Assembly (NCBI GenBank): GCA_902567945.1 | Contig: CACFOC010000001.1 | Location: forward strand, 20,343-84,342 | Direction: 5' to 3' | Length of the DNA stretch: 64,000 bases | Origin: an uncultured Pelagibacteraceae bacterium | GTDB taxonomy: Bacteria > Pseudomonadota > Alphaproteobacteria > Pelagibacterales > Pelagibacteraceae | In this document: positions 1-64,000 of the stretch, piece by piece | How positions within the stretch are numbered: the stretch's first letter is position 1 | Layout of the letters: every line of letters begins with the position of its first letter | Program-made: the position numbers and the translations under genes | Notes under the pieces: generated by a model | What the model saw: only the letters and a program-made list of their open reading frames with translations | Told to the model about the DNA's origin: nothing | The model's database searches: none

Positions 1-1338
1 ATAGCAATGGTAAATCTCTTCTTTTGTAAGATTTTTTATTATCTCGTAGTTTGATAAAGCTAATTTTTTCCAATCTTCTCTATCAAAAATTTCAGAAACA
101 AAAATTAGAGTACTTAACCAATAAGCATTTAAATCCATTTGAGTTTTATCATCGAAAAAAGGCTTTGGTCTTTTTTCCCTAATATTTAAAAGTTTATTTT
201 TTATTTTTTTTATTTTTTCACTTTCTTCTTCAGTCGGAGTAATACTTTTTTCGATTAGAATGTTTTTACCTTCCCAATTACCATTTTCTGAAATATCGAA
301 ATACTTAGCAAAAATTTCATAATCTTTATCAAGATGTTTTCTTAATTCCTTATCTTCCCATACATAGTATTTACCCTCAACACCTTCGCTATCAGCATCA
401 TAGGCAGATCCTATTAGATTTTCTTTATTTTTAAATGATGTAGTAATAAATTCTACTGTTTGAAAAAGTTTATCTTTATAATATTTTTTTGGCTCTTCAA
501 GATAGAACTGACCTAATAAGTTAATAAATAAAATATTGTCATAAAACATTTTTTCAAAGTGGGGCGCTATCCACCTATCATCAGTTGAATATCGTGCTAT
601 ACCTCCCTGTAAGTGATCATACAAGCCTCTTGAACAAACGTTATCAATTAAAATTTTAACAGCTTCATAGAACTTTTTATTTTTATTTTTTTTATAAAAA
701 TGCAAAAAACTTTCGAATACATAAAATTGAGGAAATTTTGGACTTCCATGGAATCCTCCCCATTCAAAATCAATGTATTTAAGCATAGCTTCAAGGTGTG
801 GAGCTAAATTTTGTCCAACAACCGAAGATTTTTTTTGACCATCTTGAAAAATATTTTTTAGTTGTGCAGCTTGTTGAATAATTTTATCTCTATTTTTTTC
901 ATAGAAATCAGAAACTTGATTAAGAATATTTGTAAAAGAAGGTCTTCCATACATTTCTTGCGGAGGAAAGTAAGTGCCACCAGTAAATGGTACTCCATTT
1001 TCGTCTAAAAACATCGATAAAGGCCAACCTCCTGGTGTTCCTGTTAAAATTGCTAAGCTTTTTTGAAAAATATTATCTAAATCCGGTCTTTCTTCTCGAT
1101 CAACTTTTATATTAATAAATTTTTCATTCATGACCGCAGCAGTATTTTTATCTTCAAAACTTTCATGAGCCATAACATGACACCAATGACAACTTGCATA
1201 ACCAACGCTTAAAAAAATTGGTTTTTTAGATTGCTTTGATTTTTCCAAAGCTTTCTTATTCCATGGATGCCAATGAACTGGGTTATTCTCATGTTGTTTT
1301 AAATAAGGGCTTTTTTCGTTTTTAAGTAAATTACTCAA
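1..1338 (-). CDS. Thioredoxin-domain protein of the YyaL/DUF255 family, N-terminal ~446 codons; C-terminus lies beyond the window start
   Basis: Absent from the ORF track because there is no stop inside the window. My reverse-strand translation from TTG at 1338 (an in-frame TAA lies just upstream) reads LSNLLKNEKSPYLKQHENNPVHWHPWNKKALEKSKQSKKPIFLSVGYASCHWCHVMAHESFED...KVDREERPDLD...GGWPLSMFL. It stays open to base 1 (...KEEIYHCY). The SCHWCH thioredoxin-like motif and overall layout are typical of this family. The TTG start is tentative. Confidence 0.8.
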   Translation of the reverse strand, partial: MSNLLKNEKSPYLKQHENNPVHWHPWNKKALEKSKQSKKPIFLSVGYASCHWCHVMAHESFEDKNTAAVMNEKFINIKVDREERPDLDNIFQKSLAILTGTPGGWPLSMFLDENGVPFTGGTYFPPQEMYGRPSFTNILNQVSDFYEKNRDKIIQQAAQLKNIFQDGQKKSSVVGQNLAPHLEAMLKYIDFEWGGFHGSPKFPQFYVFESFLHFYKKNKNKKFYEAVKILIDNVCSRGLYDHLQGGIARYSTDDRWIAPHFEKMFYDNILFINLLGQFYLEEPKKYYKDKLFQTVEFITTSFKNKENLIGSAYDADSEGVEGKYYVWEDKELRKHLDKDYEIFAKYFDISENGNWEGKNILIEKSITPTEEESEKIKKIKNKLLNIREKRPKPFFDDKTQMDLNAYWLSTLIFVSEIFDREDWKKLALSNYEIIKNLTKEEIYHCY

Positions 1339-1404
1339 GTAATGACCTATTAATTAATTTAGAATGTAATTGACAATAATACATTAGAATGGTCTACTTA
1401 GTAC

Positions 1405-1495
1405 ATAGCGCCGAGTTGAATCAGATTGCGGGCGCTTTAAAAATCCAGCTAAAGCGACATTCCTAGACCACTGCTTTAGCCGGTGGTTTTTTTTT
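1405..1495 (+). promoter_or_regulatory. SAM-II-like riboswitch aptamer with expression platform (antiterminator/terminator), first of a tandem pair in the bhmt leader
   Basis: A GC-rich island in AT-rich DNA. P1 pairs AGCGCC (1407-1412) with GGCGCT (1431-1436). CGCTTTA (1433-1439) can pair with TAAAGCG (1450-1456), a conserved AAAGC-type 3' element. The same GCTAAAGC (1448-1455) can alternatively pair with GCTTTAGC (1473-1480). Hairpin CCACTG/CGGTGG (1468-1473 with 1481-1486) is followed directly by T9 (1487-1495), an intrinsic terminator. Confidence 0.5.
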
Positions 1496-1517
1496 GAAAC
1501 TCAATATTTCAGTTGAA

Positions 1518-1580
1518 AACCGGGTATTTAACCGAATTGTGCACCCGACATTCGTCAAAGCACTAAATACGGAGGGTAAT
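1518..1580 (+). promoter_or_regulatory. SAM-V-like H-type pseudoknot riboswitch candidate adjacent to the bhmt Shine-Dalgarno
   Basis: P1 pairs CGGGT (1521-1525) with ACCCG (1543-1547). The loop contains ATTGTGC, resembling the AUUGCAC core I recall for SAM-V. The 3' tail AAAGCAC (1557-1563) can pair GCAC with the loop GTGC (1539-1542), giving a pseudoknot. SD GGAGGG lies at 1571-1576 and the ATG at 1585. Confidence 0.45.
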
Positions 1581-1584
1581 AGAC

Positions 1585-2670
1585 ATGAAAAACGATAAAG
1601 AAATGTCTAAAGATAGAAAAAGAAGTTTAATCGAAAGATTAAACTCAGGACCTGTGATTTGCGCAGAAGGTTTTCTTTTTGAAATAGAAAAAAGAGGATA
1701 CATGGCATCTGGAGAATTTGTTCCTATGGTTTCATTAGAACATCCAGAAGCTTTAGAAAATCTTCATAGAGATTTTCAACATGCTGGTTCAGACATAGTA
1801 CAAGCATTTACCTATAATGGTCATCGTGAGAAAATGAAGGTTATTGGTAAAGAAGAACTATTAGAGCCACTTAACAGAGCTGCACTAAAAATAGCGAAAA
1901 AAGTTGCGACTAGTCCCATTGGAAAAGAACCCAACTTGATGGCTGGAAATATTTCAAACTCAAATATTTGGAATGACAAAGATCCAAAGACGCATTTGGA
2001 AGTTGAAAAAATGTTTTCAGAGATGGTTGGCTGGGCTGTTGATGAAGGTGCAGACATGCTAATCGGAGAAACTTTTTATTATGCTGCAGAGGCTTATACA
2101 GCTTTAAAAGTAATGAAAAAAACTGGACTTCCTTCAGTTATTACAATTGCTCCCATGGGAGAAAATATTATGAGAGATGGTATTTCCATTGTAAATACTT
2201 GCAAAGAACTAGAGCAACTTGGAGGAGAAGTAGTAGGCATGAATTGTTTTAGAGGACCAAACACAATGATGCCTTACATAAAAGAAGTTAGAAAAGTTCT
2301 AAAATGTCATGTTGCAGCTTTGCCTATTAACTTCAGGACAACTGAAAAACATCCTACTTTTTTTAATTTACCAGATAATAATGGATGTACTTGTAATACG
2401 CCACACAAGACTCCATTTCCCACGGCATTAGATCCAATGCAATGTAATAGATATGAAATTGGTAAATTTGCAAAAGAAGCTTTTAATCTTGGTGTAAATT
2501 ATTTAGGTGTATGTTGTGGGGCAAATCCTATGCTAATTAGAGAAGTAGCGGAGGCCGTTGGACTAAAAGTACCTGCTAGTAAATATAGAGAAGATATGTC
2601 TACTCATATGTTATTTGGAACACATAAAAGAATTCCAAAACATCAGAGAGATTATATGGATAAAGCTTAA
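1585..2670 (+). CDS. bhmt: Betaine-homocysteine S-methyltransferase (homocysteine S-methyltransferase/Pfam S-methyl_trans family)
   Basis: 361 aa. The N-terminal region ICAEGFLFEIEKRGY...EHPEALENLHRDFQHAGSDIVQAFTY closely resembles animal/bacterial BHMT. C-terminal Cys cluster GVCCGA is the Zn site. A strong SD lies upstream. Confidence 0.85.
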   Translation: MKNDKEMSKDRKRSLIERLNSGPVICAEGFLFEIEKRGYMASGEFVPMVSLEHPEALENLHRDFQHAGSDIVQAFTYNGHREKMKVIGKEELLEPLNRAALKIAKKVATSPIGKEPNLMAGNISNSNIWNDKDPKTHLEVEKMFSEMVGWAVDEGADMLIGETFYYAAEAYTALKVMKKTGLPSVITIAPMGENIMRDGISIVNTCKELEQLGGEVVGMNCFRGPNTMMPYIKEVRKVLKCHVAALPINFRTTEKHPTFFNLPDNNGCTCNTPHKTPFPTALDPMQCNRYEIGKFAKEAFNLGVNYLGVCCGANPMLIREVAEAVGLKVPASKYREDMSTHMLFGTHKRIPKHQRDYMDKA

Positions 2671-3221
2671 TTGGAATATGGAGATCGACTAAATATTTTT
2701 TTAACGTAAGGCTCAAAGTCTTTAAGCGTTAATGATTTAAAATTGGGATCAAATGATTTTTGGTCCCAATTTTCACAAAAGTTTATAGTATCTTGATAGT
2801 ATATATGGCCCTTGTATTTATCTCTTTGGTTTCTGTTTCCATTTAAATGGTGCGCATAATAATACATTTGAAATTCACCATGCTTTTCTATTATCCAATG
2901 AGTTTTTTCATTTACATAAGGTTTTAAAACTGCGGCGGCATACTCTGAATGATTTAATGGAGCTAATTCGTCACCAATATCATGGAATAATGCAGCAACT
3001 ATCATTTCATCATTAGCCTTGTCATTCAAGGCTCGCGTTGCTGTTTGCAACGAATGTTCTAATCTTGTTACTTGATACCCTTCTAAAGTATTATTTAATC
3101 CACTCATAAATTTGATTAGCCTATCAGCAGTGCCTTCTATATATTTTTTTTCATGCTTATCTAAGAGTAAGTACTCTTCTTTTGTACCATCTTTCATTTG
3201 TTTAAATTTTACTTTTTCCAT
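2667..3221 (-). CDS. HD-domain protein, PhnZ/TmpB-like putative mixed-valent diiron oxygenase
   Basis: 184 aa. It shows the FHDIGD HD motif plus extra conserved-looking His residues (LEHSLQ, LNHSEY, HWIIEKHGE) and a distal Asp (NWDQKSFD), an H..HD..H..H..D pattern. Its start overlaps the end of the upstream Fe/2OG oxygenase gene by 13 nt. Confidence 0.6.
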   Translation of the reverse strand: MEKVKFKQMKDGTKEEYLLLDKHEKKYIEGTADRLIKFMSGLNNTLEGYQVTRLEHSLQTATRALNDKANDEMIVAALFHDIGDELAPLNHSEYAAAVLKPYVNEKTHWIIEKHGEFQMYYYAHHLNGNRNQRDKYKGHIYYQDTINFCENWDQKSFDPNFKSLTLKDFEPYVKKIFSRSPYSN

Positions 3222-4315
3222 TTCAAATTAAACTTTCTTTCCAAAAATCTTAATCTTCCTTCTGTGGAATCGTGGTCAATATAACAGCCTTTTAAAAATC
3301 TTTTTCCTTCACTTTTACTAAAAGATGTTCTTCCATGTAATGTTCGATAATTATCAAACATTATTATGTCTCCAACTTCTAACTTAAATTTTAATTCAAA
3401 TTTTTTTGAAGCACATAATTTTGAAAATAATCTTCTTGCTTGATAGAATTTTTCTAATTGTTTTTTCTCAAGAATAGGCACATAATCTAACCTTGGGCTA
3501 TGTCTTATTTGTTTTGGTTTTCTATTATCATCTAACTCAATTATTTCACCCCAATTTTCAAGAATTATATCTTTATCAACAAATCTAAACCTTACCTTTG
3601 TAGATGAAAGTATATTAAATAAATCTTTATGTTTTTTTCTTAAATATTCAGCTACTGCAAATCCATCAACTACCGTTGAAAAGCCTCCTTTAACTTCATT
3701 GTAGATGCAATGTAACAACTGAATACAAGGGACAGGTTTCCTATAGGGATTATCAGTGTGAGCTGCAATATGATGATCAGTATAAGCAAGGTCATTATAA
3801 TTTTTTTCAGACCTAACATTAAAAGTAGTACCAAAATTAGTTGGACGAACTGTACCGATTGAATTTGCAAATTTTACAAGAAAATCTTCATCATCAGGTG
3901 TATTTTTTATAATAACAAAGCCATATTTATAAAAATTTTGTAATAGATCATACATATTAATTGTATCAAACATATGATCCCTAAAGTTTGTTTTGGGTAT
4001 ATTTTTTAGTTTTGAACTCCAAAATATAGGATTTTCATAAGGTAAATTTTTATTTAGCTCATAAAACAATTCTTTAATTTCATAATCAAATTTAATTCCG
4101 TCATTAAAATTTATATTTAAATGTCCGTTAGATATTGAGGCCTTTTTTATTTTTAAATTGGTGTTTAACTCAGAAGGGTCATACAATCTCTGGTCAGTAT
4201 TTTTATCATGCAAACTATTTAATCTGGCTCTTTCCCTAAGCCAAAGTGGATGTATTTCTAATTTTTTTTTGGGCAATTTTAAAAATACTTTATTTTTTGC
4301 AATTTCAATTCTCAC
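3209..4315 (-). CDS. Gamma-butyrobetaine hydroxylase-like Fe(II)/2-oxoglutarate dioxygenase (TauD/TfdA superfamily), TmpA-like
   Basis: 368 aa. The N-terminal domain is DUF971-like (IHPLWLRERA). The facial triad region reads AAHTDNPY...LLHC, with the distal motif NYRTLHGRTSF. Confidence 0.7.
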   Translation of the reverse strand: MRIEIAKNKVFLKLPKKKLEIHPLWLRERARLNSLHDKNTDQRLYDPSELNTNLKIKKASISNGHLNINFNDGIKFDYEIKELFYELNKNLPYENPIFWSSKLKNIPKTNFRDHMFDTINMYDLLQNFYKYGFVIIKNTPDDEDFLVKFANSIGTVRPTNFGTTFNVRSEKNYNDLAYTDHHIAAHTDNPYRKPVPCIQLLHCIYNEVKGGFSTVVDGFAVAEYLRKKHKDLFNILSSTKVRFRFVDKDIILENWGEIIELDDNRKPKQIRHSPRLDYVPILEKKQLEKFYQARRLFSKLCASKKFELKFKLEVGDIIMFDNYRTLHGRTSFSKSEGKRFLKGCYIDHDSTEGRLRFLERKFNLKWKK

Positions 4316-4393
4316 GTTATTATTTTATATTTTTTTATTGTTATCCTCAACAAGAAGATATACTCAAACTTTACTGATTTAATTAAATCAAAG

Positions 4394-5257
4394 ATGAAAA
4401 TACAAGATATATTTATTGCGTTATTGGTGCCTATAATTTTAGGTTTTGGCTTCGTAATTGCAAAACCTGCTATGCAATATTTTCCACCATATTTGTTAAT
4501 GGGAATGCGTTTTACTATACCAGCTTTATTACTTGTTTGGTGGTTTCCTATACCTAAAGGATTGTATTTGGATTTATTTAAGGTTTCATTTATAGGAAGC
4601 ACTTTACAATATGGATTAACGTACTCAGGGTTAAACATTATTGATGCATCTTCAGCTGTTCTTCTTGTACAACTCGAGGTTCCTTTTGGAATTATAATTG
4701 CATTCTTCTTATTAAAAGAAATTCCATCTATAAAAAATATAATCGGTTTAGTTATTGCTTTTATCGGAACATATATCCTTACAGGAGCTCCCAACCTTGA
4801 AGGCAAGTATGTTGGTGTTTTATTAGTTTTAGCTGGAGCTTTTACATGGTCGCTTGGAGCTGTTATGGCAAAATCTCTTAGTAAAAAAATAGATGCATTC
4901 GCATTAATGACTTGGCTTTGTGTATTTTCTGGACCAATGTTATTACTTGTATCATTAATTTTTGATGGGAATCCAGTTACTTATTTTTTATATGCAGACA
5001 CAAATAGTTGGTTAACAGTAATTTTTCTTGGGTTTTTTTTGCAACCAGTTGGTTATGGAGCATGGTACTATGTTTTAAAAAGGTACCAAGTCAATAAAGT
5101 TATGCCAGTATTGCTTATACTTCCAGTGACAGGTTTAATAACATCTATTTTTTTACTAGGAGAAGATCCTCCAAAGCAAGTTTTTCTTGGAGGTTTAATT
5201 ATAATTTTTGGAGTTGGTTTGATATTATTTACAAAAAAAAAATCAAAATATGAATAA
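4394..5257 (+). CDS. EamA/DMT-superfamily transporter
   Basis: 287 aa, about ten hydrophobic segments in a two-repeat EamA-like layout. The antisense ORF 4312-4806 is judged spurious. Confidence 0.75.
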
Positions 5258-7700
5258 GTCGTTACCCAAGAATGCAAAAGTAGTAATTATAGGTGGAGGA
5301 GTTGCCGGATGTTCTACAGCTTATCATCTCGGAAAATATGGTTGGAAAGATTTAGTTTTATTAGAAAGAGATCAATTAACATCAGGATCAACTTGGCATG
5401 CAGCTGGCTTAGTTAGTCAATTAGGACCATCCGCAGCAGTTACAAAAATTAGAAAATATTCTCTGGAACTTTATAAAAAATTAGAAAAGGAAGTTGATTT
5501 TTCAAGCGGACTTAAGTTGAATGGCGCTCTTTCAATCGCCACAACAAAAGGGAGATGGCAAGAATTATTAAGACAAGCAACAACTGCACAATTGTACGAT
5601 GTTAATGTAGAAGTTTTGAATATCGATCAGATCAAAAAAATTTATCCAGTAATTAATGAAAAAGGAGTATATGGAGGAATTTTTATGCCAGGAGATGGTC
5701 AAGCTGACCCTGTTGGCGTAACTAATTTGTTAGCGAAAGCAGCCAGAAATGAAGGTGTTAAAATATTTCAAAATTCACCTGTTCAAAAAATTCTTACAAA
5801 AAATGGAAGAGTTCATGGCGTAAAAGTTAAAGATCAAACAATCGAGTGTGAGTATGTAGTTTTAGCAACTGGGATGTGGTCAAGACAAATAGGAGAAGAT
5901 ATGGGCATTAATATTCCATTATATCCGGCGGAACATTTTTATGTAATTACCGAGCCAATAAATGATCTTCCTAAAGATATTCCTGTTCTCAGAGATTTTG
6001 ATGATAGTTTATACTTAAAAGAAGATGCTGGGAAAATGTTGATTGGAATTTTTGAAGGAAAATCAATTCCAGCATTTAACAAAACTAATAGAGTTCCAGA
6101 AGATTTTTCATTTGGTGAATTTCCTGAAAATTTTGAACATTTTGAGCCTTATTTAGAAGCATCTTTAAAAAGAGTGCCAATTTTAAAAAAAGCTGGGATA
6201 AGAAAATTTTTTGCAGGGCCAGAATCATTCACACCTGACACAAATACATTACTAGGAGAAGTTCCAGAAGTTAGAAATTTTTTTGTTTGCTGCGGATTTA
6301 ATAGTATTGGAATTGGTAGTGGAGGAGGAGCTGGGAAAGTAACAGCTGAATGGATAATGAATGGTCACATCAATGAAGATTTGTTTATATACGATATAAA
6401 AAGATTTCAAAAATTTCATTCAGAAATTAATTTTATTAAAGAAAGAATAACGGAAACTTTGGGAGATCTGTATGGAATGCACTGGCCATATAAACAACAT
6501 AAAACTTCAAGAAATAAAAAATTGTTTCCATATCACGAAGAATTAAAAAAAGCTGGCGCATGCTTTGGAGTATCATCAGGTTATGAAAGGCCATTATGGT
6601 TTGCTTTAAATAACGCGAAACCAGAAACTAAATATAGTTATAATTATCAAAATTGGTATCCGTCAGTAGAATTTGAAACAAAAAATGCAAGGAAGAATAT
6701 TGGTTTATTCGATTTAACAGCTTTTTCTAAGTATGATTTAAAAGGAGAAAAAACTCATAGCGAGTTGCAAAAAATTTGTACCGCAAATATTAAAAATGAA
6801 ATAGGAAAAACGACTTATACACAAATGTTAAATGAAGATGGTGGAATAGAAACAGATTTAACAGTTGTTTGTATAGATAAAAATTATTTTAGAATTGTTA
6901 CTTCCGCAGCAAACCGAGAGCACGATAAGTTTCATATTTTAAAGTATTTATCAAAAGAGATAGAATTTAAAGACGTCACCGAGGAGTTTGCTTGTCTCGG
7001 CGTGTTTGGCCCCAAAAGCAGAAGTTTGATGTCAAAATTATCAAATGATGATTTTTCTAATAAAAATTTTAAATTTGGGACGGGCAAAGAAATAAAAATA
7101 AATAACAATATAATTTGGGCACAAAGATTATCTTACGTTGGTGAACTTGGGTTTGAGCTTTATATAAAAATGAAAGAATCCACAGAAATACATAAATTGA
7201 TAGTCGACAAAGGTAAAGAACTTAATCTTTCACATTGCGGAATGTTTGCAATGGATACAATGAGAATGGAGAAGGGATACTTGCACTGGGGACACGACAT
7301 GTCGCCTGAAGAAAATCAATATGAAGCAGGATTAAAATTCGCAATAAGTTTTAAAAAAAATATTGATTTTGTTGGCAAGAAAGCAATTGAGAAAATACAA
7401 AATAAAAAAATTAAAAAGATGATGGTAATGCTTACTTTAAAAAATAATAAACCAGGGGCTCCATTGTTACTACATGATGAACCTATTTATTGTGATGGTA
7501 AAATAATTGGAAGAACCACTTCAGGAAACTATTCATTTAATTACGAAAAAAATATGTCACTAGGATATATTAATTTAAATTCTTCAATTAAAGATTTGAC
7601 AAAGAAAACTTTCTTTATTGAAGTTGAAAAAAAAAAATATGAAGCTATTTTGTTAACCAAGCCGCTTCATGATCCAGAAAATAAAATAATAAAAAGCTAA
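5250..7700 (+). CDS. Dimethylglycine/sarcosine dehydrogenase family flavoprotein (DAO domain plus GcvT-like THF-binding domain)
   Basis: 816 aa. The N-terminal FAD fold is [17 protein letters not shown]. The C-terminal aminomethyltransferase-like domain contains [10 protein letters not shown]. It overlaps the eamA end by 8 nt. Confidence 0.85.
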
Positions 7701-7712
7701 AAAGGAGGAAAT

Positions 7713-8654
7713 ATGAAAATTGGTTTTATAGGCTTAGGTAATGTAGGAGGTAAACTTGCTGGAAGTTTATTAAGAAATAAATTTGATTTAACTGTTATAG
7801 ATTTAAACGCTAGTTTAGTGAAAGATTTTGTTTCCAACGGATGTATATCAGCAAAATCACCAAAAGAATTAGCAGAAAAAGTCGATTTAATAATAACATG
7901 TCTCCCATCCCCTAAAATTTGTGCAGAGGTAATGGAAAAAAAAGATGGAGTTATTGAAGGACTTTCTAAAGAAAAAATTTGGTTAGAAATGAGTACAACA
8001 GACGATAAAGAAGTAAAGAGAATAGGTGAGTTAGTAAAATCAAAAGGAGCTATTCCATTAGATGCCCCTGTAAGTGGAGGCTGTCATCGCGCAGCAACTG
8101 GAAATATTGCCATATTTGTTGGAGGTGAAAGAAAATCTTTTGAAAAAATATTACCTGTATTAACTACAATGGGTCGGCAAATTTTACATACAGGTGAACT
8201 TGGGACAGCATCAATTTTAAAAGTTATTACAAATTATTTAGCATCGACCCATTTAGCAGCTTTAGGTGAAGCTTGGGCTGTAGCCAAAAAATCAAATTTA
8301 GATATAAAAAAAACATTTAAAGGCATTCAAGTTTCATCTGGAAATTCATTTGTTCATGAAACAGAAAGCCAAGTAATTTTAAATGGTTCCTACAATATAA
8401 ATTTTACTATGGATTTAGTGGAAAAGGATATGACTTTGTTTAATAATTTATCAAAAAAACTAAATATACCATTAGAAATTTCACCTTTAGTTTTAAGTAT
8501 TTTTAAAGATGCCCATAAAAAATATGGATCAAAAGCTTGGTCATCAATGGTAGTTAAAAGGCTAGAGGATATTTGCAAAATAAACTTTAGAGCTAGCGGA
8601 TTTCCTGATGAATTAGTTGATAATGAAAAAGAAGAAAAAGGTTATGAAATATAA
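7713..8654 (+). CDS. NAD(P)-dependent beta-hydroxyacid dehydrogenase (3-hydroxyisobutyrate dehydrogenase family)
   Basis: 313 aa. The Rossmann motif is MKIGFIGLGNVGGKLA. The SD upstream is strong (AAAGGAGGAAAT). Confidence 0.75.
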   Translation: MKIGFIGLGNVGGKLAGSLLRNKFDLTVIDLNASLVKDFVSNGCISAKSPKELAEKVDLIITCLPSPKICAEVMEKKDGVIEGLSKEKIWLEMSTTDDKEVKRIGELVKSKGAIPLDAPVSGGCHRAATGNIAIFVGGERKSFEKILPVLTTMGRQILHTGELGTASILKVITNYLASTHLAALGEAWAVAKKSNLDIKKTFKGIQVSSGNSFVHETESQVILNGSYNINFTMDLVEKDMTLFNNLSKKLNIPLEISPLVLSIFKDAHKKYGSKAWSSMVVKRLEDICKINFRASGFPDELVDNEKEEKGYEI

Positions 8655-8678
8655 TTTATGTGATAATAGTAATTCAAA

Positions 8679-10109
8679 ATGTTAGACAAAAGAAATTTTT
8701 ACATAAATGGAAAATGGGTAAAACCTTCAAAATCAAATGACTTTGAAGTTATAAACCCATCCAACGAAGAATCGTTTGCTGTTATATCTCTAGGATTTAA
8801 AGAAGACACAGACTCGGCAGTAAAAGCGGCAAAAAAAGCCTTCGATAAATGGAAAGAAACTTCAAAAGAAGAAAGATTAAAACTTTTGGAAAAATTACTG
8901 AAAGTTTATAAAAAAAGATCTAAAGAAATGTCCGAGGCAATTTCAATGGAAATGGGTTCCCCCATAGATTATTCATCCTCTACGCATACTACTTCTGGGC
9001 AATCTCATTTAGAAGATTTCATATTAAGATTAAAAGAATTTAATTTTGAAAAACATTTTGATTCAAAATCAAACAATCATATAAGTTATGAACCAATCGG
9101 AGTTTGTGGTTTAATTACTCCATGGAATTGGCCAATTAACCAAATAGCTTTAAAAGTAGCCCCAGCTTTTGCTGCAGGCTGCACAATGATACTTAAACCA
9201 TCAGAGATAGCACCCATCTCTGGAATGTTGTTTGCTGAAATGATAGATGAAGCAGGATTTCCACCAGGAGTATTTAATTTAGTTAATGGTGATGGAGCAG
9301 GAGTTGGTACAAATATATCCGGTCATCCCGATATCGATATGATCTCTTTTACAGGATCAACAAGAGCAGGAAAATTAATTTCAAAAAATGCAGCTGATAC
9401 AATTAAAAGAGTTTGTTTAGAACTAGGAGGCAAAGGTGGAAATATTGTTTTTGCAGATTCTTATCCTCAAGCAGTTAGAGATGGGATTAGAAATGTAATG
9501 AGTAATTCTGGACAATCATGTGACGCCCCAACAAGAATGCTTGTAGAAAAATCCATTTATGAGAGAGCAATTAAAGAAGCGGCAGATGAAGCAAATAAAA
9601 TTAAAGTAGATTTTGCATCAAAAAAAGGAGATCATATAGGTCCTGTAGTTTCAAAAGCTCAATATGATAAAATTATTAACTTAATTAAAAGCGGAATTGA
9701 TGAGGGCGCTACATTGGCCACTGGAGGACCCGAACTTCCAAATAATTTGAATAAAGGTTATTTTATTAAACCAACAATTTTCACAAATGTTACAAACAAT
9801 ATGCAAATAGCAAAAAAAGAAATTTTTGGACCAGTCCTTTCAATAATTTCATTTGAAACAGAAGAAGAAGCAATTAAAATTACTAACGATACAGAATATG
9901 GCCTTGGAAACTATTTACAAACCGAAGATAAAGAAAAAGCAAAAAGAGTTGCAAAAAAGTTAAGATCTGGAATTGTTTATATTAATGGAAAAGCAGCAGA
10001 TTCCGGAACGCCTTTCGGCGGATATAGACAATCTGGAAATGGGCGTGAAGGTGGTACGTGGGGACTAGAAGAATACTTAGAGGTAAAAACAATTACTGGA
10101 TGGGAATAA
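8679..10109 (+). CDS. NAD(P)+ aldehyde dehydrogenase (betaine-aldehyde-dehydrogenase-like)
   Basis: 476 aa. ALDH hallmarks are present: ITPWNWP, FTGSTRAGK, ELGGKG, and catalytic Cys in GQSCDAPTR. Confidence 0.85.
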   Translation: MLDKRNFYINGKWVKPSKSNDFEVINPSNEESFAVISLGFKEDTDSAVKAAKKAFDKWKETSKEERLKLLEKLLKVYKKRSKEMSEAISMEMGSPIDYSSSTHTTSGQSHLEDFILRLKEFNFEKHFDSKSNNHISYEPIGVCGLITPWNWPINQIALKVAPAFAAGCTMILKPSEIAPISGMLFAEMIDEAGFPPGVFNLVNGDGAGVGTNISGHPDIDMISFTGSTRAGKLISKNAADTIKRVCLELGGKGGNIVFADSYPQAVRDGIRNVMSNSGQSCDAPTRMLVEKSIYERAIKEAADEANKIKVDFASKKGDHIGPVVSKAQYDKIINLIKSGIDEGATLATGGPELPNNLNKGYFIKPTIFTNVTNNMQIAKKEIFGPVLSIISFETEEEAIKITNDTEYGLGNYLQTEDKEKAKRVAKKLRSGIVYINGKAADSGTPFGGYRQSGNGREGGTWGLEEYLEVKTITGWE

Positions 10110-10110
10110 A

Positions 10111-10908
10111 ATGAAGAAAAAAGATAAACTAAATTATTATAAATTTTTAAATTCACTACCTAAAAAAATTAATAAATTATATTTTGGGAAATTAATAGGT
10201 AAATTTAAATTAAATAATAAATCAAGTAAAAAAAATGGTTTTGATCCCGTAACCAATATTGATAGAGCTTTAGAATTATTTTTAAGGAAGGAAATAACAA
10301 AAAGATTTCCAAATGACGGTATAATTGGAGAAGAATTTAAAGCAAAAAAAACAAAGAGTGGGTTTTCATGGATTCTTGATCCAATAGATGGAACTAGATC
10401 ATTTATTATAGGAAGTCCAACTTGGAGCAATTTAATAAGTATAAATTATAATAACGAACCAACCTTAGGCTTGGTTAATTTTCCCATGTTGAATAAATAT
10501 TATATTACTGGTTCAAATAATAATTCTTATTTAGTAAAAAATAATAAATTTAAAAAACTTAAAGTAATAAAATCAAATTCACTAAATACTTCAAAAATTG
10601 CTGGAAATTTTTTTGGTTGGCTCACTCTTAATGAACAAAAAAAAATTTCAAAATTAACGAGACTGATAAGATTCCCTTGTTCTGATGCCTTAAGTTATTG
10701 TCAATTGTGTGAAGGAAAACTGAATGTAGTCCTACAATGTTACAACAAAATTTGGGATATACACCCATTGATACCTTTAATTAAAAATGCGGGTGGTTAT
10801 ATAAATACTTGGAATGGAAAAGATCCCAAGATTGCTGGAAGCATAGTTGCATCTTCAAGCTCAATATTACATAAAAAAATTCTTAAAATGTTAAAGCCGG
10901 TGGCCTGA
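10111..10908 (+). CDS. Inositol monophosphatase-family phosphatase (HisN-like)
   Basis: 265 aa. Motifs present are WILDPIDGTRSFI and WDIHPLIPLIKNAGG. It starts 1 nt after the ALDH stop. Confidence 0.7.
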   Translation: MKKKDKLNYYKFLNSLPKKINKLYFGKLIGKFKLNNKSSKKNGFDPVTNIDRALELFLRKEITKRFPNDGIIGEEFKAKKTKSGFSWILDPIDGTRSFIIGSPTWSNLISINYNNEPTLGLVNFPMLNKYYITGSNNNSYLVKNNKFKKLKVIKSNSLNTSKIAGNFFGWLTLNEQKKISKLTRLIRFPCSDALSYCQLCEGKLNVVLQCYNKIWDIHPLIPLIKNAGGYINTWNGKDPKIAGSIVASSSSILHKKILKMLKPVA

Positions 10909-10918
10909 TTTAAATTAG

Positions 10919-12052
10919 TTAAACATTTTTTTTTAAAAAATTTAGTCTTCCTATAATTTCATCTCTATCCATGTAATATCCTTGTAAATGCCTTTGTCCT
11001 GAATTTGGGTTAAAAGCTGTTCTTCCATGCAAAAGTCTTCTATTATTAAATGAAAAGATGTCTCCGGGCTCTAATCGAAATTTAATTTGAAATTTATCAT
11101 CATGTAGAAGATTTCCAAATCGATGATGAGCTTTATAAACATTATCCATAATATCAGGATGGCAATCTAATGCATCCATAGTAGCAACGCTAAATCTTAT
11201 ATCATGGTAATCGCCATCTTTAGTTAAACTAATTGCTGTAGCGTGAAAACTTCTATGAGATTCTTGTGTATAATCTTTATCTCTAAATTTAAGAGGTGTA
11301 CTAACTAAAGTTTCAAAAATTTCTTTTTCATTTTTTCTTAAATAGTCAGCTACCGCAAAACCATCCACTGCAGAAGAATCTCCTCCTTCTGCATCATTAA
11401 TCAGACAATGAAGAAATTGATATCCTGGCGGATTTTCAAACCAAGGTAAATCCATATGATTTCTTAAATCATGAGCTGTATATGCTGAATTATTTGGTTT
11501 TGGAACATTTATAACTTCAAAGGGTGTTTTAAAAAAAGTTTCTCTTGTATGACTAATTCTATTTAGTACTGGAAATGCAGTTTCTTTTTCAGTGGGAGCA
11601 TTTTTTACTAATGCAATTCCTTTATGATGTAATAGTTCTAGCCATTTAATTAATCCTTCATCAGAATTAATAATTTCATCATGTTCTATACTTATTGATT
11701 GTAAATTATTTACAAGCGAGCTACCCCACAATTGATAAGGAGATACATATTTTTCTTTATTTTTTAATGTATAACAATTTTCTCTTAACCAACTTGGATC
11801 AAAATAACTTGTGTGATCACCTTCACTCCATTCTATTTCAAGTTTTCCATCAGAATTAACATTATATTTTTTTGGTTTTATGTTTTTTGAAACTTTAAGA
11901 ATATTAAACATTCTATGCCTTGAATCTTTGTCATGAGCTGATGGACAGTTGTCTCTTAACCACATGAAATTAAAATTACTTTTTTTGCCATCACTCCATA
12001 CGACATCTAATCCCGAACCATTTTGTGATATTTTTGAAATAGTTATTGTCAT
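10919..12052 (-). CDS. Second gamma-butyrobetaine hydroxylase-like Fe(II)/2OG dioxygenase
   Basis: 377 aa. The N-terminus is DUF971-like (FMWLRDNCPS, PSWLRENC). The core reads LRNHMDLPWFENPPGYQFLHC...VDGFAVADYL...NNRRLLHGRTAF. Confidence 0.75.
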   Translation of the reverse strand: MTITISKISQNGSGLDVVWSDGKKSNFNFMWLRDNCPSAHDKDSRHRMFNILKVSKNIKPKKYNVNSDGKLEIEWSEGDHTSYFDPSWLRENCYTLKNKEKYVSPYQLWGSSLVNNLQSISIEHDEIINSDEGLIKWLELLHHKGIALVKNAPTEKETAFPVLNRISHTRETFFKTPFEVINVPKPNNSAYTAHDLRNHMDLPWFENPPGYQFLHCLINDAEGGDSSAVDGFAVADYLRKNEKEIFETLVSTPLKFRDKDYTQESHRSFHATAISLTKDGDYHDIRFSVATMDALDCHPDIMDNVYKAHHRFGNLLHDDKFQIKFRLEPGDIFSFNNRRLLHGRTAFNPNSGQRHLQGYYMDRDEIIGRLNFLKKNV

Positions 12053-12084
12053 AAATTACAGTTATTTTATTTTATTATAATTTC

Positions 12085-12105
12085 AATTCAATTAATAATT
12101 GAATT
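12085..12105. promoter_or_regulatory. Perfect 10-1-10 palindrome AATTCAATTA-A-TAATTGAATT in a divergent promoter region (candidate operator)
   Basis: Read directly from the sequence. It lies 33 nt upstream of the BBOX-like start (12052, minus) and about 100 nt upstream of the proV-like start (12204, plus). Confidence 0.4.
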
Positions 12106-12203
12106 CTTTTCTTAATTTTTTATATAATCAAGGTATAGTTTAAAAATACACATCTTATATAGGGGTTGTTTTTTCTATCATTTCACGTTGTAATCGAAAA
12201 ATC

Positions 12204-13259
12204 ATGGCACAAATTGAAGTTAAAAATGTTTACAAAATATTTGGTAGCAATCCACAAAAAATCCTTCCAATGGTGCAAAATGGAGCAACAAAAGAAGAAG
12301 TTTTAGAAAAAACTGGACATACAATTGGTCTTGATAATGTTTCAATTAGCGTTGAAGAGGGAGAGACCTTTGTTTGCATGGGGTTATCGGGATCGGGAAA
12401 ATCGACACTTATTCGTCATATCAATAGATTAATTGACCCAACCTCAGGAGAAGTCTCAGTTGATGGAACGAATGTTATGAAGTTAGACAAAAAAAATTTA
12501 ATTGAATTTAGAAGACATAAAATGAGTATGGTCTTTCAACGCTTTGGATTGTTTCCACATAAGACTGTAATTCAAAATATTGGTTATGGTCTTGAAATAC
12601 AAGGAAAAGATCCAGCTGAAATAAATAAAACTTCAATGGAAAAAATTGAAGCTGTAGGTCTAAATGGTTTTGAAAATCAATATCCAAATCAATTATCTGG
12701 TGGTATGCAACAAAGAGTAGGTCTTGCTAGAGCTTTGGCTACCAATACCAATATTATGTTGATGGATGAGGCGTTCAGCGCGCTAGATCCGCTTATACGA
12801 AGTGATATGCAGAAACAGCTGCTTTCTTTACAATCAGAGCTTAAAAAGACTATATTATTTATTACTCATGATTTAGATGAGTCATTAAAGCTTGGTGATC
12901 ACATAGGAATATTAAATGCTGGTAAACTAGTTCAAGTGGGAACTCCTATAGATATTATTATGAATCCTGCTGACGATTATGTAGCTGCTTTCGTAAAAGA
13001 TGTAAATCGTGGGAAAGTAATTAAAGCCAAAGTAATCATGGTACCAACAAATAAATTTAGTGGACCAAAAAATACAAACATGATTAAGGTTAATGAAGAT
13101 TCTTTTTTAGATGAATTTTTACCTAAAATTTGTTTAAAGCCAGCAATAGTTGAAGTAGTGGATAAAAATGGAAATGTAAAAGGATATATTACAGATAAAG
13201 AATTATCTAAAGCTTTGACTAAAGCTAATTTTAATCAATTTGTAAAATCAAAAAAATAA
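12204..13259 (+). CDS. OpuAA/ProV-type ABC transporter ATPase (glycine betaine/proline family), orphan (no adjacent permease or SBP)
   Basis: 351 aa. It has Walker A GLSGSGKST, signature LSGGMQQRVGLARAL, Walker B MLMDEAFSALD, and a short CBS-like C-terminal tail. Confidence 0.85.
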   Translation: MAQIEVKNVYKIFGSNPQKILPMVQNGATKEEVLEKTGHTIGLDNVSISVEEGETFVCMGLSGSGKSTLIRHINRLIDPTSGEVSVDGTNVMKLDKKNLIEFRRHKMSMVFQRFGLFPHKTVIQNIGYGLEIQGKDPAEINKTSMEKIEAVGLNGFENQYPNQLSGGMQQRVGLARALATNTNIMLMDEAFSALDPLIRSDMQKQLLSLQSELKKTILFITHDLDESLKLGDHIGILNAGKLVQVGTPIDIIMNPADDYVAAFVKDVNRGKVIKAKVIMVPTNKFSGPKNTNMIKVNEDSFLDEFLPKICLKPAIVEVVDKNGNVKGYITDKELSKALTKANFNQFVKSKK

Positions 13260-13306
13260 AGAAATACCTTTTCATTCATAGATTATATTATATATAGACT
13301 TATAGA

Positions 13307-14308
13307 ATGAACGAAACAAAATATTTTCACAGCTTGGATTTGTTTAGAGGTTTTTGTGGTTATGGTGTTGCAATTACCCATTTTAATGCATTTGCATTTA
13401 AAAATGTTTATATGGAATATATGTCACTACTTTTTGCAGAATTTTTTTTCGTTTTAAGTGGTTTCGTATTATATCCGCAACTATTAAAAGTAATAAATAA
13501 TAATAAAAATTTAATTATTTTTTATAAGAGAAGATGGATGAGAACACTTCCTCTTTTTATAGTTTGTTTGATTTTAATTTCAGCATTAACAAGCCAGCTA
13601 TTGAGTGGAGATTTTTTTAAATATTTTTTTTTAATTCAGAAAATAGTACCTGATTTTCTTAATAGTGATTATTTTCCTGTAATTTGGCATTTATCCATAG
13701 AGGAATTTTTTTATTTAGTATTTCCTTTAATAGTAGTTTTTTTTGGCAAAGAAAATTTTATAATTAAATTAGTCTATCTATTTATATTTTTGACATTAAT
13801 AAAATTTGCAGTTTCGTATATAGCAGATGCAAATTTTTACAGAACAGGAACTTTGTTAAGATTTGATGCCATACTATTGGGGTTTATTATAGCTCACTTT
13901 AAAGATATTTTGCTTAAAAATAAAAACTTTATCATATTATTATTTTTAATAGTCACTCCAATCTATTTATTAAATTATGATTTTTTTATTTTAGATCGTG
14001 AATTACCATATATTAAGTTTCTATTTATACTTTTTATGCAATTAACAAGCGCCGTTGTTATGCTTACATTTATTTTAATGGAGCCATTATGTTTAAATAA
14101 AAATGTAAAAAGTTTTAGTTTATTAATTTCACAACAGGCTTATTCAATATATCTATTTCATATGATATTCATTTATCTTTTAAAAAAACTTGACTATTCG
14201 ATTTTAACTTCTACATCTATATATATTATTATATTGTTTTTTGTTTCTACCCTGGTATATAAATTCTTTGAGGAACCAATAATGAAGCTAAGACCTAAGA
14301 TTATATAG
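13307..14308 (+). CDS. Acyltransferase-3 family membrane O-acyltransferase
   Basis: 333 aa, polytopic and very hydrophobic. The N-terminal motif is LDLFRGFCGYGVAITHF. Confidence 0.7.
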   Translation: MNETKYFHSLDLFRGFCGYGVAITHFNAFAFKNVYMEYMSLLFAEFFFVLSGFVLYPQLLKVINNNKNLIIFYKRRWMRTLPLFIVCLILISALTSQLLSGDFFKYFFLIQKIVPDFLNSDYFPVIWHLSIEEFFYLVFPLIVVFFGKENFIIKLVYLFIFLTLIKFAVSYIADANFYRTGTLLRFDAILLGFIIAHFKDILLKNKNFIILLFLIVTPIYLLNYDFFILDRELPYIKFLFILFMQLTSAVVMLTFILMEPLCLNKNVKSFSLLISQQAYSIYLFHMIFIYLLKKLDYSILTSTSIYIIILFFVSTLVYKFFEEPIMKLRPKII

Positions 14309-14312
14309 TTTT

Positions 14313-14438
14313 ATGTTTGATTTATTAAAGAAAACAAAAAGTTTATGGATACCTGCTTTAGTAATTATACTATTAACTATTTTAATGGTATTTTTATCAA
14401 AGTTTGGAATTAATCCTCTTGGGTACACTATTTTTTAA
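14313..14438 (+). CDS. 41-aa single-TM micro-protein resembling the DUF5989 family
   Basis: Below the ORF-track size cutoff. My translation is MFDLLKKTKSLWIPALVIILLTILMVFLSKFGINPLGYTIF. The basic N-terminus, one TM segment and C-terminal P-x-x-Y-T-x-F ending match my memory of DUF5989. Confidence 0.45.
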   Translation: MFDLLKKTKSLWIPALVIILLTILMVFLSKFGINPLGYTIF

Positions 14439-14451
14439 AATTAAATCAAAA

Positions 14452-15504
14452 CTATTTTAAAAAATTTTCTAAATCTTCAAAAATTAAATTAGCAATTACC
14501 TTAGAACCTTCTCTTGTAGTATGCGTTCCATCGCGCCAATAATTATATTTTCCTTCGAGTTTTTTAGCTATATTTATACAATTATAATTTTTATTCTTGC
14601 AGTGTAATATCAAAGAGTAATTAAAAATGAAATTTATTTCTGTATTTCCTTGTGATCTTACACTGGTAATAAATACTGGATTAGCGTTTAATTTTTTTGC
14701 CTTTTTGTAAAGCGTATCGACTCTAGACAGAAAATTTTTTATTTTTAGACCATATTTTTCTTGTAGTAAATTTAAATCATATTTTTGTAAAGCAGTTTCG
14801 TATTTTATATAAGAAAAATCTTTTTCTCTATTGGGATCAATATCCCCGTCATAGTTAACAAAATTTTTTCGTGGGAGATATTTAAATTTAAAGATTCTTA
14901 AAGAATCATATAATAAACTTCTTGATTTTATATTATCGAAAAAAACTTCAATTTTTTCAGGATTTTTAATATGTCCATCTCCTCCACTTTTTGCTACATC
15001 AAAATTTTCTGGAATTCCAGCATCACTCAATCCTATATAAAGTAAAATCAATTTAGGAGAAAAATTTTCTAACTTCGAGAACCAATGATTAAAATTATAA
15101 ATAAGGCCTACTGTAGATTGACCTTCAATTCCAGCATTTAATATTTTTAGATCATAGTAATTTTCTTTTAATAATTTATTTAAATATTCGGTTATTGTAA
15201 ATTCATCTGGTTTATATCTTTCATCAATATCACTGCCGCCCATTATTACAGCATCAATATTTGACGGTTCTACATCTTCACCTCTAAATCCGTAATAATT
15301 TCTTTTATAATTGTAAGTATAAGTTTTACCTTCATATTTAAATGTAGTTGGTTGATTTTTCATACGATGCTCTCGCATATAAGGTCCAAAATTATATTTT
15401 TCAAACCAATATCCAAAAAATAATTCAATTAAAATTATAAAAAAAATTACTATTAAAAAATTTGTAAATACTATTTTAGATAGATTTTTAATGAAAGATT
15501 TCAT
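14452..15504 (-). CDS. Membrane-anchored SGNH/GDSL-like hydrolase
   Basis: 350 aa with an N-terminal TM segment. Block-I-like motif is VIMGGSDIDERY and block-V-like motif is RDGTHTTREG. Confidence 0.55.
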   Translation of the reverse strand: MKSFIKNLSKIVFTNFLIVIFFIILIELFFGYWFEKYNFGPYMREHRMKNQPTTFKYEGKTYTYNYKRNYYGFRGEDVEPSNIDAVIMGGSDIDERYKPDEFTITEYLNKLLKENYYDLKILNAGIEGQSTVGLIYNFNHWFSKLENFSPKLILLYIGLSDAGIPENFDVAKSGGDGHIKNPEKIEVFFDNIKSRSLLYDSLRIFKFKYLPRKNFVNYDGDIDPNREKDFSYIKYETALQKYDLNLLQEKYGLKIKNFLSRVDTLYKKAKKLNANPVFITSVRSQGNTEINFIFNYSLILHCKNKNYNCINIAKKLEGKYNYWRDGTHTTREGSKVIANLIFEDLENFLK

Positions 15505-15581
15505 ATATTAAAAAGTAATTTTAAAATTTTTCTACAAATTTAACTTATTTTTGTATAGAAAAAGTACTATAGTAAATAATA

Positions 15582-16046
15582 ATGATTTTAAAAACTGAAA
15601 AAGTAATAAAAGAATGGACAGATTATAATAATCATCTAAATGTTGCTTTTTATGTACATGTTTTTGATATAGCTGCAGATGTAATGCTAGATAACTTTAA
15701 AATGGGAGGGCAGTCTGCAAAAAAGGATAAAAAAACCACTTTTGTTGCTGAAATGCACACAATTTATAATCAGGAAGTTAGATTAGGTGAGGAAGTTGAA
15801 ATCCACGTAACTTACGTTGACCATGATAAAAAAAGAATTCATTATAGACTATCTATGTTTCACAAAGAAAAAAAATATCTTGCTGCCACTAATGAAGTTT
15901 TGTCGTTATATGTGGACCTTAACAAAAGAAAAGTTGTTGAATTTGATACAGACCGATTTACTCTTATGGATAATTTTATAAAAAAAAACTCTCCAAAATT
16001 TAATTCAGAAAAATTAATTTTTTTAAATAAATTAAAAAAGGTTTGA
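15582..16046 (+). CDS. Hotdog-fold acyl-CoA thioesterase (4HBT_2-like)
   Basis: 154 aa. The N-terminal motif is EWTDYNNHLNVAFYVHVFDIAAD. Confidence 0.6.
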   Translation: MILKTEKVIKEWTDYNNHLNVAFYVHVFDIAADVMLDNFKMGGQSAKKDKKTTFVAEMHTIYNQEVRLGEEVEIHVTYVDHDKKRIHYRLSMFHKEKKYLAATNEVLSLYVDLNKRKVVEFDTDRFTLMDNFIKKNSPKFNSEKLIFLNKLKKV

Positions 16047-16047
16047 A

Positions 16048-17031
16048 ATGATTTCAAAAGAAGACCAAATAATGATGGAAACTTTATATTGGTGGGGTAT
16101 ACCAACTTTGTTTAGGTGTAAAAATGATCCTAACCCTAAAAACTGTGACATTGCTTTAGTGGGAGTTCCTCATAGCACTGGCAATGGAACAACGGAAAGA
16201 GATCAACATTTGGGGCCAAGAGCTGTAAGAAATATTTCAGCAATGCTAAGAAGATCTCACCTTGAATTTGGTATTGATCCATGGAAAAAAAATAAAATTC
16301 ATGATTTAGGAGATGTTCCTTTACCTGAAGCTAATGATAATGAAAAGTGCATTGAGAGAATTTCTAACTTTTATGATCACATTGAAAAAGCTGAAAAACC
16401 CGTTGTATCTATTGGCGGAGATCATTCGATTACTGGAGGAATATTACAAAGCCTAGCAAAAAAAAACTCAAAATTAACTAAAGGTAAAAAAATTAGCATT
16501 GTACATTTCGATGCTCATACAGATTGTTATGAAAAACTTGATCATTTTTTAGGTGCTAAAAAATCAGCAGCACATTGGGCTTCATATCTGGTTAAACAAG
16601 GAAATGTTGATCCAAAAACTAGTACACAAATTGGTATAAGGGGAAATCCTAGAACTTTAGATTGGTTACAAGCAAGCTACGATATTGGATATCAAGTGAT
16701 AACTATGGAAGAATATAAAAAGTTAGGACACGAAAAATGTTCTAAAATGATATTAAATAGACTGGGGGATAACCCAATTTATATTACATTTGATTTAGAT
16801 TGTTTAGATACAACAGTTGCACCTGGCACCGCAAATCTTGAGCCAGCTTTTAGGGGATTTAATATGGATGAAGCTAGAAAGTTAATACAAAGTCTTAAAG
16901 GTAGAAATATAATAGGTGGAGATGTGGCTTGTTTAATGCCAACCAAAGATAATCCAAATAATATTACATCAATGGTTGCAGCTGCCATAATGTTTGAAAT
17001 AATTTGCCTTATAAGTATTAATAAAAAATAA
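16048..17031 (+). CDS. Ureohydrolase (agmatinase/guanidino-acid hydrolase, arginase family)
   Basis: 327 aa. The Mn-ligand motifs are GGDHSIT, HFDAHTD and TFDLDCLD. Confidence 0.8.
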   Translation: MISKEDQIMMETLYWWGIPTLFRCKNDPNPKNCDIALVGVPHSTGNGTTERDQHLGPRAVRNISAMLRRSHLEFGIDPWKKNKIHDLGDVPLPEANDNEKCIERISNFYDHIEKAEKPVVSIGGDHSITGGILQSLAKKNSKLTKGKKISIVHFDAHTDCYEKLDHFLGAKKSAAHWASYLVKQGNVDPKTSTQIGIRGNPRTLDWLQASYDIGYQVITMEEYKKLGHEKCSKMILNRLGDNPIYITFDLDCLDTTVAPGTANLEPAFRGFNMDEARKLIQSLKGRNIIGGDVACLMPTKDNPNNITSMVAAAIMFEIICLISINKK

Positions 17032-17040
17032 GGTCTAGCA

Positions 17041-17325
17041 TTGAAAAAAAATTTAGATAATAAAATTGTGTCCCCATGCATAAGTATTTGCAGAACAGAT
17101 CCTAGAACTGGATACTGTTATGGTTGTGCTAGAACGGAAAAGGAAAAAATAATTTGGAAAGAAATAAAAACAAGTATTCAATGGAAGAAAGAAAATATTG
17201 TCGAAATAACAAAAAGAATGTCTGGATGGCAGTTAGAAACATTTAAAGAGTCTTATTCGAACAAGGTAGAAACGGGATTTTCAATATTTAAAAAAAACTT
17301 AATTAAAAATAATACTGAAAAATAA
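17041..17325 (+). CDS. DUF1289-family small Cys-rich protein
   Basis: 94 aa with a TTG start in the track. The motif is SPCISICRTDPRTGYCYGCARTEKE. Confidence 0.6.
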   Translation: MKKNLDNKIVSPCISICRTDPRTGYCYGCARTEKEKIIWKEIKTSIQWKKENIVEITKRMSGWQLETFKESYSNKVETGFSIFKKNLIKNNTEK

Positions 17326-17326
17326 G

Positions 17327-19744
17327 CTAACTTCTCATTTTTCCACCATTTGCATCGTACAAAGGTTTGTTTGTTACTCGAGCAGCATATAATTTTCCAT
17401 TAATTTCTACCTCTAATGCTGTGTCGTGCTTAGATAATTCTGTAGGTACGTAGCCGAGAGCCATACTTTTTCTTACATGATGAGCATAACCCCCTGAAGT
17501 TATATAACCAACGCATTTATTATCTTTTAAAATTGCTTCATCATTTGTTACATCAATATCTTTAGTATCAATACTCATAGTAACAAGCTTCTTTTTTGGA
17601 CCTATCTTTTTTTCATTTTGCGCTAATTTTTTACCAATAAATTCTTTATCCCAATTGATAAAAACATCTAATCCAGATTCAGCGGCAGTGAAATCAGGTC
17701 TAAAGTCAAGTGTCCAGGCTCCCCAATTTTTTTCTAACCTTAAAGACATTAAAGCTCTAGCCCCATAAAGTTTTAAGGATAATTCTTTTCCATGAGCTTC
17801 AATTTCTTCAAATAGTTTTAACTGAAATTGTGGGGCAACATAAATTTCATACCCTAGTTCTCCAGAAAACGAAATACGATTTAATATTGCGGGAACCCCT
17901 CCAACAAAAGTTTCTTTAGTATCTCTAAATTTAAACATTTTCTCAGAAACGTCATCTCTACAAATTTTAGATAATAATTTTCTTGAATTTGGCCCTGAAA
18001 TAGCGATACCATGAAAATCATCTGATCTGTTTTTGTAATTTACTTCATTATTTGGCAAGAATTTTTCAAACCATCTTCTATGCATTTCTTGAGCAGCCCC
18101 AGATCCAAAAATCATAAATTTTTCTTCATTTAAGCAAGCAACAGTTAAATCACCATATAATTTTCCCCTGGGAGTCAGCATCGGTGTTAGAATAATTCTA
18201 CCCGGCTTAGGTATTCTGCCAGCTAAAATATAATCAAGAAATTTTCTTGCTCCTTTTCCTGTAAATTCATGTTTTGCAAAATTGGCTATTTCTATTGCTC
18301 CAACTGAGTTTCTTACCGCTTTTACCTCCTCGGCTATATAACTGTGACTTCTAGAACGTTTAAAGGTAGGTTCTTCATGAGCGTCTTTTGGATTTTTTGC
18401 AAACCATAGAGCATTTTCTAAACCAAAAGAATCACCCATTACAGCTCCTCTTTCTACTAAACGATCATATAAAGATGTTGTTTTTTGTTTTCTTCCTTTT
18501 GGTAAAGTTTCATTTGGGAAAGTCATTATAAATCTTCTTTCATAATTTTCAGAAGATTTTACTGTTCCATAATCTGGTGACGCATAATTTCCAAAACGTG
18601 CTACATCCATTGCCCAAACATCTATTGAGGGTTCACCATCAATTATCCATTCTGCTATACATTTACCAACACCTCCACCTTGACAAAAACCAGCCATGAC
18701 ACCAACTGCAACCCAGTAATTTTTCATTCCTGGAACCGGGCCAATTAAAGGACTTCCATCTGGACCAAAGGTAAATGGTCCATTAACAATATTTTTTATT
18801 CCTGCCTTTTCTAACGCTGGTATTCTTTTGAATCCTATTGCTAATCTATCCTGAATATTTTCTAATTTAGGTTCTAAAAGTTCATGCCCAAAGTTCATAG
18901 GGGTTCCTTTTACTTTCCAAGGAGTAGATTTTTGTTCATAAGTTCCGAGCAACATTCCATTTGCTTCTTGTCTAAAATAAATGTTTCCTTCAAAATCAGT
19001 TCCTATAGGTAGTCTTTTATCTTTTCCCATTGCTTCAATTTCTGGTATAGCTTCAGTAATTAAATAATGATGTTCCATTGGTTGCACTGGTAAATTTATT
19101 CCAGCTAATTTACCCACTTCTCTTGCCCAAAGCCCGCCAGCATTAATAACTATTTCTGCATTCACATTTCCCTTATCTGTAATTACATCCCATGAACCAT
19201 CATTTTTTTGTTTAGTATCGGTTACAACTGTGTTGGTAAAATATTTACCACCATAAACTTTAGCTGCTTTTGCAAAAGCATATGTTACACCAGATGGATC
19301 AACCTCCCCATCAATAGGGTCCCATAAAGCTAAAAGATATTTTTTAGGATCTATTAAAGGATGTTTTTTTTTAACTTCTTCTAATGAAATAAATTCTTGA
19401 TCTAAGCCCATATATCTAGCCTTTGATCTTTCTCTTTTTAAGTAATCTGCCCAAACTTCATTAGAAGCTAAATAAAATCCTCCGCTTGGTTTAAAACCAG
19501 TCGAATGCCCAGATTCTTTTTCAATTTCTTTATAAAGGCCTATTGTATAGGCCATCATTCTTGAGATGTTTGGGTCAGAAGAAATTACATGTACATTTCC
19601 CGCTGCATGCCAAGATGACCCAGAAGTTAATTCATTTCTTTCAATTAATATGCAATCTTTTAGTCCAAACTTAGATAAATGATATAGTATTGAGCAACCG
19701 ACCACTCCTCCACCTATAACAACTACCTTGGCGTGTTTTTCCAT
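17327..19744 (-). CDS. Second dimethylglycine/sarcosine dehydrogenase family flavoprotein
   Basis: 805 aa. It has VVVIGGGVVGCSILYHL and a C-terminal GcvT-like domain (FSGELGYEIYV). It lies directly downstream of the second bhmt-like gene. Confidence 0.85.
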   Translation of the reverse strand: MEKHAKVVVIGGGVVGCSILYHLSKFGLKDCILIERNELTSGSSWHAAGNVHVISSDPNISRMMAYTIGLYKEIEKESGHSTGFKPSGGFYLASNEVWADYLKRERSKARYMGLDQEFISLEEVKKKHPLIDPKKYLLALWDPIDGEVDPSGVTYAFAKAAKVYGGKYFTNTVVTDTKQKNDGSWDVITDKGNVNAEIVINAGGLWAREVGKLAGINLPVQPMEHHYLITEAIPEIEAMGKDKRLPIGTDFEGNIYFRQEANGMLLGTYEQKSTPWKVKGTPMNFGHELLEPKLENIQDRLAIGFKRIPALEKAGIKNIVNGPFTFGPDGSPLIGPVPGMKNYWVAVGVMAGFCQGGGVGKCIAEWIIDGEPSIDVWAMDVARFGNYASPDYGTVKSSENYERRFIMTFPNETLPKGRKQKTTSLYDRLVERGAVMGDSFGLENALWFAKNPKDAHEEPTFKRSRSHSYIAEEVKAVRNSVGAIEIANFAKHEFTGKGARKFLDYILAGRIPKPGRIILTPMLTPRGKLYGDLTVACLNEEKFMIFGSGAAQEMHRRWFEKFLPNNEVNYKNRSDDFHGIAISGPNSRKLLSKICRDDVSEKMFKFRDTKETFVGGVPAILNRISFSGELGYEIYVAPQFQLKLFEEIEAHGKELSLKLYGARALMSLRLEKNWGAWTLDFRPDFTAAESGLDVFINWDKEFIGKKLAQNEKKIGPKKKLVTMSIDTKDIDVTNDEAILKDNKCVGYITSGGYAHHVRKSMALGYVPTELSKHDTALEVEINGKLYAARVTNKPLYDANGGKMRS

Positions 19745-19753
19745 TAATATAAA

Positions 19754-20800
19754 TTATAATGTTTTTGCTGCGTCGGTGTTATGTTTTTTTAAGGTTTTAT
19801 CTGTACCATGAGCATAATGCTTAGACATATCAGGATAATATTTATACGAAATAGGTTTTTTCCCCAAAGCAACTGCCATTTCACGTACGTGATGAGGTTC
19901 TGCACCACAGCAAATTCCAATAAAATTTATTTCTTTTTCCGAACATTCTTTTGCAAATTCAGCCATTTCAAATCTATTACAGTACAAATTATCTAATGCG
20001 ACCGGAAAAGCATTTCCACCCGGTATGCAATCACACCCTTCATCAGTTTGATTTAAAAATCCAGGATTTTTTTCAGTAGTTCTATACGGGACTGGTAAAG
20101 CCGCAACATGGCATGAAACACTTTTTCTGATTTCAGGTAAAAGTTTCATGGTCATTTTTGGTCCTCTAAAGCAATTTAATCCAACAACATCCGCACCATT
20201 ATCTTCTAAAATTTTACACGCTTCACCTGGTGAAATACCTTCTCTAGTTTTACCATCTCTTCTAAATGCATAATTACAAACTGCAATTAATCCAGCATCT
20301 TTTATAGCTTTAAGTGCTATTTTTAGTTCTTCGACCCAAGTGATTGTCTCAGCAATTATAAAATCAACTCCTGCTTCTTTTGCCCAAGTTATTTGTTCTT
20401 CAAACATTTTTTGACATTGAACATTACTTTTTTTATCATTGGGATCATAAACGTTTGTATTTGCAACATTTCCAGCTACCATTAAATTTAAATTTTTAAA
20501 TTCGTTTCTTGCATCTTTTGCAATTTTTAGAGCATTTTTTTGAAGTGGTTCTAGAAGTTTTTCTTTTCCAATTATTCTTAACTTTTCTCTATGTCCATAA
20601 TAAGTAAATGCTTGAACAACATCGCTTCCAGCTCTTATAAATTCTCTATGTAACTGAGAAACTACTTCTGGATGCTCTAAAACTACTTCAGGAACAAAAG
20701 CACCAGCTTGCAAATATCCTCTTCTTTCCATTGCAAAAAGATATCCTTCAGCACAGAGTATAGGACCTTTATTAAGTCTATCAATTAAATTTTCGCTCAT
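19754..20800 (-). CDS. Second betaine-homocysteine S-methyltransferase-like protein
   Basis: 348 aa. It reads LCAEGYLFAMERRGY...EHPEVVSQLHREFIRAGSDVVQAFTY with GICCGA. I see no structured leader upstream. Confidence 0.8.
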   Translation of the reverse strand: MSENLIDRLNKGPILCAEGYLFAMERRGYLQAGAFVPEVVLEHPEVVSQLHREFIRAGSDVVQAFTYYGHREKLRIIGKEKLLEPLQKNALKIAKDARNEFKNLNLMVAGNVANTNVYDPNDKKSNVQCQKMFEEQITWAKEAGVDFIIAETITWVEELKIALKAIKDAGLIAVCNYAFRRDGKTREGISPGEACKILEDNGADVVGLNCFRGPKMTMKLLPEIRKSVSCHVAALPVPYRTTEKNPGFLNQTDEGCDCIPGGNAFPVALDNLYCNRFEMAEFAKECSEKEINFIGICCGAEPHHVREMAVALGKKPISYKYYPDMSKHYAHGTDKTLKKHNTDAAKTL

Positions 20801-20875
20801 ATTTATTAGCTAATCACATTTTAAATGATTTGAAAATATAATTGTTTACAGCCTAAATTGCTGGTAATTTGAAAT

Positions 20876-21505
20876 ATGGCACAAAAAGATGTTGGAAATA
20901 AAATACCAATTTACAAATTAAAAACAACAAAAGAAGTCATGGAATACTATGATGAGTGGGGTGTAAAAAATAAATATGACAAAGATATGGTTGATTGGAA
21001 TTATACAGGCCCAAAAGAAACAGTTGAAGTTTTTAAAAAATATGCAAAAAATAAGGATGTTAAAATATTTGATGCTGGGTGTGGCACAGGTCTGGTTGGA
21101 CTTGAATTAAGAAAATTTGGATATTTAAATATTGATGGAGCAGATCTTTCTCAAAAATTACTCGATTTAGTGCCTAAAGGCAGCTACAGAAGTCTTGAAC
21201 AAATTGATTTAAATAAGTCTTTAAATAAACAAAATGATATTTATGATGCTGTAATGTGTGTGGGAACCTTTACCTTTGGCCATGTAAAACCGCCAGCTTT
21301 AGATGAATTTATAAGAATTACAAAAAATAAAGGCTTAATTTGTTTTACTATTAATGAGGGTATTTATAAAGAATATGGATTTGATAAAAAAATTGACGAA
21401 TTAAAAGAAAATAATTCTTGGAATATAAAAGAATTTTTCAAATCAGATTACATCAAAAGCAAAGATGTAAACGCTTGGTTATGTCTCGCCGAAGTAATTA
21501 AGTAA
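20876..21505 (+). CDS. Class I SAM-dependent methyltransferase
   Basis: 209 aa. The motif I sequence is IFDAGCGTGLVGLEL. Confidence 0.7.
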   Translation: MAQKDVGNKIPIYKLKTTKEVMEYYDEWGVKNKYDKDMVDWNYTGPKETVEVFKKYAKNKDVKIFDAGCGTGLVGLELRKFGYLNIDGADLSQKLLDLVPKGSYRSLEQIDLNKSLNKQNDIYDAVMCVGTFTFGHVKPPALDEFIRITKNKGLICFTINEGIYKEYGFDKKIDELKENNSWNIKEFFKSDYIKSKDVNAWLCLAEVIK

Positions 21506-21511
21506 AGAAAA

Positions 21512-21748
21512 TTATTTTAATAATTTTCTATAAGTAATTATTATAGCAAATACTACTATTAAAGCGGCAATACCTGATTCACCTAAAGTATTTAATAAAG
21601 CAACTAAGTTTTTAGTTACTTGAGAACCAAAAAAAGCTACATCAGGTCCAAATAGTATTTCAGCAAAAACTGAAACTCCTATTAAAAGTACACCTAACTC
21701 AATAAACTGTCTTAAGTAGTATCTAATTTTTACAATCCATGCATTCAT
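21512..21748 (-). CDS. Small (78 aa) two-TM membrane protein, paralog of 21869-22084
   Basis: Strong SD AGGAGA 7 nt upstream of the ATG. Shares the motif F(F/V)xS..xxN(L/I)V(A/G)L(L/V)xxLG(E/D)xGIxxLI with its neighbour. Confidence 0.65.
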   Translation of the reverse strand: MNAWIVKIRYYLRQFIELGVLLIGVSVFAEILFGPDVAFFGSQVTKNLVALLNTLGESGIAALIVVFAIIITYRKLLK

Positions 21749-21777
21749 AAATTATTCTCCTAAATATTTGACACTCA

Positions 21778-21810
21778 CTACCTCAGCCCAGAACAATCGG
21801 GCTGAGGTAG
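21778..21810. other. GC-rich 12-bp-stem hairpin (CTACCTCAGCCC / GGGCTGAGGTAG, 9-nt loop) between the two small membrane-protein genes
   Basis: Read directly. On the plus strand it is followed by CTAGG and T8. On the minus strand it sits about 30 nt upstream of the 78-aa ORF start. Confidence 0.6.
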
Positions 21811-21868
21811 CTAGGTTTTTTTTCCGTTAGTTTATTATTAAGAGGGAAAACTACCGGATGAAAAAAAT

Positions 21869-22084
21869 CTATTTGTAAAAACCTAATATAATAATAGCTG
21901 CTATTAAGCCGACTATTCCCGCATCACCTAGTGACTGAACTAGTCCAACTATATTATCAGCTATGCCGCTTACGAATGGAACATTTCCACCCAAAAGCGA
22001 TACAACGATACCTAATCCAAGTAGAGCAATTACCACATGAGTTAGGCTTCTTACTGTACCTGAGAAACCTGCAAGCATTTTCAT
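21869..22084 (-). CDS. Small (71 aa) two-TM membrane protein, paralog of 21512-21748
   Basis: The track ORF is 21869-22120. I prefer the internal ATG at 22084 (MKMLAGFSG...) because AGGGAGGTG lies 6 nt upstream. Confidence 0.6.
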   Translation of the reverse strand: MKMLAGFSGTVRSLTHVVIALLGLGIVVSLLGGNVPFVSGIADNIVGLVQSLGDAGIVGLIAAIIILGFYK

Positions 22085-22311
22085 ACTTAACACCTCCCTA
22101 AAATTAACTTGTTTAAACAAGTGCTATCGAATCAACTATCAATAGCGTTTGAGTCTTATTATCATACTATATATAGATAGCTAGCCAATTTTGATGCAAA
22201 AAACTCAATAAAATCCATGTTTTTTTTGCTTTTCCACACAATATTTTTAGGGAAAAAAGGTAGCTTTAGCAGTTATACTCTATATATACATAGTCAAATT
22301 TTCTTATAAAA

Positions 22312-22653
22312 ATGAACCTTTCGTATGCCTACATACTTCTTGCTTTTGCTATAGTTTTTGAAATTACTGGAACCAGCTTAGTTAAAGATAGCGAGGGGTT
22401 TACAAGATGGATACCCACAATTATTTGTTTAGGAACTATATGTTTTTCTTATTATCTGTTGTCTAATGTAGTGAACTATATTCCCGTTGGAATAGCTTAT
22501 GCAACTTGGTCAGCTTTAGGAACCGCTGCTATAACAATTATAGGTGTGTTTAAATACAATCAAATTCCTAATATTCCTACAATAATAGGTCTTATTTTAA
22601 TTATTATTGGAGTAATAATTGTAAACACAATGCATGATATTAAGGTGAGTTAG
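22312..22653 (+). CDS. SMR-family (EmrE/SugE-like) small multidrug/quaternary-cation transporter
   Basis: 113 aa with four TM segments. The conserved membrane Glu sits in AIVFEITGTSL. Confidence 0.8.
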   Translation: MNLSYAYILLAFAIVFEITGTSLVKDSEGFTRWIPTIICLGTICFSYYLLSNVVNYIPVGIAYATWSALGTAAITIIGVFKYNQIPNIPTIIGLILIIIGVIIVNTMHDIKVS

Positions 22654-23072
22654 TGGATCAAATATTTCATGAGATTAAAATAACTACTAACGGCCAAGGT
22701 TTGTATGATTTTACCAATCAAACAGTATCTTGGATTAATAAACAAAAAATTAATAATGGAATTTTAAATATTAATGTATTACATACTAGCGCTTCATTAG
22801 TTATACAAGAAAATGCTGACCCTGATGTATTATATGATTTAAAGAATTTTTTTGATAAATTAGCACCTATGGATAATAAACTTTATAAGCATACAACAGA
22901 AGGAAAAGATGATATGCCAGCACATATTAAGTCAGCACTCACAAATAATCAGATTACTTTAAGTATAAAAGATAAAAAATTAAAGCTTGGTACTTGGCAA
23001 GGATTATATTTATTTGAACATCGTTTGGAAAAGCATACTAGAATTCTATCTCATCATTTAATGGGAAGCTAA
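22653..23072 (+). CDS. YjbQ/UPF0047 family protein
   Basis: 139 aa. Motifs are HTSASLVIQENADPDV and DDMPAHIKSAL. The GTG start overlaps the SMR stop by 1 nt. Confidence 0.75.
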   Translation: MDQIFHEIKITTNGQGLYDFTNQTVSWINKQKINNGILNINVLHTSASLVIQENADPDVLYDLKNFFDKLAPMDNKLYKHTTEGKDDMPAHIKSALTNNQITLSIKDKKLKLGTWQGLYLFEHRLEKHTRILSHHLMGS

Positions 23073-23074
23073 AT

Positions 23075-24517
23075 ATGTATAGTAAATTTGGTCAATTTAT
23101 TGATGGTAAGTGGCAACAGTCCGAAAAGAAAGAAACTTATGATGTCATTAATCCAGCTACTGAAGAAGTGATTGGAAAAGCTTCAAAAGCATCTCCAGCA
23201 GATGTCGATAAAGCACTTAAATCTGCTGAAAAAGGTTTTGCCATTTGGAAAAAATTTTCACCCTGGGACAGGGCAAAAATTATTAGAAAAGTCGCTGATC
23301 TAATGAGAGAAAAAAATAATGAATTAGCTAAGTGGATGACATTAGAAACAGGAAAAACGATGACTGAATCACTTGCAGAAGTCAGCGGTTCTGCAGATAT
23401 TTTCGAATGGAATGCTGAAGAAACTAAAAGAATTTATGGCCAAACGGTACAAAGTAGATTTGAAAACACAAGAGTTATTATTAATTATGAACCAGTTGGT
23501 GTAGTTGCAGCTTTATCACCTTGGAATTTTCCTCTTGTTTTGGCTGCAAGAAAAATTTCGACTGCTCTAGCTGCCGGGTGTTCTGTTATTTGCAAACCTG
23601 ACGTTATTACTCCAGGTACAGTTATGGAGTTAGTTGATATTATTAATAAATGTGGAGTTCCTCCTGGTGTTGTAAATTTATTATCAGGCGATCCTCCATC
23701 AATAGCTTCGCAATTAATTTCTTCAGATATAGTAAAAAAAATTTCATTAACTGGATCTACTAGAGTTGGTAAAATAATTTTAAAACAAGCAGCTGAAAAA
23801 ATACAAAGAGTTACTATGGAATTAAGTGGACATGCACCCTTTATAGTTCATGCTGATGCAAATGTTGAAAAAGCGACCGATATGGCAATGGCAGCCAAAT
23901 ATAGAAATAATGGACAAGTCTGCATTTCACCAAGTCGCTTTTATATTCATGAAAGTAAAAAAGAGCAATTTACTAAATCATTTGTTAATAAAACACTCAA
24001 ACTTAAAATAGGAAACGGCATGGATAAAAATGTTCAACTTGGTCCAATAACTACAAAAAAAAGATTAGAAGAAATAGAAAAACTTGTTGAAATAACAAAA
24101 AAAGAGGGCGCTAAAGTATTATGTGGTGGTAAGAGACCATCAGGTTTTAATAAAGGATATTTTTACGAACCTACTGTTTTCGACAATGTAAAAGATGATT
24201 TTACAATAACGAGAGAAGAACCTTTTGGTCCGCTAACACCAATCTTAACATTTAAAGATTTTGATGAAGTTGTTAAAAAAGCTAACAATCAAGTAGCTGG
24301 TTTAGCAGCTTACGTATGTACTGCTTCTATAGAACTAGCAAATAAAACTTCTGATGCATTAGAAACAGGAATGGTGGCAGTTAATACTCCATTTATCTCA
24401 AATGCAGAAACTCCATTTGGAGGAATAAAACAAAGCGGATATGGTAGAGAAGGTGGGTCCGTTGGTATTAAAGATTATCTAAATATCAAATATACTCATT
24501 TAGGCTTGTCAGGATAA
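23075..24517 (+). CDS. NAD(P)+ aldehyde dehydrogenase (succinate-semialdehyde-dehydrogenase-like)
   Basis: 480 aa. Motifs are LSPWNFP, LTGSTRVGK, MELSGHAP and GQVCISPSR. Confidence 0.8.
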   Translation: MYSKFGQFIDGKWQQSEKKETYDVINPATEEVIGKASKASPADVDKALKSAEKGFAIWKKFSPWDRAKIIRKVADLMREKNNELAKWMTLETGKTMTESLAEVSGSADIFEWNAEETKRIYGQTVQSRFENTRVIINYEPVGVVAALSPWNFPLVLAARKISTALAAGCSVICKPDVITPGTVMELVDIINKCGVPPGVVNLLSGDPPSIASQLISSDIVKKISLTGSTRVGKIILKQAAEKIQRVTMELSGHAPFIVHADANVEKATDMAMAAKYRNNGQVCISPSRFYIHESKKEQFTKSFVNKTLKLKIGNGMDKNVQLGPITTKKRLEEIEKLVEITKKEGAKVLCGGKRPSGFNKGYFYEPTVFDNVKDDFTITREEPFGPLTPILTFKDFDEVVKKANNQVAGLAAYVCTASIELANKTSDALETGMVAVNTPFISNAETPFGGIKQSGYGREGGSVGIKDYLNIKYTHLGLSG

Positions 24518-24520
24518 TTA

Positions 24521-25480
24521 ATGCCAAAAATAGCTATTGTAGACAAAATACATCAAGATGGGATCAATTTATTAAAAAACAACTCAAAGTTTGAATGTGA
24601 AATTATTGAAGATTTATCAAAAAAAAATTTGATATCTAAACTCCCTGCTTTTGACGGCATTACTCTACGCAGAGGAAAAATTGATGCTGAAATATTAGAA
24701 AAGTGCAAAAAATTAAAAGTTATTTCAAGACACGGCGTAGGATTTGATAACGTAGATATAAAATACTTAAAGAAAAATAATATTAAACTGTTAGTAACAT
24801 CAACAACAACTTCAGTATCTCCATCTGAACATATAATGTTTATGATTCTGAATATTTCTAAAGGTATCGATTTTTTTGATAAAGCCGTACGTAATGGAAA
24901 ATTTGGATCAGTTATGCATATGACGCACAATAATTTTGAATTATTAAATAAAAAAATTTTAATTATTGGTTTTGGTAGGATTGGAAAAAAATTAATTAAA
25001 AGATGTTTAGGCTTTGAAATGAAAGTTTATGCTTATGATCCATATGTAGAAAAAAACGTAATAGAATCTTTTGGTGGAATAAAAATTGATAACTTGGAAG
25101 AAGGTTTAAGAGAGGCAGATATAATATCTTTAAGCGTTCCTTTAACTAAAGAAACGCAAAATTTAATAACTCTTGAAAAAATGGAAATGATGAAAAAAAA
25201 TTCAATTATTATTAACATATCAAGAGGTGGTATTGTAAATGAGAAAGATTTAAATGAAGCGCTTAATAAAAAAATAATTTATGGTGCTGGTCTAGATGTT
25301 TTTGAAAAAGAACCACCAGATAATAATAATCCTTTATTAAAAAATAAAAGGATAGTATTAAGTCCACATGCAGCTACTTTTACCCAGGAATGTTTATCGA
25401 AAATGAGTACAGAAACTGTTCAAAATATAATTGATTTTTTTGAAGGTCGACTAAACAATAACTCAATTGTTAAGTTATAA
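24521..25480 (+). CDS. D-isomer-specific 2-hydroxyacid dehydrogenase
   Basis: 319 aa. The NAD motif is IIGFGRIGKKL, with catalytic region SRGGIVNE...LSPHAA. Confidence 0.8.
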   Translation: MPKIAIVDKIHQDGINLLKNNSKFECEIIEDLSKKNLISKLPAFDGITLRRGKIDAEILEKCKKLKVISRHGVGFDNVDIKYLKKNNIKLLVTSTTTSVSPSEHIMFMILNISKGIDFFDKAVRNGKFGSVMHMTHNNFELLNKKILIIGFGRIGKKLIKRCLGFEMKVYAYDPYVEKNVIESFGGIKIDNLEEGLREADIISLSVPLTKETQNLITLEKMEMMKKNSIIINISRGGIVNEKDLNEALNKKIIYGAGLDVFEKEPPDNNNPLLKNKRIVLSPHAATFTQECLSKMSTETVQNIIDFFEGRLNNNSIVKL

Positions 25481-26806
25481 TTAACAATCTAACGTATTTA
25501 TTTTTTCCCATTCTGTTATAGGGTCTTTTTTAGAAAAAGTTTCTTTTGAATTAAAATCCTTTAATTCATTTTGTTTTAATTTTAAATAACTTGTTACATT
25601 TTTTTCACCAAAAGCAGATAATAGAGGTTCATTATTGCTTAAATGTTCCAAAGCCTCTTCTAAATCTGAAGGAAGTTTTTTTAAATTTGGATAATTATCT
25701 CCATCTGTATACATGTTGATAAATAAAGGTTGTCCAGGGTCACGTTTTTTTTCCATTCCATCAACCCCTGCCGCGATAATACCAGCTTGAAGCAAATAAG
25801 GATTAGCAGAACCATCCATTAGCCTAAGTTCAAATCGACCAGGGTCAGGTATTCTGATCATATGAGTTCTGTTATTCCCAGTGAAAGATATTTTACTTGG
25901 GGACCAAGTTGCCCCAGATGTGGTTACGGGCGCATCAATTCTACGATAACTATTTATTGATGGGTTAAAGAAAGCACTTAATGCTTCAGCCGAATTTATA
26001 ATTCCACCTAAAAAATTATAAGCTAATCTTGTTAAACCTAATTTATCACCTTTGTCTAAAAATAAATTTTTATTTCCATTCCACAAAGATACATGGGCAT
26101 GACAACCATTTCCTGTTAAATTTTCAAATGGCTTTGGCATAAAAGTAGCTCTAAGACCATTTTTTTCTGCAATAGATTTAACCATAAATTTAAAAAAAAC
26201 ATGTCTATCTGCAGTATTAAGGCTATCTGAATAATCCCAGTTCATTTCAAATTGTCCATTCGCATCTTCATGGTCATTTTGATAAGGATTCCATCCCATT
26301 TTAAGCATAGCGTCACAAATTTCTTTTATTAAATCATACTGGCGCATTAAGGCAGATTGATCATAACAAGGTTTAGGTTGAGTATCTCTACTATCAGCAA
26401 TACTTGAGCCTTCAGGCTTAATCAAAAAATATTCACATTCAACACCAGATTTTAAAACCATATTATTTCGCTTCAGTTTATTAATCTGATTTTTAAGTAT
26501 TACTCTTGGTGATGCTGCAACAGGTTTACCATTCATCCATAAATCAGAAGCAAGCCAACCTACTTCTTTTTTCCAAGGAAGTTGAATTAAACTATCAGGA
26601 TCAGGAATAGCAAACATATCTGCATCAGCGGGCGTCATATCTAACCACGTAGCAAATCCAGCAAATCCAGCTCCATTTTTTTGCATCTCTTTGATTGCTT
26701 CCGTTGGAACTAATTTTGATCTTAGTACACCAAACAAATCAACAAAACTAATTAAGAAATATTTTATTTTTTTTTGTTTAGCTATTTTTGATAAATCTTT
26801 CGCCAT
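25481..26806 (-). CDS. Glutamine-synthetase-family ligase (GmaS/PuuA-like, 441 aa)
   Basis: The GS catalytic domain motifs are HEDANGQFEMN, NGCHAHVSLW and NSYRR. It lies downstream of the Amt gene cluster. Confidence 0.75.
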   Translation of the reverse strand: MAKDLSKIAKQKKIKYFLISFVDLFGVLRSKLVPTEAIKEMQKNGAGFAGFATWLDMTPADADMFAIPDPDSLIQLPWKKEVGWLASDLWMNGKPVAASPRVILKNQINKLKRNNMVLKSGVECEYFLIKPEGSSIADSRDTQPKPCYDQSALMRQYDLIKEICDAMLKMGWNPYQNDHEDANGQFEMNWDYSDSLNTADRHVFFKFMVKSIAEKNGLRATFMPKPFENLTGNGCHAHVSLWNGNKNLFLDKGDKLGLTRLAYNFLGGIINSAEALSAFFNPSINSYRRIDAPVTTSGATWSPSKISFTGNNRTHMIRIPDPGRFELRLMDGSANPYLLQAGIIAAGVDGMEKKRDPGQPLFINMYTDGDNYPNLKKLPSDLEEALEHLSNNEPLLSAFGEKNVTSYLKLKQNELKDFNSKETFSKKDPITEWEKINTLDC

Positions 26807-26818
26807 GTGTTCAATTAT

Positions 26819-26962
26819 TTATAATATTAAATCTTTGTAAAGTATTAATAAAACTAAGATTACAATAAATATTGCTAGATAAAGTCCATATTTAGATTTG
26901 GGCCAGGCCATTCTTGCCATTTTAGAAGGAACTTTATTTTTATTGCTATCGTTTTCTTCCAT
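26819..26962 (-). CDS. 47-aa single-TM micro-protein immediately upstream of the GS-like gene
   Basis: The track ORF (26819-27001) runs through a terminator hairpin. The internal ATG at 26962 gives MEENDSNKNKVPSKMARMAWPKSKYGLYLAIFIVILVLLILYKDLIL. A coding call on such a short ORF is tentative. Confidence 0.35.
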   Translation of the reverse strand: MEENDSNKNKVPSKMARMAWPKSKYGLYLAIFIVILVLLILYKDLIL

Positions 26963-26980
26963 AATTTTTAAAAATTTAAT

Positions 26981-27013
26981 AAAAAAAAGGGCGCTAATCA
27001 ACTCTTAGCGCCC
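26981..27013 (-). terminator. Rho-independent terminator after amt and the 80-aa ORF
   Basis: The minus strand reads GGGCGCTAA-gagttga-TTAGCGCCC followed by T8. Confidence 0.7.
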
Positions 27014-27033
27014 AAATTTTTTAGTATTTTATA

Positions 27034-27276
27034 TTACCATTCGGCAATATTCTTTTTATAGTCGTTAGCTCCTGGTCTTTTTCTAGCCAACTTTTGCTGC
27101 TCTTCAGCTTCTCCAGCTCCAGTAGAAACATGGAACCAAAGCCAAAAAACTACCGCAACAGTTAACCACATCCATTCCATGCCAACCGCAGGATAAATGT
27201 CAGCTACTTGTACTCCTTCAGTCGCTGCATCAACATCTGTTGTAAGATGTTTTATCCAATCTGTTACTTGTGCCAT
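27034..27276 (-). CDS. 80-aa single-TM protein co-transcribed with amt
   Basis: SD GAGAGGA precedes the start, and the gap after the amt stop is 24 nt. The hydrophobic core is MEWMWLTVAVVFWLWFHV. Confidence 0.55.
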   Translation of the reverse strand: MAQVTDWIKHLTTDVDAATEGVQVADIYPAVGMEWMWLTVAVVFWLWFHVSTGAGEAEEQQKLARKRPGANDYKKNIAEW

Positions 27277-27300
27277 AATTTATTCCTCTCTATATATTAA

Positions 27301-28692
27301 TTAACCGACTGCTCTTTCGTCTTTTCTAGCCTGTTCAATTATATTGTAGTCTAGACCTGCTAACTCAACTTCACGAGGTATACGTAATTTACCTGCTCCA
27401 TGAAGTATTTTAGCTAAGATCCAACCTGGCAAGAAACCAAGAACACCGAACATTATTATAGCTCCGATAAACATTCCAAGAGGATTGATTGGTGCATAAT
27501 CAGTACCAACCCACATAGATCCTACACTGTATCCAGATGAAGGATATCCCCATAAAACGAAACCACAAATAATAAGACCGACAACACCAGCGTAACCGTG
27601 TACAGCTACAGCTCCTACAGCATCATCAATTTTAAATTTACGTTCAACATAATAATGTAATTTATAAGCACACCATGTACCAAAAGCTGCAATCATCATT
27701 GCTTGCAGAGGATGATATAAATCATTTCCTGCAGATGCAGTGATAATTCCTGCTAGTCCACCAGAGTAAGTCCAGAACGGATCTCCTTTAGAAACCCAGT
27801 ATCCAGCCAACAATCCTCCAGATAAAGACATCAAGAAATTAAATGTAATACCACTAAGTGTAGTTGGTGTTACATAAATACTTGTTGCGGTATAGAATGT
27901 TACTCCATCTCCCAAACCATATTCTGGTCCAAGATCGAATATAGGTATATTACATGCTGCGTAGAATCCCCAGAAACCTGTGTAAATTAAAAACAACCCA
28001 ATTGCTACGAACCATGGGTTTCTTGGTCCAATGTTTCTTGGTTCTCCGCTAGATGAAAATTTTCCTATACGTGGGCCTAATACAGCCAGAACTCCTAGTG
28101 CAAATCCACCAGCTATGGCATGAATTACTCCCGATGCGTACGCGTCGTGATAACCTAGTAATTTAAGCATCCAACCATCAAAGTGCCATCCCCAAGCAGC
28201 ATCGATTGTCCAGAATACAGACCCAATTGCGATAGCTAAAATACCAAATGCAAAAGTTGTAATTCTTTCAATGATTGCGCCAGAGACGATTGATGCAGCA
28301 GTCCAAGAAAATAAAAGGAACGCTGCCCAAAACACACCGCTAATGTGGTCACCTAAGTTAACCGCCATTAAGTTGCTTGTAGGTACGTACCATGTAGCAC
28401 TAAACAAACTTTCGTCTGTAATTAGTGCAGCACTTTCGTTCATAATTGAAGGTGCTAGTCCTGGTCCTGTTGGAAATGCCCAATAAATCCACCAACCAAA
28501 GAAAAACCAAGTTACTGTTACCAGTGGTATCAGCATTGTGTTTTTCATTAGAGTGTGTTGATGGTGTTTGTAACGTGATGCTCCAACTTCATACATACAG
28601 AATCCCACGTGAATTAAAAACATGAGTACTACTGTGATCCAGTAGTAAAATTCCGTAAAGATGGTCATTAGAGCTCCTAATCCATCAGTCAT
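27301..28692 (-). CDS. amt: Ammonium/methylammonium transporter (Amt family)
   Basis: The Amt signature is KIDDAVGAVAVHGYAGVVGLI. I trimmed the start to the ATG at 28692 (MTDGLGAL...) because GGGAGGAG lies 6 nt upstream. The track start is 28746. Confidence 0.85.
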   Translation of the reverse strand: MTDGLGALMTIFTEFYYWITVVLMFLIHVGFCMYEVGASRYKHHQHTLMKNTMLIPLVTVTWFFFGWWIYWAFPTGPGLAPSIMNESAALITDESLFSATWYVPTSNLMAVNLGDHISGVFWAAFLLFSWTAASIVSGAIIERITTFAFGILAIAIGSVFWTIDAAWGWHFDGWMLKLLGYHDAYASGVIHAIAGGFALGVLAVLGPRIGKFSSSGEPRNIGPRNPWFVAIGLFLIYTGFWGFYAACNIPIFDLGPEYGLGDGVTFYTATSIYVTPTTLSGITFNFLMSLSGGLLAGYWVSKGDPFWTYSGGLAGIITASAGNDLYHPLQAMMIAAFGTWCAYKLHYYVERKFKIDDAVGAVAVHGYAGVVGLIICGFVLWGYPSSGYSVGSMWVGTDYAPINPLGMFIGAIIMFGVLGFLPGWILAKILHGAGKLRIPREVELAGLDYNIIEQARKDERAVG

Positions 28693-28814
28693 ATTTTTCT
28701 CCTCCCTTAATAAAACTCCAAATAGTCTATTAGGTGCGACAAACACTACAAGTGTCTAGAGTCATTGATAGGTAATAGTTTTTTATATTAAATCAACTTC
28801 TGATTGTATTTTTA

Positions 28815-29210
28815 TTAGAATTTTTTGTAAGCTTTTTTCAAATCAACAAGAGGGTGATTTGGAGACATTTGAAATTTAATTAGCAATTCTCTTGCAATCA
28901 TATCTCTATCTTGTTGGCTGTCTGGTAATTTTATTTTTTTAGGAATAGTAACCCAGCCATTTGCATTTCTGCAAAAAACAGCTGGCCGTCCTTCTTCATA
29001 TCCCATATGAACATCTTCCAGCCAATTTAAATCATCCCAACCCATATGATCAATATATTTTTTAAGAAAAGGAGTAACCTTTTTATAATCTGGCAGCAAG
29101 TTTACATCATATCGATAACCAATATGTTGACCAATCATTTTTTCTCTAGAACTCTCTTTTTCTTTTGGTTTAGAAATTTTTTTTATTTTTTTATTTTTTT
29201 TCTTAGGCAT
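28815..29210 (-). CDS. Hypothetical 131-aa protein with a lysine-rich N-terminus, last gene of the mgs operon
   Basis: It starts 5 nt after the mgsC stop. I recognise no family. Confidence 0.5.
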   Translation of the reverse strand: MPKKKNKKIKKISKPKEKESSREKMIGQHIGYRYDVNLLPDYKKVTPFLKKYIDHMGWDDLNWLEDVHMGYEEGRPAVFCRNANGWVTIPKKIKLPDSQQDRDMIARELLIKFQMSPNHPLVDLKKAYKKF

Positions 29211-29215
29211 ATTAT

Positions 29216-30589
29216 CTAAATTTTATGGTAATCATCCACTCCTACAGTATGGTTTGTTCCTGTTAATGGAACTTTTGCTAAAGCAGAAGCTTCCATTGTT
29301 AACGCTGCTAAATCTTCTGGTTCTAAGGAATGAACATTAGTTTTTCCACAAGCACGAGCTAGCAATTGTAATTCTAATGCCATTGAATGCAGATAATTAT
29401 AAACTCTTAACGCTGCATCATCAGGGTTTAATCTTTTTCTTAATTTTGGATTTTGTGTTGCCACACCCACTGGACAACGACCTGTATGACAGTGGTAACA
29501 ATGTCCAGCTTTAACTCCCATTTCTTTTTCAAAATCAACTCCTGGGATTTCTTTATTGCAATTTAGAGCTATCATTGAGCCTGTTCCAATAGCAACCGCA
29601 TCAGCGCCTAATGCCAAAGCTTTTGCTAAATCTGCGCCATCTCTAACCCCGCCAGCATAAATTAAAGTCACTTTTCCAGTTTGTCCCACATCATCCAAAG
29701 CTCTTCTTGCTTCACGAATAGCGGCTATACCAGGAATACCAGTATTGGCTGCAGCGATATGAGGTCCGGCACCAGTAGATCCTTCCATGCCATCTAAATA
29801 AATTGAATCAGGATCGCACTTTGCTGCCATACGAACATCATCATAAACTTTAGCAGCTCCTAATTTCAATTGTATTGGAACTTGATTATTTGTTAGTTCT
29901 CTTAATTCTTGGACTTTTAAAAAAAGATCATCTGGTCCTAACCAGTCAGGGTGTCTGGCTGGAGAACGTTGATCAATTCCTGATGGAAGCGAACGCATTT
30001 CAGCTACTTGGTCAGTAACTTTTTGACCCATAAGGTGACCACCCATTCCAACTTTTTGACCTTGTCCTATAAAAACTTCTATACCGTCCGCTAATTGCGC
30101 ATGATGAGGATTAAATCCGTATCGTGATTGTATACATTGGTAAAACCATTTTTCTGAATATCTTCTTTCATCTGGGATCATACCACCTTCACCTGAACAT
30201 GTGGCACTTCCAGCCATTGTTGCTCCTCTAGCTAATGCAGTTTTAGCTTCATAAGAAAGAGCTCCAAAACTCATTCCTGTTATATAAACAGGAATATCTA
30301 ATTCGATTGGATTTTTGCAACGAGGTCCAATAATTGTTTTTGTTTCACATTTTTCTCTATAACCTTCGATAACAAATCTTGTAAGAGTTCCTGGTAAAAA
30401 TACCAAGTCATCAAATGTTGGTATTTTTCTCATTAAAGCCATACCACGCATTCTGTACCGACCTAGCTGTGCTTTAATATGTATGTCGTCAATAACCTCA
30501 GGTGTAAAAATTGAATTTTGTCCTAATAAACTTTTATTTCTACCTTTTGTAACTTTAAGACTACCATTAGTTTTTTTCTTTTTAGCCAT
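29216..30589 (-). CDS. mgsC: N-methylglutamate synthase subunit C (FMN-binding glutamate-synthase domain protein)
   Basis: 457 aa with a GltB FMN-domain-like sequence (GMEGSTGAGP, GGVRDGADLAKALALGADAV). The gene order A-B-C matches mgsABC. Confidence 0.75.
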   Translation of the reverse strand: MAKKKKTNGSLKVTKGRNKSLLGQNSIFTPEVIDDIHIKAQLGRYRMRGMALMRKIPTFDDLVFLPGTLTRFVIEGYREKCETKTIIGPRCKNPIELDIPVYITGMSFGALSYEAKTALARGATMAGSATCSGEGGMIPDERRYSEKWFYQCIQSRYGFNPHHAQLADGIEVFIGQGQKVGMGGHLMGQKVTDQVAEMRSLPSGIDQRSPARHPDWLGPDDLFLKVQELRELTNNQVPIQLKLGAAKVYDDVRMAAKCDPDSIYLDGMEGSTGAGPHIAAANTGIPGIAAIREARRALDDVGQTGKVTLIYAGGVRDGADLAKALALGADAVAIGTGSMIALNCNKEIPGVDFEKEMGVKAGHCYHCHTGRCPVGVATQNPKLRKRLNPDDAALRVYNYLHSMALELQLLARACGKTNVHSLEPEDLAALTMEASALAKVPLTGTNHTVGVDDYHKI

Positions 30590-30590
30590 T

Positions 30591-31433
30591 TTAAATTGCT
30601 CCTTTTTTTTCTGACGGTTCTAAAGCATCATAGTTCCAAAGCTTTTTACCAGCTACTACTTTAGTCATTTTACTGAAATCAAAATCAGAACCTATTTCTG
30701 CGACTTTTAATTTTCTTTTTAACCAGGATATATCGTCAGAAGTTATTTTTGATTTTATAGCATCACTACCAAATGATTTAATTTTTCCACCAATAAAAAT
30801 TGTTCCATCATACATAGAGTCCCCCAAGTTAATACCCGCATCTCCCAAAACAATTATTCTTCCTCTTTGCATCATAAATCCTGTAAACGCTCCAGCATCT
30901 CCACCAACAATGATAGTTCCGCCTTTCATATCAATTCCTGTTCTTGCGCCAACGCTACCTTTGCAAACTAAATCTCCACCTCGAATAGCTGCACCAAAAC
31001 AAGATCCAGCATTTTTTTCGATAACCACTTTTCCTGCCATCATATTTTCAGCACAAGACCAACCAACTCTTCCTGTTATTCTTACAACTGGTCCGTCAAT
31101 AGAACCAACTCCAAAATATCCGAGAGAACCTTCAAAAATTAAATTTAATTTATTTAAAATACCTACACCCAAACTATGTTTTCCTTGTGGGTTTTTTACA
31201 ACTACCGAACCATAACCTTCTTTCATTAAAGAATGTAATTTGTCATTAAGTTGTGCAGCAGTTAAATCCATAGCATCAATCTCAGTTCTTTTGTTAAAAT
31301 CAACGTCATGAGCGCCATAATAGAAAAAATTTTCTGCTTCTTCAGGATTAAAAAATACTTGTTGAGTTCTCCCTGTCAGAACTTCTTTATGTAATCCCAT
31401 AGATTTAGATTTAGAATTTTTTAAATTTGCCAT
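30591..31433 (-). CDS. mgsB: N-methylglutamate synthase subunit B (GXGXG-motif beta-helix domain)
   Basis: 280 aa. Repeated G-x-G segments are present (GDAGAFTGFMMQRGRIIVLGDAG). Confidence 0.7.
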   Translation of the reverse strand: MANLKNSKSKSMGLHKEVLTGRTQQVFFNPEEAENFFYYGAHDVDFNKRTEIDAMDLTAAQLNDKLHSLMKEGYGSVVVKNPQGKHSLGVGILNKLNLIFEGSLGYFGVGSIDGPVVRITGRVGWSCAENMMAGKVVIEKNAGSCFGAAIRGGDLVCKGSVGARTGIDMKGGTIIVGGDAGAFTGFMMQRGRIIVLGDAGINLGDSMYDGTIFIGGKIKSFGSDAIKSKITSDDISWLKRKLKVAEIGSDFDFSKMTKVVAGKKLWNYDALEPSEKKGAI

Positions 31434-32365
31434 ACTTTCACTTCTCCATCATAAGGATCATAGGTATCTATTTCTTGAGGCAACAAAGTCCGAATAGCTA
31501 TTTCTTCAGAACCTAATGCTACCAAATCATCAGATTCATACAAAACCATTGGTTTTGCTGCCATAGTATCTTTTGCCATACCCAAGGAATCTTTTGTCGC
31601 TACTAAATAAGTGAAAACTCCATCTAGTTCTTTTAAAGAATCTTGCATGCCATCTTTTAAAGATGCACCATTTCTCATTTTTTGAGCTAGGTACACCGCA
31701 ATAAGTTCTGAATCACATTCTGACATAAAACGCATTCCTTTATTTTCAAGAGCTCTTCTATTATTCCAGTAATTTGTTAATTGACCATTGTGAACTACGG
31801 ATACATCACTAAATGGATATCCCCAGAAAGGGTGAGCTGAGCGTATATCAACACCAGACTCAGTAGCCATTCTTGAATGTCCGATTGCATGTGTTCCTTT
31901 TATTTTATCTAATCCATATTGTTTAGATACAACGCTTGCATCCCCAATATCTTTTACTAACTCTAAACTTTTGCCAAGAGATAGTATTTCTGTCATGTCT
32001 ACACTTTCAATTTTTTTAGAAAATTCCATCAAATCTTTGTCATATTTTATGCAATATCTAAATGAATATGGTGTTAACTGAGCATCGTTAACTATACTTC
32101 CACCGAGATCTCTGATGTGTTTGTCTACTTCTTTTCTTCTTGCGTCATAAACTGATTTTTCTTCATTGACGGCTGTACTTCCTTCTGCAACATTTTCTCC
32201 AACCTTAAAGCGCATTATATAATCTCCTTGATTATTACCCTTTCCATATAATGCAAATCCTGTTGAATCCGGACCTCTATGTTTAAGAGCCTGCAACATA
32301 TCTTGTAGTTCCTTACCGATATTTACAGTTTTCCCTTTATGAATTAGTCCAGCTATTCCACACAT
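31421..32365 (-). CDS. mgsA: N-methylglutamate synthase subunit A (class-II/Ntn glutamine amidotransferase domain)
   Basis: 314 aa with N-terminal MCGIAG. It overlaps mgsB by 13 nt. Confidence 0.75.
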   Translation of the reverse strand: MCGIAGLIHKGKTVNIGKELQDMLQALKHRGPDSTGFALYGKGNNQGDYIMRFKVGENVAEGSTAVNEEKSVYDARRKEVDKHIRDLGGSIVNDAQLTPYSFRYCIKYDKDLMEFSKKIESVDMTEILSLGKSLELVKDIGDASVVSKQYGLDKIKGTHAIGHSRMATESGVDIRSAHPFWGYPFSDVSVVHNGQLTNYWNNRRALENKGMRFMSECDSELIAVYLAQKMRNGASLKDGMQDSLKELDGVFTYLVATKDSLGMAKDTMAAKPMVLYESDDLVALGSEEIAIRTLLPQEIDTYDPYDGEVKVWQI

Positions 32366-32386
32366 AATTTATTTCCTTTTTTAAGA

Positions 32387-33856
32387 CTATGGTAAACAAT
32401 CCAAATAGGTATCAAGATCCCATTGCGTAGTAGCGCCTAAGAATTTTTCCCATTCATCATTTTTATACCAATGAAAAACTTTGTACATTTCATCAGGCAT
32501 TGCTGATTTAATCACTTCATCTTCTGCTAATCTGTCTAAAGCCTCTCCTAAACTTAATGGAAGTTTTTTGACATCTTTACCTGCTTTTTTAGCTTCATAC
32601 ATACTTCTAGATTCAGGCTTAGATGGTGTTAGTTTTTTTGAAATACCATGATCACACGCTTTTAATAAAGCTGCACCTAAAAGATATGGATTATGCATAG
32701 AGTCAACTGATCTATACTCAAATCTTCCAGGAGCTGATACTCTTAAACCACAAGTTCTGTTTTGGTATCCCCAATCAGCATAAACTGGAGCCCAGAAACC
32801 TTGATCCCAAAGTCTTCTGTAAGAATTAACTGTTGAAGATCCTAATGCAGTTAAAGCAGGCAAGTGTTCCATTATTCCAGCAATGGACTGTAAACCAATT
32901 TTACCTGGTAGTTGCATATCTTTAGTATCAGGCATGAAAGTATTTGTGCCTCCCTGCACATAACCAAACACTTCTTCTACTCCAGGTAATTTTTTATTAC
33001 CTAATTTGTTTGTTACAACTTTTCCACCTTTCCATAAAGACATGTTTGTATGGCAACCACTTGCAGATACACCCATAAAAGGTTTTGTCATGAAGCATGC
33101 TATTAAATTATGTTCTCTAGCAACTTGCGCACAAATTTGTCTGTAAGTAGAAAGTCTATCAGCGTTTCTTAAAACATTATCGTATGTCCAGTTTAATTCT
33201 AATTGTCCTGGAGCATCTTCATGGTCACCTTGAATCATATCTAAACCCATGGCTGAAGCGTACTCAATTACTTTCATAAACACAGGTCTTAATGATTCAA
33301 ATTGATCAATGTGATAACAGTATGGTTTAGAAAAACCTGATCCAGTAGGGGTTCCGTCAGAATTTTTTGTTAACCACATCATTTCAGGTTCAGTTCCAAC
33401 TCTCAATTCTAATCCATGTTTTTTCTCAAATTCATCCATAAATATTCTGAGATTTCCTCGGCAATCAGAGGTTAAATGTCCTCCTGGATTTTGTCTTTCT
33501 TCTCTGTTTCTAAAACATGTAACAAAAACTCTTCCAATTCTTTTATCCCAAGGTAATTGACAGAAAGTTTCAGGATCAGGTATACCAACAAGTTCCATAG
33601 CTTCAGGGCCGTAACCGATATAATTTTTGTGTCTGTCTACAAATAAGTTGGCAGTAGATCCATAAACTAATTGAAAACCTTTTTCTGCAGTTCTTTCCCA
33701 ATGGTCTGCGGGAATTCCTTTACCAACAACACGTCCTGTTACAGATATAAATTGGTAATAAATGTATGTAATTCCTAATTCGTTAATTTTTTCTCTAACT
33801 TTTTTAACTAACTTATCACGTCCTGGCTGGTTAACGTGCTTTTCTAGATCTGTCAT
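32387..33856 (-). CDS. Glutamine-synthetase-family ligase (489 aa), gamma-glutamylmethylamide synthetase candidate by synteny with mgsABC
   Basis: GS catalytic motifs are HEDAPGQLELN, SGCHTNMSLW and NSYRR. It lies immediately upstream of mgsA. Confidence 0.7.
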   Translation of the reverse strand: MTDLEKHVNQPGRDKLVKKVREKINELGITYIYYQFISVTGRVVGKGIPADHWERTAEKGFQLVYGSTANLFVDRHKNYIGYGPEAMELVGIPDPETFCQLPWDKRIGRVFVTCFRNREERQNPGGHLTSDCRGNLRIFMDEFEKKHGLELRVGTEPEMMWLTKNSDGTPTGSGFSKPYCYHIDQFESLRPVFMKVIEYASAMGLDMIQGDHEDAPGQLELNWTYDNVLRNADRLSTYRQICAQVAREHNLIACFMTKPFMGVSASGCHTNMSLWKGGKVVTNKLGNKKLPGVEEVFGYVQGGTNTFMPDTKDMQLPGKIGLQSIAGIMEHLPALTALGSSTVNSYRRLWDQGFWAPVYADWGYQNRTCGLRVSAPGRFEYRSVDSMHNPYLLGAALLKACDHGISKKLTPSKPESRSMYEAKKAGKDVKKLPLSLGEALDRLAEDEVIKSAMPDEMYKVFHWYKNDEWEKFLGATTQWDLDTYLDCLP

Positions 33857-33938
33857 AAAACCAATCCTCCCTCAAAGATTTATGTTTGAACTTTTTACTT
33901 GGAAATATGTTAGCTGAAAAACAAATTCCCGTCCAGAT

Positions 33939-35285
33939 TTAGCTCCAAGGAAATGGACTGCTAGATACTGGGTGTAATTGACCTTTCGCGTATCGATTGA
34001 ATCTAAAAGGTTTTAATAATGTGCTTTCTTTTCCTAAAATTTCATCAGAAACAAGATCTCCTACTCCAATCATTTTGTAACCGTGGTTTGAGTCAGCTAT
34101 TATGTAAACATTTTCACAAAATTTATCAAAGATTGGAAAAGAATCTGGTGTGAAGCAACCTAGTCCTCCAGACGGACCCTTGTGGTAAGTTTTTATTTTT
34201 CCTTTAAATCTTTTTTGACAATGTGCCAAAGCAGAACACCACATATGAGCAAATTCCGGCGTTGTTTGATATTCTGGAGAAGCAGGACCATAAGGATCAA
34301 CTTTTACATCATCCACAGGTCTCATGATTTTGTAAGGAGCTGAACCTCCTTGAACACCTTTAAAATTAAAGTCTGGTTTGTAATATATTCCCCACATTTT
34401 ATCAGTAATTAATGAACCATCAACATCTGAAAATAAGTGTGCATCACTGTCAACATGAATTACCGGTGGCATTTTACCATCATCAGTTTTTTGCATGTTT
34501 GGGTCTACTCCCAAAACACCTTCTGTTAACATCCAATATATCCACATTGGATAATCTTTATGAGTTTTACCTTTTTCATCTTTAATTGAAATTTTTTTAG
34601 GAAGTTCAAGCATATCCCAAAAGCTTTTTACCCAAGGACCAGCACCAACAATTACTTGCTCGCAATCAATAGTTCCTTTTGAAGTTACAACTCCAGTTAC
34701 TGCTTTACTATTACTTCCTCTTTTAAAACCTGTAACTTCTGCTCCCGTTATAATTCTTACACCAAAACTTTCTGCTTTATTTGCTAATCCATAAATTGAA
34801 GCTGTGTTGTTCGCGTAACCACCTCTTTTTTCATGCAAAACAGAAGTAATTCCTTTTGCTTGCCAATCATGAAACATATTTTTCATATATTTCATTGAGT
34901 CATCTTTTCCTTCAATAAATTCGGATTCATAACCAATTGATTTTTGTTGATCATAAATACTTGCAACATCTTTATGCATACTTTCTGGACTTATCTGCAT
35001 ATATCCAACAGGGTGATAACTAAAATTTTTTGGGTCACTTTCCCAAACTTTAACACTGTGCATCATTAATTCTCTCATAGCAGGTTGAAAATAATTATTT
35101 CTAACAACTCCGCATGCAACACCACTTGCTCCAGATGCAATTCCACTTTTATCTAAAACAACAATATCGTTGTTTGCAGAATTACCATTTTTTTTCTTAA
35201 GTTTTTCTGATAGGTGCCAAGCTGTACTTAAACCGTGTATTCCAGCACCTATTACTACAAATCTTGCTTTTTTTGGAAATGCCAT
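33939..35285 (-). CDS. SoxB/DAO-family FAD-dependent amine oxidoreductase (448 aa), substrate unknown
   Basis: The N-terminal sequence FVVIGAGIHGLSTAWHL resembles SoxB GGGGHGLATAYYL. It starts 2 nt after the tdm stop. Confidence 0.75.
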   Translation of the reverse strand: MAFPKKARFVVIGAGIHGLSTAWHLSEKLKKKNGNSANNDIVVLDKSGIASGASGVACGVVRNNYFQPAMRELMMHSVKVWESDPKNFSYHPVGYMQISPESMHKDVASIYDQQKSIGYESEFIEGKDDSMKYMKNMFHDWQAKGITSVLHEKRGGYANNTASIYGLANKAESFGVRIITGAEVTGFKRGSNSKAVTGVVTSKGTIDCEQVIVGAGPWVKSFWDMLELPKKISIKDEKGKTHKDYPMWIYWMLTEGVLGVDPNMQKTDDGKMPPVIHVDSDAHLFSDVDGSLITDKMWGIYYKPDFNFKGVQGGSAPYKIMRPVDDVKVDPYGPASPEYQTTPEFAHMWCSALAHCQKRFKGKIKTYHKGPSGGLGCFTPDSFPIFDKFCENVYIIADSNHGYKMIGVGDLVSDEILGKESTLLKPFRFNRYAKGQLHPVSSSPFPWS

Positions 35286-35286
35286 A

Positions 35287-37632
35287 TTATGATTTTACTT
35301 TCGTTTTTTCTGGATCATAAAAAGGAAATTTAACTACTTTTGCAGTTATTCTTTTTTGATGACCATCAATTTTTCCAACCTCAACTTTTGTTCCTATTTC
35401 TGAATATTTAACATCCATTCTGCAAAGAGCAATATTCTTATTTAGCACAGGGGATATCATTCCGCTTGTTATAACGCCCACAGTAGCTCTTCCTACGTGT
35501 ACTCCATCTCCATTAGCAGCTTGTTCCTTACCTATTAATTCTAAACCAACAAGTTTTTTTTGAGGAGAAGTTTTTCTTTTTACTAAAGCGTCTTTTCCGA
35601 CAAAGTCATCTTCCTTAGTTTTTAGCGCAACAGAAAAACCAATACCTGCTTCAAACGGATCGGTTTGGTCATTAAATTCAAAACCACCAAAAATTAATCC
35701 AGCTTCGATTCTGACCATGTCTAAACCTTCAAGTCCCATCGGAGAAATTCCTAAATCTTTACCGCACTCCCAAACTTTATCCCAAACCTCAGGAGCATCT
35801 TTTGGATGACACCATAATTCAAAACCCAATTCACCAGTATATCCAGTCCTTGAAACCATTAATGGTGTTCCTAAATGATCTCCAATTCTTCCTATTGAAA
35901 ATCTAAACCATTGAAGTTCATTTATCGTTGGTTGAGCAGGCGGAGTCCAAACAAATTTTTCTAGAATTTTTCTACTATTTGGCCCTTGAACAGAAATATT
36001 ATGGATTTGATCTGTTGAAGATTTTACCCATGCTTTGTAATTTTTTTTCTTTGCCAATTCTCTTAGCCACTCACCACCATATTCCTGACCACCAATCCAT
36101 CTAAACATTTCTTTACCAAGGCGAAATACCGTACCATCGTCTACCATACCGCCGTGTTCATAACACATGGCAGCATAACTCACCTGTCCAATTGAAAGTT
36201 TTTTAACATTTCTTGTTAGAGCATATTGCATTAAGCTCTCTGAATCTGGTCCAACTATTTCAAATTTTCTTAAAGGAGATAAGTCAATGGCGACAGCTTT
36301 TTCTCTACACGCAGTATACTCTTTAATAGTTCCATAATTTGTATAATTATTTGCAAGCCAATAACCATTATAGTCAATAAAATTTCTAGTAAGTTTGGAA
36401 GTTTTTTTGTGAAATCCAGTTTCTTTAGTCAATTTTGGCTCCGAATCTGTCTTCATTCTGAATGCTACCGCTTTTGAAAATTCTTTTTTCTTATCATAAA
36501 CTCTAACAAAAATATCAGTTGGATCCCACCCATTACAATCATCAATATCACTTGGACATGCAGTAGTTCCACAAGTTAAGTCTTTTAATGCACGGAATAA
36601 TACATAATCTCCGGGTCTAGCCCAAGATTCCCCCCCAATCACAGCATTTTGTGCATTAGCTATAGTATTAAAAAAAAGATTTATAGCAGGCCAACCCTTT
36701 CTTTTTTCAATCTCATACTTTTCTAAAGCTTTATTTAAATTATCACTACAGTTTGCATGACCGAAATATCCTGCATCCTCATAGTATTTTGATGTACAGG
36801 CTAAATTAAAAGTATCATGTCTTCCAACCGTATCCCTTACCACTTCAATCATTGGATCTTGGTCCATATCAAAAAATTTTGAAAACAAACCAGGCGTAGG
36901 ATAAAGGGCTCCCATAAATGTTCTTGTTGTTAATGGATCTAATCCTCGTTCAATTCCTTTTTCTAATTTTGCTGTATCAAAAGCTAAAAAATCAGAACAC
37001 TGTCTTCCAAAAGGATTTATAATTTGAATATAATCTCCTTTCTTAACTTGGTATTCGGTAGCTGTGCTATGCTCAATAAGTATTTCATTAAGTGGATCTA
37101 CCAAAGGTTCAGGAATATTTGGTTTATCTTTATATTTATTTGGTTTTGAACGTTTAACCATCAAAAGCAAATCCGTAGGTGGGTTTTGCTCATCTATTTT
37201 CATGGCATTACCAGGGGCAGAAAATATACAGGTACATTTGTCTTTAGAAACTAAATTTACTTTTTCTCCTGCTTCAGAATCGTCATTAAATAAAATCGAA
37301 GCTTTTGCTTTTCCAACATCTAAATTTCTTTTCTTCAAAGCGCTTGCCGCTTGAAAAGCACTTTCATTTTTGTCAGATAAAATTTGCTTTATGTTTTTTG
37401 GATCGTTTTTTTCTTTGAGTCCTAATAAACTACAGTCAGGTTTTCCATCTTTGTTAAAAACAATTATTTCACATTTTTGTTTTCCTTCTGTGTCAGTTAT
37501 TTCAATTTTATCATCAGGATCTAAAGTGATTATAGAAAGCCCTCCACCTCTTACTAAATACCTTTCAACTCCTGGTGGTAATGATCTAAGCCCAGGATCC
37601 TTGATATCCATGCTTGTTAAAACTTTGTCCAT
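35287..37632 (-). CDS. tdm: Trimethylamine-N-oxide demethylase
   Basis: 781 aa. A large N-terminal domain precedes a C-terminal GcvT-like THF-binding domain (RTGYTGELGFELWC). It is divergent from tmoX, matching my memory of the described Tdm architecture and context. Confidence 0.75.
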   Translation of the reverse strand: MDKVLTSMDIKDPGLRSLPPGVERYLVRGGGLSIITLDPDDKIEITDTEGKQKCEIIVFNKDGKPDCSLLGLKEKNDPKNIKQILSDKNESAFQAASALKKRNLDVGKAKASILFNDDSEAGEKVNLVSKDKCTCIFSAPGNAMKIDEQNPPTDLLLMVKRSKPNKYKDKPNIPEPLVDPLNEILIEHSTATEYQVKKGDYIQIINPFGRQCSDFLAFDTAKLEKGIERGLDPLTTRTFMGALYPTPGLFSKFFDMDQDPMIEVVRDTVGRHDTFNLACTSKYYEDAGYFGHANCSDNLNKALEKYEIEKRKGWPAINLFFNTIANAQNAVIGGESWARPGDYVLFRALKDLTCGTTACPSDIDDCNGWDPTDIFVRVYDKKKEFSKAVAFRMKTDSEPKLTKETGFHKKTSKLTRNFIDYNGYWLANNYTNYGTIKEYTACREKAVAIDLSPLRKFEIVGPDSESLMQYALTRNVKKLSIGQVSYAAMCYEHGGMVDDGTVFRLGKEMFRWIGGQEYGGEWLRELAKKKNYKAWVKSSTDQIHNISVQGPNSRKILEKFVWTPPAQPTINELQWFRFSIGRIGDHLGTPLMVSRTGYTGELGFELWCHPKDAPEVWDKVWECGKDLGISPMGLEGLDMVRIEAGLIFGGFEFNDQTDPFEAGIGFSVALKTKEDDFVGKDALVKRKTSPQKKLVGLELIGKEQAANGDGVHVGRATVGVITSGMISPVLNKNIALCRMDVKYSEIGTKVEVGKIDGHQKRITAKVVKFPFYDPEKTKVKS

Positions 37633-37742
37633 TAATAAAACACTATATCAGCACCAAAAATTGACGCAATCTACATTGACTCATCATGACCCAAACCATA
37701 CAATTTTGCTTATATAATATTAATATTATTATGGGGGAAAAA

Positions 37743-38681
37743 ATGAGAAAACTAATATCTCTTTTATCTGCAATAGTAATTTCTTTTGTTAGTTTCACAG
37801 GAATTGCTCTTTCAGCGGATAGTAAGAAACCCATTGTAATCCCAACGCACAATTGGTCAAGCCAAGTTGTTATGGCTTACGTGATTGGTGGAATTTTTAA
37901 AGAAATGGGAAACAATGTAGAATATGTCCCAGCTGACTCACAAGCGGTTTACGAATCAATTCGTATTGGCGATGTAACTATATCGCATGAAGTTTGGGAA
38001 TCTGCTTTTGGTAAATCATTTACTACAGCTTTAGATAAAGGTGGTTTACTTGACTGGGGAGATCACGAAGCAAGAACTCTTGAAGATATGGGGTATCCAA
38101 ACTGGGTTGCTAAATTATGCCCAGGTCTTCCAGATTGGAATGCTTTAAAAAACAAAGATTGCGCTAAGAACTTTGTAACACCTGACTCAGGTGGAAAAGG
38201 ACGAATGTTAGAAGGTCCGCAAACTTGGCACGGAGATTTAATTCCTCAAAGAATTGAAGCTTTAGGTTTAGGAGATCTTTGGACAGTTAAATTTGCTGGA
38301 AGCGCAGATGCACTTTGGGCAGAACTTAAAGCAGCTAAAAAAGAAGGAAGAGGAACTATAATATTCAACTGGACACCAAACTTTACAGATGGTGCTGGTT
38401 TTACATTTATAGACTTCCCTCCTTACACTGCTGGATGTAGACCAGAAGATGGTGGAGACGGAAAATGCGGTTCACCAGATGGTTATTTGAAAAAGGCTGT
38501 AAATGCAGACTTTCCAAAAACTCATCCAAAAGCTGCGGCTATGTTCAAGAAGCTTTCATTTTCAACAGGTCAAATTGGTGCAATGGCATCGTTAGTTGAC
38601 CTTGACGGAATGACTCACGAAGATGCAGCTAAAAAATGGCTAAAAGACAACAAAAAAGTTTGGAAAGCTTTTATTAAATAA
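37743..38681 (+). CDS. tmoX: TMAO-binding periplasmic protein of an OpuAC/ProX-type ABC transporter
   Basis: I chose the start at MRKLISLL, with GGGGGA upstream (track start 37686; ATG 37731 is also possible). It has a signal peptide and an NWSSQ motif, and it sits beside tdm. Confidence 0.7.
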   Translation: MRKLISLLSAIVISFVSFTGIALSADSKKPIVIPTHNWSSQVVMAYVIGGIFKEMGNNVEYVPADSQAVYESIRIGDVTISHEVWESAFGKSFTTALDKGGLLDWGDHEARTLEDMGYPNWVAKLCPGLPDWNALKNKDCAKNFVTPDSGGKGRMLEGPQTWHGDLIPQRIEALGLGDLWTVKFAGSADALWAELKAAKKEGRGTIIFNWTPNFTDGAGFTFIDFPPYTAGCRPEDGGDGKCGSPDGYLKKAVNADFPKTHPKAAAMFKKLSFSTGQIGAMASLVDLDGMTHEDAAKKWLKDNKKVWKAFIK

Positions 38682-38706
38682 ATAAGGATTAAAGCTACAA
38701 ATTATA

Positions 38707-38744
38707 ATCTCTCCCGATATTATGTCGGGAGAGATTTTTTTTTT
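38707..38744 (+). terminator. Rho-independent terminator after tmoX
   Basis: An 11-bp stem ATCTCTCCCGA / TCGGGAGAGAT with a 7-nt loop is followed by T9. Confidence 0.8.
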
Positions 38745-38769
38745 ATATAATTTTGTGTAAAATGGACCA

Positions 38770-39144
38770 ATGAAAAAATATATCTTTTATATAATTTTAG
38801 GTTTTTTAATTACGACCTCAACATTAGCTCGAAAGACGGGTTGTGAAGGAAATTGTGTAGATGGTTTTGGTAAATGGACTTATACAGACAAAACAACTTA
38901 TGAAGGGAATTGGGTTGGTACAAAAAAAAATGGTCAAGGAACTGAAATTTGGCCCAATGGATATATTTATAAAGGAGAATTTAAAAATAGTGAGTGGAAC
39001 GGACAAGGAATTCTAACCTTTCCAAATGGTGCAACTTATGAAGGAGAATGGGCCAATGGTTTCATGAATGGAAAAGGAACGTTTACTTGGTCTGATGGAA
39101 CACAAAAAACAGGAATTTGGAAAAACGGTGAATTACAAGAATAA
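38770..39144 (+). CDS. Secreted MORN-repeat protein
   Basis: 124 aa with a signal peptide. It carries tandem YEGxWxxGxxxGxG repeats (YEGNWVGTKKNGQG, YKGEFKNSEWNGQG, YEGEWANGFMNGKG). Confidence 0.75.
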   Translation: MKKYIFYIILGFLITTSTLARKTGCEGNCVDGFGKWTYTDKTTYEGNWVGTKKNGQGTEIWPNGYIYKGEFKNSEWNGQGILTFPNGATYEGEWANGFMNGKGTFTWSDGTQKTGIWKNGELQE

Positions 39145-39152
39145 TTAAAATA

Positions 39153-39704
39153 ATGCTACAAGATAAATATTTAAATAAATTAAGGGAGTTGCCCGAACCA
39201 GTTAGACAATTTGGTGGTCTTGTTACTATAACATTTATCGTAATTTTATCTTTTGCCATTTTAAATATTTTTTGGGGTGGAGGTGATGAATTAGTTAGAA
39301 AAATGAAATTAGAAGAGGAAAGAATTGCACAAGAAAAAAAACTAAGCAAACTGATTTCAAGCCTTCCACCAGGTATTTTAGTACCCTATGAAGGAACTAA
39401 AGGCCATAAATTGTCCGAAGAACAACACGAAGTAGTTTGCAAGGCAACAAAAATTGTATCCCAGCGTTCTGTTATGGGGGCTAATTTAATAAATTTTAAA
39501 GCTAAACACATATATACTATTAACGGTAATGATATTAAAGAAACATTTGTTAAGTGGGACAAAGAGAAAAATAAATGCTTCGCTGGTTATGTTGTAACTG
39601 GAAGCAATGTTGGAGTAAATGAAACTATCACTGTTAGTGGAGAGGTTTTAAGTTTTTTTAATACCGGAATTGATACAAGAGTTTATTTTATTAAAAATTT
39701 TTAA
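39153..39704 (+). CDS. Hypothetical N-terminally membrane-anchored protein
   Basis: 183 aa with one TM segment (LVTITFIVILSFAILNIFW). I recognise no family. Confidence 0.5.
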   Translation: MLQDKYLNKLRELPEPVRQFGGLVTITFIVILSFAILNIFWGGGDELVRKMKLEEERIAQEKKLSKLISSLPPGILVPYEGTKGHKLSEEQHEVVCKATKIVSQRSVMGANLINFKAKHIYTINGNDIKETFVKWDKEKNKCFAGYVVTGSNVGVNETITVSGEVLSFFNTGIDTRVYFIKNF

Positions 39705-39769
39705 GGGGGTAAAACAACAATTATATAGATTTTATTTTTACTAAATTTCATATAATTTGTTAAAAGATT

Positions 39770-40801
39770 ATGGCTGATGCGGTAATTAAATGCGATTCTG
39801 TATATAAAATTTTTGGAGCAAATGCCAAAAAGATGCTTCAAGAAGCAAATGGAAATGTGGATGCAAAAACATTCCAAGAAAACGGATGTATAGTAGGTGT
39901 GAACAATGCTTCTTTTGAGGTTTCAAAAGGAGAAATGTTGGTTGTTATGGGGTTGTCTGGCTCAGGAAAATCTACATTATTAAGGTGTATTTCTAGATTA
40001 ACAGACGCCACAGATGGAAAAATTTATATAGAAGGCCAAGATTTACTTTCATTAAAAAACAAAGAATTAATTGAACTCAGAAGAAATAAAATGGGAATGG
40101 TCTTTCAAAGTTTTGCTTTACTTCCACACAAAACAGTTTTGGAAAATATTGCTTTTCCACTTCAAATTAAAGGAATTAAAACTGAAGATAGTATTAATAA
40201 AGCTCTGGATATGGTTAAACTTGTTGGACTTGAGGGAAGAGAAAATTATTTTCCAAGAGAACTTTCAGGTGGGCAACAGCAACGAGTAGGTATCGCTCGA
40301 TCATTGGCTGTTGAACCAGATATTTGGTTTCTAGATGAACCTTTTTCTGCACTGGATCCATTAATTAGAAAAGAAATGCAAGATGAATTTTTAAGACTTC
40401 AAGAAAAATTAAAAAAAACAATCATGTTTATTACTCATGATTTTGACGAAGCACTAAAACTGGCTGATCGTATCGCAATTATGAAAGATGGAATAATTGA
40501 ACAGTTAGATACCCCAGCCAGAATTGTATTAAATCCAGCAACAGAATATGTAAAAAAATTTACTGAAGAAGTACCTAGGGAAAAAGTTTTAAAAATAGAA
40601 GATGTAATGGAAAAACCAAATAAAGAAAATTTAAGTGATTTAAAAGTTTCAAAAGACGAGATAATTGAAAATGTGGCTGAAAAAATTTTAACTCAAGAAA
40701 AATCAGTAGCTGTCACTGATGAAAGCAATAAGATTGTTGGAACGGTTCGTCCTTCGAAAATAATTCATACTGTTTTTGGAGGAAGAAAAAATAACAGTTA
40801 A
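39770..40801 (+). CDS. tmoW: OpuAA/ProV-type ABC ATPase of the TMAO transporter
   Basis: 343 aa. It has GLSGSGKST, LSGGQQQRVGIARSL and WFLDEPFSALD. Confidence 0.8.
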   Translation: MADAVIKCDSVYKIFGANAKKMLQEANGNVDAKTFQENGCIVGVNNASFEVSKGEMLVVMGLSGSGKSTLLRCISRLTDATDGKIYIEGQDLLSLKNKELIELRRNKMGMVFQSFALLPHKTVLENIAFPLQIKGIKTEDSINKALDMVKLVGLEGRENYFPRELSGGQQQRVGIARSLAVEPDIWFLDEPFSALDPLIRKEMQDEFLRLQEKLKKTIMFITHDFDEALKLADRIAIMKDGIIEQLDTPARIVLNPATEYVKKFTEEVPREKVLKIEDVMEKPNKENLSDLKVSKDEIIENVAEKILTQEKSVAVTDESNKIVGTVRPSKIIHTVFGGRKNNS

Positions 40802-40803
40802 AT

Positions 40804-42957
40804 ATGGAATTATTAAAAAAATATCCAAAATTATTTCAATGGTTCTTTTTGTTAATTGTATTTTTTGCTTTATGCTTTGCAATTGATGTTCCTGAAACCT
40901 ACAAATTTATAAGAGGTCAAGCGGAATTCATTAAAGACCCCAACCAAAGTACCTACACACTATTTGGCAAAGAAGTAAGATATTATGCATTTGATGTCTT
41001 GTGGAGACTACCTCCTTTACTTGGATGGTTACCTATTTGGGTAAATGACTCTTTGTTTTTCTTATTGAATGAATGGATGCCAATGGAGTTTTGGAATGAA
41101 GATCTTCAAGAATACAAAACTCGACCTTTAGTACTACAAATAACAAGAAATATAACTGCACTTATGACATTTCTTATTGAATTGATTAGAGAAATTTTAC
41201 TAGGCGGTGTTAAGACAGTTGTTGCATTTACCAGTTGGGATTGGATAGATAAAAATCCATGGGCAGAACTGCCAGGTTTACCTTGGACAATCGTTGCAGC
41301 GGGTGCGGTAATATTAGGTTACAAACTGAGTGGCAAGGGTCTAGCTATATTTGCTGGTTTAGTCATGGTTTATATTTCCGTATTTGGTCAATGGAAACCT
41401 TCAATGCAAACACTTTCTTTTATATTAGTAGCGGCACCACTTTCTTTCATATTTGGTTTGACTTTAGGTGTTATGGCTTACAAGAGTAAACGTGTTGAGA
41501 AAGCTTTATATCCATTACTCCTAGTGATGCAGACCATGCCACAATATGCCGTTCTAGTTCCTGCAATGGTTCTGTTTGGTATTGGAGATCATGCAGCAGT
41601 TATTATAACAATGGTTGTTGCTATTCCGCCAATGATCTTATTAACTTTGTTAGGGCTTAGAGCAGTATCTCCTGAAGTTATTGAAGCTGGCAAAATGAGT
41701 GGATGTAATAATTGGCAATTAATGACCAAAGTATTAATTCCAACTGCACGAAGAGACATTTTAATTGGAGTGAACCAGGTCATAATGGTGTGTTTCTCCA
41801 TGGCGGTTATTGCAGCTTTTATAGGCGCTAAAGGATTAGGATGGAATTTATTGTTAGCCTTAAATCAATTGAATATTGGATTAGCATTGGAAGCTGGACT
41901 GTGTATTAGCATGATTGCAATCTTGTTAGATAAAATGTCTTTGGCTTGGGCAAATAAACAAGAAGATTATTTTGGTAACCTGACGTTTTTTCAGCGTTAT
42001 AAAAATACATTATTTTTTGCTGGCGCCGTATTGATCGGAATTATACTTTCGTACGTTGGCTCTTTTTATCTTAAAGATGGTTATAATTATTTATACGAGG
42101 TACCTCACAATAAAGGAATATCAACAGCAGCTTTTTGGAACAAAGGTGTTGATTGGATTTGGGATACTTTCTTTCAAACTTTAAAAATATTTAATACTTG
42201 GTTAATAACAGAAGTTCTTCAACCAATGAGAGCCTTGTATCTAAGAATGCCAGCAGTTGCTACTGTGGTATTAGTTGTTGGGGCCGGTTATATAATTGGT
42301 GGAATTCGTTCAGCTTTGGTAACTGCTGGATTAGTATTATTTATAGCGTTAAGTCCATGGTGGGATAGAGCTTTAGTCACAACATACATGGCAACTTTTG
42401 GAGTTATTGCATCTTGTACAATTGGATTAACTGTTGGAACTTTATGTCAACAAAATAAATATACCACAAAATTTATGTTAGCAGTTTGTGATATTTTTCA
42501 AACATTTCCTTCTTTTGTATATTTAATTCCAGTAATGATGCTTTTTGGAGTTACAGATACATCAGTATTAATTGCGGTAATTGTTTACGCAACTATACCT
42601 GCTACAAGGTACACTATTGAGGGATTAAGAAGTGTTCCACCTGCTTTGCATGACGCTGCCTCAATGTCTGGTGTAACGAAATTTCAAAGATTAATAAATA
42701 TAGAATTTCCAATAGCATTTCCTCACATGATGCTTGGTGTAAACCAAACAATAGTATTTGCTCTGTTTATGGTAATAATCGGCGCATTTATTGGAACAGA
42801 AGATTTAGGACAATATATTCTAAAAGCTTTATCTGATAAAGCAGGAGGAGGAAAAGGATTAATACTTGGTATTTGTGTCGCTTTCATAGCTCTGATATTT
42901 GATAATTTAATTAGAACTTGGGTACAAAAAAGAAAAAAACATCTAGGTATAGATTAA
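40804..42957 (+). CDS. tmoV: Fused double permease of the OpuAB/ProW type
   Basis: 717 aa. Two EAA-loop modules are present (EAGKMSGCNNWQLMTKVLIPTA and DAASMSGVTKFQRLINIEFPIA). Confidence 0.75.
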   Translation: MELLKKYPKLFQWFFLLIVFFALCFAIDVPETYKFIRGQAEFIKDPNQSTYTLFGKEVRYYAFDVLWRLPPLLGWLPIWVNDSLFFLLNEWMPMEFWNEDLQEYKTRPLVLQITRNITALMTFLIELIREILLGGVKTVVAFTSWDWIDKNPWAELPGLPWTIVAAGAVILGYKLSGKGLAIFAGLVMVYISVFGQWKPSMQTLSFILVAAPLSFIFGLTLGVMAYKSKRVEKALYPLLLVMQTMPQYAVLVPAMVLFGIGDHAAVIITMVVAIPPMILLTLLGLRAVSPEVIEAGKMSGCNNWQLMTKVLIPTARRDILIGVNQVIMVCFSMAVIAAFIGAKGLGWNLLLALNQLNIGLALEAGLCISMIAILLDKMSLAWANKQEDYFGNLTFFQRYKNTLFFAGAVLIGIILSYVGSFYLKDGYNYLYEVPHNKGISTAAFWNKGVDWIWDTFFQTLKIFNTWLITEVLQPMRALYLRMPAVATVVLVVGAGYIIGGIRSALVTAGLVLFIALSPWWDRALVTTYMATFGVIASCTIGLTVGTLCQQNKYTTKFMLAVCDIFQTFPSFVYLIPVMMLFGVTDTSVLIAVIVYATIPATRYTIEGLRSVPPALHDAASMSGVTKFQRLINIEFPIAFPHMMLGVNQTIVFALFMVIIGAFIGTEDLGQYILKALSDKAGGGKGLILGICVAFIALIFDNLIRTWVQKRKKHLGID

Positions 42958-42973
42958 AATTTAGAAAAATAAT

Positions 42974-44314
42974 CTATTTTTTTGATTGATTTAAAAAAGT
43001 TTTTGAAGAATCGTCCATTGCAGAAGCCCATGGGGTGTGATGAATTGGTGCAATTGATCCAGTCACTGGGGATGAAAAAGATTTATTCCTATAAGTCATA
43101 ATATCTTCTACTTTATGATGTTCCCATTCTTTAAAATGTTTTCTTATTAATTCAAAATCAATTTTTGGATAATCAGATAATCCATGAAGTTCTTTAGTAT
43201 ATTCAGTTTGAAAATCTATCATATGATCAGGATTTTCTAATTTTTCTTCCATAGCAACCCATTTATCTATATCTTTTTTGATTTCTGAACTACTTGGAAT
43301 TTTAATTTTACCCATTATTACATCTCTTGCATACCAAGCCTGACAATCAAACATGTTAAAGGTATGAAATTGGTCCTGCATACCCAAGTAAAACAATTTA
43401 TGATTATTTTCCCAAACTACACCTTTATACAATTTTGGTGGATATAATCTGTTTCTAGTTTTTAGTTTAAGGTCTTCAGTTAAAAAAGGGAAGTGATGAA
43501 GATAACCTGAGCATAAAATTATTGCATCAGCTTCTTGTTTGTGACCATCTTTAAAGATTGCTTTATTTCCTTCTAATCTGTCTAAATAATGGACTTCCTT
43601 CATTCCTTTGGGCCATTTAAAACCCATTGGGTTATTTCTATAACCTATAGTCACACTTTTTGCTCCATATTTATGACATTGAAGAGCAACATCTTCAGCT
43701 GAATAACTACTTCCTAAAACAATAACATTTTTACCTCTGAATTCTTCTGCGTCTCTAAAATCGTGCGAATGTAGTATTCTTCCTGGAAAAGATTTCATTC
43801 CCGGATATTCTGGAATAAATGGAACAGAGAAGTGTCCTGTAGATACTACTATGTAATCAAATGTATCTTTTGAAAATTTATCATTTTTTTTATCATGTGA
43901 AGTTACTTCAAAATTTTTTCCATTATAAATTACAGCCATAACGGTTGTGTTAAATCTTACTTTGTTTTTAAGATTCCCTTTTTTTACTCTACCAATTATA
44001 TAATCATACAAAACTTCTCTTGGTGGAAATGATGGAATTGGTTTTCCGAAATGTTTATCAAACGAATAATCAGCAAATTCTAAACATTCTTTAGGACCAT
44101 TTGACCAAAGATATCTATACATGCTGTTAGGAACAGGGTCTCCATATTGATCAGATCCAGTTCTCCAATTGTAGTTCCACAATCCTCCCCAATTTTCTTG
44201 TTTTTCAAAACAAACTATTTGAGGTATTTTTTCTCCTTTTTTTTCAGCTTGCTCAAAAGATCTTAACATCGAAAGACCACAAGGACCCGTTCCAATAATT
44301 GCTACTTTTGTCAT
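42974..44314 (-). CDS. tmm: Trimethylamine monooxygenase (bacterial flavin-containing monooxygenase)
   Basis: 446 aa. The FAD motif is IIGTGPCGLS, the FMO motif FxGxxxHxxxF appears as FPGRILHSHDF, and the NADPH motif is VLGSSYSAEDV. Confidence 0.85.
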   Translation of the reverse strand: MTKVAIIGTGPCGLSMLRSFEQAEKKGEKIPQIVCFEKQENWGGLWNYNWRTGSDQYGDPVPNSMYRYLWSNGPKECLEFADYSFDKHFGKPIPSFPPREVLYDYIIGRVKKGNLKNKVRFNTTVMAVIYNGKNFEVTSHDKKNDKFSKDTFDYIVVSTGHFSVPFIPEYPGMKSFPGRILHSHDFRDAEEFRGKNVIVLGSSYSAEDVALQCHKYGAKSVTIGYRNNPMGFKWPKGMKEVHYLDRLEGNKAIFKDGHKQEADAIILCSGYLHHFPFLTEDLKLKTRNRLYPPKLYKGVVWENNHKLFYLGMQDQFHTFNMFDCQAWYARDVIMGKIKIPSSSEIKKDIDKWVAMEEKLENPDHMIDFQTEYTKELHGLSDYPKIDFELIRKHFKEWEHHKVEDIMTYRNKSFSSPVTGSIAPIHHTPWASAMDDSSKTFLNQSKK

Positions 44315-44392
44315 TAAATTTTCTCCACCTATAAATAAATTTGTAAATTTATTTTACTAACAAAATAGAAAAAATTGAAGTAGTATTTTATA

Positions 44393-45592
44393 ATGTCCAA
44401 TTTTAATTGGGGTTACCCCAATACAGTTTGGTTTGGTAATGGTAGAATTAAAGATTTACCAAAAGCCTGCAAAGTATTGGGTATAAAAAACCCTTTATTC
44501 GTTACAGATAAAGATCTAGCAAAAGCAAAAATGGTGGAAGATACTCTTGAAATAAATAAAAGAGCTAAATTACCTACAACTATTTTTTCAGACTTAAAAG
44601 GAAATCCCTTGGGAAGCCAAGTAAAAAAAGGAGTTGATACATTTAAAAATGGTAATCATGATGGAGTTATAGCTTTCGGAGGAGGTAGCAGTTTAGATGT
44701 TGGTAAATCAATCGTATTACAGGCTGCGCTTAATAAACCACTTTGGGACTTCACAGATGGAGGATCTTTTTGGAATGAAAACAATTTTTCTGAATCTATG
44801 GCAAAAAATAAAATTGGAAATCCAGATAATTTAAAACCTTTTATAGCGATTCCTACTACAGCTGGAACTGGTTCAGAAACATCAAGAGCAGCAGCAATAA
44901 TTAATGATGAAACAAGAGTTAAAAAAATTGTTTTTCATCCGAGAATGTTACCAACATTAACCATTCTTGATCCTAAACTTACGGTGGGTATGCCAGCGTT
45001 TTTAACTGCAGCAACCGGAATGGATGCGTTTGCTCATAACCTGGAAGCATATTGTGCGCCTGGTTATCACCCAATGGCAGATGGCATAGCTTTAGAAGGA
45101 ATGTCATTAATTAAAAAATGGTTAGCTGTCGCAGTTAACGAAGGAGAAAATCTAGAAGCAAGAGGGCACATGATAACGTCTTCAAGCATGGGAGCAACAG
45201 CTTTTCAAAAAGGACTAGGAGCTATTCATTCATTGAGTCATCCAGTTAACTCTTTATTTAATGTTCATCACGGCCTTTCAAATGGAATTTTTATGCCGTA
45301 CGTTCTTACTTTTAATAGACCAATTATAGAAAATAAAATAGCAAAACTTAGTGAGTATCTAGACTTAAAAGAAGCGTCATTTAATTCATTCGTTGATTGG
45401 GTTGTGGAATTAAAAGAACAAATTAAAATTCCACATACAATTTCAGAATCTGCAAAAATAAATGATCAAGATATCGAAAAAATGTCCCCGATGGCTTTAG
45501 ATGATCCGTGCACACCAGGTAATCCAAAAAAGCTTGTTTTAGATGATATGGTCTCGATGTATGAGCATAGTGTTCAAGGAAAGTTGTTTTAA
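44393..45592 (+). CDS. Iron-containing (type III) alcohol dehydrogenase
   Basis: 399 aa. Motifs are GGGSSLDVGK and PTTAGTGSE, with His cluster HSLSHPVN...HHG. Confidence 0.8.
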   Translation: MSNFNWGYPNTVWFGNGRIKDLPKACKVLGIKNPLFVTDKDLAKAKMVEDTLEINKRAKLPTTIFSDLKGNPLGSQVKKGVDTFKNGNHDGVIAFGGGSSLDVGKSIVLQAALNKPLWDFTDGGSFWNENNFSESMAKNKIGNPDNLKPFIAIPTTAGTGSETSRAAAIINDETRVKKIVFHPRMLPTLTILDPKLTVGMPAFLTAATGMDAFAHNLEAYCAPGYHPMADGIALEGMSLIKKWLAVAVNEGENLEARGHMITSSSMGATAFQKGLGAIHSLSHPVNSLFNVHHGLSNGIFMPYVLTFNRPIIENKIAKLSEYLDLKEASFNSFVDWVVELKEQIKIPHTISESAKINDQDIEKMSPMALDDPCTPGNPKKLVLDDMVSMYEHSVQGKLF

Positions 45593-46287
45593 ATTATTTT
45601 TTTAAAATTTTCGTAAATTGTTTTGGCGCTACTGTTAAACAAATTTAAATTTTGTTCTACATCTTTTTTAAATTTTTCAAGAGCATTATCTCCTAAAGTT
45701 TTTTCTAAAGCTGATTTGTATTCTGGTACGCACGCCCATTCAGGAACAGTTTTATTAGTTTGTTCAACATGAAACTGTAATCCAAACGCCTTGTCGAACG
45801 AAAAAGCTTGAACTTTACATTCAGGGGAACTTGCTAATAGATTTGTATTAGCAGGCAAATCGTATGCTTCATAAGAATGCCATTGTAAAACTTTTAAATC
45901 TTTGTTTAGTCCTTTAAATAAAGACTTATCATCTGTTACAGAAACTTTTAAAACTCCAATTTCTGGTGCTTTCATTTTTCTAACTTTACCTCCTACAGCT
46001 TCACTAAGAAGTTGAGCTCCAAGACATAAACCCAGATAAGGCTTTCTATTTATACAAGCAAACTTATGAATTGCTTCTTTTTCAGGTTTTAACCAAGGAT
46101 AGGTTTCTTCTTGCCATGTATCCATTGGGCCTCCCATAACAATCATTGCATCATATAGGTCTAGACTTGGTATTTTTTCATTTTCATCTAACTCCACAGT
46201 ATCTATTTTAATATTGTCTTCCTTCATAAATTTAAGGAAAATACCTGGATGTTCGATATTAATATGTTGTAGAACCAAAAATTTCAT
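45589..46287 (-). CDS. Class I glutamine amidotransferase-like protein (GuaA-N/PuuD-like)
   Basis: 232 aa. It starts MKFLVLQH, has the nucleophile elbow GLCLGAQ, and QFHVE. Confidence 0.7.
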   Translation of the reverse strand: MKFLVLQHINIEHPGIFLKFMKEDNIKIDTVELDENEKIPSLDLYDAMIVMGGPMDTWQEETYPWLKPEKEAIHKFACINRKPYLGLCLGAQLLSEAVGGKVRKMKAPEIGVLKVSVTDDKSLFKGLNKDLKVLQWHSYEAYDLPANTNLLASSPECKVQAFSFDKAFGLQFHVEQTNKTVPEWACVPEYKSALEKTLGDNALEKFKKDVEQNLNLFNSSAKTIYENFKKII

Positions 46288-47079
46288 ATGAATAAATTAA
46301 AACTATTAATTGTTGAAGGCAATACAAAAGAAGAAAATATAAACTTCGGTAATGCAGGTTGTGTACCTCAAGCACAAAATTTTAAAAAACATCTTCAAAA
46401 AATAGAACCAAATAGCGAAATAGATATCGTAGAACCTTTAGACGATAATTCTATTTTAAAAATTATTTCTTCTTTAAAAAAATATGACGGTGTAGTTTTA
46501 ACTGGAAGCACTTTACGCTTGAATGAAGATATTAAAGAAGTAAAAAAACATATAGAATTTGCACAAACATGTTTTAAGTATGAAAAAAAAATATTTGGAG
46601 CTTGTTGGGGTTTGCAAGTAACTGTTATGGCTGCAGGAGGCAAATGCAGAGTATCTCCCAGTGGGCCACATATTGGTATTGCGCACGACATAGAACTAAC
46701 GGAAGCAGGAAAAAAACATAAAATATATTCAAACAAACCAAAAAAATTTACTACACCAGCCTTTAACTATGACGAAGTAGAAATACCACCAAAAGATTCA
46801 ATTCTATTAGCGAGTGATAAAATAAATAAATTTCAAGCACTTCATTTTTACGTAGGAAAATCTGAAGTGTGGGGATTACAATATCATCCAGAAATACCTT
46901 ATGACTACATGATTAAACTAATCAAACATAGATCAAAAGCAATGCTAGAAAAAGATATTTTTAAGAATCAAGATGCAATTAATCAGCATATTAATTCCAT
47001 AGAAAAAGCTAAATTAAATTTAAGTGACGATGCAAGAACAACTGAATTAAAAAACTGGATTAACTATTTAAAAAATTAA
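46288..47079 (+). CDS. Class I glutamine amidotransferase-like protein, divergent paralog
   Basis: 263 aa. It has the nucleophile elbow GACWGLQ and QYHPE. Confidence 0.7.
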
Positions 47080-48755
47080 AACAAACCCTCTATATCTCCA
47101 TTATCATTTAATTTTATAGAGTCGGCTGCAGGTATTCTAGGAAGGCCAGGCATAGTCATAATAGCTCCACATATCACAACAATAAATTCTGCCCCGCTTG
47201 ATAATCTTACTTCCCTAATTTGCAATATATGTCCTGATGGTGCTCCTTTTAATTTAGGATCTGTAGAAAAACTATACTGTGTTTTTGCTATACAAACTGG
47301 GAATTTAATAAATCCAGCTTGTTCTATTTTTTTAATTTGTTCTTTAATTTTTTCATCAACCTCTATTGCTTTAGCCCCATATATTTCTTTTGCGATGGCT
47401 TCAATTTTTTTTAGAATAGAAATTTCTGCTGAGTACAAAAATTTAAAAGTATTTTTTTTTGTTTTATTACATAGCTCAACTACATTGTTAGCAAGATCTT
47501 TTGCTCCTTCGCCACCCTTTGCCCAATGCATGCAAAGACTTACTTTAACACCAAGTTTGGCGCAGTATTCTTCTATAATTTTAACTTCTTTATTTGTATC
47601 GGTAATAAAATGGTTAATAGCTACAACAACTTCTAAGCCAAACTTTTTAATATTTTGAATGTGTCTTTCAAGATTTGGCAAACCTTTTTTTAAAGCTTCC
47701 AGATTTTCATTTTTTAAATTTTCTTTTTCTATTCCTCCATGCATTTTTAAAGCTCTGATTGTAGCAACTAAAACTACACAACTTGGCTTAATGTTTGCTT
47801 TTCTACATTTTATATTTAAAAATTTTTCTGCACCAAGATCCGCCCCAAAACCTGCTTCTGTAACAACATAATCGGATAATTTGAGAGCTGTTTTTGTTGC
47901 AATTATAGAATTGCAACCGTGAGCAATATTTGCAAAAGGTCCACCATGAATAATTGCAGGATTATTTTCAAGTGTTTGTGTTACGTTTGGTCTAATTGCA
48001 TCTTTTAATAAAACAGTCATGGGTCCGTGAGCATTTAAATCTTTTGCATAAATTGGTTTTTTATCTTTAGTGTAAGCAATGGTAATATTTCCTATTTTTT
48101 CTTCAAGTTCTTTTAAATTATTTGATAAGCAAAAAATTGCCATTACTTCAGAGGCAACGGTAATATCAAAACCATCTTCTCTCGGAATGTTATTTTTAAG
48201 TTTACCAAGATTAATATTAATTATTCTTAGTGCTCTGTCATTTAAATCTACAACACGCTTCCAAGTAATATTATTTGGATCGATATTAAGTTTATTTCCC
48301 CAATAAATATGATTATCAATTAGAGCTGATAATAAGTTATGTGCAGAAGTTATAGCGTGAAAATCACCAGTAAAGTGTAAATTAATTTGTTCCATCGGAA
48401 CAACCTGGGCATATCCTCCACCTGCTGCGCCACCTTTCATTCCAAATGAAGGTCCTAAACTTGGCTCTCTTAAGCAAACTATTGTTTTTTTTCCTATTTT
48501 ATTTAATCCATCGCTTAATCCTACTGATGTTGTCGTTTTACCTTCACCCGCTGGTGTTGGAGTTATTGCTGTTACTAAAATCAAATTTCCTTTTTTTTCT
48601 TTTAATTTATCTACATACCCTAGGTTCAATTTTGCTATATGGCGTCCCATTGGACTGAATGCCGCTGGCTCGTCAGGAACGTTCACTTTTTCAAGCACAT
48701 CCCTAATTGGCTTCATTTTAGCCTCTCTTGCGATTTGAATATCAGATTTTATCAT
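47076..48755 (-). CDS. fhs: Formate-tetrahydrofolate ligase
   Basis: 559 aa with the hallmark [16 protein letters not shown]. The four track ORFs on the opposite strand across this gene are spurious. Confidence 0.95.
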
Positions 48756-48850
48756 GCTAATCGCACTCCTATATCTAAAAAATTATATTATGTACACATT
48801 TTATTTTTAGGGTCTTTTACAATTTATTTGGGTTATATAAGATTATAATA

Positions 48851-50107
48851 ATGCAAAAATATTCAATATTTAGCTTAATAAAGAATGCCTTTACCAATCA
48901 TCAGAATTGGGAGGTAGCTTGGAAAGATCCTGTTCCTAAAAAAGAGTATGACATTGTAATTGTTGGAGGGGGAGGGCATGGACTCGCCACCGCCTATTAT
49001 TTAGCTAAAGAACACAAAATTACTAATGTAGCGATTTTGGAAAAAGGATGGATTGGCGGAGGTAATGTTGGAAGAAATACTACAATACTAAGATCAAATT
49101 ATATGTGGGATGCCAATGGTTTATTTTATGAATATGGAATGAAACTTTGGGAAAATTTATCACAAGAATTAAATTATAACGTTATGTATTCACCAAGAGG
49201 CATTATTAATCTTGCTCACTCTGACGCACAATTAAACACATATTCTCGAAGAGGAAATTCTATGCGATTGAATGGTATTGATGCAAAAATGCTAGGTAGA
49301 GAAGAGTTAAAAAAAATAATTCCTTTTGCAGATTTCACTTCATCAGCAAGATTCCCAATTTTTGGAGGTTTAATGCAGCCTCGAGGAGGAACAGCAAGAC
49401 ATGATGCAGTAGCTTGGGGGTACGCAAGGCAAGCAGACTCAATGGGGGTCGATATAATTCAACATTGTGAAGTTACAGGATTTGATATTGTGAATGGAAA
49501 ATTACAAGGGGTACAAACTTCTAGAGGAAATATTAAAACAAAAAAAATAGGTCTGTGTGTAGCTGGTAGTACTTCCTTACTTGCTGAAAAATTAAATATG
49601 AAACTACCTATAGAGTCCCATGTATTACAAGCTTGTGTATCAGAACCAGTAAAACCTTTTCTTGATCACGTCGTAACTTTTGGAGCGGGTCATTTTTATT
49701 GCAGTCAATCAGACAAAGGTGAAATGGTTATGGGTGGAGACTTAGACGGGTATAATAGTTATGCGCAACGAGGAAATTTACCAACCCTTCAACATGTTTT
49801 ATCTGAAGGTGTAGCTATGTTTCCTAACCTAAGTAGATTAAAAATGTTAAGGACCTGGGGAGGAATCATGGATATGTCTATGGACGGATCGCCTATAATA
49901 GATAAGACTCACATTGAAGGTGTTTATCTAAACTGCGGTTGGTGTTATGGGGGATTTAAAGCTACTCCTGTGTCCGGATGGACTTTTGCATATACGATTG
50001 CTCAAGATCGTGCGCATGAATTAAATTCAAAATTTAAATTAAATAGATTTAACACAGGCCATTTAATCGATGAAAAGGGAGTAGGTACAAAAACTTGGAT
50101 AGGATAA
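48851..50107 (+). CDS. soxB: Heterotetrameric sarcosine oxidase / N-methylglutamate dehydrogenase beta subunit
   Basis: 418 aa. Motifs are IVGGGGHGLATAYYLA and CGWCYGGFKATP. Confidence 0.8.
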   Translation: MQKYSIFSLIKNAFTNHQNWEVAWKDPVPKKEYDIVIVGGGGHGLATAYYLAKEHKITNVAILEKGWIGGGNVGRNTTILRSNYMWDANGLFYEYGMKLWENLSQELNYNVMYSPRGIINLAHSDAQLNTYSRRGNSMRLNGIDAKMLGREELKKIIPFADFTSSARFPIFGGLMQPRGGTARHDAVAWGYARQADSMGVDIIQHCEVTGFDIVNGKLQGVQTSRGNIKTKKIGLCVAGSTSLLAEKLNMKLPIESHVLQACVSEPVKPFLDHVVTFGAGHFYCSQSDKGEMVMGGDLDGYNSYAQRGNLPTLQHVLSEGVAMFPNLSRLKMLRTWGGIMDMSMDGSPIIDKTHIEGVYLNCGWCYGGFKATPVSGWTFAYTIAQDRAHELNSKFKLNRFNTGHLIDEKGVGTKTWIG

Positions 50108-50110
50108 TAA

Positions 50111-50377
50111 ATGTTAGAAATTAAATGCCCATATTGTGGGAAAAGATCTCAAAATGAATTTTCTTACGGAGGAGATGCAAATATAAAAAGACCAGAATTA
50201 GGAAAAGAAATTTCTGATTCAGAATGGGATAATTTTGTTTATTTTAGAAAAAATCCACGGGGAAAACATTCAGAGTTATGGCACCATGTGGCAGGATGCA
50301 GACAATGGTTTAAAGTTTCGAGAGATACGTCGACACATGAAATTTTTAAAACATCGAAATTGAACGAAGAATTATAA
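50111..50377 (+). CDS. soxD: Sarcosine oxidase / NMG dehydrogenase delta subunit
   Basis: 88 aa. The Zn motif is CPYCG...WHHVAGC. Confidence 0.8.
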   Translation: MLEIKCPYCGKRSQNEFSYGGDANIKRPELGKEISDSEWDNFVYFRKNPRGKHSELWHHVAGCRQWFKVSRDTSTHEIFKTSKLNEEL

Positions 50378-50384
50378 ATTTAAT

Positions 50385-53381
50385 ATGACACAAAAATATA
50401 GGCTAGACAAAGGTGGGTTTATAAAAAGAGATAAGAAAATTTCTTTTAAATTTAATGGAAAAAAATATTTTGGATATGAAGGAGATACATTAGCATCAGC
50501 ATTATTGGCTAATGGAGTTCACTTGGTTGGTCGAAGCTTTAAATATCACAGACCCAGAGGATTTATTGCAGCTGGGGTAGATGAACCTAATGCTAAAGTT
50601 CAATTATATCATGGAGCCAAAACCGAACCTAATGCTGTTGCCACAGAAGTGGAGCTTGTTGAGGGATTAATTGCAAAAAGTCAAAATTGTTTTCCATCAG
50701 TTTCTTTTGATTTTGGAGAAATTAATAATTTTCTCAGTAAATTTTTTCCTGCTGGTTTTTATTACAAAACTTTTATGTGGCCTAAAAATTTTTGGTATAA
50801 AATATATGAACCGATTATTAGAAAAGCAGCTGGCTTGGGAGTTGCTCCACTAAAACCAGATCCTGATCGATATGAACATAAGTTTGAATATTGTGATGTT
50901 TTGGTAGTTGGTTCGGGCCCATCAGGGTTAGCGAGCGCTCTAGCTGCAGCAAAAAATGGGGCTAGAGTTATTATAGCAGAAGATAAATCTAGATTTGGAG
51001 GAAGCTTACTAACAGATGAAGTTACTGTAGGAAATAAAAAAGGTAAAGATTGGGCTGACGAGACAATAGAACAATTAAAAATAATGCCTAATGTGGTCGT
51101 TAAAAACAGATCTCAAGTTTTTGGATATTATGATCACAATATGATGGTTATGTTTGAAAGAACAAAAGATCATTTGGAATTTCCTAACAAATATACTCCT
51201 AGACAAAGACTTTGGTATATAAGAGCAAAAGAAGTCGTAGCATCCACTGGTTCAATGGAAAGACCATTAGTTTTTGGAAATAATGACAGACCAGGTATAA
51301 TGTTATCTTCAGCAGCCAAAGAATATTTAAGAGTTTATGGAGTTTTAGTTGGTAAAAAACCAATTATTTTTACTAATAACGATAGTGCATATGAAACGGC
51401 CATAGATTTTAAAAAAAATGGAATAAATCCAATAGTAATTGATATTAGAGAAAATTCCGAAAGTTCAGTAATTAAGGAAGCAAAAAATTTAAAAATTGAT
51501 ATTCGATTTTCTCATGCAATCGCTAATACAAGAGGACATTTAAGAGTAAATTCCGCAACAATCGGCAAATTAAATGAACAAAAAACTAACTACCAAAGTC
51601 TCGAAGATATTTCCTGCGATTGTATATGTGTTTCAGGAAACTGGACACCTACAGTTCATCTAGCTTCTCAATCAGGAAATAAACTAAAATTTGATGAAAA
51701 TATTAATGCATTTATACCCAATCAGTCACGCCAAAATGAAACTACAGTAGGATCAGCGAAGGGCTCGTTTACACTCAAAAAATCTTTAGAAGAAGGATTT
51801 AATAAAGGATTCGAACTATCAAATAAAATAACCAAAAAAAATATAAAAAGTGCAATCCCAACTTCTAATGAAAGAAGCAACGGTAAACAAAATAAATTTT
51901 GGTGTATGCCACTTCCAAAAAATAAAAATTACAAAAGATGTGTTGATTTTCAAAACGATGTTTATGTTTCTGATATAGAACTAGCTATAAGAGAAGGTTT
52001 TAGATCTATTGAACATGTAAAAAGATATACAACGCTTGGTATGGCTACAGATCAAGGAAAGACAAGTAATTTAAATGGTTTGCAATTAGTTTCAAGTATT
52101 GAGAAGAAGATAGTTCCGGAAGTAGGTCATACTACTTTTAGACCTCCCTATACTCCTGTCACTATAGGGGCAATAGTAGGAAGAGAAGTAGGAAAGTACT
52201 ATCGACCGACAAGAAAATCACCGATACATGCATGGCATGAAAAAAATAATGCAGTTTTTGTTGATGCGGGTTTATGGCTAAGACCTCGTTACTACAATCA
52301 AGGAAATGAAACTTTGCACGAAGCTTCAAAGAGAGAAGCGTTTAATGTTAGAAACAATGTTGGGATATGCGATGTAACTTCACTTGGTAAAATAGATATT
52401 AAAGGATCTGATTCAGCTGAATTTTTAAATAGAGTTTACACTAATGCTTGGATGAAATTACCAGTCGGAAAAGCAAGATATGGGGTGATGTTAAGAGAGG
52501 ATGGAATAGTTTTTGATGATGGAACTACAACCAGAATTTCAGAAAATCATTTTCATATGACAACAACAACTGCTCAAGCAGTCAATGTTTTGGCTCATTT
52601 AGAATATTATCTACAGGTAGTCTGGCCAGAACTAAATGTTAATGTTTTGTCTACAACAGAACAATGGGCTGGTGCAGCAGTAGCAGGACCTAATTCTAGA
52701 AGTTTATTGGAAAAACTTTTTCCAGATACTGATGTTTCTAATGAAGGACTGCCATTTATGGGATTTAAAGAAGCAGACCTGTTTGGTGTTCCTGCAAGAA
52801 TTTTTAGAATTTCGTTTTCTGGCGAACTAGCATATGAAATAAATGTAGAGTCTGGCTATGGAATTTTTATGTGGGAAAAAATAATGGAAATAGGAAAAGA
52901 AATGGGCATTGAACCGTATGGAACAGAAGCTCTTTCTACTTTAAGAATAGAAATGGGTCATGTTGCTGGTTCAGAAATTGATGGCAGAACTATATCATCA
53001 GATCTCTCTCTTGATGGAATGTTAAGTAAGAAAAAAGATTTTATAGGAAAAAGATCACTAAATAGAAAAGCTTTTATAGAAACTGGAAGAGAAAAAATTG
53101 TGGGCGTAGTCCCTTTAGATAAAAAAACAATGATACCAGAAGGTTCACATATAGTTGTTGATAATAAGGCTTCTTTACCTAATCCAAAACTAGGACATAT
53201 TTCTGCTTCATGTTGGAGTGTTGAATATAACAATCCTTTTTCTTTAGCAATTCTTAAGGATGGAAAGCAAAGAATAGGTGAAAAGCTTTATGCTCTCTCA
53301 CCTCTAAAAAGTAAAAGCATTCCAGTAGAAATAGTATCATCACATTATGTTGATCCCACAGGAGAAAGGGTAAGATCGTGA
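50385..53381 (+). CDS. soxA: Sarcosine oxidase / NMG dehydrogenase alpha subunit
   Basis: 998 aa. It has the NAD/FAD fold VLVVGSGPSGLASA and a C-terminal GcvT-like domain FSGELAYEINV. Confidence 0.85.
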   Translation: MTQKYRLDKGGFIKRDKKISFKFNGKKYFGYEGDTLASALLANGVHLVGRSFKYHRPRGFIAAGVDEPNAKVQLYHGAKTEPNAVATEVELVEGLIAKSQNCFPSVSFDFGEINNFLSKFFPAGFYYKTFMWPKNFWYKIYEPIIRKAAGLGVAPLKPDPDRYEHKFEYCDVLVVGSGPSGLASALAAAKNGARVIIAEDKSRFGGSLLTDEVTVGNKKGKDWADETIEQLKIMPNVVVKNRSQVFGYYDHNMMVMFERTKDHLEFPNKYTPRQRLWYIRAKEVVASTGSMERPLVFGNNDRPGIMLSSAAKEYLRVYGVLVGKKPIIFTNNDSAYETAIDFKKNGINPIVIDIRENSESSVIKEAKNLKIDIRFSHAIANTRGHLRVNSATIGKLNEQKTNYQSLEDISCDCICVSGNWTPTVHLASQSGNKLKFDENINAFIPNQSRQNETTVGSAKGSFTLKKSLEEGFNKGFELSNKITKKNIKSAIPTSNERSNGKQNKFWCMPLPKNKNYKRCVDFQNDVYVSDIELAIREGFRSIEHVKRYTTLGMATDQGKTSNLNGLQLVSSIEKKIVPEVGHTTFRPPYTPVTIGAIVGREVGKYYRPTRKSPIHAWHEKNNAVFVDAGLWLRPRYYNQGNETLHEASKREAFNVRNNVGICDVTSLGKIDIKGSDSAEFLNRVYTNAWMKLPVGKARYGVMLREDGIVFDDGTTTRISENHFHMTTTTAQAVNVLAHLEYYLQVVWPELNVNVLSTTEQWAGAAVAGPNSRSLLEKLFPDTDVSNEGLPFMGFKEADLFGVPARIFRISFSGELAYEINVESGYGIFMWEKIMEIGKEMGIEPYGTEALSTLRIEMGHVAGSEIDGRTISSDLSLDGMLSKKKDFIGKRSLNRKAFIETGREKIVGVVPLDKKTMIPEGSHIVVDNKASLPNPKLGHISASCWSVEYNNPFSLAILKDGKQRIGEKLYALSPLKSKSIPVEIVSSHYVDPTGERVRS

Positions 53382-53965
53382 CAGCTATAACACCTTTAGA
53401 GTTTATTCATAAAAAAGGAATATTTGGAGATCATCAAAAAAAAAACGAAAGCGACTTACTAAGAATTTCAGAAGTAAAAAATTCAACAATAATTCAGCTT
53501 GTACAACACAAAACGTCCAAAATTAATATTAATGATATAAAAATTGAAGGTCTAGAAATTTCAACGAAAAGCTCTACTGTAAAATCAAATAAAGAAACAA
53601 GAATTTTATGGAATGCACCGCGAACCTGGTTAATTATATCTAATAAAGAAAATATTATTAAAATTATTGAAAAAAATTGTAAAGAAATTGATTTTGCCAT
53701 TACTGACATATCTCATTCGAGAGCTGTAATACAAATTAAAGGCGATCAAGCAAGAGAAGTACTAAAGAAGGGCAGTCCAATCAATTTTAATGAGTTTGAA
53801 GTTAATAAATGTGTTGGCACAATATTTCATGGAATAAATTTAGTAATTGATTTAATTTCTGATGATCCAGATACTTTTAATCTCTTAGTTCTAAGAAGTT
53901 TTGGAGAATCCTTTTATCATCATATTACTGACGCAGCTTTAGAGTTTGGTTATGTTGGTGTTTAA
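53378..53965 (+). CDS. soxG: Sarcosine oxidase / NMG dehydrogenase gamma subunit
   Basis: 195 aa. The call rests on position, size and the 4-nt overlap with soxA. Confidence 0.65.
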   Translation: MTAITPLEFIHKKGIFGDHQKKNESDLLRISEVKNSTIIQLVQHKTSKININDIKIEGLEISTKSSTVKSNKETRILWNAPRTWLIISNKENIIKIIEKNCKEIDFAITDISHSRAVIQIKGDQAREVLKKGSPINFNEFEVNKCVGTIFHGINLVIDLISDDPDTFNLLVLRSFGESFYHHITDAALEFGYVGV

Positions 53966-53966
53966 T

Positions 53967-55145
53967 TTAAATTTCAGCCATTTCAAGATGAAGTTTTGAA
54001 CCTGTATACCTGTATTTTTTTGCTACTTCTTCATTAAGTTCAACACCTAATCCTGGTTTTGTTGGTGGTATGACATATCCCTTTTCCCATTCGATAGGGT
54101 CTTTAAGTATTTCGGAATAAAAATTTTTCCAATCTTTAATGCTTTCTAATATAAGAAAATTAGGACTACATGTTGAAATTTGTATATTTGCTGCACCAAC
54201 AATAGGCCCACAATAGAGATGAGGAGCTATTTGTGCATAGTATGTTTCCGCCAAACCTGCAATTTTTTTAGCCTCCAATATACCGCCCGCTCTACCTAAG
54301 TTCATTTGTAAAATACTTGCACCTCTAGATTCTAAAATTTTAGAAAATTCATATTTTGTTGAGAGTCTTTCGCCAGTTGCTATTGGTATAGTGGTAGCGA
54401 GAGCAACTCTACCCATTTCATCAAAATTTTCTGGTGGTATTGGTTCTTCAAACCACATAGGATCAAACTGCTCTAACCTTTTTGCTAACCTTATAGCAGA
54501 GTCCGTTGTCATTTGGCCATGTGTGCCAATTAAAAGATCACACTTATTTTTTACCGAGCGATAAATAGTTTTTACAAAATTTTCAACTTTAACAAGTTCG
54601 TCTAATGAAAGTTGACGGGGATCTAAAGGAGTGTAACTACCAACAGGATCAAATTTTATTGCTGTAAATCCTTTTTCAATAAATTCGTTTGCTCTTTCTG
54701 CGGCCAAAGTAGCATCCGTATAGACATTGGTTTTATCAGATTTTTTTGGGTATAAATATGTATATGAACGTAACTTATTATATACCTGACCACCCAATAA
54801 TTCATATATAGGTTTATTTAATTCTTTCCCGATAATATCCCAGCATGCCATTTCGATTCCGCTAATTATTCCCATAAGGGAAATATCTGGACGTTGTGTA
54901 TAACCACTAGAATAAATGGTTCTCCATAATTTTTCTATTTTAAAGGGATCTTTTTGTTTTACATACCTTTCAAATACGTCTTCAATCATTTTTGTAACTA
55001 CATTTGGGTGGAAAGGAACAGAATAAATTTCGCCATATCCGACTATATCTTTGTCAGTGATAAGTTTTATAAAAATCCAATATCTCCCTCCAAAATGTGG
55101 CGGGGGATTACCAACAATAAATGTTTCAATTTTTTTCAGTTTCAT
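53967..55145 (-). CDS. Enolase-superfamily enzyme (mandelate racemase/muconate lactonizing family, galactonate-dehydratase-like)
   Basis: 392 aa. The N-terminal capping domain reads GYGEIY...IEMACWDIIGKELNKPIYELLGG, followed by a barrel domain. Confidence 0.8.
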   Translation of the reverse strand: MKLKKIETFIVGNPPPHFGGRYWIFIKLITDKDIVGYGEIYSVPFHPNVVTKMIEDVFERYVKQKDPFKIEKLWRTIYSSGYTQRPDISLMGIISGIEMACWDIIGKELNKPIYELLGGQVYNKLRSYTYLYPKKSDKTNVYTDATLAAERANEFIEKGFTAIKFDPVGSYTPLDPRQLSLDELVKVENFVKTIYRSVKNKCDLLIGTHGQMTTDSAIRLAKRLEQFDPMWFEEPIPPENFDEMGRVALATTIPIATGERLSTKYEFSKILESRGASILQMNLGRAGGILEAKKIAGLAETYYAQIAPHLYCGPIVGAANIQISTCSPNFLILESIKDWKNFYSEILKDPIEWEKGYVIPPTKPGLGVELNEEVAKKYRYTGSKLHLEMAEI

Positions 55146-55272
55146 TTTTAAATAGTATTCTTTGAATTTTCACATGAAATTTAATTTTTTTCAATCATAA
55201 GTTGTCTTTAAAGGTTACATTATTTTCCTATTTATGTTTGAATACAAACATTAAAAAATAAACGGAGGTAAA

Positions 55273-56295
55273 ATGAATACTCTTAAAAAACTAATAGTTT
55301 CTTCTCTGGTTGTGTTGGGATTTTTTGTATTTAACGTAAATGCAAATGCAGCTTGTGGGAAACTTGTTATTGCTGAACAAAACTGGGCATCAGCTGAATT
55401 GATGGCTAATGTTGATAAAATCATTTTAGAAAAAGGTTATGGTTGTGAAGTTGAATTAGTGCCTGGTGCTACTATGCCAACTTTTACATCAATGAATGAT
55501 AAAGGTTCACCAGACATGAACCCAGAACAATGGGCTAATGCTGTTTACACACCTTTAAAAAAAGCAGTATCAGAAAAAAGATTGATTATAGCTAACAAAG
55601 CACCAATTACTGGTCTGGGAGAAGGCTGGTGGTTAACTCCTGGATCAATAAAAAAACATCCAGAGTTAAAAGGAATGACTGCTCTTCAAATCTTAGAAAG
55701 ACCAGATTTATTTCCATATAAAGAAGATCCTTCAAAAGGAGCGTTTGTAGGATGTCCTGCAGGTTGGGGATGTCAGTTAGCAAATGCTAATCTTTTTAAA
55801 GCTTTTGAAATGGAAAAAAAGGGCTGGGTGTTAGTTGACCCAGGTTCTGCAGCGGGTTTAGATGGTTCAATATCTAAAGCAGCTGATTCAGGAAATACTT
55901 GGTTTGGTTACTACTGGAACCCAACTTCAATTGTTGGAAAATACAATTTACAACCAGTTGATTTTGGAGTGCCATTTGCAGGTAGAGATAATTGGGATAA
56001 TTGTATAACGCTTCCTGAGCAAGATTGTGCAAATCCTAAACCAACAGCTTGGACTAAATCTGAAGTTAATTCTATCGTTACAGCTAATTTTGCAAAAACT
56101 GGAGGAAAAGACGCTTTAAAATATGTTGAGAAGCGTACTTACCCAGGCGAAGTAATGAATGGAATGCTTGTGTACATGGCTGATAATCAAGCTAAAGGTT
56201 CAGACGCAGCAATTGAGTTTTTGAAAAAGCATGAGAAGATCTGGGGTAAATGGGTATCTTCTGCAGCTAAGAAAAAAATCAAAGCTGGTCTTTAA
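55273..56295 (+). CDS. OpuAC/ProX-type periplasmic quaternary-amine binding protein
   Basis: 340 aa with a signal peptide and an AEQNWASAE motif like tmoX NWSSQ. Confidence 0.75.
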   Translation: MNTLKKLIVSSLVVLGFFVFNVNANAACGKLVIAEQNWASAELMANVDKIILEKGYGCEVELVPGATMPTFTSMNDKGSPDMNPEQWANAVYTPLKKAVSEKRLIIANKAPITGLGEGWWLTPGSIKKHPELKGMTALQILERPDLFPYKEDPSKGAFVGCPAGWGCQLANANLFKAFEMEKKGWVLVDPGSAAGLDGSISKAADSGNTWFGYYWNPTSIVGKYNLQPVDFGVPFAGRDNWDNCITLPEQDCANPKPTAWTKSEVNSIVTANFAKTGGKDALKYVEKRTYPGEVMNGMLVYMADNQAKGSDAAIEFLKKHEKIWGKWVSSAAKKKIKAGL

Positions 56296-56308
56296 AATAT
56301 AATTTTTT

Positions 56309-56345
56309 AACGAGCCTATTATAAAATAGGCTCGTTAATTTTTTT
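56309..56345 (+). terminator. Intercistronic hairpin plus T-run between the SBP and permease genes (partial terminator/attenuator)
   Basis: The sequence reads AACGAGCCTAT-tataaa-ATAGGCTCGTT followed by AATTTTTTT. Confidence 0.7.
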
Positions 56346-56353
56346 GAGGCAAA

Positions 56354-57238
56354 ATGGATTTCTTAACAAAATTTCCGGTAATGGATCGTACGGCTCTCAT
56401 GGAAATGAGGAAAGGGATTGATTTTGCTTTTAGAGATTTTTCTAGAACTTATGGAGATGCTATAGAAGCCTTTTTTGATCCATTATTATATTTTTTGGTT
56501 TGGTTGGAAAAATTATTAATTAATTCTCCTTGGCCAATAGTAATAGGTGTTATTTGCGGGTTAGCTTGGCTAGGCTCAAGAAATTGGAAACTCGTGCTTG
56601 GAGCCGCAATAGCTTTCTTCCTTATAGGCTACTTTGGTATGTGGAAAGATACTATGGCAACAGTAGCAATTATAACTGTATGTGTGATCATATGCATGAC
56701 TGCAGGAATTCCTGTAGGAGTAATGATGTCTCGCTCAGATAGGGTAGAAAGAACTATATTACCTGTACTAGATATGATGCAAACAATTCCAAGTTTCGTA
56801 TATCTAATTCCAATACTGATGTTACTTGGTATCGGAAAAGTTCCAGGATTAATAGCTATATGTATATATGCAGTTCCACCAATAATAAGATTAACAAATC
56901 TTGGTATTCGTGAGGTTGATAAAGAAACTTTAGAAGCAAGCACAGCTTATGGAGCTACAACATTTCAAAAATTAAAAACAGTACAAATTCCACTAGCTCT
57001 TCCAACTGTTTTTGCAGGAGTAAACCAAACAATCATGATGGCTTTAGCAATGGTTGTTATTGCTTCAATGATTGGTGTGAAAGGGTTAGGTGTGCCAATT
57101 TTGCGGGCTGTTTTAAATCAATATCTTGCTTTAGGGCTTTTTAATGGTTTAGCAATTGTAGCTTTAGCAATTATTTTTGATAGAATTGCCCAAGAGTATG
57201 GACGAAGAATACAAAAGCATCGCGGATATAAAAAATAA
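56354..57238 (+). CDS. OpuAB/ProW-type ABC permease
   Basis: 294 aa. The EAA loop is EASTAYGATTFQKLKTVQIPLA. Confidence 0.8.
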   Translation: MDFLTKFPVMDRTALMEMRKGIDFAFRDFSRTYGDAIEAFFDPLLYFLVWLEKLLINSPWPIVIGVICGLAWLGSRNWKLVLGAAIAFFLIGYFGMWKDTMATVAIITVCVIICMTAGIPVGVMMSRSDRVERTILPVLDMMQTIPSFVYLIPILMLLGIGKVPGLIAICIYAVPPIIRLTNLGIREVDKETLEASTAYGATTFQKLKTVQIPLALPTVFAGVNQTIMMALAMVVIASMIGVKGLGVPILRAVLNQYLALGLFNGLAIVALAIIFDRIAQEYGRRIQKHRGYKK

Positions 57239-57256
57239 AAAAAGAGAAACTAGAAG

Positions 57257-58231
57257 ATGAACAATTATCGAATAGATAATCTACAGTATTGTAATTGGTC
57301 AAAAGAAGTATTTAAGATTAATAATGAAGCAAAATTAGATGCTGTTCACGTAACTGTAGCTTATCATGAAGATTTTAACGAGGTTAAAAAAAATATAGAA
57401 ACTTGGAATAAACATTTTAAAGAAAACAAAGATTTAATTTTTCACGGAAAAACATTTAAAGATATAGAAAAAGCTCACCAAGAAAAAAAAACTGCAATAT
57501 TTTTTGGTTTTCAAAACTGTTCTCCAATTGAAGATGATATTGCTTTAGTTGAAAAGGTTTATGATTTAGGAGCAAGATTTATGCAACTTACTTATAATAA
57601 TCAATCTTTATTAGCGACAGGTTGTTACGAAAAGAATGATAGCGGCGTTACACGAATGGGCAAGGAAGTGATCAAGGAAATGAATAAACTTGGGTTGGTA
57701 GTTGATATGTCTCATTCTGCTGAAAAATCTACCTTTGATGCTATTGAATTATCATCTAAACCTATAGCCATCACACATGCTAATCCTTCATTTTGGTTTG
57801 CAGCTAAAAGAAATAAATCTAATGAACTATTAAAAGCTTTGGCAGACTCTAAAGGAATGCTCGGTCTTTCTTTATATCCTCATCATTTAAAAGATACATC
57901 AAACTGTACACTTGAAAGTTTTTGTGAAATGGCAGCTAAAACAGTAGAACTTATGGGAATTAAACAAGTTGGAATTGGATCAGATCTTTGTATTGGACAC
58001 CCCAATACTATTGTTGAATGGATGAGAAATGGTACTTGGACAAAAACAAAAGATTATGGAGAAGGCAGCTCTAAGAATCCAAATTTTCCAAAACAACCAA
58101 AATGGTTTAAAGATGCTCGAGGATTTAAAAATCTAGAACAAGGTTTGAAAAAAGTTGGATTTCAAGAAACCGAGGTAAATGACATACTAGGAAATAACTG
58201 GTATAATTTTTACCGAGGAATAAACAATTGA
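57257..58231 (+). CDS. Peptidase-M19 (renal dipeptidase)-fold protein with a degenerate metal site
   Basis: 324 aa. It aligns by eye to DPEP1 blocks: LGLVVDMSHS, PIAITHANP, GIGSDL. Confidence 0.7.
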   Translation: MNNYRIDNLQYCNWSKEVFKINNEAKLDAVHVTVAYHEDFNEVKKNIETWNKHFKENKDLIFHGKTFKDIEKAHQEKKTAIFFGFQNCSPIEDDIALVEKVYDLGARFMQLTYNNQSLLATGCYEKNDSGVTRMGKEVIKEMNKLGLVVDMSHSAEKSTFDAIELSSKPIAITHANPSFWFAAKRNKSNELLKALADSKGMLGLSLYPHHLKDTSNCTLESFCEMAAKTVELMGIKQVGIGSDLCIGHPNTIVEWMRNGTWTKTKDYGEGSSKNPNFPKQPKWFKDARGFKNLEQGLKKVGFQETEVNDILGNNWYNFYRGINN

Positions 58232-59898
58232 GCAAACCTAATATACAATTAAGAGAACCATCAATGGTGATGAAGCTATCTAGATTAGGCTCATTCCACC
58301 AGTCGAAATTATCATTCCTTAGAAGTTTTATTAGAGAGTTTAAAAGTTGGAACTACAAAAGAGATTTATTTGATCTTAATAAAGATGGTTATGGTACGGC
58401 AGTTTATTCTTTTGAAAAGAAGGGAAGAAATTATTCGTTAGTATGTTTTGCACAACATATAAAGCCTGAGGAAAGATCAGACAGAGTTATAGCTACGAAA
58501 TGGGATGCAGCCTTTGTTTTATACGATGGAACACCTTCAAAAAAAGATATAAATCGTTTAAGAAAAAATGTACCTAAACAGGAAGTAGGAAGAGTAACCT
58601 ATAAAGAACTTACTTTATCAAGAGCAAATAAATCAGTAAGAGCATTTAATCACGTAGTGAATTCATTAAGCGAAGGAACGCAACCAGATAAAGAATTATT
58701 AAAAAAAGTTGGTTATTTATATCGAACCACAGCAGTTTATGGATCGGGAAAATTTGGTCTTGCTGATCGTTTTAGAATTAAAGATAGAAAAGAAATTTAT
58801 GGTCCATTCAGATTAGAAATGATGTTAGTTTACCTTGTTCGACAATTTACTTTTGATCAAGTAAACCATATTGCAAAATGTAAAAATTCAAAAAAAGCTA
58901 CTAGATTAGAAGAAAGTATTGCAAGAAATTTGGGAATTGGCAATTCAACTGGCCTTGGCATGGCTCCTTTTATAGTAAATCACCCAACTCTTCTGCACAA
59001 TTGGATTTATTGTAGAGAAAAAGCTTTAAAACAAATTAGATCAATTGAAAAAGTTAACAAAGATGATTTTAATATTTTTAAGAATTGTCTTAATAAGTCA
59101 AAAATGAACATCGAAACGTGGTTAACTGATAGTCAATATCAAACTAATAAAATTGATTCTTTAAAATTAGACTTAACAAAATTTTTTAAATATTTAGAAA
59201 ACTTAAATTACGAGGAAAACGACTATTTGTGGAATCTTATTTATCTTTGGACTGAAAAAAATCTTAAAGAAGAATGTGTAGAGTATATTGTGTCCATGAT
59301 GATGGAGCCTTACGATTCAATTATTGATCCTTTAATAAATAACATGAGCTCTGAGGAGGAAAAATATTTTAATATTCCAGCAGATAGAAAAGTTTATGAT
59401 CTCAAAAAAATTATTGAAAAAAATTATAAATCAATTATTGAAATTGATTTTAAAGATAAAAAAAGTACAAGTAATTTTTGGTTTATATCAAAAAACAAAG
59501 AGGAACCTAGAGTAGCCAATAGGCATGAAGAACGTGGAGCCGAGCTAGAACAGCCGTTAGCTATAGCGAGAGATGTAAAAAAACTTTATGAAAAATTAAT
59601 CAAAAACAATCAAAAAGAAACTGTTGCGAATTTTTTATTAAATAATGATGATTTAAGACACGTAGTTAGAAGAGCTTTTATTGTTGAAAAATTTCCATAC
59701 TCTGAAATTCAAGACAATACTATTGGAGCTTCGCTAGTGCCAATAGATATGCTTCGTTTAAAACTTTCTTTTTTTGGAGCTGTAAAGTTTGATCCAAGAT
59801 CAGATAAATGGCTAAGAATAAATATGTACCAGGGAGCACCTCTTCCTCACGAGATGAAATCTTCAAATGACAGTTGGGTTTATAACTCACTAAATTAA
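58228..59898 (+). CDS. Hypothetical 556-aa protein, no recognisable family
   Basis: A long ORF with a 4-nt overlap on the M19-like gene. Its composition matches the neighbours. Confidence 0.6.
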   Translation: MSKPNIQLREPSMVMKLSRLGSFHQSKLSFLRSFIREFKSWNYKRDLFDLNKDGYGTAVYSFEKKGRNYSLVCFAQHIKPEERSDRVIATKWDAAFVLYDGTPSKKDINRLRKNVPKQEVGRVTYKELTLSRANKSVRAFNHVVNSLSEGTQPDKELLKKVGYLYRTTAVYGSGKFGLADRFRIKDRKEIYGPFRLEMMLVYLVRQFTFDQVNHIAKCKNSKKATRLEESIARNLGIGNSTGLGMAPFIVNHPTLLHNWIYCREKALKQIRSIEKVNKDDFNIFKNCLNKSKMNIETWLTDSQYQTNKIDSLKLDLTKFFKYLENLNYEENDYLWNLIYLWTEKNLKEECVEYIVSMMMEPYDSIIDPLINNMSSEEEKYFNIPADRKVYDLKKIIEKNYKSIIEIDFKDKKSTSNFWFISKNKEEPRVANRHEERGAELEQPLAIARDVKKLYEKLIKNNQKETVANFLLNNDDLRHVVRRAFIVEKFPYSEIQDNTIGASLVPIDMLRLKLSFFGAVKFDPRSDKWLRINMYQGAPLPHEMKSSNDSWVYNSLN

Positions 59899-59900
59899 CT

Positions 59901-60515
59901 ATGCAGTCTTTTAGCGAAATTGACACTACATCAAAACGTGCATCTAAAGCAGCAGGATTTGCTTGGGGTGTAGCCGAAGAAGTAGGCAAAAACATGAGAA
60001 ACCTAGAAATGTTTGGTTTGCCGGGGATAAAAAATTTAAATTTATATCTTAAAAAAATAAAAAAAATCCCATCAGAAAAACCTAAGAAGATTGGGAAAAA
60101 AAATAAACCACAATCTAAAGAATTTTGCCCAATTTATTGCGGCATAGTGTTTTTAGATAATTGTAAAAATTTGGAAAGTTTAAAACTAATCAAATTTTTT
60201 AATGTTAGTTACCCTTTACTTTTGTTGCCTTTTTTAAGTAGAGCTTCAGATATTATAGGAAAGAAAATATCAGTAAAATATGAAAAAAATAATTTTTTAC
60301 TTAATTTCGATAAAACTATTTTTTCCAATAATATTAATAATAATAAAACTATTTCTAAAGCGAAAGAAATTTCTATAGAATTTTTAGAAAATAATAATTT
60401 GTTTTCCATCAAAGAATGGAAAGAACTTTACAAACTCTCAGAGGAAACTTTTGTCGAAGAAACTGATACTTTAAGAGCGAAAGGTGCTGGTGCTGGTTTA
60501 ACAGACAATGATTAA
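59901..60515 (+). CDS. DUF3726-like protein
   Basis: 204 aa. The N-terminal sequence KRASKAAGFAWGVAEEVGKNMRNLEMFGLPG resembles my memory of the DUF3726 N-terminus. It starts 2 nt after the upstream stop. Confidence 0.5.
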   Translation: MQSFSEIDTTSKRASKAAGFAWGVAEEVGKNMRNLEMFGLPGIKNLNLYLKKIKKIPSEKPKKIGKKNKPQSKEFCPIYCGIVFLDNCKNLESLKLIKFFNVSYPLLLLPFLSRASDIIGKKISVKYEKNNFLLNFDKTIFSNNINNNKTISKAKEISIEFLENNNLFSIKEWKELYKLSEETFVEETDTLRAKGAGAGLTDND

Positions 60516-60528
60516 AGTTTGATGGTCT

Positions 60529-61500
60529 TTACTTTATATAATTAAAAAATTTTATACATTCTATCAAGCTTTTTGGGTTGGCAATTTTTTTTCCAGTAAT
60601 GTCTTTTGCAATACCATGATCTGGGGATACTCTTATGAAAGGTAAACCTAATGTAATATTAATAGCATCATAATTAAATAGAGCTTTGAAGGGTGTTAAA
60701 ACTTGATCATGGTACATTCCAAAAATTACATCAAGTTTATAATCTTTATAAAGCATAAAACTAGTATCTGGAGAAATTGGCCCAATTACTTTTATTTTTA
60801 ATTTTTTTAATTCATTGATTGCTGAAGAAATAATTTTTGATTCATTATTTTTTTTTATTTGCGAAAAATTATGAGGGTTTAAACCAAGTATACCAATATT
60901 GGGTCTTTTTGAAAAAAAATTTCTATAAAATCGATTTATAATTTTAATCTTATTTATAATTTTAATCTTATTCATATTTTTACTAACTTTTACTAAAGGA
61001 ATATGTGTTGTTAATGGTGATACAGATAGTTTTTTGTTGTAAATTAACATTACCTCATTTCCTAAATTTCCAGTCCTTTTTGACAGAAATTCTGTGATAC
61101 CTTGATGTTTATTTTTAAATAAAGTCTCTTTATTAATTGGACAATTTATTAAACCTAAAATTTTTTTATTACTAATTAATTTTATTGCAGCGTCAAAACA
61201 GTTAAATATATATTTATTTGATTTAGTAGATTCTTTTTGAAAAGGTTTTTTTTGAGTGTATTTTATATCATAAACATAAAGTATATTTTTAATCAGATCT
61301 TTTGATTTGAAATTTTTATTTATCGCCTTAATTTTAATGTTGTACTTTAATTTTTTTTTTTGCAAATTTAAGAGGTCAAAACTACCAATTACAATGAAGG
61401 GTTTGTGATTATAGTTTTTTCTCAAAATCCAGCTTTTAAAAATTATCTCTGACGATATGCTATTTGGCTCGCCAGCAACAATTGCTAAAGGTTTTTTCAT
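60529..61500 (-). CDS. pdxA: 4-hydroxythreonine-4-phosphate dehydrogenase
   Basis: 323 aa. Motifs are MYHDQVLTPFK and RVSPDHGIA, and it follows surA and lptD. Confidence 0.85.
   Translation of the reverse strand: MKKPLAIVAGEPNSISSEIIFKSWILRKNYNHKPFIVIGSFDLLNLQKKKLKYNIKIKAINKNFKSKDLIKNILYVYDIKYTQKKPFQKESTKSNKYIFNCFDAAIKLISNKKILGLINCPINKETLFKNKHQGITEFLSKRTGNLGNEVMLIYNKKLSVSPLTTHIPLVKVSKNMNKIKIINKIKIINRFYRNFFSKRPNIGILGLNPHNFSQIKKNNESKIISSAINELKKLKIKVIGPISPDTSFMLYKDYKLDVIFGMYHDQVLTPFKALFNYDAINITLGLPFIRVSPDHGIAKDITGKKIANPKSLIECIKFFNYIK
60934..60969. repeat. Perfect 18-bp tandem duplication inside pdxA (encodes KIKIIN twice)
   Basis: ATTTATAATTTTAATCTT occurs twice back to back, in frame. Confidence 0.9.
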
Positions 61501-61507
61501 TTTATTA

Positions 61508-62443
61508 TTAATAATAATTTATTGTAATAGATTTTTTTATATTATTGTAATGGGTTAATGAATACATTCTAAGTATTTTACTTTTTTCTGCATTAATCAG
61601 GTTATTTCTAGCTTCTTCTAAGTTATTAAAAGGTTTTATTTTTCTTTTATCTCGCACTTTAAAAAATAAAATACCCTCTTTTAACATTATAGGACTTGAG
61701 GTATCTCCAACTTTAGTTTCAGCTATTACTGATTTAAATTGTTTTGTAATTACATTTTCATTTATCCAACCTAAATCCCCGCCTTGTAAGGCAGATTCTG
61801 AAATACTAATAATTTTAGCTACATTTTCAAAACCTTCACTTTTTATTCTAGTTTTAATTTTTTCTATGTCGCTTTCTATATTTTCCATAGATTCTGGTCT
61901 AAATATTAGTTCTGAAAGCAAATACTCACTAACATCACCTGATTTTGTAATTAATTTTAATTTTTCCTCTATTTCATTTTCATTTACAGATAATTGATTT
62001 TTAAATATTGCATATATCAATCCATTCCATAAAAGTTCAACTTTTACAATATCAACCAACTTGGAATAAGAAACTTCATTTGCTTCCAATCTCATTTTTA
62101 ATTCATCTAAGTTTAAATCTAACCCTTTAGCCTTTTTATTTAGTTCTAAATTAAGTTCTGCTTTATTAAAATCTGTAAAATTTTTATCTTTAAGTTCGAT
62201 TTTTTTAATAGTTCTTTTGATAATTGACATAATAGCAGATTGTTCTAAAACTTTTTTATTATTTTCATTAAGACTTTGATTTGTTAAAATTAAAATTAAT
62301 CTCATTTCATTTATTATATCTGAACGTGTAATTGCTTCATTACCAACAGTTGCGTACAAAGCATCTTCAATTTTTGCACTAATTTCTTTGCTTATAGAAA
62401 ATGTTAATATAATAACAATAAATATTTTTATAATTTTAATCAC
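61508..62443 (-). CDS. surA: SurA-like periplasmic chaperone / PPIC-type peptidyl-prolyl isomerase
   Basis: 311 aa with a signal peptide and the parvulin motif GGDLGWI. It overlaps lptD by 4 nt. Confidence 0.75.
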   Translation of the reverse strand: MIKIIKIFIVIILTFSISKEISAKIEDALYATVGNEAITRSDIINEMRLILILTNQSLNENNKKVLEQSAIMSIIKRTIKKIELKDKNFTDFNKAELNLELNKKAKGLDLNLDELKMRLEANEVSYSKLVDIVKVELLWNGLIYAIFKNQLSVNENEIEEKLKLITKSGDVSEYLLSELIFRPESMENIESDIEKIKTRIKSEGFENVAKIISISESALQGGDLGWINENVITKQFKSVIAETKVGDTSSPIMLKEGILFFKVRDKRKIKPFNNLEEARNNLINAEKSKILRMYSLTHYNNIKKSITINYY

Positions 62444-64000
62444 GGAGTTATCAAAGATGGTGTACTCACTCCCCCGAATGGTACGAAGGTAATTTGAAAC
62501 ATCAATGTATCTTTTGGTTCTACATCACTATCTTCATAAAATTCTCTTCTATACACCAAGCCAGCAGTTAAACAATCAATAGAGTACTGGTAACTTATGT
62601 CATAAAATTCTGTACTGTCTGTTTTGAAATTCTTTTTTGTTGAAAAATTAAAGCTGTTCTTGTCATTTACATTAAAATTAATTCCAGAGCTAATATAATT
62701 TTCATTACCAATATGATTTTGTTCTTCTAAATACTCTAAGTTAAAGTTAATTTTTCCAAAATTTAAACTAGTTGATACTTCATTATAGTTAAGATCATTA
62801 AAATTGTGATCAAGTGAAAATTTATAACCTATAGTGCCCATTTTTGAAAAATTATAATTTATTTCTCCTACTACATCTGACATTTTTTGATCTAGAGAAC
62901 TTTTAGCAGGCATATCTGCATTTTTTTTCATATTAAAAACTTGTCCCATAGATACAGCAAGTTTTTCTTGCTCTTCATTATCTTTGTTAATTTTTTTTGT
63001 TTTAAAATCAAAACCCAAAATAGCACTGACCCCATCTTCAATTTCTGAAGTTTTGTTTAGTGAAAATAAATTTGAATAACTTAAATTAGTGTCATCATTA
63101 CCTAGATTTTTCATATGGAATGGCGCATATCTCAACATAATATTGGGTGAAAAAAAATTTGAACCTTTAGCAGTTTTTTTTTTCATAGGTCGAGAAGTTT
63201 TAAAACTTAGAACACTGCTTAATTCATTTACAATACCATCAGTTTTATGAGAAGTTGTATTTTTAGCATCATAGTTAGTGTTTTTTACCATACCTTTTAT
63301 TGAGTTAACAAATCCATTTTTTGTATATGTTCTACTTGGAGTCCAAATAATATCATTTGTAACTGATGTTAAGTGTTTATTTACTTCATAATTTTTATAA
63401 AAATTATCTGATTTAAATTCTATATTACCTAATTTTTCACTAAAAATAGATTTTCCAAAAAGCACATTTGGTAATACATATTCATATCGACTGTTAGATT
63501 CTTCTCTTAAGTCTTCGTATGCGTGTGCCTTTATATTAAGATAAGAATTATCATTACTAAAATTATAATTTATTTCGTTTTTTAAATTTGTATTTTCAGA
63601 ATCAACTAATGCAGTATCTATGTCGTGGACTCTAAAATATGTATCATTAGAAGTTCTTTCCGTCTTAAAAAAAATACTACTATCATAAGGTTTGTCCTTA
63701 CCTAAATTAATATCTAAATTAGCAAAAATATGATTTCTGGAACCAACGGTTTTTTTGGTTGAAGTATTTTTGTATCCTTGAGTGAAGCTGGTATCTAATA
63801 TTAAAAAAGAATTTTTATAAGCTTGTCTAAATTCATTTAGAATTAATATATTTTCATTATTATAAATTTTAGGAGTAAATGTTAAATCCTTGTCTGTGTT
63901 TATCGCCCAGTAATATGGCAGTGCAAAACCTGCACCTGTAGTAGTGGTGTTGGTAAAAAAGGGAGTTAAAAAACCAGATTGTCTTTTAACTGTTGGGTCA
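62440..64000 (-). CDS. lptD: LPS-assembly outer-membrane protein LptD, C-terminal part (N-terminus beyond window end)
   Basis: The track lists only 62440-63465 from a GTG. My translation upstream stays open to 63999 and reads ...SGFLTPFFTNTTTTGAGFALPYYWAINTDKDLTFTPK..., the LptD hallmark. Confidence 0.85.
   Translation of the reverse strand, partial: DPTVKRQSGFLTPFFTNTTTTGAGFALPYYWAINTDKDLTFTPKIYNNENILILNEFRQAYKNSFLILDTSFTQGYKNTSTKKTVGSRNHIFANLDINLGKDKPYDSSIFFKTERTSNDTYFRVHDIDTALVDSENTNLKNEINYNFSNDNSYLNIKAHAYEDLREESNSRYEYVLPNVLFGKSIFSEKLGNIEFKSDNFYKNYEVNKHLTSVTNDIIWTPSRTYTKNGFVNSIKGMVKNTNYDAKNTTSHKTDGIVNELSSVLSFKTSRPMKKKTAKGSNFFSPNIMLRYAPFHMKNLGNDDTNLSYSNLFSLNKTSEIEDGVSAILGFDFKTKKINKDNEEQEKLAVSMGQVFNMKKNADMPAKSSLDQKMSDVVGEINYNFSKMGTIGYKFSLDHNFNDLNYNEVSTSLNFGKINFNLEYLEEQNHIGNENYISSGINFNVNDKNSFNFSTKKNFKTDSTEFYDISYQYSIDCLTAGLVYRREFYEDSDVEPKDTLMFQITFVPFGGVSTPSLITP

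Follow-up and report, generated by a model that had tools for sequence, protein, structure and literature searches.

A dioxygenase–HD-domain gene pair beside betaine catabolism genes in Pelagibacteraceae: a predicted two-step oxygenase module related to, and distinct from, TmpA/TmpB

In an uncultured Pelagibacteraceae bacterium, genes for glycine betaine catabolism lie next to a gene for an Fe(II)/2-oxoglutarate (Fe/2OG) dioxygenase and one for a small HD-domain protein, raising the question of which compound the two proteins might oxidise and whether they do so together. A parallel exists in Leisingera caerulea TmpA and TmpB, which, according to what Rajakovich et al. reportedly found in 2019, convert 2-(trimethylammonio)ethylphosphonate (TMAEP) to (R)-1-hydroxy-TMAEP and then to glycine betaine and inorganic phosphate. 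A first-pass annotation of this DNA had proposed that the pair acts in the same way on the same compound. We examined this proposal across the whole 64,000-nucleotide stretch that was analysed, referred to here as the window (Table 1), and at the loci of relatives.

Both open reading frames were located on the minus strand as first annotated, and they are real genes rather than chance reading frames, since the HD protein's homologues number more than 7000 and the dioxygenase–HD–bhmt arrangement is also present in three other Pelagibacteraceae genomes (L002–L004). Their 13-nt overlap, confirmed by reading the sequence, is consistent with translational coupling; judged from the coordinates of the reading frames, overlaps ranging from a few nt to some 13 nt also occur at L003, L004, L050 and L068, and at the other loci the two genes abut. 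The same gene order was found in a second SAR11 lineage, in Alteromonas, Marinomonas and Halomonas and in a Steroidobacteraceae MAG, and TauD–HD fusions exist as single polypeptides, two of them traceable to protist references. Together, the overlap, the recurrent order and the fusions argue that the two proteins are coupled.

Table 1 Features of the window that bear on the dioxygenase–HD pair
Feature	Positions	Strand	Details
SAM-II-like riboswitch candidate	1398-1472	plus	Rfam SAM_alpha 29.8 bits, gathering score 36
SAM-V riboswitch candidate	1513-1577	plus	Rfam SAM_V 40.8 bits, gathering score 41
Betaine-homocysteine methyltransferase-like gene (bhmt)	1585-2670	plus	Pfam S-methyl_trans 4.5e-35
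HD-domain protein, predicted diiron oxygenase, PhnZ/TmpB-like lineage	2667-3221	minus	184 aa, ATG start
Overlap of dioxygenase stop and HD start	3209-3221	minus	13 nt, ATGGAAAAAGTAA, read from sequence
Fe(II)/2-oxoglutarate dioxygenase, BBOX/TmpA family, clade c11	3209-4315	minus	368 aa, GTG start
Intergenic region, AT-rich	4316-4393	.	78 bp, between the divergent dioxygenase–HD and EamA/dehydrogenase units
EamA transporter	4394-5257	plus	Pfam EamA 1.7e-37
DAO+GCV_T dehydrogenase, dimethylglycine/sarcosine type	5250-7700	plus	Pfam DAO 4.8e-69, GCV_T 1.7e-72
Separate BBOX-like paralogue	10919-12052		keeps Asn; Pfam GBBH-like_N detected

The neighbouring genes match their initial description, and the glycine-betaine-catabolic setting formed by the bhmt and DAO+GCV_T genes is real. 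The bhmt-like gene and the HD gene are convergent and share 4 nt, and the former would use up any glycine betaine produced; SAR11 Bhmt has been proposed to link glycine betaine demethylation to methionine synthesis (PMC12478193). Upstream of bhmt, the two riboswitch candidates stand in tandem, both scoring just under the gathering score, at which the Rfam scan gave no match. On the other side, the EamA and DAO/GCV_T genes are transcribed divergently from the dioxygenase gene, and the intergenic region presumably holds the promoters of both units.

For the HD protein (Pfam HD, 2.3e-05), the H..HD..H..H..D pattern seen at first pass proved genuine, with H56, H80, D81, H91, H114 and D153 invariant or nearly so among 37 diverse relatives. 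A profile alignment placed all six on the metal ligands of PhnZ (H34, H58, D59, H80, H104 and D161), and they also align to the ligands of TmpB. Searched against the PDB, the HD profile matched only PhnZ (the best match, 1.7e-13) and TmpB (2.1e-13), and a Foldseek search of the PDB with an AlphaFold2 model (mean pLDDT 97) returned PhnZ/TmpB structures for all ten top matches (TM 0.61–0.70, the upper value for PhnZ), the next match having an E-value of 0.19. The proposed likeness to PhnZ/TmpB is thereby borne out, these being the sole significant sequence and fold matches in the PDB, with no hydrolase among them. Six such His/Asp ligands occur in dinuclear HD hydrolases as well (reviewed in PMC8177086), so the ligands alone would suit either chemistry; from the ligand set, the profile matches and the modelled fold, which matches only PhnZ/TmpB, we infer an oxygenase rather than a hydrolase. 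The protein combines this diiron ligand set on a PhnZ-like fold with a preceding hydroxylase, adjacent or fused.

Although TmpB has the same fold and the same six diiron ligands, the HD protein is only about 20–22% identical to it by structural alignment and has no counterpart of the 11-residue insert that follows the HD dyad there, and every second-sphere residue conserved in PhnZ and the TmpB orthologues is changed. The YxxE lid loop (Y30/E33 in TmpB, Y24/E27 in PhnZ; PMC8177086) keeps its Tyr and Glu in PhnZ and in 54 of 54 TmpB orthologues, but is represented by L46 and Y49 in the window protein, and across the loci of its family Leu holds the first position in 62 of 68 counted and Tyr the second in 69 of 69. 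A Tyr hence occupies the position of PhnZ E27, which contacts the substrate amino group (PMC8177086). The fifth His (HDxGH), the HVAAKRY Lys and the Arg at position −3 from the last Asp ligand are each present in 54 of 54 TmpB orthologues and the HVAAKRY Arg in 53; the corresponding window residues are D84 (69/69 in the family), Q118 (69/69), E150 (66/69) and M119. Residues invariant within the family include Y49, R53, R63, D84 and Q118, with E150 nearly so. Against the NCBIfam TmpB model (NF049941) the protein scored 30.9 bits, over residues 47–84 only, compared with a cut-off of 300 that a genuine TmpB from locus L086, included as a control, passed with 362.1 bits; scores against Phn-HD (36.2 bits, cut-off 214.6) and PhnZ1 (34.5 bits, cut-off 300) were similarly low.

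The dioxygenase matched Pfam TauD (1.2e-40), and GBBH-like_N was absent from it in the Pfam scan, though detected in the BBOX-like paralogue. Among PDB entries it matched TmpA (6npb, 4e-46) and human BBOX (3ms5/4bg1, 7e-41), a member of the same superfamily with the same aromatic cage; 6npb and 6npa are the structures of Leisingera caerulea TmpA/TmpB. It scored 329.1 bits against the NCBIfam TmpA model (NF049936), below the equivalog cut-off of 400 that a genuine TmpA from L086 passed with 597.1 bits, and 267.9 bits against BBOX (TIGR02409, cut-off 414.75). The other dioxygenases of its clade (c11) reached 316–339 bits with the TmpA model, above their own BBOX scores. By sequence, TmpA is thus the best-scoring characterised relative, and to this extent the first-pass comparison stood; the enzyme nonetheless belongs to a clade of its own, at about 30% identity to TmpA.

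Alignment to TmpA and human BBOX (hBBOX) identified the iron triad as H186/D188/H327 and the aromatic cage as F161/F165/Y178, with all cage positions kept, and R339 in GKRFLKG, aligned to the 'SRWL/SRHL' of TmpA/hBBOX, was assigned as the 2OG-binding Arg. The TauD fold and a 'TN[YF]G' motif are further features shared with TmpA. Differences lie in the substrate site. TmpA binds phosphonate through N187, N287 and R288, the last being Ala in BBOX (PMC9296572), and these are conserved in 78, 77 and 78 of 78 TmpA orthologues, respectively. Their counterparts in the window dioxygenase are D175, P274 and R275, two of three being changed: D175 replaces TmpA N187 (hBBOX N191), S273-P274-R275-L276-D277 replaces FNNRS, and one residue after R288 is deleted. 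Within c11, N187 is Asp and N286 is Ser in 13 of 13 members, N287 is P, N or T, and R288 is Arg throughout (13/13). The N187, N286 and N287 replacements recur in every TauD/BBOX-type dioxygenase paired with the HD family, in SAR11, Alteromonas, Marinomonas and Halomonas. Nor does the site resemble the carboxylate-binding N191/N292 of hBBOX, with Asp standing in for N191 and S-P for the NN motif.

A neighbour-joining tree without bootstraps set the c11 clade, together with four fusion proteins of likely eukaryotic origin (P0152, P0171, P0210 and P0187), apart from the TmpA clade. Nor did the dioxygenase group with true gamma-butyrobetaine hydroxylases, a grouping that would have spoken against the initial proposal. 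Mean identity of the clade was 30.5% to TmpA, 30.2% to hBBOX and 29.3% to the SAR11 BBOX-like paralogue. The Asp/RLD signature is present in the dioxygenase half of fusions P0152, P0171, P0192 and P0210, and in P0187 only its Asp. Judged by sequence, the two proteins are not orthologues of TmpA and TmpB, given the sub-cut-off scores and the replaced substrate-site residues; the pair is a separate PhnZ/TmpB- and TmpA-like lineage without characterised members, as indicated by NCBIfam scores below cut-offs that the controls pass, a separate clade in the tree, and active-site substitutions that co-vary in both partners.

Divergent enzymes may still be isofunctional, in which case the pair would hydroxylate TMAEP at C1 and cleave its C–P bond to glycine betaine and phosphate. 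We consider full TmpA/TmpB function of this kind rather unlikely. In its favour, TmpA is the best characterised model for every c11 dioxygenase, the phosphonate-binding R288 is kept in all of them, and the characterised close relatives of the HD protein all cleave C–P bonds; the family's own invariant R53 and R63 could take over phosphonate binding. Gene order and tight coupling are also as in tmpAB, as are a divergent LysR gene in several relatives and glycine-betaine-demethylating genes nearby (bhmt and the dimethylglycine-dehydrogenase type here, an MttB-family gene at one genuine tmpAB locus). Since genuine tmpAB loci carry no phosphonate transporters, only a divergent LysR gene, the missing phosphorus-related context here is not evidence against TMAEP. 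The proposal of a TmpA/TmpB pair acting on TMAEP nevertheless could not be upheld as first made, with family cut-offs missed by both proteins (329 versus 400 bits and 31 versus 300, where controls gave 597 and 362), with N187 and N286 lost and N287 variable in the dioxygenase, and with the TmpB-conserved lid, fifth His, HVAAKRY Lys/Arg and Arg(−3) turned into Leu/Tyr, Asp, Gln/Met and Glu. An Asp next to a dianionic phosphonate would, moreover, be unfavourable.

The same two-step logic might instead serve a non-phosphonate betaine, with C–C rather than C–P cleavage, a reading that we put forward tentatively. Starting from beta-alanine betaine, from DMSP as its sulfonium analogue or from a hydroxy acid of the carnitine type, the hydroxylase would form an alpha-hydroxy acid or a vicinal diol, which the HD protein would then split, releasing CO2 or a C2 acid and leaving glycine betaine or dimethylsulfonioacetate. 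Precedents among HD-domain oxygenases are MIOX, which cleaves a vicinal diol, and SmaX, which acts after the Fe/2OG hydroxylase SmaO in a RiPP, where Asp is converted to beta-hydroxy-Asp and then to aminomalonate by C–C cleavage in the alpha-hydroxycarboxylate (PMC12186529). SmaX is mononuclear, however, binding one iron via two His and one Asn, and has a peptide substrate, whereas the window protein has the full diiron set. We know of no diiron PhnZ-type enzyme that cuts a C–C bond in an acyclic acid, which counts against this reading. The change of N187 to D in the dioxygenase and those of K108 to Q, R109 to M, R158 to E and H62 to D in the HD protein, as losses of cationic and amide groups and gains of acidic ones, would fit a substrate with one less negative charge; this charge argument is heuristic, made without coordinates, and a strongly anionic group is what the retained Arg, specific to TmpA, would suggest.

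Gene context also fits C–C cleavage. The HD family occurs within gene sets that we read as carnitine/gamma-butyrobetaine catabolism (CDH-like, BKACE-like, acyl-CoA dehydrogenase, enoyl-CoA hydratase and thioesterase genes; L030–L032, L037–L038, L063 and L067), some of them without a dioxygenase, and the Marinomonas operon runs on into a BCCT transporter closest to betaine importers; two of the gene names at relatives' loci come from reading representative sequences rather than from a family scan. In contrast to tmpAB, the HD gene is conserved widely in SAR11 and mostly lacks an adjoining dioxygenase, a further point against a TmpA/TmpB pair acting on TMAEP. In most SAR11 genomes sampled, only 3 nt separate it from the preceding purF, and gshA/gshB come next; in about 38 of 52 sampled loci with Pelagibacteraceae or Pelagibacter in the title it stands alone between these genes, that is, with no dioxygenase within 6 kb. 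This counts against an obligatory module: either the partner gene lies elsewhere or the HD protein can act on an already hydroxylated compound, and the stand-alone gene is easier to explain if such a compound, for example carnitine, is also a substrate.

The first step likewise appears not to be fixed, as the HD family in Rhodobacteraceae is paired with a PhyH-type dioxygenase instead. In this the family resembles PhnY/PhnZ, in which PhnY is a PhyH-family dioxygenase and which convert 2-aminoethylphosphonate to glycine and phosphate, the PhnY*/PhnZ1 variant acting on methylphosphonate; the partner in the window is, in contrast, a TauD/BBOX-type enzyme. Hydroxylase and HD oxygenase are also joined in one eukaryotic protein in PhoF of the fungus Fonsecaea multimorphosa, described as a fused PhnY–PhnZ (reviewed in PMC10574752). 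The fusions related to the window pair have a TauD/BBOX-type half with the Asp/RLD signature, whereas the N-terminal half of PhoF is said in its original report to resemble PhnY.

The stand-alone copies also bear on whether the adjacency in the window is incidental. The gene at positions 1–1338 matches cluster c17, a gene called DUF255-like from its sequence alone, which is found 3' of the HD gene in other SAR11, so the window HD gene occupies the chromosomal position that the stand-alone copy has elsewhere. On this view, and as its usual place between purF and gshA/gshB might suggest, the gene would have a housekeeping role, its product being for instance a metal-dependent phosphohydrolase, and would adjoin an inserted methylamine-catabolism island by chance; the dioxygenase would act alone, perhaps as a gamma-butyrobetaine-type hydroxylase or as an oxidative ester-cleaving enzyme feeding a nearby aldehyde dehydrogenase, a gene that accompanies the dioxygenase in three lineages. 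We regard such a coincidence as very improbable, because several Gammaproteobacteria and another SAR11 lineage have independently gained or kept the dioxygenase–HD order, the overlaps recur, the combination is fixed as a fusion in eukaryote-derived sequences, and no hydrolase is among the significant matches of the HD protein.

Taken together, our data are best explained if the pair is, as we think probable, a module in which a hydroxylase and a diiron oxygenase are coupled to process a quaternary-ammonium compound, with glycine betaine as the probable product. A quaternary-ammonium substrate is suggested by the retained aromatic cage, the Marinomonas BCCT transporter, and the regulators that flank the pair, of the LysR type and, in Alteromonas, also GbdR-like. 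Going by family and conserved residues, the cage would hold a trimethylammonium, possibly dimethylsulfonium, head while the dioxygenase hydroxylates the carbon that lies two bonds from the nitrogen and also bears an acidic group. The HD protein, to judge from its ligands, fold and fusions, would then use diiron and O2 in a four-electron oxidation that breaks the bond between the carbinol carbon and the acidic substituent, releasing glycine betaine, a product assumed by analogy and from context, which the enzymes of the adjacent bhmt and dimethylglycine-dehydrogenase-type genes may demethylate. A TMAEP-like phosphonate, cleaved at C–P with release of phosphate, is the single most likely substrate, at somewhat less than even odds; a carboxylate or hydroxy-acid betaine undergoing C–C cleavage is possible and almost as likely, since cationic and amide residues that serve the phosphonate in genuine TmpA and TmpB are lost from both active sites.

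These alternatives matter beyond this genome, as the abundant SAR11 HD family appears to be counted as phnZ in at least one ocean survey, where it seems to make up much of phnZ. It is conceivable, if doubtful, that this family is not a phosphonate enzyme at all and that, with the Asp/RLD dioxygenase, it converts a non-phosphonate onium compound to glycine betaine or dimethylsulfonioacetate by oxidative C–C cleavage. If so, it would be the first C–C-cleaving member of the PhnZ-type diiron branch, survey estimates of phnZ as the dominant marine phosphonate-catabolism gene would be inflated, and the ocean's most abundant heterotroph would have, in this pair, a new route that supplies bhmt with methyl groups.

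The candidate pair comprises two minus-strand ORFs, a TauD-type Fe/2OG dioxygenase and an HD-domain protein, which overlap by 13 nt (ATGGAAAAAGTAA), so that the HD start codon lies within the final codons of the dioxygenase; the ORFs and the overlap, both described in the first-pass annotation, were confirmed from the sequence. The surroundings were also as described there, with a bhmt-like gene converging on the pair, and an EamA transporter and a DAO+GCV_T dehydrogenase diverging from the dioxygenase. The proposed riboswitch control of bhmt corresponds to two candidates arranged in tandem, SAM-II-like and SAM-V, which score just below the Rfam gathering thresholds; a scan of the whole window at gathering threshold therefore returned no match, and both were recovered only in a lenient search. 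The window has a G+C content of approximately 30%, and a single-cell genome from the Pelagibacteraceae (L002) contains a syntenic locus that is 92% identical; both observations assign the window to SAR11.

Features of the window at and around the dioxygenase/HD gene pair
Feature	Position	Strand	Remarks
DUF255-like gene	1-1338	-	window opens inside it; named from sequence only
SAM-II-like riboswitch candidate	1398-1472	+	upstream of bhmt; 29.8 bits (gathering 36)
SAM-V riboswitch candidate	1513-1577	+	upstream of bhmt; 40.8 bits (gathering 41)
bhmt-like homocysteine S-methyltransferase-type gene	1585-2670	+	convergent with HD gene
HD protein, 184 aa	2667-3221	-	ATG start; Pfam HD 2.3e-05
Fe/2OG dioxygenase, 368 aa	3209-4315	-	GTG start; Pfam TauD 1.2e-40
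ORF, 164 aa	4312-4806	-	TTG start; antisense to EamA gene; most likely no gene
EamA transporter	4394-5257	+	divergent from dioxygenase
3-Hydroxyisobutyrate-dehydrogenase-type, aldehyde dehydrogenase and inositol-monophosphatase-family genes	7713-10908	+	after the dehydrogenase
Second BBOX-family dioxygenase, 377 aa	10919-12052	-	BBOX model 331 bits (cut-off 414.75)
Second DAO+GCV_T dehydrogenase	17327-19744	-	side by side with the next gene
Second homocysteine S-methyltransferase-type gene	19754-20800	-

Counting the second dehydrogenase/methyltransferase set, there are two bhmt-like and two dimethylglycine/sarcosine-dehydrogenase-like genes in the window. The gene set at 7713-10908 is similar to a section of a genomic island described from Arctic SAR11 (PMC12421898); its aldehyde dehydrogenase is also found, at approximately 53% identity, upstream of the pair in a second SAR11 lineage, with a same-cluster copy in a Steroidobacteraceae MAG.

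When 37 diverse homologues of the HD protein were aligned, H56, H80, D81, H91, H114 and D153 proved invariant or nearly so. The profile built from this alignment matched only PhnZ (1.7e-13) and TmpB (2.1e-13) in the PDB, with the six residues falling on the six iron ligands of PhnZ. An AlphaFold2 model (mean pLDDT 97) gave the same picture: its ten best PDB fold matches were all PhnZ or TmpB chains (TM-scores 0.61-0.70), followed by non-significant matches, MIOX and HD hydrolases among them, at E=0.19 or above. The six-ligand set, the profile matches and the fold matches together rule out a four-ligand phosphohydrolase, supporting the earlier proposal of a PhnZ/TmpB-like six-ligand protein, for which an alignment with six metal ligands had been the suggested check. 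The Pelagibacteraceae family to which the protein belongs is very large (>7000 clusters at 90% identity), and some members carry the JGI label 'predicted HD phosphohydrolase'.

Scored with the NCBI curated models, the HD protein reached 31 bits against TmpB (cut-off 300), 36 against Phn-HD (214.6) and 34.5 against PhnZ1 (300), and the match was confined to the surroundings of the first His and of the HD dyad. As controls we took 80 loci from metagenomes, each coding for a protein 64-92% identical to Leisingera caerulea TmpA; 54 of the loci have a downstream TmpB, and one such TmpA/TmpB pair scored 597 and 362 bits, over both cut-offs. Conservation of TmpB-type features was counted in these 54 TmpB sequences, and in the PhnZ fragment where alignable (all but the third Arg), and that of the window's HD family in 69 genome loci. 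Compared to TmpB and PhnZ, the HD family also lacks an 11-residue insert behind the HD dyad, and it has invariant residues of its own (R53, R63, P88, W109, F117, Y121, F148, F157 and D158, with N90 nearly so). By alignment, the HD protein keeps the diiron ligands while lacking every specificity residue common to PhnZ and TmpB. The positions compared include PhnZ H62, K108 and R158, each of which is invariant across the 54 TmpB orthologues.

Residues of the pair at positions conserved in TmpB/PhnZ or TmpA
Reference position	Conservation in reference	Family or clade of the window protein	Window residue
YxxE lid Tyr (TmpB/PhnZ)	54/54	Leu, 62 of 68 counted	L46
YxxE lid Glu (TmpB/PhnZ)	54/54	Tyr 69/69	Y49
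Fifth His, HDxGH (TmpB/PhnZ)	54/54	Asp 69/69	D84
HVAAKRY Lys (TmpB/PhnZ)	54/54	Gln 69/69	Q118
HVAAKRY Arg (TmpB/PhnZ)	53/54	variable	M119
Arg three residues before last Asp ligand (TmpB)	54/54	Glu 66/69	E150
TmpA N187	78/78	Asp 13/13	D175
TmpA N286	78/78	Ser 13/13	S273
TmpA N287	77/78	Pro/Asn/Thr	P274
TmpA R288	78/78	Arg 13/13	R275

The dioxygenase is similarly placed. Its best characterised match is TmpA (NCBIfam 329 bits; PDB 6npb, 4e-46), followed by BBOX (268 bits; 7e-41), both under the NCBIfam cut-offs of 400 and 414.75, respectively. In the alignment it keeps the iron triad and the 2OG arginine, and likewise the positions of the aromatic cage. TmpA holds its phosphonate via N187, N287 and R288, and human BBOX its ligand via N191 and N293 (PMC9296572); at the TmpA positions, counted in 78 TmpA orthologues and 13 members of the window clade, this clade carries a signature of Asp plus S-x-RLD. 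In a neighbour-joining tree without bootstraps it stands apart from TmpA, human BBOX and the BBOX-like paralogue of the window, to which its mean identities are 30.5%, 30.2% and 29.3%. A true BBOX is ruled out by the sub-cut-off score, the changed residues and the separate tree position; clustering with bona fide gamma-butyrobetaine hydroxylases, which would have spoken against the first-pass reading, was not seen. The paralogue itself does have a GBBH-like N-terminal domain, and its residue at the hBBOX N191 position is still Asn; in the other SAR11 lineage (L049, L051, L054), copies 60% identical to it are neighbours of genes that read as carnitine dehydrogenase-like and BKACE-like. In two further syntenic Pelagibacteraceae loci (L003, L004), the dioxygenase is 64-65% identical to that of the window and the flanking HD, EamA and bhmt proteins 83-86%, so that the dioxygenase is diverging faster than its neighbours.

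Is the association of the two genes more than local? An HD-family search with one genome per species, using a query alignment smaller than the 37-sequence one, retrieved 80 loci, and in several groups the HD gene directly follows a clade dioxygenase gene in the same orientation, the two abutting or overlapping. These include the window lineage (L002-L004), a second SAR11 lineage (L049, L051, L053, L054) and, beyond SAR11, two Alteromonas species, Marinomonas communis, Halomonas smyrnensis and a Steroidobacteraceae MAG. Additionally, of ten long HD relatives checked, eight combine both domains in one polypeptide, TauD at the N terminus and HD at the C terminus; two of these clusters were traced to protist transcriptomes (Dracoamoeba, Eutreptiella). 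The Asp and S-x-RLD signature is present in fusions P0152, P0171, P0192 and P0210, with P0187 having the Asp only, and P0152, P0171, P0210 and P0187 join the bacterial clade in the tree. Signature changes of the two partners co-occur: TmpA-type dioxygenases accompany TmpB-type HD proteins at 54 loci, and Asp/RLD-type dioxygenases accompany the window HD type at 13 loci and in the fusions. The evidence says that the dioxygenase and the HD protein are genuine partners.

The HD family is also fused otherwise (P0180/P0276 and P0173), in one case to a fatty-acid-hydroxylase domain, in a cluster including the prasinophyte Mantoniella antarctica, and in another to an NAD-dependent epimerase/dehydratase domain, which hints at other upstream partners. 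Similarly, at seven Rhodobacteraceae and related loci (L059, L064, L072-L075, L081) the HD gene is preceded by an abutting or overlapping gene for a 290-aa PhyH-family dioxygenase, not of the TauD/BBOX type. The closest solved structure to this partner is 6zyk (3e-28), deposited only as 'monooxygenase / uncharacterized protein', for which we found no identification in the literature.

In approximately 38 of 52 Pelagibacteraceae- or Pelagibacter-titled loci, no dioxygenase lies near the HD gene. There the order, with names read from representative sequences, is rplI, dnaB, an MMPL-type transporter, cvpA, purF, HD, (DUF255-like), gshA, gshB, EamA and MFS, the HD gene starting 3 nt past purF. Since the DUF255-like gene of the window is 59% identical to the copy at these stand-alone loci (L005-L048), the window HD gene occupies the same chromosomal position, and a conserved SAR11 HD gene seems to have had the dioxygenase, bhmt and methylamine genes added around it.

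Which substrate the pair acts on is suggested in part by its neighbours. At approximately ten loci, some without a dioxygenase, the HD gene lies amid genes read as carnitine/gamma-butyrobetaine catabolism (CDH-like, BKACE-like, acyl-CoA dehydrogenase, enoyl-CoA hydratase and thioesterase); in Marinomonas communis DSM 5604, where the gene order is LysR, dioxygenase, HD, BCCT, the operon extends to a BCCT transporter that is nearest to betaine importers (501 bits), and in Alteromonas a GbdR-like regulator adjoins the pair. A Pfam scan of 136 neighbour proteins showed no phosphorus-related family among the 25 commonest listed. We dropped context as an argument against 2-(trimethylammonio)ethylphosphonate (TMAEP), because genuine tmpAB loci, which are two-gene units with a divergent LysR gene and in one case an MttB-family gene downstream, also lack phosphonate transporters. 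Context points to a quaternary-ammonium substrate and cannot tell TMAEP from other betaines.

Mechanistically, the dioxygenase would hydroxylate the carbon two bonds from the onium nitrogen, as BBOX and TmpA do, and the HD enzyme would then oxidatively cut the bond between the carbinol carbon and the acid substituent; the product would be glycine betaine, to be demethylated by the adjacent bhmt and dehydrogenase. That the substituent is a phosphonate, with C-P cleavage, is a tentative reading: those close relatives of the HD protein that have been characterised all cleave C-P bonds and the dioxygenase keeps the TmpA-specific Arg, but both pockets, by alignment, lose amide or cationic residues and gain Asp/Glu. 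Those changes would suit a substrate whose negative charge is lower by one, for example a carboxylate, and the SmaO/SmaX system, the same cascade, cuts a C-C bond in an alpha-hydroxycarboxylate (PMC12186529); C-C cleavage of a non-phosphonate betaine is a similarly tentative, slightly less probable reading, and TMAEP itself, the substrate first proposed, we consider unlikely. Other outcomes take up the remaining probability.

Of the original TmpA/TmpB interpretation, the six-ligand HD protein and the closest resemblance in mechanism have stood, and membership has not: the pair is most similar to TmpA/TmpB in mechanism, yet belongs to neither family. Judged from scores and aligned residues, it falls outside TmpA, TmpB, PhnZ and BBOX as these are defined, and the only level at which it can be classed is that of an HD-domain diiron oxygenase with a partner hydroxylase. 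Our literature searches found no paper describing this dioxygenase/HD clade. The pair would be a third lineage of hydroxylase and HD-oxygenase cascades, with co-varying active sites and natural fusions, and may carry out new chemistry; strains that can be cultured, Marinomonas communis DSM 5604 and Halomonas smyrnensis AAD6 among them, also carry it, which makes this directly testable.

Published estimates of marine phnZ abundance disagree widely. According to a 2022 survey, Pelagibacterales contribute 45% of the phnZ sequences in the sea and phnZ is the dominant phosphonate-remineralisation route (PMC9381506); when a 2021 study divided phnZ into subclades, the 2-AEP-specific form proved to be of low abundance and confined to very few sites (PMC8316502); and a review remarks on the discrepancy, citing a 2-AEP-specific estimate of <0.01% of surface bacteria (PMC10574752). 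The Pelagibacteraceae HD family is plausibly what phnZ surveys counted, and could account for much of their difference. This large family keeps the diiron ligands without the PhnZ/TmpB specificity residues; whether a large part of the marine phnZ signal in published surveys represents phosphonate use therefore depends on the family's substrate.

Follow-up and report, generated by a model that had tools for sequence, protein, structure and literature searches.

Known routes for methylated amines and the gap in SAR11

One of the closest described systems is the N-methylglutamate pathway, comprising GmaS, MgsABC and MgdABCD and represented in Methylocella, Methyloversatilis and Ruegeria as well as by the rhizobial glnT-glxBCD genes, in which a GS-family ligase is followed by a three-subunit GOGAT-like synthase made up of Ntn-amidotransferase, GXGXG and FMN-domain subunits. 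The SAR11 locus analysed here, from a member of the ocean's most abundant bacteria, also encodes the TMAO demethylase Tdm, which produces dimethylamine (DMA) together with formaldehyde or CH2-THF. The established DMA-consuming system, DmmDABC (Lidbury 2017; Zhu 2014), consists of DUF3445, PDR-VanB reductase and DmmA proteins, depends on NAD(P)H and O2, and releases monomethylamine (MMA) in free form. Its genes are missing from SAR11 (Lidbury 2017, PMC5520151), as the initial annotation of this locus had stated. TMAO as nitrogen source nevertheless supports growth of strain HTCC1062, for which an unidentified 'isoenzyme' has been invoked (PMC8918994), and a DMA route must therefore exist. The flavoprotein SAR11_1304 was discussed earlier as a possible amine demethylase, its function never being assigned (Smith 2013; Lidbury 2017, PMC5520151). 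The gene module described below is the best available candidate for DMA use by SAR11 without the known enzyme.

Gene content of the locus

The window (the whole 64-kb stretch of DNA analysed) carries tdm, a flavoprotein gene (DAO448), a ligase gene (GS489), mgsA'B'C', u131, amt and a gene for a 441-aa ligase in this order and all on the minus strand. The initial annotation had placed the 448-aa DAO/SoxB-like flavoprotein between tdm and the 489-aa GS-like ligase, and both reading frames and gaps were confirmed, with one base between the TAA stop of tdm and the ATG of the flavoprotein gene, and 82 nt between the latter and the ligase gene. The features are as follows:

25481..26806, minus strand: canonical gmaS (gamma-glutamylmethylamide synthetase), 441 aa; TIGR03105, 615.8 bits against a cutoff of 469.6
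27301..28746, minus strand: amt, divergent Amt-family transporter (SAR11_1310 type); Pfam Ammonium_transp
28815..29210, minus strand: u131, conserved 131-aa protein (SAR11_1309 type), last gene of the module core
29216..30589, minus strand: mgsC', FMN glutamate-synthase-domain subunit (SAR11_1308 'gltB2' type); Pfam Glu_synthase, 300 bits
30591..31433, minus strand: mgsB', GXGXG subunit; Pfam GXGXG
31421..32365, minus strand: mgsA', class-II (Ntn) amidotransferase subunit of a paralogous NMG-synthase-like enzyme; GATase_6/7
32387..33856, minus strand: GS489, GS-family candidate gamma-glutamyl-amine ligase (SAR11_1305 type), 489 aa; Gln-synt_C in two stretches, TIGR03105 288.7 bits, under the 469.6 cutoff
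33939..35285, minus strand: DAO448, sarcosine-oxidase-like FAD flavoprotein, 448 aa; Pfam DAO, TIGR01373 soxB 87.5 bits, well under its cutoff of 529
35287..37632, minus strand: tdm, TMAO demethylase (DUF1989 and GcvT domains), 781 aa; NF053776 equivalog, 1162.6 bits against a cutoff of 1100
37686..42957, plus strand: tmoX-(MORN protein)-(183-aa unknown)-tmoV-tmoW, TMAO ABC transporter; ProX-like, ProV and ProW family matches, MORN repeats
42974..44314, minus strand: tmm, trimethylamine monooxygenase; NF058570, 744.8 bits against a cutoff of 675
48851..53965, plus strand: mgdABCD-like heterotetrameric sarcosine-oxidase-type N-methylglutamate dehydrogenase; soxB, soxA and soxG families

The tdm product is 54% identical to that of a Phyllobacterium plasmid, the A subunit of the MgdABCD-like enzyme is 63% identical to an mgdA product encoded beside a canonical mgs cluster, and DAO448 is the ortholog of SAR11_1304 of HTCC1062. 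The tmoX-MORN-183-aa-tmoV-tmoW order is kept among SAR11 loci, and amt is a frequent companion of the module, downstream of u131 in many loci.

Conservation of the module and its linkage to tdm

The actual conserved unit is a six-gene module, flavoprotein-GS489-mgsA'B'C'-u131, larger than that initially reported, and is found at 60–98% identity in Pelagibacteraceae, Dongiaceae, Hyphomicrobiales, Burkholderiaceae, Gammaproteobacteria and soil MAGs. Within 8–10 kb of each locus, the range over which linkage was scored, DAO448 adjoins GS489 in 50 of 71 genome loci, drawn from many orders, which bears out the earlier suggestion that flavoprotein and ligase form a functionally coupled pair. The complete module is present in 35 of 52 loci, and its core, GS489-mgs'ABC-u131, is essentially invariant among 80 GS489-centred metagenome loci. 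Coupling is not obligatory, as DAO448 and the core are each found apart in part of the loci: the sequenced flanks of ~30–40% of core loci contain no DAO448, ~30% of DAO448 loci lack the core, and some loci have the core operon without DAO448 or tdm. The initial annotation had proposed testing whether the flavoprotein co-occurs with tdm; the flavoprotein-ligase pair is linked to tdm in several independent arrangements, and at least four distinct gene orders connect tdm with the module. Repeated neighbours of the module are tdm, tmm, tmoXVW, fhs and mgd, not P450s, aldehyde dehydrogenases or hydrolases, and in several genomes a SoxBDA-type set directly follows it.

Searches with Phyllobacterium plasmid references gave no tblastn matches to DmmA, DmmB or DmmC in the 64-kb window, and DmmD matched only GcvT domains, in agreement with the earlier statement that dmmDABC-like genes are lacking there. 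No dmmA, dmmB or dmmC gene lies beside the module in any of 160 loci. Among plasmid records, tdm occurs in 139 and dmmC in 147, and none, including plasmids with both tdm and dmm, carries DAO448. Module and dmmABC are thus complementary in distribution at the replicon or locus level, with flavoprotein and ligase taking the place of dmmDABC positionally.

HTCC1062 has both paralogous sets (SAR11_1305-1308 and 1313-1316), as does L077; besides the module, HTCC1062 has gmaS, glxBCD and mgdABCD. The retention of both sets in streamlined HTCC1062 and in L077 implies different substrates. Under nitrogen limitation the SAR11_1304 protein appears de novo in HTCC1062 while SAR11_1305 and 1308 fall to ~0.67-fold, opposite responses indicating that these genes are not simply co-regulated.

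Paralogous ligase and synthase

The 441-aa ligase near amt had been suspected to handle free methylamine and is canonical GmaS by its family score, scoring 582 bits against the RhGmaS structure 7CQL with 57% identity to Phyllobacterium glnT. GS489 shares only 27% identity with it, and 27–30% with GmaS proteins overall, and on this basis we class it as a GmaS paralog; its score against the gamma-glutamylputrescine synthetase model is 214 bits (cutoff 650). All GmaS catalytic and amine-pocket residues are retained in GS489, but in 50 of 50 orthologs three pocket-lining residues are smaller (N176G, F185L and M187L; G210, L219 and L221 in GS489), the flap is shorter and an insertion of ~27 aa is present. 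The pocket changes, insertion and flap are common to ipu-like alkylamine ligase paralogs, the closest of which (~52% identity) lie in ipu-like alkylamine operons, and the predicted enlargement of the pocket matches theirs. With canonical GmaS, the Km is 27 μM for MMA and 16 mM for DMA at similar kcat, and ethylamine is accepted well (PMC7948447). Acylation of DMA therefore appears feasible, but would need a dedicated ligase. Given that the 441-aa enzyme is canonical GmaS, GS489 plausibly acts on a different amine.

The genes downstream of GS489 had been read as mgsABC. The expected GATase-II/GXGXG/FMN-GltS trio is there, but MgsA', MgsB' and MgsC' are only 34, 37 and 51% identical to canonical MgsA, MgsB and MgsC, from which we take the trio to be a paralog distinct from the canonical set. 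The N-terminal motif MCGIAG is present in 48 of 49 MgsA' orthologs, with the Cys nucleophile retained, and mgsC' is 76–98% identical among module copies. The 131-aa protein u131, which has no match in Pfam, NCBIfam or PDB, is 73–98% identical among copies and is always encoded after mgsC'. That the downstream mgs genes and this 131-aa frame belong to the same conserved module had been overlooked. In most SAR11 loci, including the window, canonical gmaS is present without canonical mgsABC nearby. Mgs' possibly serves gamma-glutamylmethylamide there, and this amide may be an additional, or the sole, Mgs' substrate.

The DAO448 flavoprotein

DAO448 proteins form a narrow clade with 66–96% identity across orders. 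The AF2 model (pLDDT 92) has its best Foldseek matches in SoxB-beta, MSOX and dimethylglycine oxidase (TM ~0.7, ~20% identity), the fold neighbours being SoxB, MSOX, dimethylglycine oxidase/dehydrogenase, MTOX and proline dehydrogenase. An Arg/Tyr/Lys triad binds the substrate alpha-carboxylate in enzymes of the sarcosine-oxidase family, and its counterpart in DAO448 (R62/Y65/K404) is invariant; R71, K303 and R428 are clade-specific basic residues. These residue arguments, like those on GS489, draw on sequence alignment and a predicted ligand-free structure. The retained triad and the N-methyl amino acid substrates of every structural neighbour make it unlikely that DAO448 acts on free DMA or on an amide. 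SoxBDAG/Mgd-type enzymes take secondary N-methyl amino acids, and their genes often adjoin DAO448. Some sources annotate DAO448 as 'methylglutamate dehydrogenase subunit A' by similarity. In Hellea it is flanked by a Rieske GbcA-like oxygenase on one side and a GcvT-like gene with a BCCT transporter on the other, by analogy the position of a dimethylglycine-type demethylase.

A proposed DMA route and its alternatives

We tentatively posit a variant of the N-methylglutamate pathway in which the module, built from paralogs, serves DMA from the adjacent Tdm and replaces DmmDABC, a proposal that we regard as possible rather than probable. Gene content, paralogy, synteny and linkage statistics, residue conservation and fold form its observed part, while all substrates and products, as well as the role of u131, are those that we infer. 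GS489 would use ATP to form N5,N5-dimethylglutamine from DMA and the gamma-carboxyl group of glutamate, and the Ntn-amidotransferase MgsA' would cleave this amide, channelling DMA to the FMN subunit MgsC' for reductive condensation with 2-oxoglutarate (from glutamate, with release of NH3) to N,N-dimethylglutamate. DAO448, clamping the alpha-carboxylate, would oxidatively demethylate this to N-methylglutamate and formaldehyde, and MgdABCD would take off the second methyl group and regenerate glutamate, the route bypassing free MMA. To our knowledge, a GOGAT-like reductive condensation with a secondary amine has no precedent. Also weighing against the proposal are the non-obligatory coupling of DAO448 and core, the divergent responses of SAR11_1304 and of 1305 and 1308 to nitrogen limitation, and the possible use of gamma-glutamylmethylamide by Mgs'. 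The searched literature held no report of N5,N5-dimethylglutamine or N,N-dimethylglutamate as bacterial metabolites, and no description of the six-gene module or of a DMA route through N,N-dimethylglutamate was found.

A less likely reading, though one that deserves consideration, leaves DMA aside and takes the module as a second self-contained MMA pathway, in which GS489 would be an isoform of GmaS, Mgs' an NMG synthase and DAO448 a monomeric N-methylglutamate (or sarcosine) oxidase, proximity to tdm reflecting general clustering of methylated-amine genes. DAO448's triad and fold suit N-methylglutamate or sarcosine equally well, Mgs' is the only synthase for canonical GmaS in many SAR11 loci, and both the subunit A label and the core operons without DAO448 or tdm fit. 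However, ligase, synthase and oxidase would all be duplicated in HTCC1062, DAO448 would be redundant wherever a SoxBDA-type set follows the module, and the DMA step for growth on TMAO nitrogen would be left unexplained; the rearranged tdm-module orders and the complementarity with dmmABC also count against it. We consider it unlikely that DAO448 instead oxidises free DMA directly to MMA and formaldehyde, as the initial annotation had suggested and earlier authors had alluded to, with GS489 and Mgs' as a second (e.g. high-affinity) GmaS/Mgs system for MMA. This would be the simplest replacement for Dmm, and accords with the translational adjacency of DAO448 to tdm in SAR11, the failure to find dmmABC, the strong induction of SAR11_1304 independent of 1305-1308, and the loci where DAO448 occurs without GS489 nearby. 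It fits poorly with an invariant carboxylate triad and with fold neighbours that all act on N-alkyl amino acids, none on a simple alkylamine, makes GS489 and Mgs' redundant with GmaS and MgsABC in streamlined HTCC1062, and offers no reason for the enlarged pocket of GS489.

That pocket, together with the insertion and flap shared with the nearest paralogs in ipu-like operons and the good use of ethylamine by canonical GmaS, would suit another small amine (e.g. ethylamine, isopropylamine-like amines or ethanolamine) being gamma-glutamylated and transferred to glutamate, with DAO448 oxidising the N-alkylglutamate. We judge this improbable, as the module is linked to methylated-amine genes rather than to those typical of alkylamine operons and lies inside the SAR11 methylated-amine island. 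More doubtful still is the other earlier suggestion, in which DAO448 demethylates the amide N5,N5-dimethylglutamine made by GS489 to gamma-glutamylmethylamide for Mgs and Mgd. It draws on the adjacency of GS489 and DAO448 in most loci and on its resemblance to the PuuA/PuuB scheme, where a DAO-family oxidase acts after a ligase, and accounts for two ligases feeding one Mgs' where canonical mgsABC is missing, as in the window. Flavin amine oxidases of this family oxidise amines, in which the nitrogen lone pair is available, however, and we know of none that oxidises an amide N-methyl group; in PuuB the group oxidised is the free amine terminus rather than the amide. The triad beside the flavin suits an alpha-N-methyl amino acid, the carboxylate of a gamma-amide lying ~five atoms farther away, and in HTCC1062 and L077 Mgs' would only repeat what canonical MgsABC does.

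Comparison with known systems

Beyond their common ligase-synthase architecture, the module and the N-methylglutamate pathway are both often accompanied by an Amt transporter and a SoxBDAG-type dehydrogenase, and share ligase catalytic residues and the amidotransferase Cys nucleophile. The module differs in that its ligase is 27–30% and its synthase 34–51% identical to the canonical proteins, with which it coexists in HTCC1062 and L077, in the enlarged pocket, ~27-aa insertion and shorter flap of the ligase, and in its two extra genes, DAO448 and u131. With DmmDABC it shares a genomic niche, near tdm/tmm and upstream of gmaS/mgs, and the presumed role of DMA consumption, but has no sequence or fold relationship, combining an ATP-dependent ligase, an amidotransferase and a flavoprotein that probably never release free MMA.

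DAO448 has the two-domain DAO fold and GxGxxG motif of MSOX, SoxB beta, dimethylglycine oxidase/dehydrogenase and MTOX, with equivalents of the family's triad (Arg52/Tyr55/Lys348) and of active-site Tyr254 and His345, yet falls far under every NCBIfam cutoff. Gly376 replaces Cys315 and the FMN-binding His of SoxB is missing, which points to no covalent flavin of either known type; the O2-activating Lys265 of MSOX is Gln, the substrate domain has ~70 extra residues, and the GcvT fusion is absent. The PuuA/PuuB (putrescine) and Ipu (isopropylamine) systems likewise encode a GS-like ligase forming a gamma-glutamyl amide and a DAO-family flavoprotein in one operon, but their final steps fall to a type-1 amidotransferase-like hydrolase together with an aldehyde dehydrogenase or P450, whereas in the module the amide would pass to a GOGAT-like synthase.

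Genomic context of the locus

Initial annotation of the window placed tdm, a DAO/SoxB-like flavoprotein (DAO448) and a GS-like ligase (GS489) in a row, and the ORFs lie exactly as it described, with a single base separating the TAA stop of tdm from the ATG of DAO448 and the reported 82 nt lying between DAO448 and GS489. Tdm combines DUF1989, GCV_T and GCV_T_C domains (Pfam), and the whole protein scores 1162.6 bits against the TMAO-demethylase profile NF053776 (cutoff 1100). GS489 is followed by a class-II amidotransferase/GXGXG/FMN-GltS trio, a 131-aa ORF (u131), amt and a 441-aa GS-family ligase, all on the minus strand.

Features of the window discussed in the text (window coordinates)
35287-37632 (-), tdm, 781 aa, NF053776 equivalog
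33939-35285 (-), DAO448 flavoprotein, 448 aa, DAO family
32387-33856 (-), GS489 ligase, 489 aa, GS family
28747-28814, intergenic gap between u131 and amt, 68 nt only
25481-26806 (-), 441-aa ligase, canonical GmaS
38770-39144 (+), MORN-repeat protein, 124 aa, between tmoX and tmoV
39153-39704 (+), 183-aa protein without domain match, between tmoX and tmoV
45589-46287 (-) and 46288-47079 (+), two divergent type-1 glutamine-amidotransferase-like genes, adjoining an Fe-alcohol dehydrogenase gene, between tmm and fhs
3209-4315, 5250-7700, 10919-12052, 17327-19744 and 57257-60515, quaternary/methylated-amine genes (fusions, dioxygenases, methyltransferases, dipeptidase set)

Scans for promoters and terminators did not exceed the counts of shuffled controls, either in the 82-nt gap or across the entire operon, and a scan with Rfam 15 had no match anywhere in the window. 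In strain HTCC1062 the intergenic region between SAR11_1309 and SAR11_1310, the u131-type gene and amt, was among those screened for candidate structured RNAs (Meyer et al. 2009), and a riboswitch controlling amt translation has been proposed (Smith 2013, PMC3870248).

The surroundings form a SAR11-type methylated-amine island of about 31% G+C that contains tmm, the tmoX/V/W ABC transporter, fhs, an mgdABCD-like set, two DMGDH-type fusions and betaine-type transporters, and the genome loci nearest to it are from Pelagibacteraceae single-cell genomes. Quaternary and methylated-amine genes are dense in it: two encode DAO-GcvT fusions of the DMGDH/SARDH type, two encode dioxygenases resembling TauD/gamma-butyrobetaine hydroxylase, and two belong to the homocysteine S-methyltransferase family, while an M19 dipeptidase gene is followed by genes for a 556-aa unknown protein and a DUF3726 protein. 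The MORN-repeat and 183-aa proteins are likewise found between tmoX and tmoV in most SAR11 loci, at 43-87% identity, and thus seem to be part of the TMAO transporter operon.

The dimethylamine gap in SAR11

Dimethylamine (DMA) is a climate-relevant precursor of marine aerosol, and a 'metabolic bottleneck' at DMA has been invoked for the abundance of DMA salts in that aerosol. Since 2017 it has been accepted that SAR11, dominant marine heterotrophs, are unable to degrade DMA, because all Pelagibacterales lack dmmDABC (Lidbury et al. 2017, PMC5520151), a report that matches the statement made in the initial annotation. HTCC1062 grows on TMAO nitrogen (PMC8918994), so a route for DMA must exist. 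The 'general amine oxidase' induced under nitrogen limitation, which was not tried on DMA (Lidbury 2017, PMC5520151), is SAR11_1304, the HTCC1062 ortholog of DAO448. It carries the annotation 'monomeric sarcosine oxidase', adjoins the aminomethyltransferase gene SAR11_1303 (Sun 2011, PMC3160333) and was the second most induced protein in nitrogen-limited HTCC1062 (Smith 2013, PMC3870248). A literature search found no work on SAR11_1304 beyond these last two studies and no later assignment of function.

We used DmmD, DmmA, DmmB and DmmC from a Phyllobacterium plasmid as references, where the cluster reads tdm-tmm-dmmC-dmmB-dmmA-dmmD-purU-glnT-mgsCBA-mgdABCD. In tblastn searches DmmA, DmmB (PDR/VanB reductase) and DmmC (DUF3445) had no match at E<=1e-8 in the window and 80 flavoprotein-centred genome loci (L001-L080) nor at E<=1e-10 in ligase-centred metagenome loci (L090-L169), while DmmD matched only GcvT domains in the window, which upholds the earlier reading that these 64 kb carry no dmmDABC-like genes.

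A widespread six-gene module

Window proteins were mapped onto the 80 genome loci, which were fetched for their DAO448 relatives (66-89% identity). The order DAO448-GS489-mgsA'-mgsB'-mgsC'-u131, in which the primed genes are paralogs of canonical mgsABC, recurs in Pelagibacteraceae, Dongiaceae, Virgifigura deserti (L012), Taklimakanibacter lacteus (L057), Hyphomicrobiales, Burkholderiaceae, Gammaproteobacteria and a Candidatus Cybelea MAG. Of the 71 DAO448 loci having enough downstream sequence, 50 contain GS489, and the whole module is found in 35 of 52. A reciprocal test, in which non-SAR11 GS489 sequences were compared with metagenome contigs, revealed an essentially invariant core of GS489, mgs'ABC and u131, accompanied by DAO448 in 37/65 loci with upstream room; the loci without DAO448 have no substitute flavoprotein. 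The adjacency of flavoprotein and ligase, proposed earlier as a pair, is genuine, but the true unit is larger, with the mgs' genes and u131 belonging to it. The u131 product lacks Pfam, NCBIfam or PDB similarity and has no name in any source. Homologs are abundant, with at least 8,000 candidates in each module-protein search.

Where DAO448 is absent, the usual upstream neighbour of GS489 is a conserved, divergently transcribed ORF of ~246 aa on the opposite strand (L161-L168, L123, L126), probably the regulator of the module outside SAR11. In L104, which has DAO448, a 243-aa GntR/FCD-type ORF occupies the corresponding position, between DAO448 and a DmmD-like gene. The latter (3474-4607, minus strand, ~2 kb upstream of DAO448 and the module) encodes a GcvT protein 72% identical to Phyllobacterium DmmD, and dmmABC is missing from the 8 kb around it. 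The protein may have been kept without the monooxygenase, as a THF-dependent partner for formaldehyde capture. A recurring 382-aa ORF upstream of DAO448 in gammaproteobacterial loci, considered as DmmD/GcvT-like, is actually a class I/II aminotransferase with arsenic-resistance genes on its flanks, and so tells nothing about the substrate.

In loci from soil Alphaproteobacteria and others of that class (L012, L022, L027, L043, L054, L093) the module has, on its downstream or upstream side, a third, divergent SoxB'/SoxD'/SoxA' set, with ~45% and 35% identity to the Mgd-like genes of the window and distinct from canonical Mgd (63%). Nine loci carry GS489-type genes (69-72% identity) without mgs'ABC or u131 (L119, L129, L136, L138, L148, L151, L152, L157, L158), some adjoining tmm, or a divergent tdm-like gene (48-50%) together with Amt (43%). 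These are possibly another ligase sub-type with a different partner.

Linkage to tdm and complementarity with dmm

Co-occurrence with tdm, suggested earlier as a check on the flavoprotein, is seen at locus level: tdm lies within 10 kb of DAO448 in 26 of 63 loci, in at least four arrangements. Beside the SAR11 order (tdm-DAO-GS-mgs'-u131) there are tdm-GS-mgs'-u131-DAO (L036, L072), DAO-GS-mgs'-u131-tdm (L021, L099) and several divergent arrangements, including one with tdm directly beside GS489 and no DAO448 in between. Linkage that persists through such rearrangement is good evidence for functional coupling to DMA, the product of Tdm. The anticipated anti-correlation with dmm also holds, as a complementary distribution at locus or replicon level only: tblastn found dmmABC in none of 160 loci, and among 72,556 plasmids, where tdm (139 records) and dmmC (147) have the same genus distribution, DAO448 occurs in none.

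Ligase and synthase paralogs

The module ligase and synthase are paralogs of canonical GmaS and MgsABC. GS489 fails the GmaS profile TIGR03105 (288.7 bits, cutoff 469.6), which the 441-aa ligase passes at 615.8, and the two share 27% identity; GmaS of the Phyllobacterium plasmid is 57% identical to the 441-aa ligase and 30% to GS489. The amine-pocket and catalytic residues of RhGmaS (K30', Y147, Q175, D177, E179, E186, N188, R312) are nevertheless kept in 50/50 GS489 orthologs. Three residues lining the pocket are smaller than in GmaS (N176->G210, F185->L219, with Ile in 1/50, and M187->L221). The flap is shortened by five residues, and an insertion of ~27 residues is present. These traits are common to the nearest paralogs (~52% identity), found in ipu-like alkylamine operons with P450, ferredoxin, type-1 amidotransferase-like hydrolases and aldehyde dehydrogenase, which suggests that GS489 is an amine ligase of a subfamily taking amines bulkier than methylamine. 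For canonical GmaS the Km is 27 uM with monomethylamine (MMA) and 16 mM with DMA, at similar kcat (PMC7948447), indicating that a GS-type enzyme can acylate DMA but that canonical GmaS would be useless at marine DMA concentrations.

The trio behind GS489 had been called mgsABC. It is indeed a three-subunit NMG-synthase-like set, with GATase_6/7, GXGXG and Glu_synthase domains (Pfam) in MgsABC order, but not the canonical ortholog: plasmid MgsC, MgsB and MgsA are only 51, 37 and 34% identical to the module subunits, which share 57-98% among themselves across orders (mgsC' 76-98%), and plasmid MgdA is 63% identical to the soxB-like gene of the window. The MgsA' N-terminus reads MCGIAG in 48/49 orthologs, and since its Cys nucleophile is kept the Mgs' synthase should cleave a gamma-glutamyl amide.

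Some SAR11 genomes carry both sets. The single-cell genome SAG AH-287-G05 (L077) has the module and canonical mgsABC, and the locus tags of HTCC1062 (SAR11_1304 sox, 1305 glnT, 1308 gltB2, 1309 hypothetical, 1310 amt, 1313-1315 glxBCD and 1316 glnT; Smith 2013, PMC3870248) show the same. That so streamlined a genome keeps two parallel ligase-synthase pairs speaks for two distinct amine substrates. In the window and most SAR11 loci, canonical gmaS directly follows amt with no canonical mgsABC nearby; either canonical mgsABC has repeatedly been lost or Mgs' serves both ligases.

Inferred substrate class of the flavoprotein

DAO448 has a two-domain DAO fold (Pfam DAO, 122 bits) with an N-terminal GxGxxG FAD motif, and its family forms a narrow clade: clustering at 50% identity puts nearly every full-length relative into a single cluster, and the sister clade lies at ~40%. 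An alignment of 7 sequences yielded a model too poor to use (pLDDT 48.5); with sister-clade sequences added, the AlphaFold model from 71 sequences reached pLDDT 92 and pTM 0.92. The best Foldseek matches in the PDB are SoxB beta, archaeal L-proline dehydrogenase beta, MSOX, dimethylglycine oxidase/dehydrogenase and N-methyltryptophan oxidase (TM ~0.7, 0.70-0.78 for SoxB beta and MSOX; ~20% identity). All of these fold neighbours act on N-alkyl alpha-amino acids. The genomic context of the sister clade (P0127-type, 40% identity) offered no substrate clue, consisting of unrelated genes (phosphonate-type binding proteins, sulfatase, creatinase-like).

The family was aligned with MSOX (reference confirmed as 1EL5 chain A; DAO448 numbering counts Met1). 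MSOX Arg52, Tyr55 and Lys348, the carboxylate-binding triad (PMC12582975), correspond to R62, Y65 and K404, invariant in 28 clade and 42 sister-clade members, while Tyr254 and His345 correspond to the conserved Y301 and H401 and Lys265 to Q312, a Gln as in SoxB. Cys315, the covalent FAD site of MSOX, is replaced by G376. An Asn aligns with the histidine of the SoxB 'RHD' motif, presumably the FMN attachment site, so that DAO448, unlike MSOX and SoxB beta, is predicted to have neither covalent flavin link. It also falls below the cutoffs for soxB (TIGR01373, 87.5 against 529.45 bits) and monomeric sarcosine oxidase (TIGR01377, 40.3 against 479.65). The clade has ~70 extra residues in the substrate domain and clade-specific basic residues, K303 (two positions past the active-site Tyr), R71 and R428, a pattern which we infer would suit a dicarboxylic substrate. 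Together, these residues point to an N-methyl amino acid as substrate rather than DMA.

Copies linked and unlinked to GS489 interleave in a neighbour-joining tree, and the clade was thus treated as having a single function. Unlinked copies often lie beside SoxBDAG/Mgd-type genes; in Pelagibius marinus (L004), for example, DAO448 adjoins sox-type genes and GS489 is missing within 10 kb. In Hellea (L061, L068; ~7591-14223 in L068), which has no GS489 there, the context is betaine-like: DAO448 follows a Rieske GbcA-like ring-hydroxylating alpha subunit and LysR and precedes a stand-alone GcvT-like gene and a BCCT transporter, with SoxA/B-type genes also near, a position where a dimethylglycine-type (tertiary amine) demethylase would be expected. 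The GcvT-like gene, a minor lead seen in these two loci, has only 25-28% identity to DmmD and the Tdm C-terminus.

A proposed route for dimethylamine and its alternatives

We propose an ATP-dependent, glutamate-mediated route in which GS489 would convert DMA to N5,N5-dimethylglutamine, MgsA'B'C' would turn this into N,N-dimethylglutamate and NH3, DAO448 would demethylate the latter to N-methylglutamate and formaldehyde, and MgdABCD would yield glutamate and CH2-THF. Monomethylamine would never be freed and the Dmm monooxygenase would be unneeded. That the module is a Dmm-independent DMA route of some kind has, in our judgement, a somewhat better than even chance of being right; that SAR11 and many other marine and soil Proteobacteria use these particular steps is a tentative proposal with appreciably less than an even chance. 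The scheme fits most of the evidence, accounting for the second ligase-synthase pair, the predicted alpha-carboxylate clamp of DAO448, the tdm link and the absence of dmm, and by analogy with dimethylglycine -> sarcosine -> glycine it could account for why DAO448 is frequently found with SoxBDAG-type genes for secondary amines. Two observations are poorly accounted for: DAO448 and the core are not neighbours in 30-40% of loci, and SAR11_1304 responds to nitrogen limitation in the opposite sense to SAR11_1305/1308. That most SAR11 loci carry gmaS with no canonical mgsABC beside it, which suggests that Mgs' also takes gamma-glutamylmethylamide, fits poorly as well.

This last observation would suit a duplicate MMA pathway with DAO448 as a monomeric NMG oxidase, a reading also compatible with the N-methyl amino acid pocket; the paired systems of HTCC1062 and the tdm linkage that persists through rearrangement speak against it, and we regard it as unlikely. 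Direct oxidation of free DMA by DAO448, an idea of the initial annotation that is not new since this flavoprotein type had been named as a suspect before, is consistent with the tdm linkage but leaves the conserved carboxylate triad without a role, and seems rather improbable. Service to another amine, compatible with the ipu-like relatives of GS489 and at odds with the persistence of tdm nearby, is given still less credence. Demethylation of N5,N5-dimethylglutamine by DAO448, also raised initially, would share the ligase step with the proposed route, but the fold neighbours act on N-alkyl alpha-amino acids and we consider it very improbable.

Significance and comparison with known systems

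The gene neighbourhood, the DMA gap and the singling out of a DAO448-type flavoprotein were already known. We could find no earlier description of the six-gene module, of its paralogous relationship to GmaS/MgsABC, of how widely it occurs outside SAR11, of its complementarity with dmm, or of the residues that favour an N-methyl amino acid over DMA as substrate; a literature search for dimethylglutamine and dimethylglutamate retrieved only natural-product residues and a dimethyl ester, and neither proposed intermediate. A vague candidate, one 'sarcosine oxidase' gene, thereby becomes a defined module in many taxa with testable chemistry and explicit rivals, and a recognised gap in the biogeochemistry of marine nitrogen and aerosols becomes directly testable by a few enzyme assays. 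If true, the route would do away with the inferred 'DMA bottleneck' in marine methylated-amine cycling, bring in two new metabolites and give each of three enzyme families a new specificity. If it is confirmed, metagenomic estimates of marine DMA turnover from dmm counts would be large underestimates, and module genes, given their abundance, would be better markers than dmm.

Among known systems, the PuuA/PuuB pathway differs in that GS489 scores 214 bits, below the NF045547 cutoff of 650, and that the module has no ALDH or hydrolase, the two type-1 amidotransferase-like genes of the window lying ~10 kb away. In the puu and ipu pathways proteins of that type hydrolyse gamma-glutamyl amides, so these two could act in this way on gamma-glutamyl amines. 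The module is best classed as a variant of the N-methylglutamate-type pathway.

Follow-up and report, generated by a model that had tools for sequence, protein, structure and literature searches.

A probable SAR11 homarine operon joined to a DmpX-type ABC importer

Introduction

Homarine (N-methylpicolinate) is an abundant algal metabolite. The operon for its catabolism, homABCDER, was described by Ferrer-Gonzalez et al. (Nat Microbiol, March 2026; PMC13236597). In Cobetia, the gene order is homE-homA-homB-homT(GBT)-homC-homD-homR; in R. pomeroyi, the genes are SPO3188 (homA), SPO3189 (homB), SPO3190 (homC), SPO3191 (homD, an aldehyde dehydrogenase), and SPO3192 (homR). Published homA (~700 nt) adjoins homB (~1,700 nt) in 97.7% of genomes, and the two products were modelled as a heterodimer. 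The predictions for HomC and HomD were a peptidase and an aldehyde dehydrogenase, respectively; the partner genes further comprise homE (Ldh_2), homR (LysR), and homT (BCCT). Mutants in homB, homC, homD, and homR specifically lose growth on homarine, and deletion of homT in Cobetia merely slows growth, so that uptake is redundant. Reported hosts of the operon are SAR11, SAR116, Rhodobacterales, and Vibrionales; none of the Pelagibacter genomes reported carries homE. The genetics was carried out in Cobetia and Ruegeria, and hom of SAR11 is known from genes alone. Neither ABC transporters nor enolase-superfamily genes are mentioned in the homarine paper.

According to the same study, HomA and HomB act jointly on homarine, opening the pyridinium ring while the N-methyl group is retained. 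Intermediates with the formulas C7H9NO5, C6H9NO4, and C6H9NO3 lead to N-methylglutamate, which is demethylated to glutamate by a Sox-like N-methylglutamate dehydrogenase; the operons annotated as sox that homarine induces were shown to be mgd (PMC13236597). As an analogy, the authors proposed TgnAB of trigonelline degradation, a two-protein opener of an N-methylpyridinium carboxylate ring, followed by a hydrolase and an aldehyde dehydrogenase.

A second related system is DmpXWV, a DMSP-specific ABC importer (Li et al., ISME J 2023; PMC10030565). For the SAR11 DmpX of strain HTCC7211, the Kd for DMSP is 100 nM, DMSP is the only ligand measured for any SAR11 DmpX, and Tyr200 of the pocket is essential for DMSP binding (PMC10030565). 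Here, a locus related to both systems is analyzed in a 64,000-nucleotide stretch of DNA (the window) from an uncultured Pelagibacteraceae bacterium.

Organization of the locus

The locus and the features elsewhere in the window that bear on it are as follows.

53967-55145, minus strand: MR/MLE enzyme (Pfam MR_MLE_N and MR_MLE_C)
55234-55251, no strand: inverted repeat ATGTTTG-aata-CAAACAT
55273-56295, plus strand: DmpX-family binding protein (SBP), OpuAC fold, periplasmic (Pfam OpuAC)
56307-56348, plus strand: terminator-like hairpin with T-run, between the SBP and permease genes
56354-57238, plus strand: ABC permease of the ProW/ChoW type, DmpW-like (Pfam BPD_transp_1)
57257-58231, plus strand: homC, M19 fold, TIM-barrel amidohydrolase type (Pfam Peptidase_M19, 244.9 bits)
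58228-59898, plus strand: homB, 556 aa, no recognised domain (assigned by size and position)
59901-60515, plus strand: homA, DUF3726 protein (Pfam DUF3726, residues 3-68)
48851-53965, plus strand: heterotetrameric sarcosine-oxidase-family operon, soxB/D/A/G-like (context only)
12204-13259, plus strand: orphan ProV-type ABC ATPase (Pfam ABC_tran)
8679-10109, plus strand: aldehyde dehydrogenase, weak stand-in candidate for the missing homD

All six open reading frames given by the initial annotation of this DNA were recovered at its coordinates, and no ABC ATPase was found at the locus, as it had stated. Its three junctions were likewise confirmed: an 18-nt gap between permease and homC, a 4-nt overlap of homC and homB, and a 2-nt gap between homB and homA. 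This spacing argues for co-transcription of permease, homC, homB, and homA. The MR/MLE and SBP genes diverge from a common intergenic region of 127 bp, both in the window and in the related locus L081.

The probable homC-homB-homA genes

The three genes downstream of the permease, to which the initial annotation could assign no function, match homC, homB, and homA by synteny. Nor does its description as an undescribed system hold, as the homarine operon is published and was already reported in SAR11 (PMC13236597). As in homABCDER, the genes keep the relative order homC-homB-homA with similar sizes (homA 615 nt and homB 1,671 nt in the window), and homA directly follows homB. The match rests on gene order, sizes, partner genes, and taxon range rather than on direct sequence comparison with the genes of Cobetia or with SPO3188-3191; the best 120 matches include none from R. 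pomeroyi. In Phaeobacter, Aminobacter, and Ruegeria spp., a LysR gene stands beside the series aldehyde dehydrogenase, M19-like, (BCCT), 556-aa family, DUF3726, and Ldh_2. The core from aldehyde dehydrogenase to the 556-aa family is also found in Limimaricola, Marivibrio, Vibrio, Geminicoccales, and the loci L079 and L080.

The initial annotation had proposed a neighbourhood check of the 556-aa and DUF3726-like genes, with non-synteny in relatives as the refutation. The triad proved strictly syntenic in 74 of the 75 SAR11-type loci, the exception ending at a contig edge, and also in Rhodobacterales, Hyphomicrobiales, Geminicoccales, Vibrio, and Leucothrix. This constant synteny, together with the natural fusion of two of the three genes, shows that they function as a unit. 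Ldh_2 adjoins the triad in no SAR11-type locus except the divergent L069 group. Unlike homABCDER, the window locus carries no homR and no homD within 10 kb; homE is absent as well, as in the reported Pelagibacter genomes. BCCT HomT is replaced by a DmpX-type SBP and permease without an adjacent ATPase, and an MR/MLE gene is divergently attached.

Taken as a whole, we read the locus as a SAR11 homarine operon with an attached high-affinity ABC importer of its own, with a probability of about 0.82. Relative to the homarine paper (PMC13236597), new features are the DmpX-type importer in hom operons, the variable MR/MLE partner, a locus devoid of homD, homE, and homR, a HomC without the M19 dinuclear-zinc ligands, a HomB without structural neighbour in the PDB, and natural HomB-HomA fusions. 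It is unusual that homarine genes share an operon with a transporter whose sole known function has been DMSP import.

HomB has no match in Pfam or NCBIfam. Its family counts 1,422 representatives at 50% clustering, and a search of PDB sequences with the family profile found nothing. An AlphaFold model (pLDDT 94.4, pTM 0.94) gave no fold match against the PDB by Foldseek (best E = 0.95, TM < 0.15). Window HomB is 45-47% identical to the genes in homB position of Ruegeria and Phaeobacter, and HomC is ~60% identical to its counterparts there, whereas a type-2 paralogous set shows only 24-27% (HomB) and 40-41% (HomC) identity. By this contrast, HomB and HomC of the window are assigned to the functional type. 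In all loci examined, homA lies immediately downstream of homB, and natural HomB-HomA fusions of 760-816 aa occur in which HomA is C-terminal; its C-terminal tail is conserved (GAGAG-x-x-DND). Constant adjacency, fusions, and the published heterodimer model argue for cooperation of the two proteins, with HomB predicted to be the core homarine catabolic subunit and HomA its partner. Neither HomA nor HomB revealed a domain of the flavin reductase, flavin monooxygenase, or Rieske type. The likeness to TgnAB lies in the logic of the pathway only; with neither a flavin domain nor a fold match for HomB, a TgnAB-like mechanism is neither supported nor excluded.

The label 'M19-like' given to HomC stood as far as the Peptidase_M19 match is concerned, but it should not be taken to mean a dipeptidase. 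Like the M19 dipeptidases DPEP1 (1itq) and Sco3058 (3id7), HomC has a PF01244 TIM barrel and retains equivalents of H198, H219, R230, and D288 (17 of 17 family members examined), that is, the two beta-site His, the carboxylate-binding Arg of dehydropeptidase, and the general-base Asp. Unlike them, all 17 carry the substitutions H20 to L, D22 to Y, E125 to Q, and H152 to Y, with loss of the alpha-site HxD and of the bridging Glu. The closest PDB match of HomC, 2i5g (named 'amidohydrolase'; which we take to be PA5396), shares this condition: both have other residues in place of His152 and of three of the five zinc ligands. A dipeptidase reading was rejected on account of the degenerate metal site throughout the family. 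HomC is also cytoplasmic and located in a pyridinium-degradation operon, which argues against a dipeptidase in the defined sense.

From the published molecular formulas, we infer that HomC is a hydrolase of the ring-opened intermediate. Ring carbon C6 would be released, probably as formate, from an intermediate of the N-formyl-N-methyl-dehydroglutamate type; the mass balance fits (C7H9NO5 + H2O = HCOOH + C6H9NO4), and HomC could be the amidohydrolase that takes off the formyl group. The resulting C5 aldehyde would be oxidised by an aldehyde dehydrogenase, which elsewhere is HomD. As homD is not encoded at the locus, an unlinked enzyme would be required. The aldehyde dehydrogenase at 8679-10109 is a weak candidate: it is 61% identical to the one directly 3' of homA in L081. 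Against canonical HomD (Phaeobacter, Aminobacter, and L069), the nearest aldehyde dehydrogenases, this one included, reach only ~30% identity.

For the last step, the operon at 48851-53965 likely encodes N-methylglutamate dehydrogenase (mgdABCD), comparable to the sox-like (mgd) operon that accompanies homABCDER. The NCBIfam soxB, soxD, and soxA models exceed their cut-offs and soxG remains below (90.7 bits; cut-off 143.95), although these 'family protein' models do not distinguish sox from mgd. A sox-like operon is likewise the neighbour of hom genes in Phaeobacter, in L079, and in SAR11 loci.

Transport genes

A search of PDB sequences with the SBP returned a sole match, RnDmpX with DMSP (7yle, E = 2.5e-48). 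Identity to this OpuAC-fold protein is 33%, and seven of the eight pocket residues are identical (W35, T64, W84, E113, W152, Y200, and W202), the sole difference being A153, which is Gly in the window protein. For comparison, a TmoX-like SBP encoded elsewhere in the window departs from RnDmpX at four of these positions. By PDB match and pocket signature, the SBP is thus placed in the DmpX family and is a candidate binder of homarine and/or DMSP; the link to the validated HTCC7211 protein is at family level. The expectation of an onium substrate in the initial annotation was right in kind (an onium-type zwitterion and a betaine-family transporter), but SBP specificity is not the blank it had suggested, given the DmpX signature. 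As in DmpXWV, a ProW-type permease directly follows the SBP. The permease matches NCBIfam models for choline and ProW permeases, in each case below the cut-off, and shares 89% identity with its counterpart partnered with a DmpX-type SBP in L002. In contrast to DmpXWV, which stands alone, the window pair is probably co-transcribed with homarine genes and its ATPase is not adjacent.

A DmpX-type SBP and permease lie in or abutting hom operons in three lineages: in the window with L081 and L082; in L068-L071, together with an ATPase and homD; and on pMDW1 of Aminobacter. Only in the window, L081, and L082 is the pair immediately 5' of the triad. The hom operons of L068-L071 and Aminobacter carry no DMSP genes. 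This recurrence suggests a role in homarine uptake, and homarine import by the pair is further suggested by its position in the slot that HomT occupies in other hom operons. The products of 55273-57238 would then supply homarine, and possibly also DMSP, energised by an unlinked ProV-type ATPase. The orphan ATPase at 12204-13259 is a plausible partner from its 51% identity to the ATPase within the hom-linked ABC operon of L069; a second ProV-type ATPase of the window (39770-40801) scores almost equally (50%).

Alternative explanations

For the transporter half of the locus only, the pair might instead be a pure DMSP importer (DmpXW) placed here by local rearrangement of a methylated-compound island, homarine entering elsewhere, for example through a broad osmolyte system. 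The DmpX pocket, including Tyr200, and the DMSP affinity of the HTCC7211 protein agree with this. In a further 21 SAR11 loci, the dmpXW pair sits on the strand opposite homB, at a distance of 6-7 kb, and forms a transcription unit with genes for a MetF-like protein and a DmdA-like aminomethyltransferase, an arrangement in most SAR11 genomes that indicates DMSP rather than homarine. SAR11 also possesses a separate broad-specificity osmolyte SBP (SAR11_1336), and the slower but persisting growth of the Cobetia homT mutant allows for a second route. However, the same SBP family was independently recruited into the hom operons of L068-L071 and of the soil bacterium Aminobacter without DMSP genes, where HomT would otherwise stand, and the permease is merely 18 nt from homC. 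A Kd of 100 nM is also weak next to the pM to low-nM values of other SAR11 SBPs for their cognate ligands. We regard DMSP-only transport as a real possibility, though a tentative one and the less probable account of these two genes.

Two further explanations concern the enzymes. The M19-like and DUF3726 proteins could be accessory to demethylation of glycine betaine, dimethylglycine, and sarcosine, with the 556-aa protein as a SAR11-type partner. In the dimethylglycine operon of P. aeruginosa and Vibrio natriegens, dgcAB is preceded by genes for a predicted dipeptidase and a hypothetical protein, possible counterparts of the window genes; 2i5g is the solved structure nearest to the window M19-like protein, and BHMT, DMGDH, and sox-like genes share an island with the SAR11 triad. 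The homarine-specific growth defects of the hom mutants make this role very improbable, as does the self-contained type-1 operon with its own LysR, transporter, and aldehyde dehydrogenase; the sox-like neighbour is accounted for by the N-methylglutamate step. Little credence is likewise due to the model of the initial annotation, in which an epimerase resembling HpbD (hydroxyproline betaine 2-epimerase) heads an undescribed betaine/sulfonium pathway and acts on the compound bound by the SBP. Membership in the MR/MLE family was borne out, both Pfam domains matching on the divergent minus strand. An enolase-superfamily gene beside a betaine-type SBP does recall HpbD, the two genes share their upstream region in the window and L081, and in Amylibacter (L076) a 51% identical MR/MLE gene is the final gene of the hom operon. 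Yet the best NCBIfam match is galactonate dehydratase (264.5 bits, below the 311-bit cut-off) and not an amino-acid or betaine epimerase, and the best PDB sequence matches (4e5t and 4e4u) are without assigned function. Linkage is sporadic: apart from the window, L081, and L076, no locus has the gene next to hom genes, and it is missing from L082, whose operon is otherwise the same, and from the remaining SAR11 loci. Orthologues with 58-60% identity in Leisingera and Caballeronia lie beside a GMC oxidoreductase, in Caballeronia also with an aldehyde dehydrogenase and an MFS transporter, and the published role of the downstream genes needs no epimerase. In the homarine reading, the MR/MLE gene is, judged from its distribution, an optional and variable accessory.

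Intergenic elements

The inverted repeat noted earlier in the divergent promoter region is present, but its conservation failed in relatives. It has no counterpart upstream of the SBP gene in the closest relatives available for comparison, L081 (SBP 96% identical) and L082 (91%), or in any other SAR11 locus, and only its left half overlaps a conserved, -10-box-like element (TATGTT). Missing in the closest relatives, the repeat is probably a chance or lineage-specific feature and not an operator.

The attenuator-like hairpin proposed between the SBP and permease genes fared better. Its 14-bp stem (56307-56338) is followed by a T-run, and a hairpin with U-tract occurs at the same junction in L081, L082, L002, L006, and L069. 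In L006 and L069, the stem sequences differ while the location is the same, which marks the hairpin as a conserved terminator-like attenuator. Placed 3' of the SBP gene, the hairpin would allow SBP output in excess over the downstream genes.

Organization of the locus

The initial annotation had described six genes at one locus, and their positions and family matches were reproduced:

53967-55145, minus strand: MR/MLE-family (enolase superfamily) enzyme
55273-56295, plus strand: substrate-binding protein (SBP)
56354-57238, plus strand: ABC permease, adjoining the SBP gene
57257-58231, plus strand: M19-fold protein (homC)
58228-59898, plus strand: 556-aa protein (homB, 1,671 nt)
59901-60515, plus strand: DUF3726 protein (homA, 615 nt)

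The junctions from the permease gene onward (i.e. an 18-nt gap, a 4-nt overlap of homC with homB, and a 2-nt gap between homB and homA) were confirmed, as was the hairpin between the SBP and permease genes, which consists of a 14-bp stem and a T-run. Five further loci have a hairpin with a U-tract at this position, two of them with another stem sequence. It is a real terminator-like attenuator; attenuators of this kind permit SBP output above permease output. The inverted repeat noted upstream of the SBP gene is indeed present (55234-55251), but it was absent in the two closest relatives (L081 and L082) and in all other SAR11 loci. What is conserved at this site is a TATGTT element alone, which overlaps the left arm. 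A role of the repeat as operator was therefore rejected.

The best sigma-70-like match in the region (58179-58207; ATGACA-17-TATAAT with an upstream TG, 11/12) falls within the last part of homC, with 20 nt between it and the homB start. An internal promoter for homBA is one possibility, a fortuitous match in AT-rich coding sequence the other. In L081, which is the closest relative having the MR/MLE gene, an SBF-family gene (bile acid:Na+ symporter-like; L081 8133-8981) is inserted between the ABC permease gene and homC. An aldehyde dehydrogenase gene lies directly 3′ of homA in the same locus, and genes for a Rieske oxygenase, an M24 peptidase, a HalD-like protein, and a GFA protein are found just beyond.

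Assignment of the triad to homarine catabolism

The catabolism of homarine (N-methylpicolinate) was described for Cobetia, with the gene order homE-homA-homB-homT(GBT)-homC-homD-homR, and for R. pomeroyi, with genes from SPO3188 (homA) to SPO3192 (homR), including an aldehyde dehydrogenase (SPO3191) (Ferrer-Gonzalez et al., Nat Microbiol 2026, PMC13236597). Genetic tests covered SPO3188-3191 and ACFLL8_11495-11515, and growth on homarine was lost in homB, homC, homD, and homR mutants (PMC13236597). In that study, homA and homB measure about 700 and 1,700 nt, are adjacent in 97.7% of cases, and encode proteins modelled as a heterodimer, while HomC is a predicted peptidase. Homarine is turned into N-methylglutamate and then glutamate, the latter step being made by N-methylglutamate dehydrogenase (mgdABCD), which is usually annotated as sarcosine oxidase. 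The operon was reported in SAR11, with homE missing in all 120 Pelagibacter genomes (PMC13236597).

Neighbourhood analysis of the 556-aa and DUF3726 genes, proposed as a check by the initial annotation, showed that they are contiguous with the M19-like gene in 74/75 SAR11-type loci. The triad is also contiguous in Limimaricola, Amylibacter, Geminicoccales, Ruegeria, and two unclassified metagenome-assembled genomes (L079 and L080), as well as on plasmids of Phaeobacter and Aminobacter; for Marivibrio, Vibrio, and Leucothrix, the genes located were the M19-like one and that of the 556-aa protein. Outside SAR11, the operon reads LysR, set apart from the rest, and then aldehyde dehydrogenase, M19-like, (BCCT), 556 aa, DUF3726, and Ldh_2. 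The 556-aa and DUF3726 genes occupy the homB-homA position in the Ruegeria, Phaeobacter, and Aminobacter operons, and the window HomC shares about 60% identity with the proteins encoded at the homC position in Ruegeria and Phaeobacter.

The neighbourhoods, assembled independently of the publication, agree with it in gene order, gene sizes, partner genes, and taxa. We therefore assigned the DUF3726 protein to HomA, the 556-aa protein to HomB, the M19-like protein to HomC, the aldehyde dehydrogenase (alpha-ketoglutarate-semialdehyde-dehydrogenase-like) to HomD, Ldh_2 to HomE, LysR to HomR, and BCCT to HomT. The mapping was made by synteny, including synteny with Ruegeria species other than R. 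pomeroyi, which was absent from the best 120 matches to the Phaeobacter HomB. A literature search returned no functional study of DUF3726, or of a dipeptidase in connection with betaine or SAR11.

Five earlier readings of the triad were dropped: (i) a new lyase for DMSP or beta-alanine betaine, by analogy to the dddD cluster of Halomonas; (ii) retro-aldol cleavage of carnitine to betaine aldehyde; (iii) a creatinine or N-methylhydantoin hydrolase; (iv) a lactam hydrolase; and (v) an accessory of dimethylglycine and sarcosine oxidation, acting in flavinylation or formaldehyde handling. In each case, the constant partners (aldehyde dehydrogenase, Ldh_2, LysR, and a transporter) are better explained by the homarine pathway. 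Homarine catabolism also explains why a sox-like operon stands beside the triad in SAR11, Phaeobacter, and L079. In the window, this operon (48851-53965) lies directly upstream; NCBIfam names only the sarcosine oxidase family for it, and the models cannot separate sarcosine oxidase from N-methylglutamate dehydrogenase. The proposal of an onium-compound utilisation operon was thus right in kind, but the system is not undescribed: the catabolic genes are already known from the published hom operon, including its report in SAR11. What remains new is how the operon is built, chiefly its DmpX-type importer, along with the biochemistry of HomA, HomB, and HomC.

Compared with the published operon, the window has no canonical homD nearby, like most SAR11 loci, and lacks homR as well as homE. 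No aldehyde dehydrogenase gene was found within 10 kb of its hom genes, and the two aldehyde dehydrogenases encoded elsewhere in the window (8679-10109 and 23075-24517) are only about 30% identical to canonical HomD. In the typical SAR11 loci (L001-L065) and the window, no canonical homD orthologue lies within 10 kb of homABC; such an orthologue was restricted to L066 and the divergent group L068-L071. Seven loci (L081, L082, L018, L061, L064, L065, and L067) have a nearby aldehyde dehydrogenase of a different subfamily; most have none. This scarcity sits uneasily with the published search criterion, under which each of the 120 Pelagibacter genomes had homABCD together within 10 kb (PMC13236597).

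HomA, HomB, and HomC

HomB has no Pfam or NCBIfam match. Its family comprises 1,422 representatives at 50% clustering, and only near-identical SAR11 proteins were retrieved when the window protein or the family profile served as query. The structure prediction, also called for in the initial annotation, gave a confident fold (AlphaFold pLDDT of 94.4 with a 45-sequence alignment, versus 35 from the single sequence). A neighbour in the PDB was found neither by Foldseek (best E = 0.95) nor with the family sequence profile. Natural fusions of HomB with full-length DUF3726 occur as proteins of about 760-816 aa. Distant homologues of 839-943 aa (27-31% identical; P0211, P0225, P0231, P0238, P0242-P0244, P0252, P0253, P0255-P0258, P0262, P0268, and P0269) carry a C-terminal extension of 300-380 aa, longer than in the fusions. 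Four of them were scanned without a Pfam match above threshold, P0231 giving a sub-threshold DUF3726 match only.

HomA was said to have FAD-binding motifs (PMC13236597). For the window protein, Pfam gives DUF3726 only, no PDB sequence match was obtained, and a recognisable flavin domain was seen in neither HomA nor HomB. HomA shows a conserved N-terminal block and a C-terminal tail, R-x-x-GAGAG-x-x-DND. This tail contains the only glycine-rich motif seen in HomA, in a context that is not Rossmann-like. Since the modelled HomB fold has no PDB neighbour and both proteins lack a flavin domain, HomA-HomB may open the pyridinium ring by a chemistry unlike the proposed TgnAB-type flavin system.

HomC has the M19 fold (Pfam PF01244, 244.9 bits, cut-off 26), in line with the 'M19-like' label of the initial annotation, but its set of zinc ligands and catalytic His152 is incomplete. 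Residue roles follow DPEP1, with His20, Asp22, Glu125, His198, and His219 as zinc ligands and His152 as catalytic residue. The equivalents of His20, Asp22, Glu125, His198, His219, and His152 are Leu9, Tyr11, Gln86, His153, His174, and Tyr113. In 17/17 HomC-type sequences and in 2i5g, His20, Asp22, Glu125, and His152 are replaced, while His198, His219, Arg230, and Asp288 are kept. By these residues, HomC is not a canonical M19 enzyme or metallodipeptidase.

The pathway was reported to proceed by ring opening with retention of the N-methyl group, then to N-methylglutamate and glutamate (PMC13236597). The reported formulas would balance as C7H9NO5 + H2O → formate + C6H9NO4. By this balance, one ring carbon would leave as formate, probably from an N-formyl-N-methyl-dehydroamino acid, a class of compound that would suit a dehydropeptidase-type fold such as that of HomC. 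The aldehyde dehydrogenase would then oxidise C5, and Ldh_2 (HomE), where present, could reduce an N-methyl imine. The absent homD, homE, and homR, the non-canonical HomC, and a HomB without known fold mark gaps in the biochemistry of the pathway.

A DmpX-type importer in the probable homarine operon

The only PDB sequence match of the SBP, which has the OpuAC fold, was 7yle (E = 2.5e-48), the DMSP-bound DmpX of Roseovarius nubinhibens (PMC10030565). Seven of the eight DMSP pocket residues of this protein (W35, T64, W84, E113, W152, A153, Y200, and W202) are identical in the window SBP, the exception being A153, replaced by Gly. Mutation of Tyr200 abolishes DMSP binding (PMC10030565). The other OpuAC-type SBP encoded in the window, which is TmoX-like and served as control, departs from this set at 4/8 positions, so that the pocket signature discriminates. 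High-affinity, specific DMSP binding has been measured for just three DmpX proteins, those from R. pomeroyi, R. nubinhibens, and Pelagibacter sp. HTCC7211; the Kd of the Pelagibacter protein is 100 nM (PMC10030565). The validated HTCC7211 protein (WP_034399263.1) was not among the listed cluster members when orthology of the window SBP was checked. In the DMSP importer DmpXWV, permease (dmpW) and ATPase (dmpV) genes are adjacent to the SBP gene; no ATPase gene was found at the window locus. Two candidates elsewhere in the window (12204-13259 and 39770-40801) show equal similarity to ATPases linked to hom genes.

The DmpX-type SBP and permease genes are joined to homCBA in the window, L081, and L082, and related SBP-permease-ATPase sets lie inside the hom operons of the L068-L071 group and of Aminobacter. 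ABC transporters are not mentioned for the published hom operon (PMC13236597), whereas here an ABC importer is part of it. Three lineages have independently taken up the DmpX-family SBP into their homarine operons, where it fills the place that elsewhere belongs to the BCCT transporter HomT. In 21 other SAR11 loci, the SBP-permease pair is located 6-7 kb from homB on the opposite strand, in an operon with genes for a MetF-like protein and a DmdA-like aminomethyltransferase. This common layout is seen in L002 (13017-17126, minus strand) and 20 similar loci, the partners being a 242-aa MetF-like and a 452-aa DmdA-like protein. With the DMSP demethylase model, the DmdA-like protein reaches 229 bits, short of the cut-off of 410 bits. 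The two partners look like SAR11_1264 and SAR11_1265, which Sun et al. 2011 discussed.

The remaining value of the locus is that it links two recently described systems, with homarine genes joined to a DmpX-type ABC importer in some SAR11 lineages, a related alphaproteobacterial group, and Aminobacter. The SBP family may carry homarine as a putative substrate, and the SAR11 members are candidates for proteins that may bind homarine primarily or equally. For this reading together with a ring opening by HomA-HomB unlike the TgnAB-type flavin system, we estimate a probability of roughly 0.3. The question raised is whether homarine is a further, or even the main, substrate of a transporter that serves as a global marker for DMSP uptake. 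In ocean metatranscriptomes, the SAR11 DmpX family is currently interpreted as an importer specific for DMSP; if the proposal is true, some of the marine 'dmpX' signal, which is very abundant, would stem from uptake of homarine, not of DMSP. Homarine ranks among the small metabolites most abundant in diatoms and Synechococcus, and no ocean heterotroph is more abundant than SAR11.

Paralogous triads and the MR/MLE gene

A paralogous (type-2) triad was observed on pSymB of S. meliloti (L084 11223-20854) and on pAA02 of Aminobacter aminovorans (L087 9199-19344). Its HomB-like and M19-like proteins are 24-27% and 40-41% identical to those of the window. The order is IclR, HomB-like, HomA-like, M19-like, a PotD-type ABC transporter, and then either a class-III aminotransferase or RidA. 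Type-2 triads probably serve a related pathway with a different substrate.

For the MR/MLE enzyme, the initial annotation had drawn an analogy to the betaine epimerase HpbD. The best NCBIfam matches were galactonate and gluconate dehydratases, with cis-3-hydroxy-L-proline dehydratase at only 53 bits, and the top PDB matches were proteins without assigned function; close similarity to characterised epimerases of betaines or proline derivatives was not found in either comparison. Linkage to hom genes is sporadic (window, L081, and Amylibacter), and orthologues elsewhere pair with GMC-family oxidoreductases. On these grounds, the analogy is not supported. Orthologues 58-60% identical adjoin GMC oxidoreductase and LysR genes on plasmids of Leisingera (L088 6329-9209) and Caballeronia (L089 5188-10918), the latter locus additionally having aldehyde dehydrogenase and MFS transporter genes. 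These neighbours hint at a hydroxy-acid or polyol as substrate of this uncharacterised enolase subgroup, to which 4e5t and 4e4u belong.

Neighbouring modules in the window

The window has a G+C content of about 31%, and its proteins are nearly identical to ones from single-cell and metagenome genomes of Pelagibacteraceae, which marks it as part of a SAR11 genome. An Rfam scan of the whole window gave zero RNA families. The segment is a methylated-compound island, with genes for a Tmm-like flavin monooxygenase, formate-THF ligase, sox-like proteins, BHMT, and DMGDH, and for a TmoX-like SBP accompanied by a fused permease and by an ATPase. Part of it (35287-44314) looks like a TMAO/TMA module:

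35287-37632, minus strand: 781-aa ORF, translation 26-27% identical to GcvT-type domains (L002 GcvT-like protein; DMGDH C-terminus)
37686-38681: TmoX-like SBP
39770-40801: ProV-type ATPase
40804-42957: fused double permease
42974-44314, minus strand: flavin monooxygenase

Binding of TMAO has been reported for the SAR11_1302-type SBP. Divergent from the orphan ProV-type ATPase gene at 12204-13259 is a gene for a gamma-butyrobetaine-hydroxylase-like dioxygenase of the TauD family (10919-12052, minus strand). In L066 and L069-L071, too, genes of this family occur at a distance of a few kb from the hom genes.
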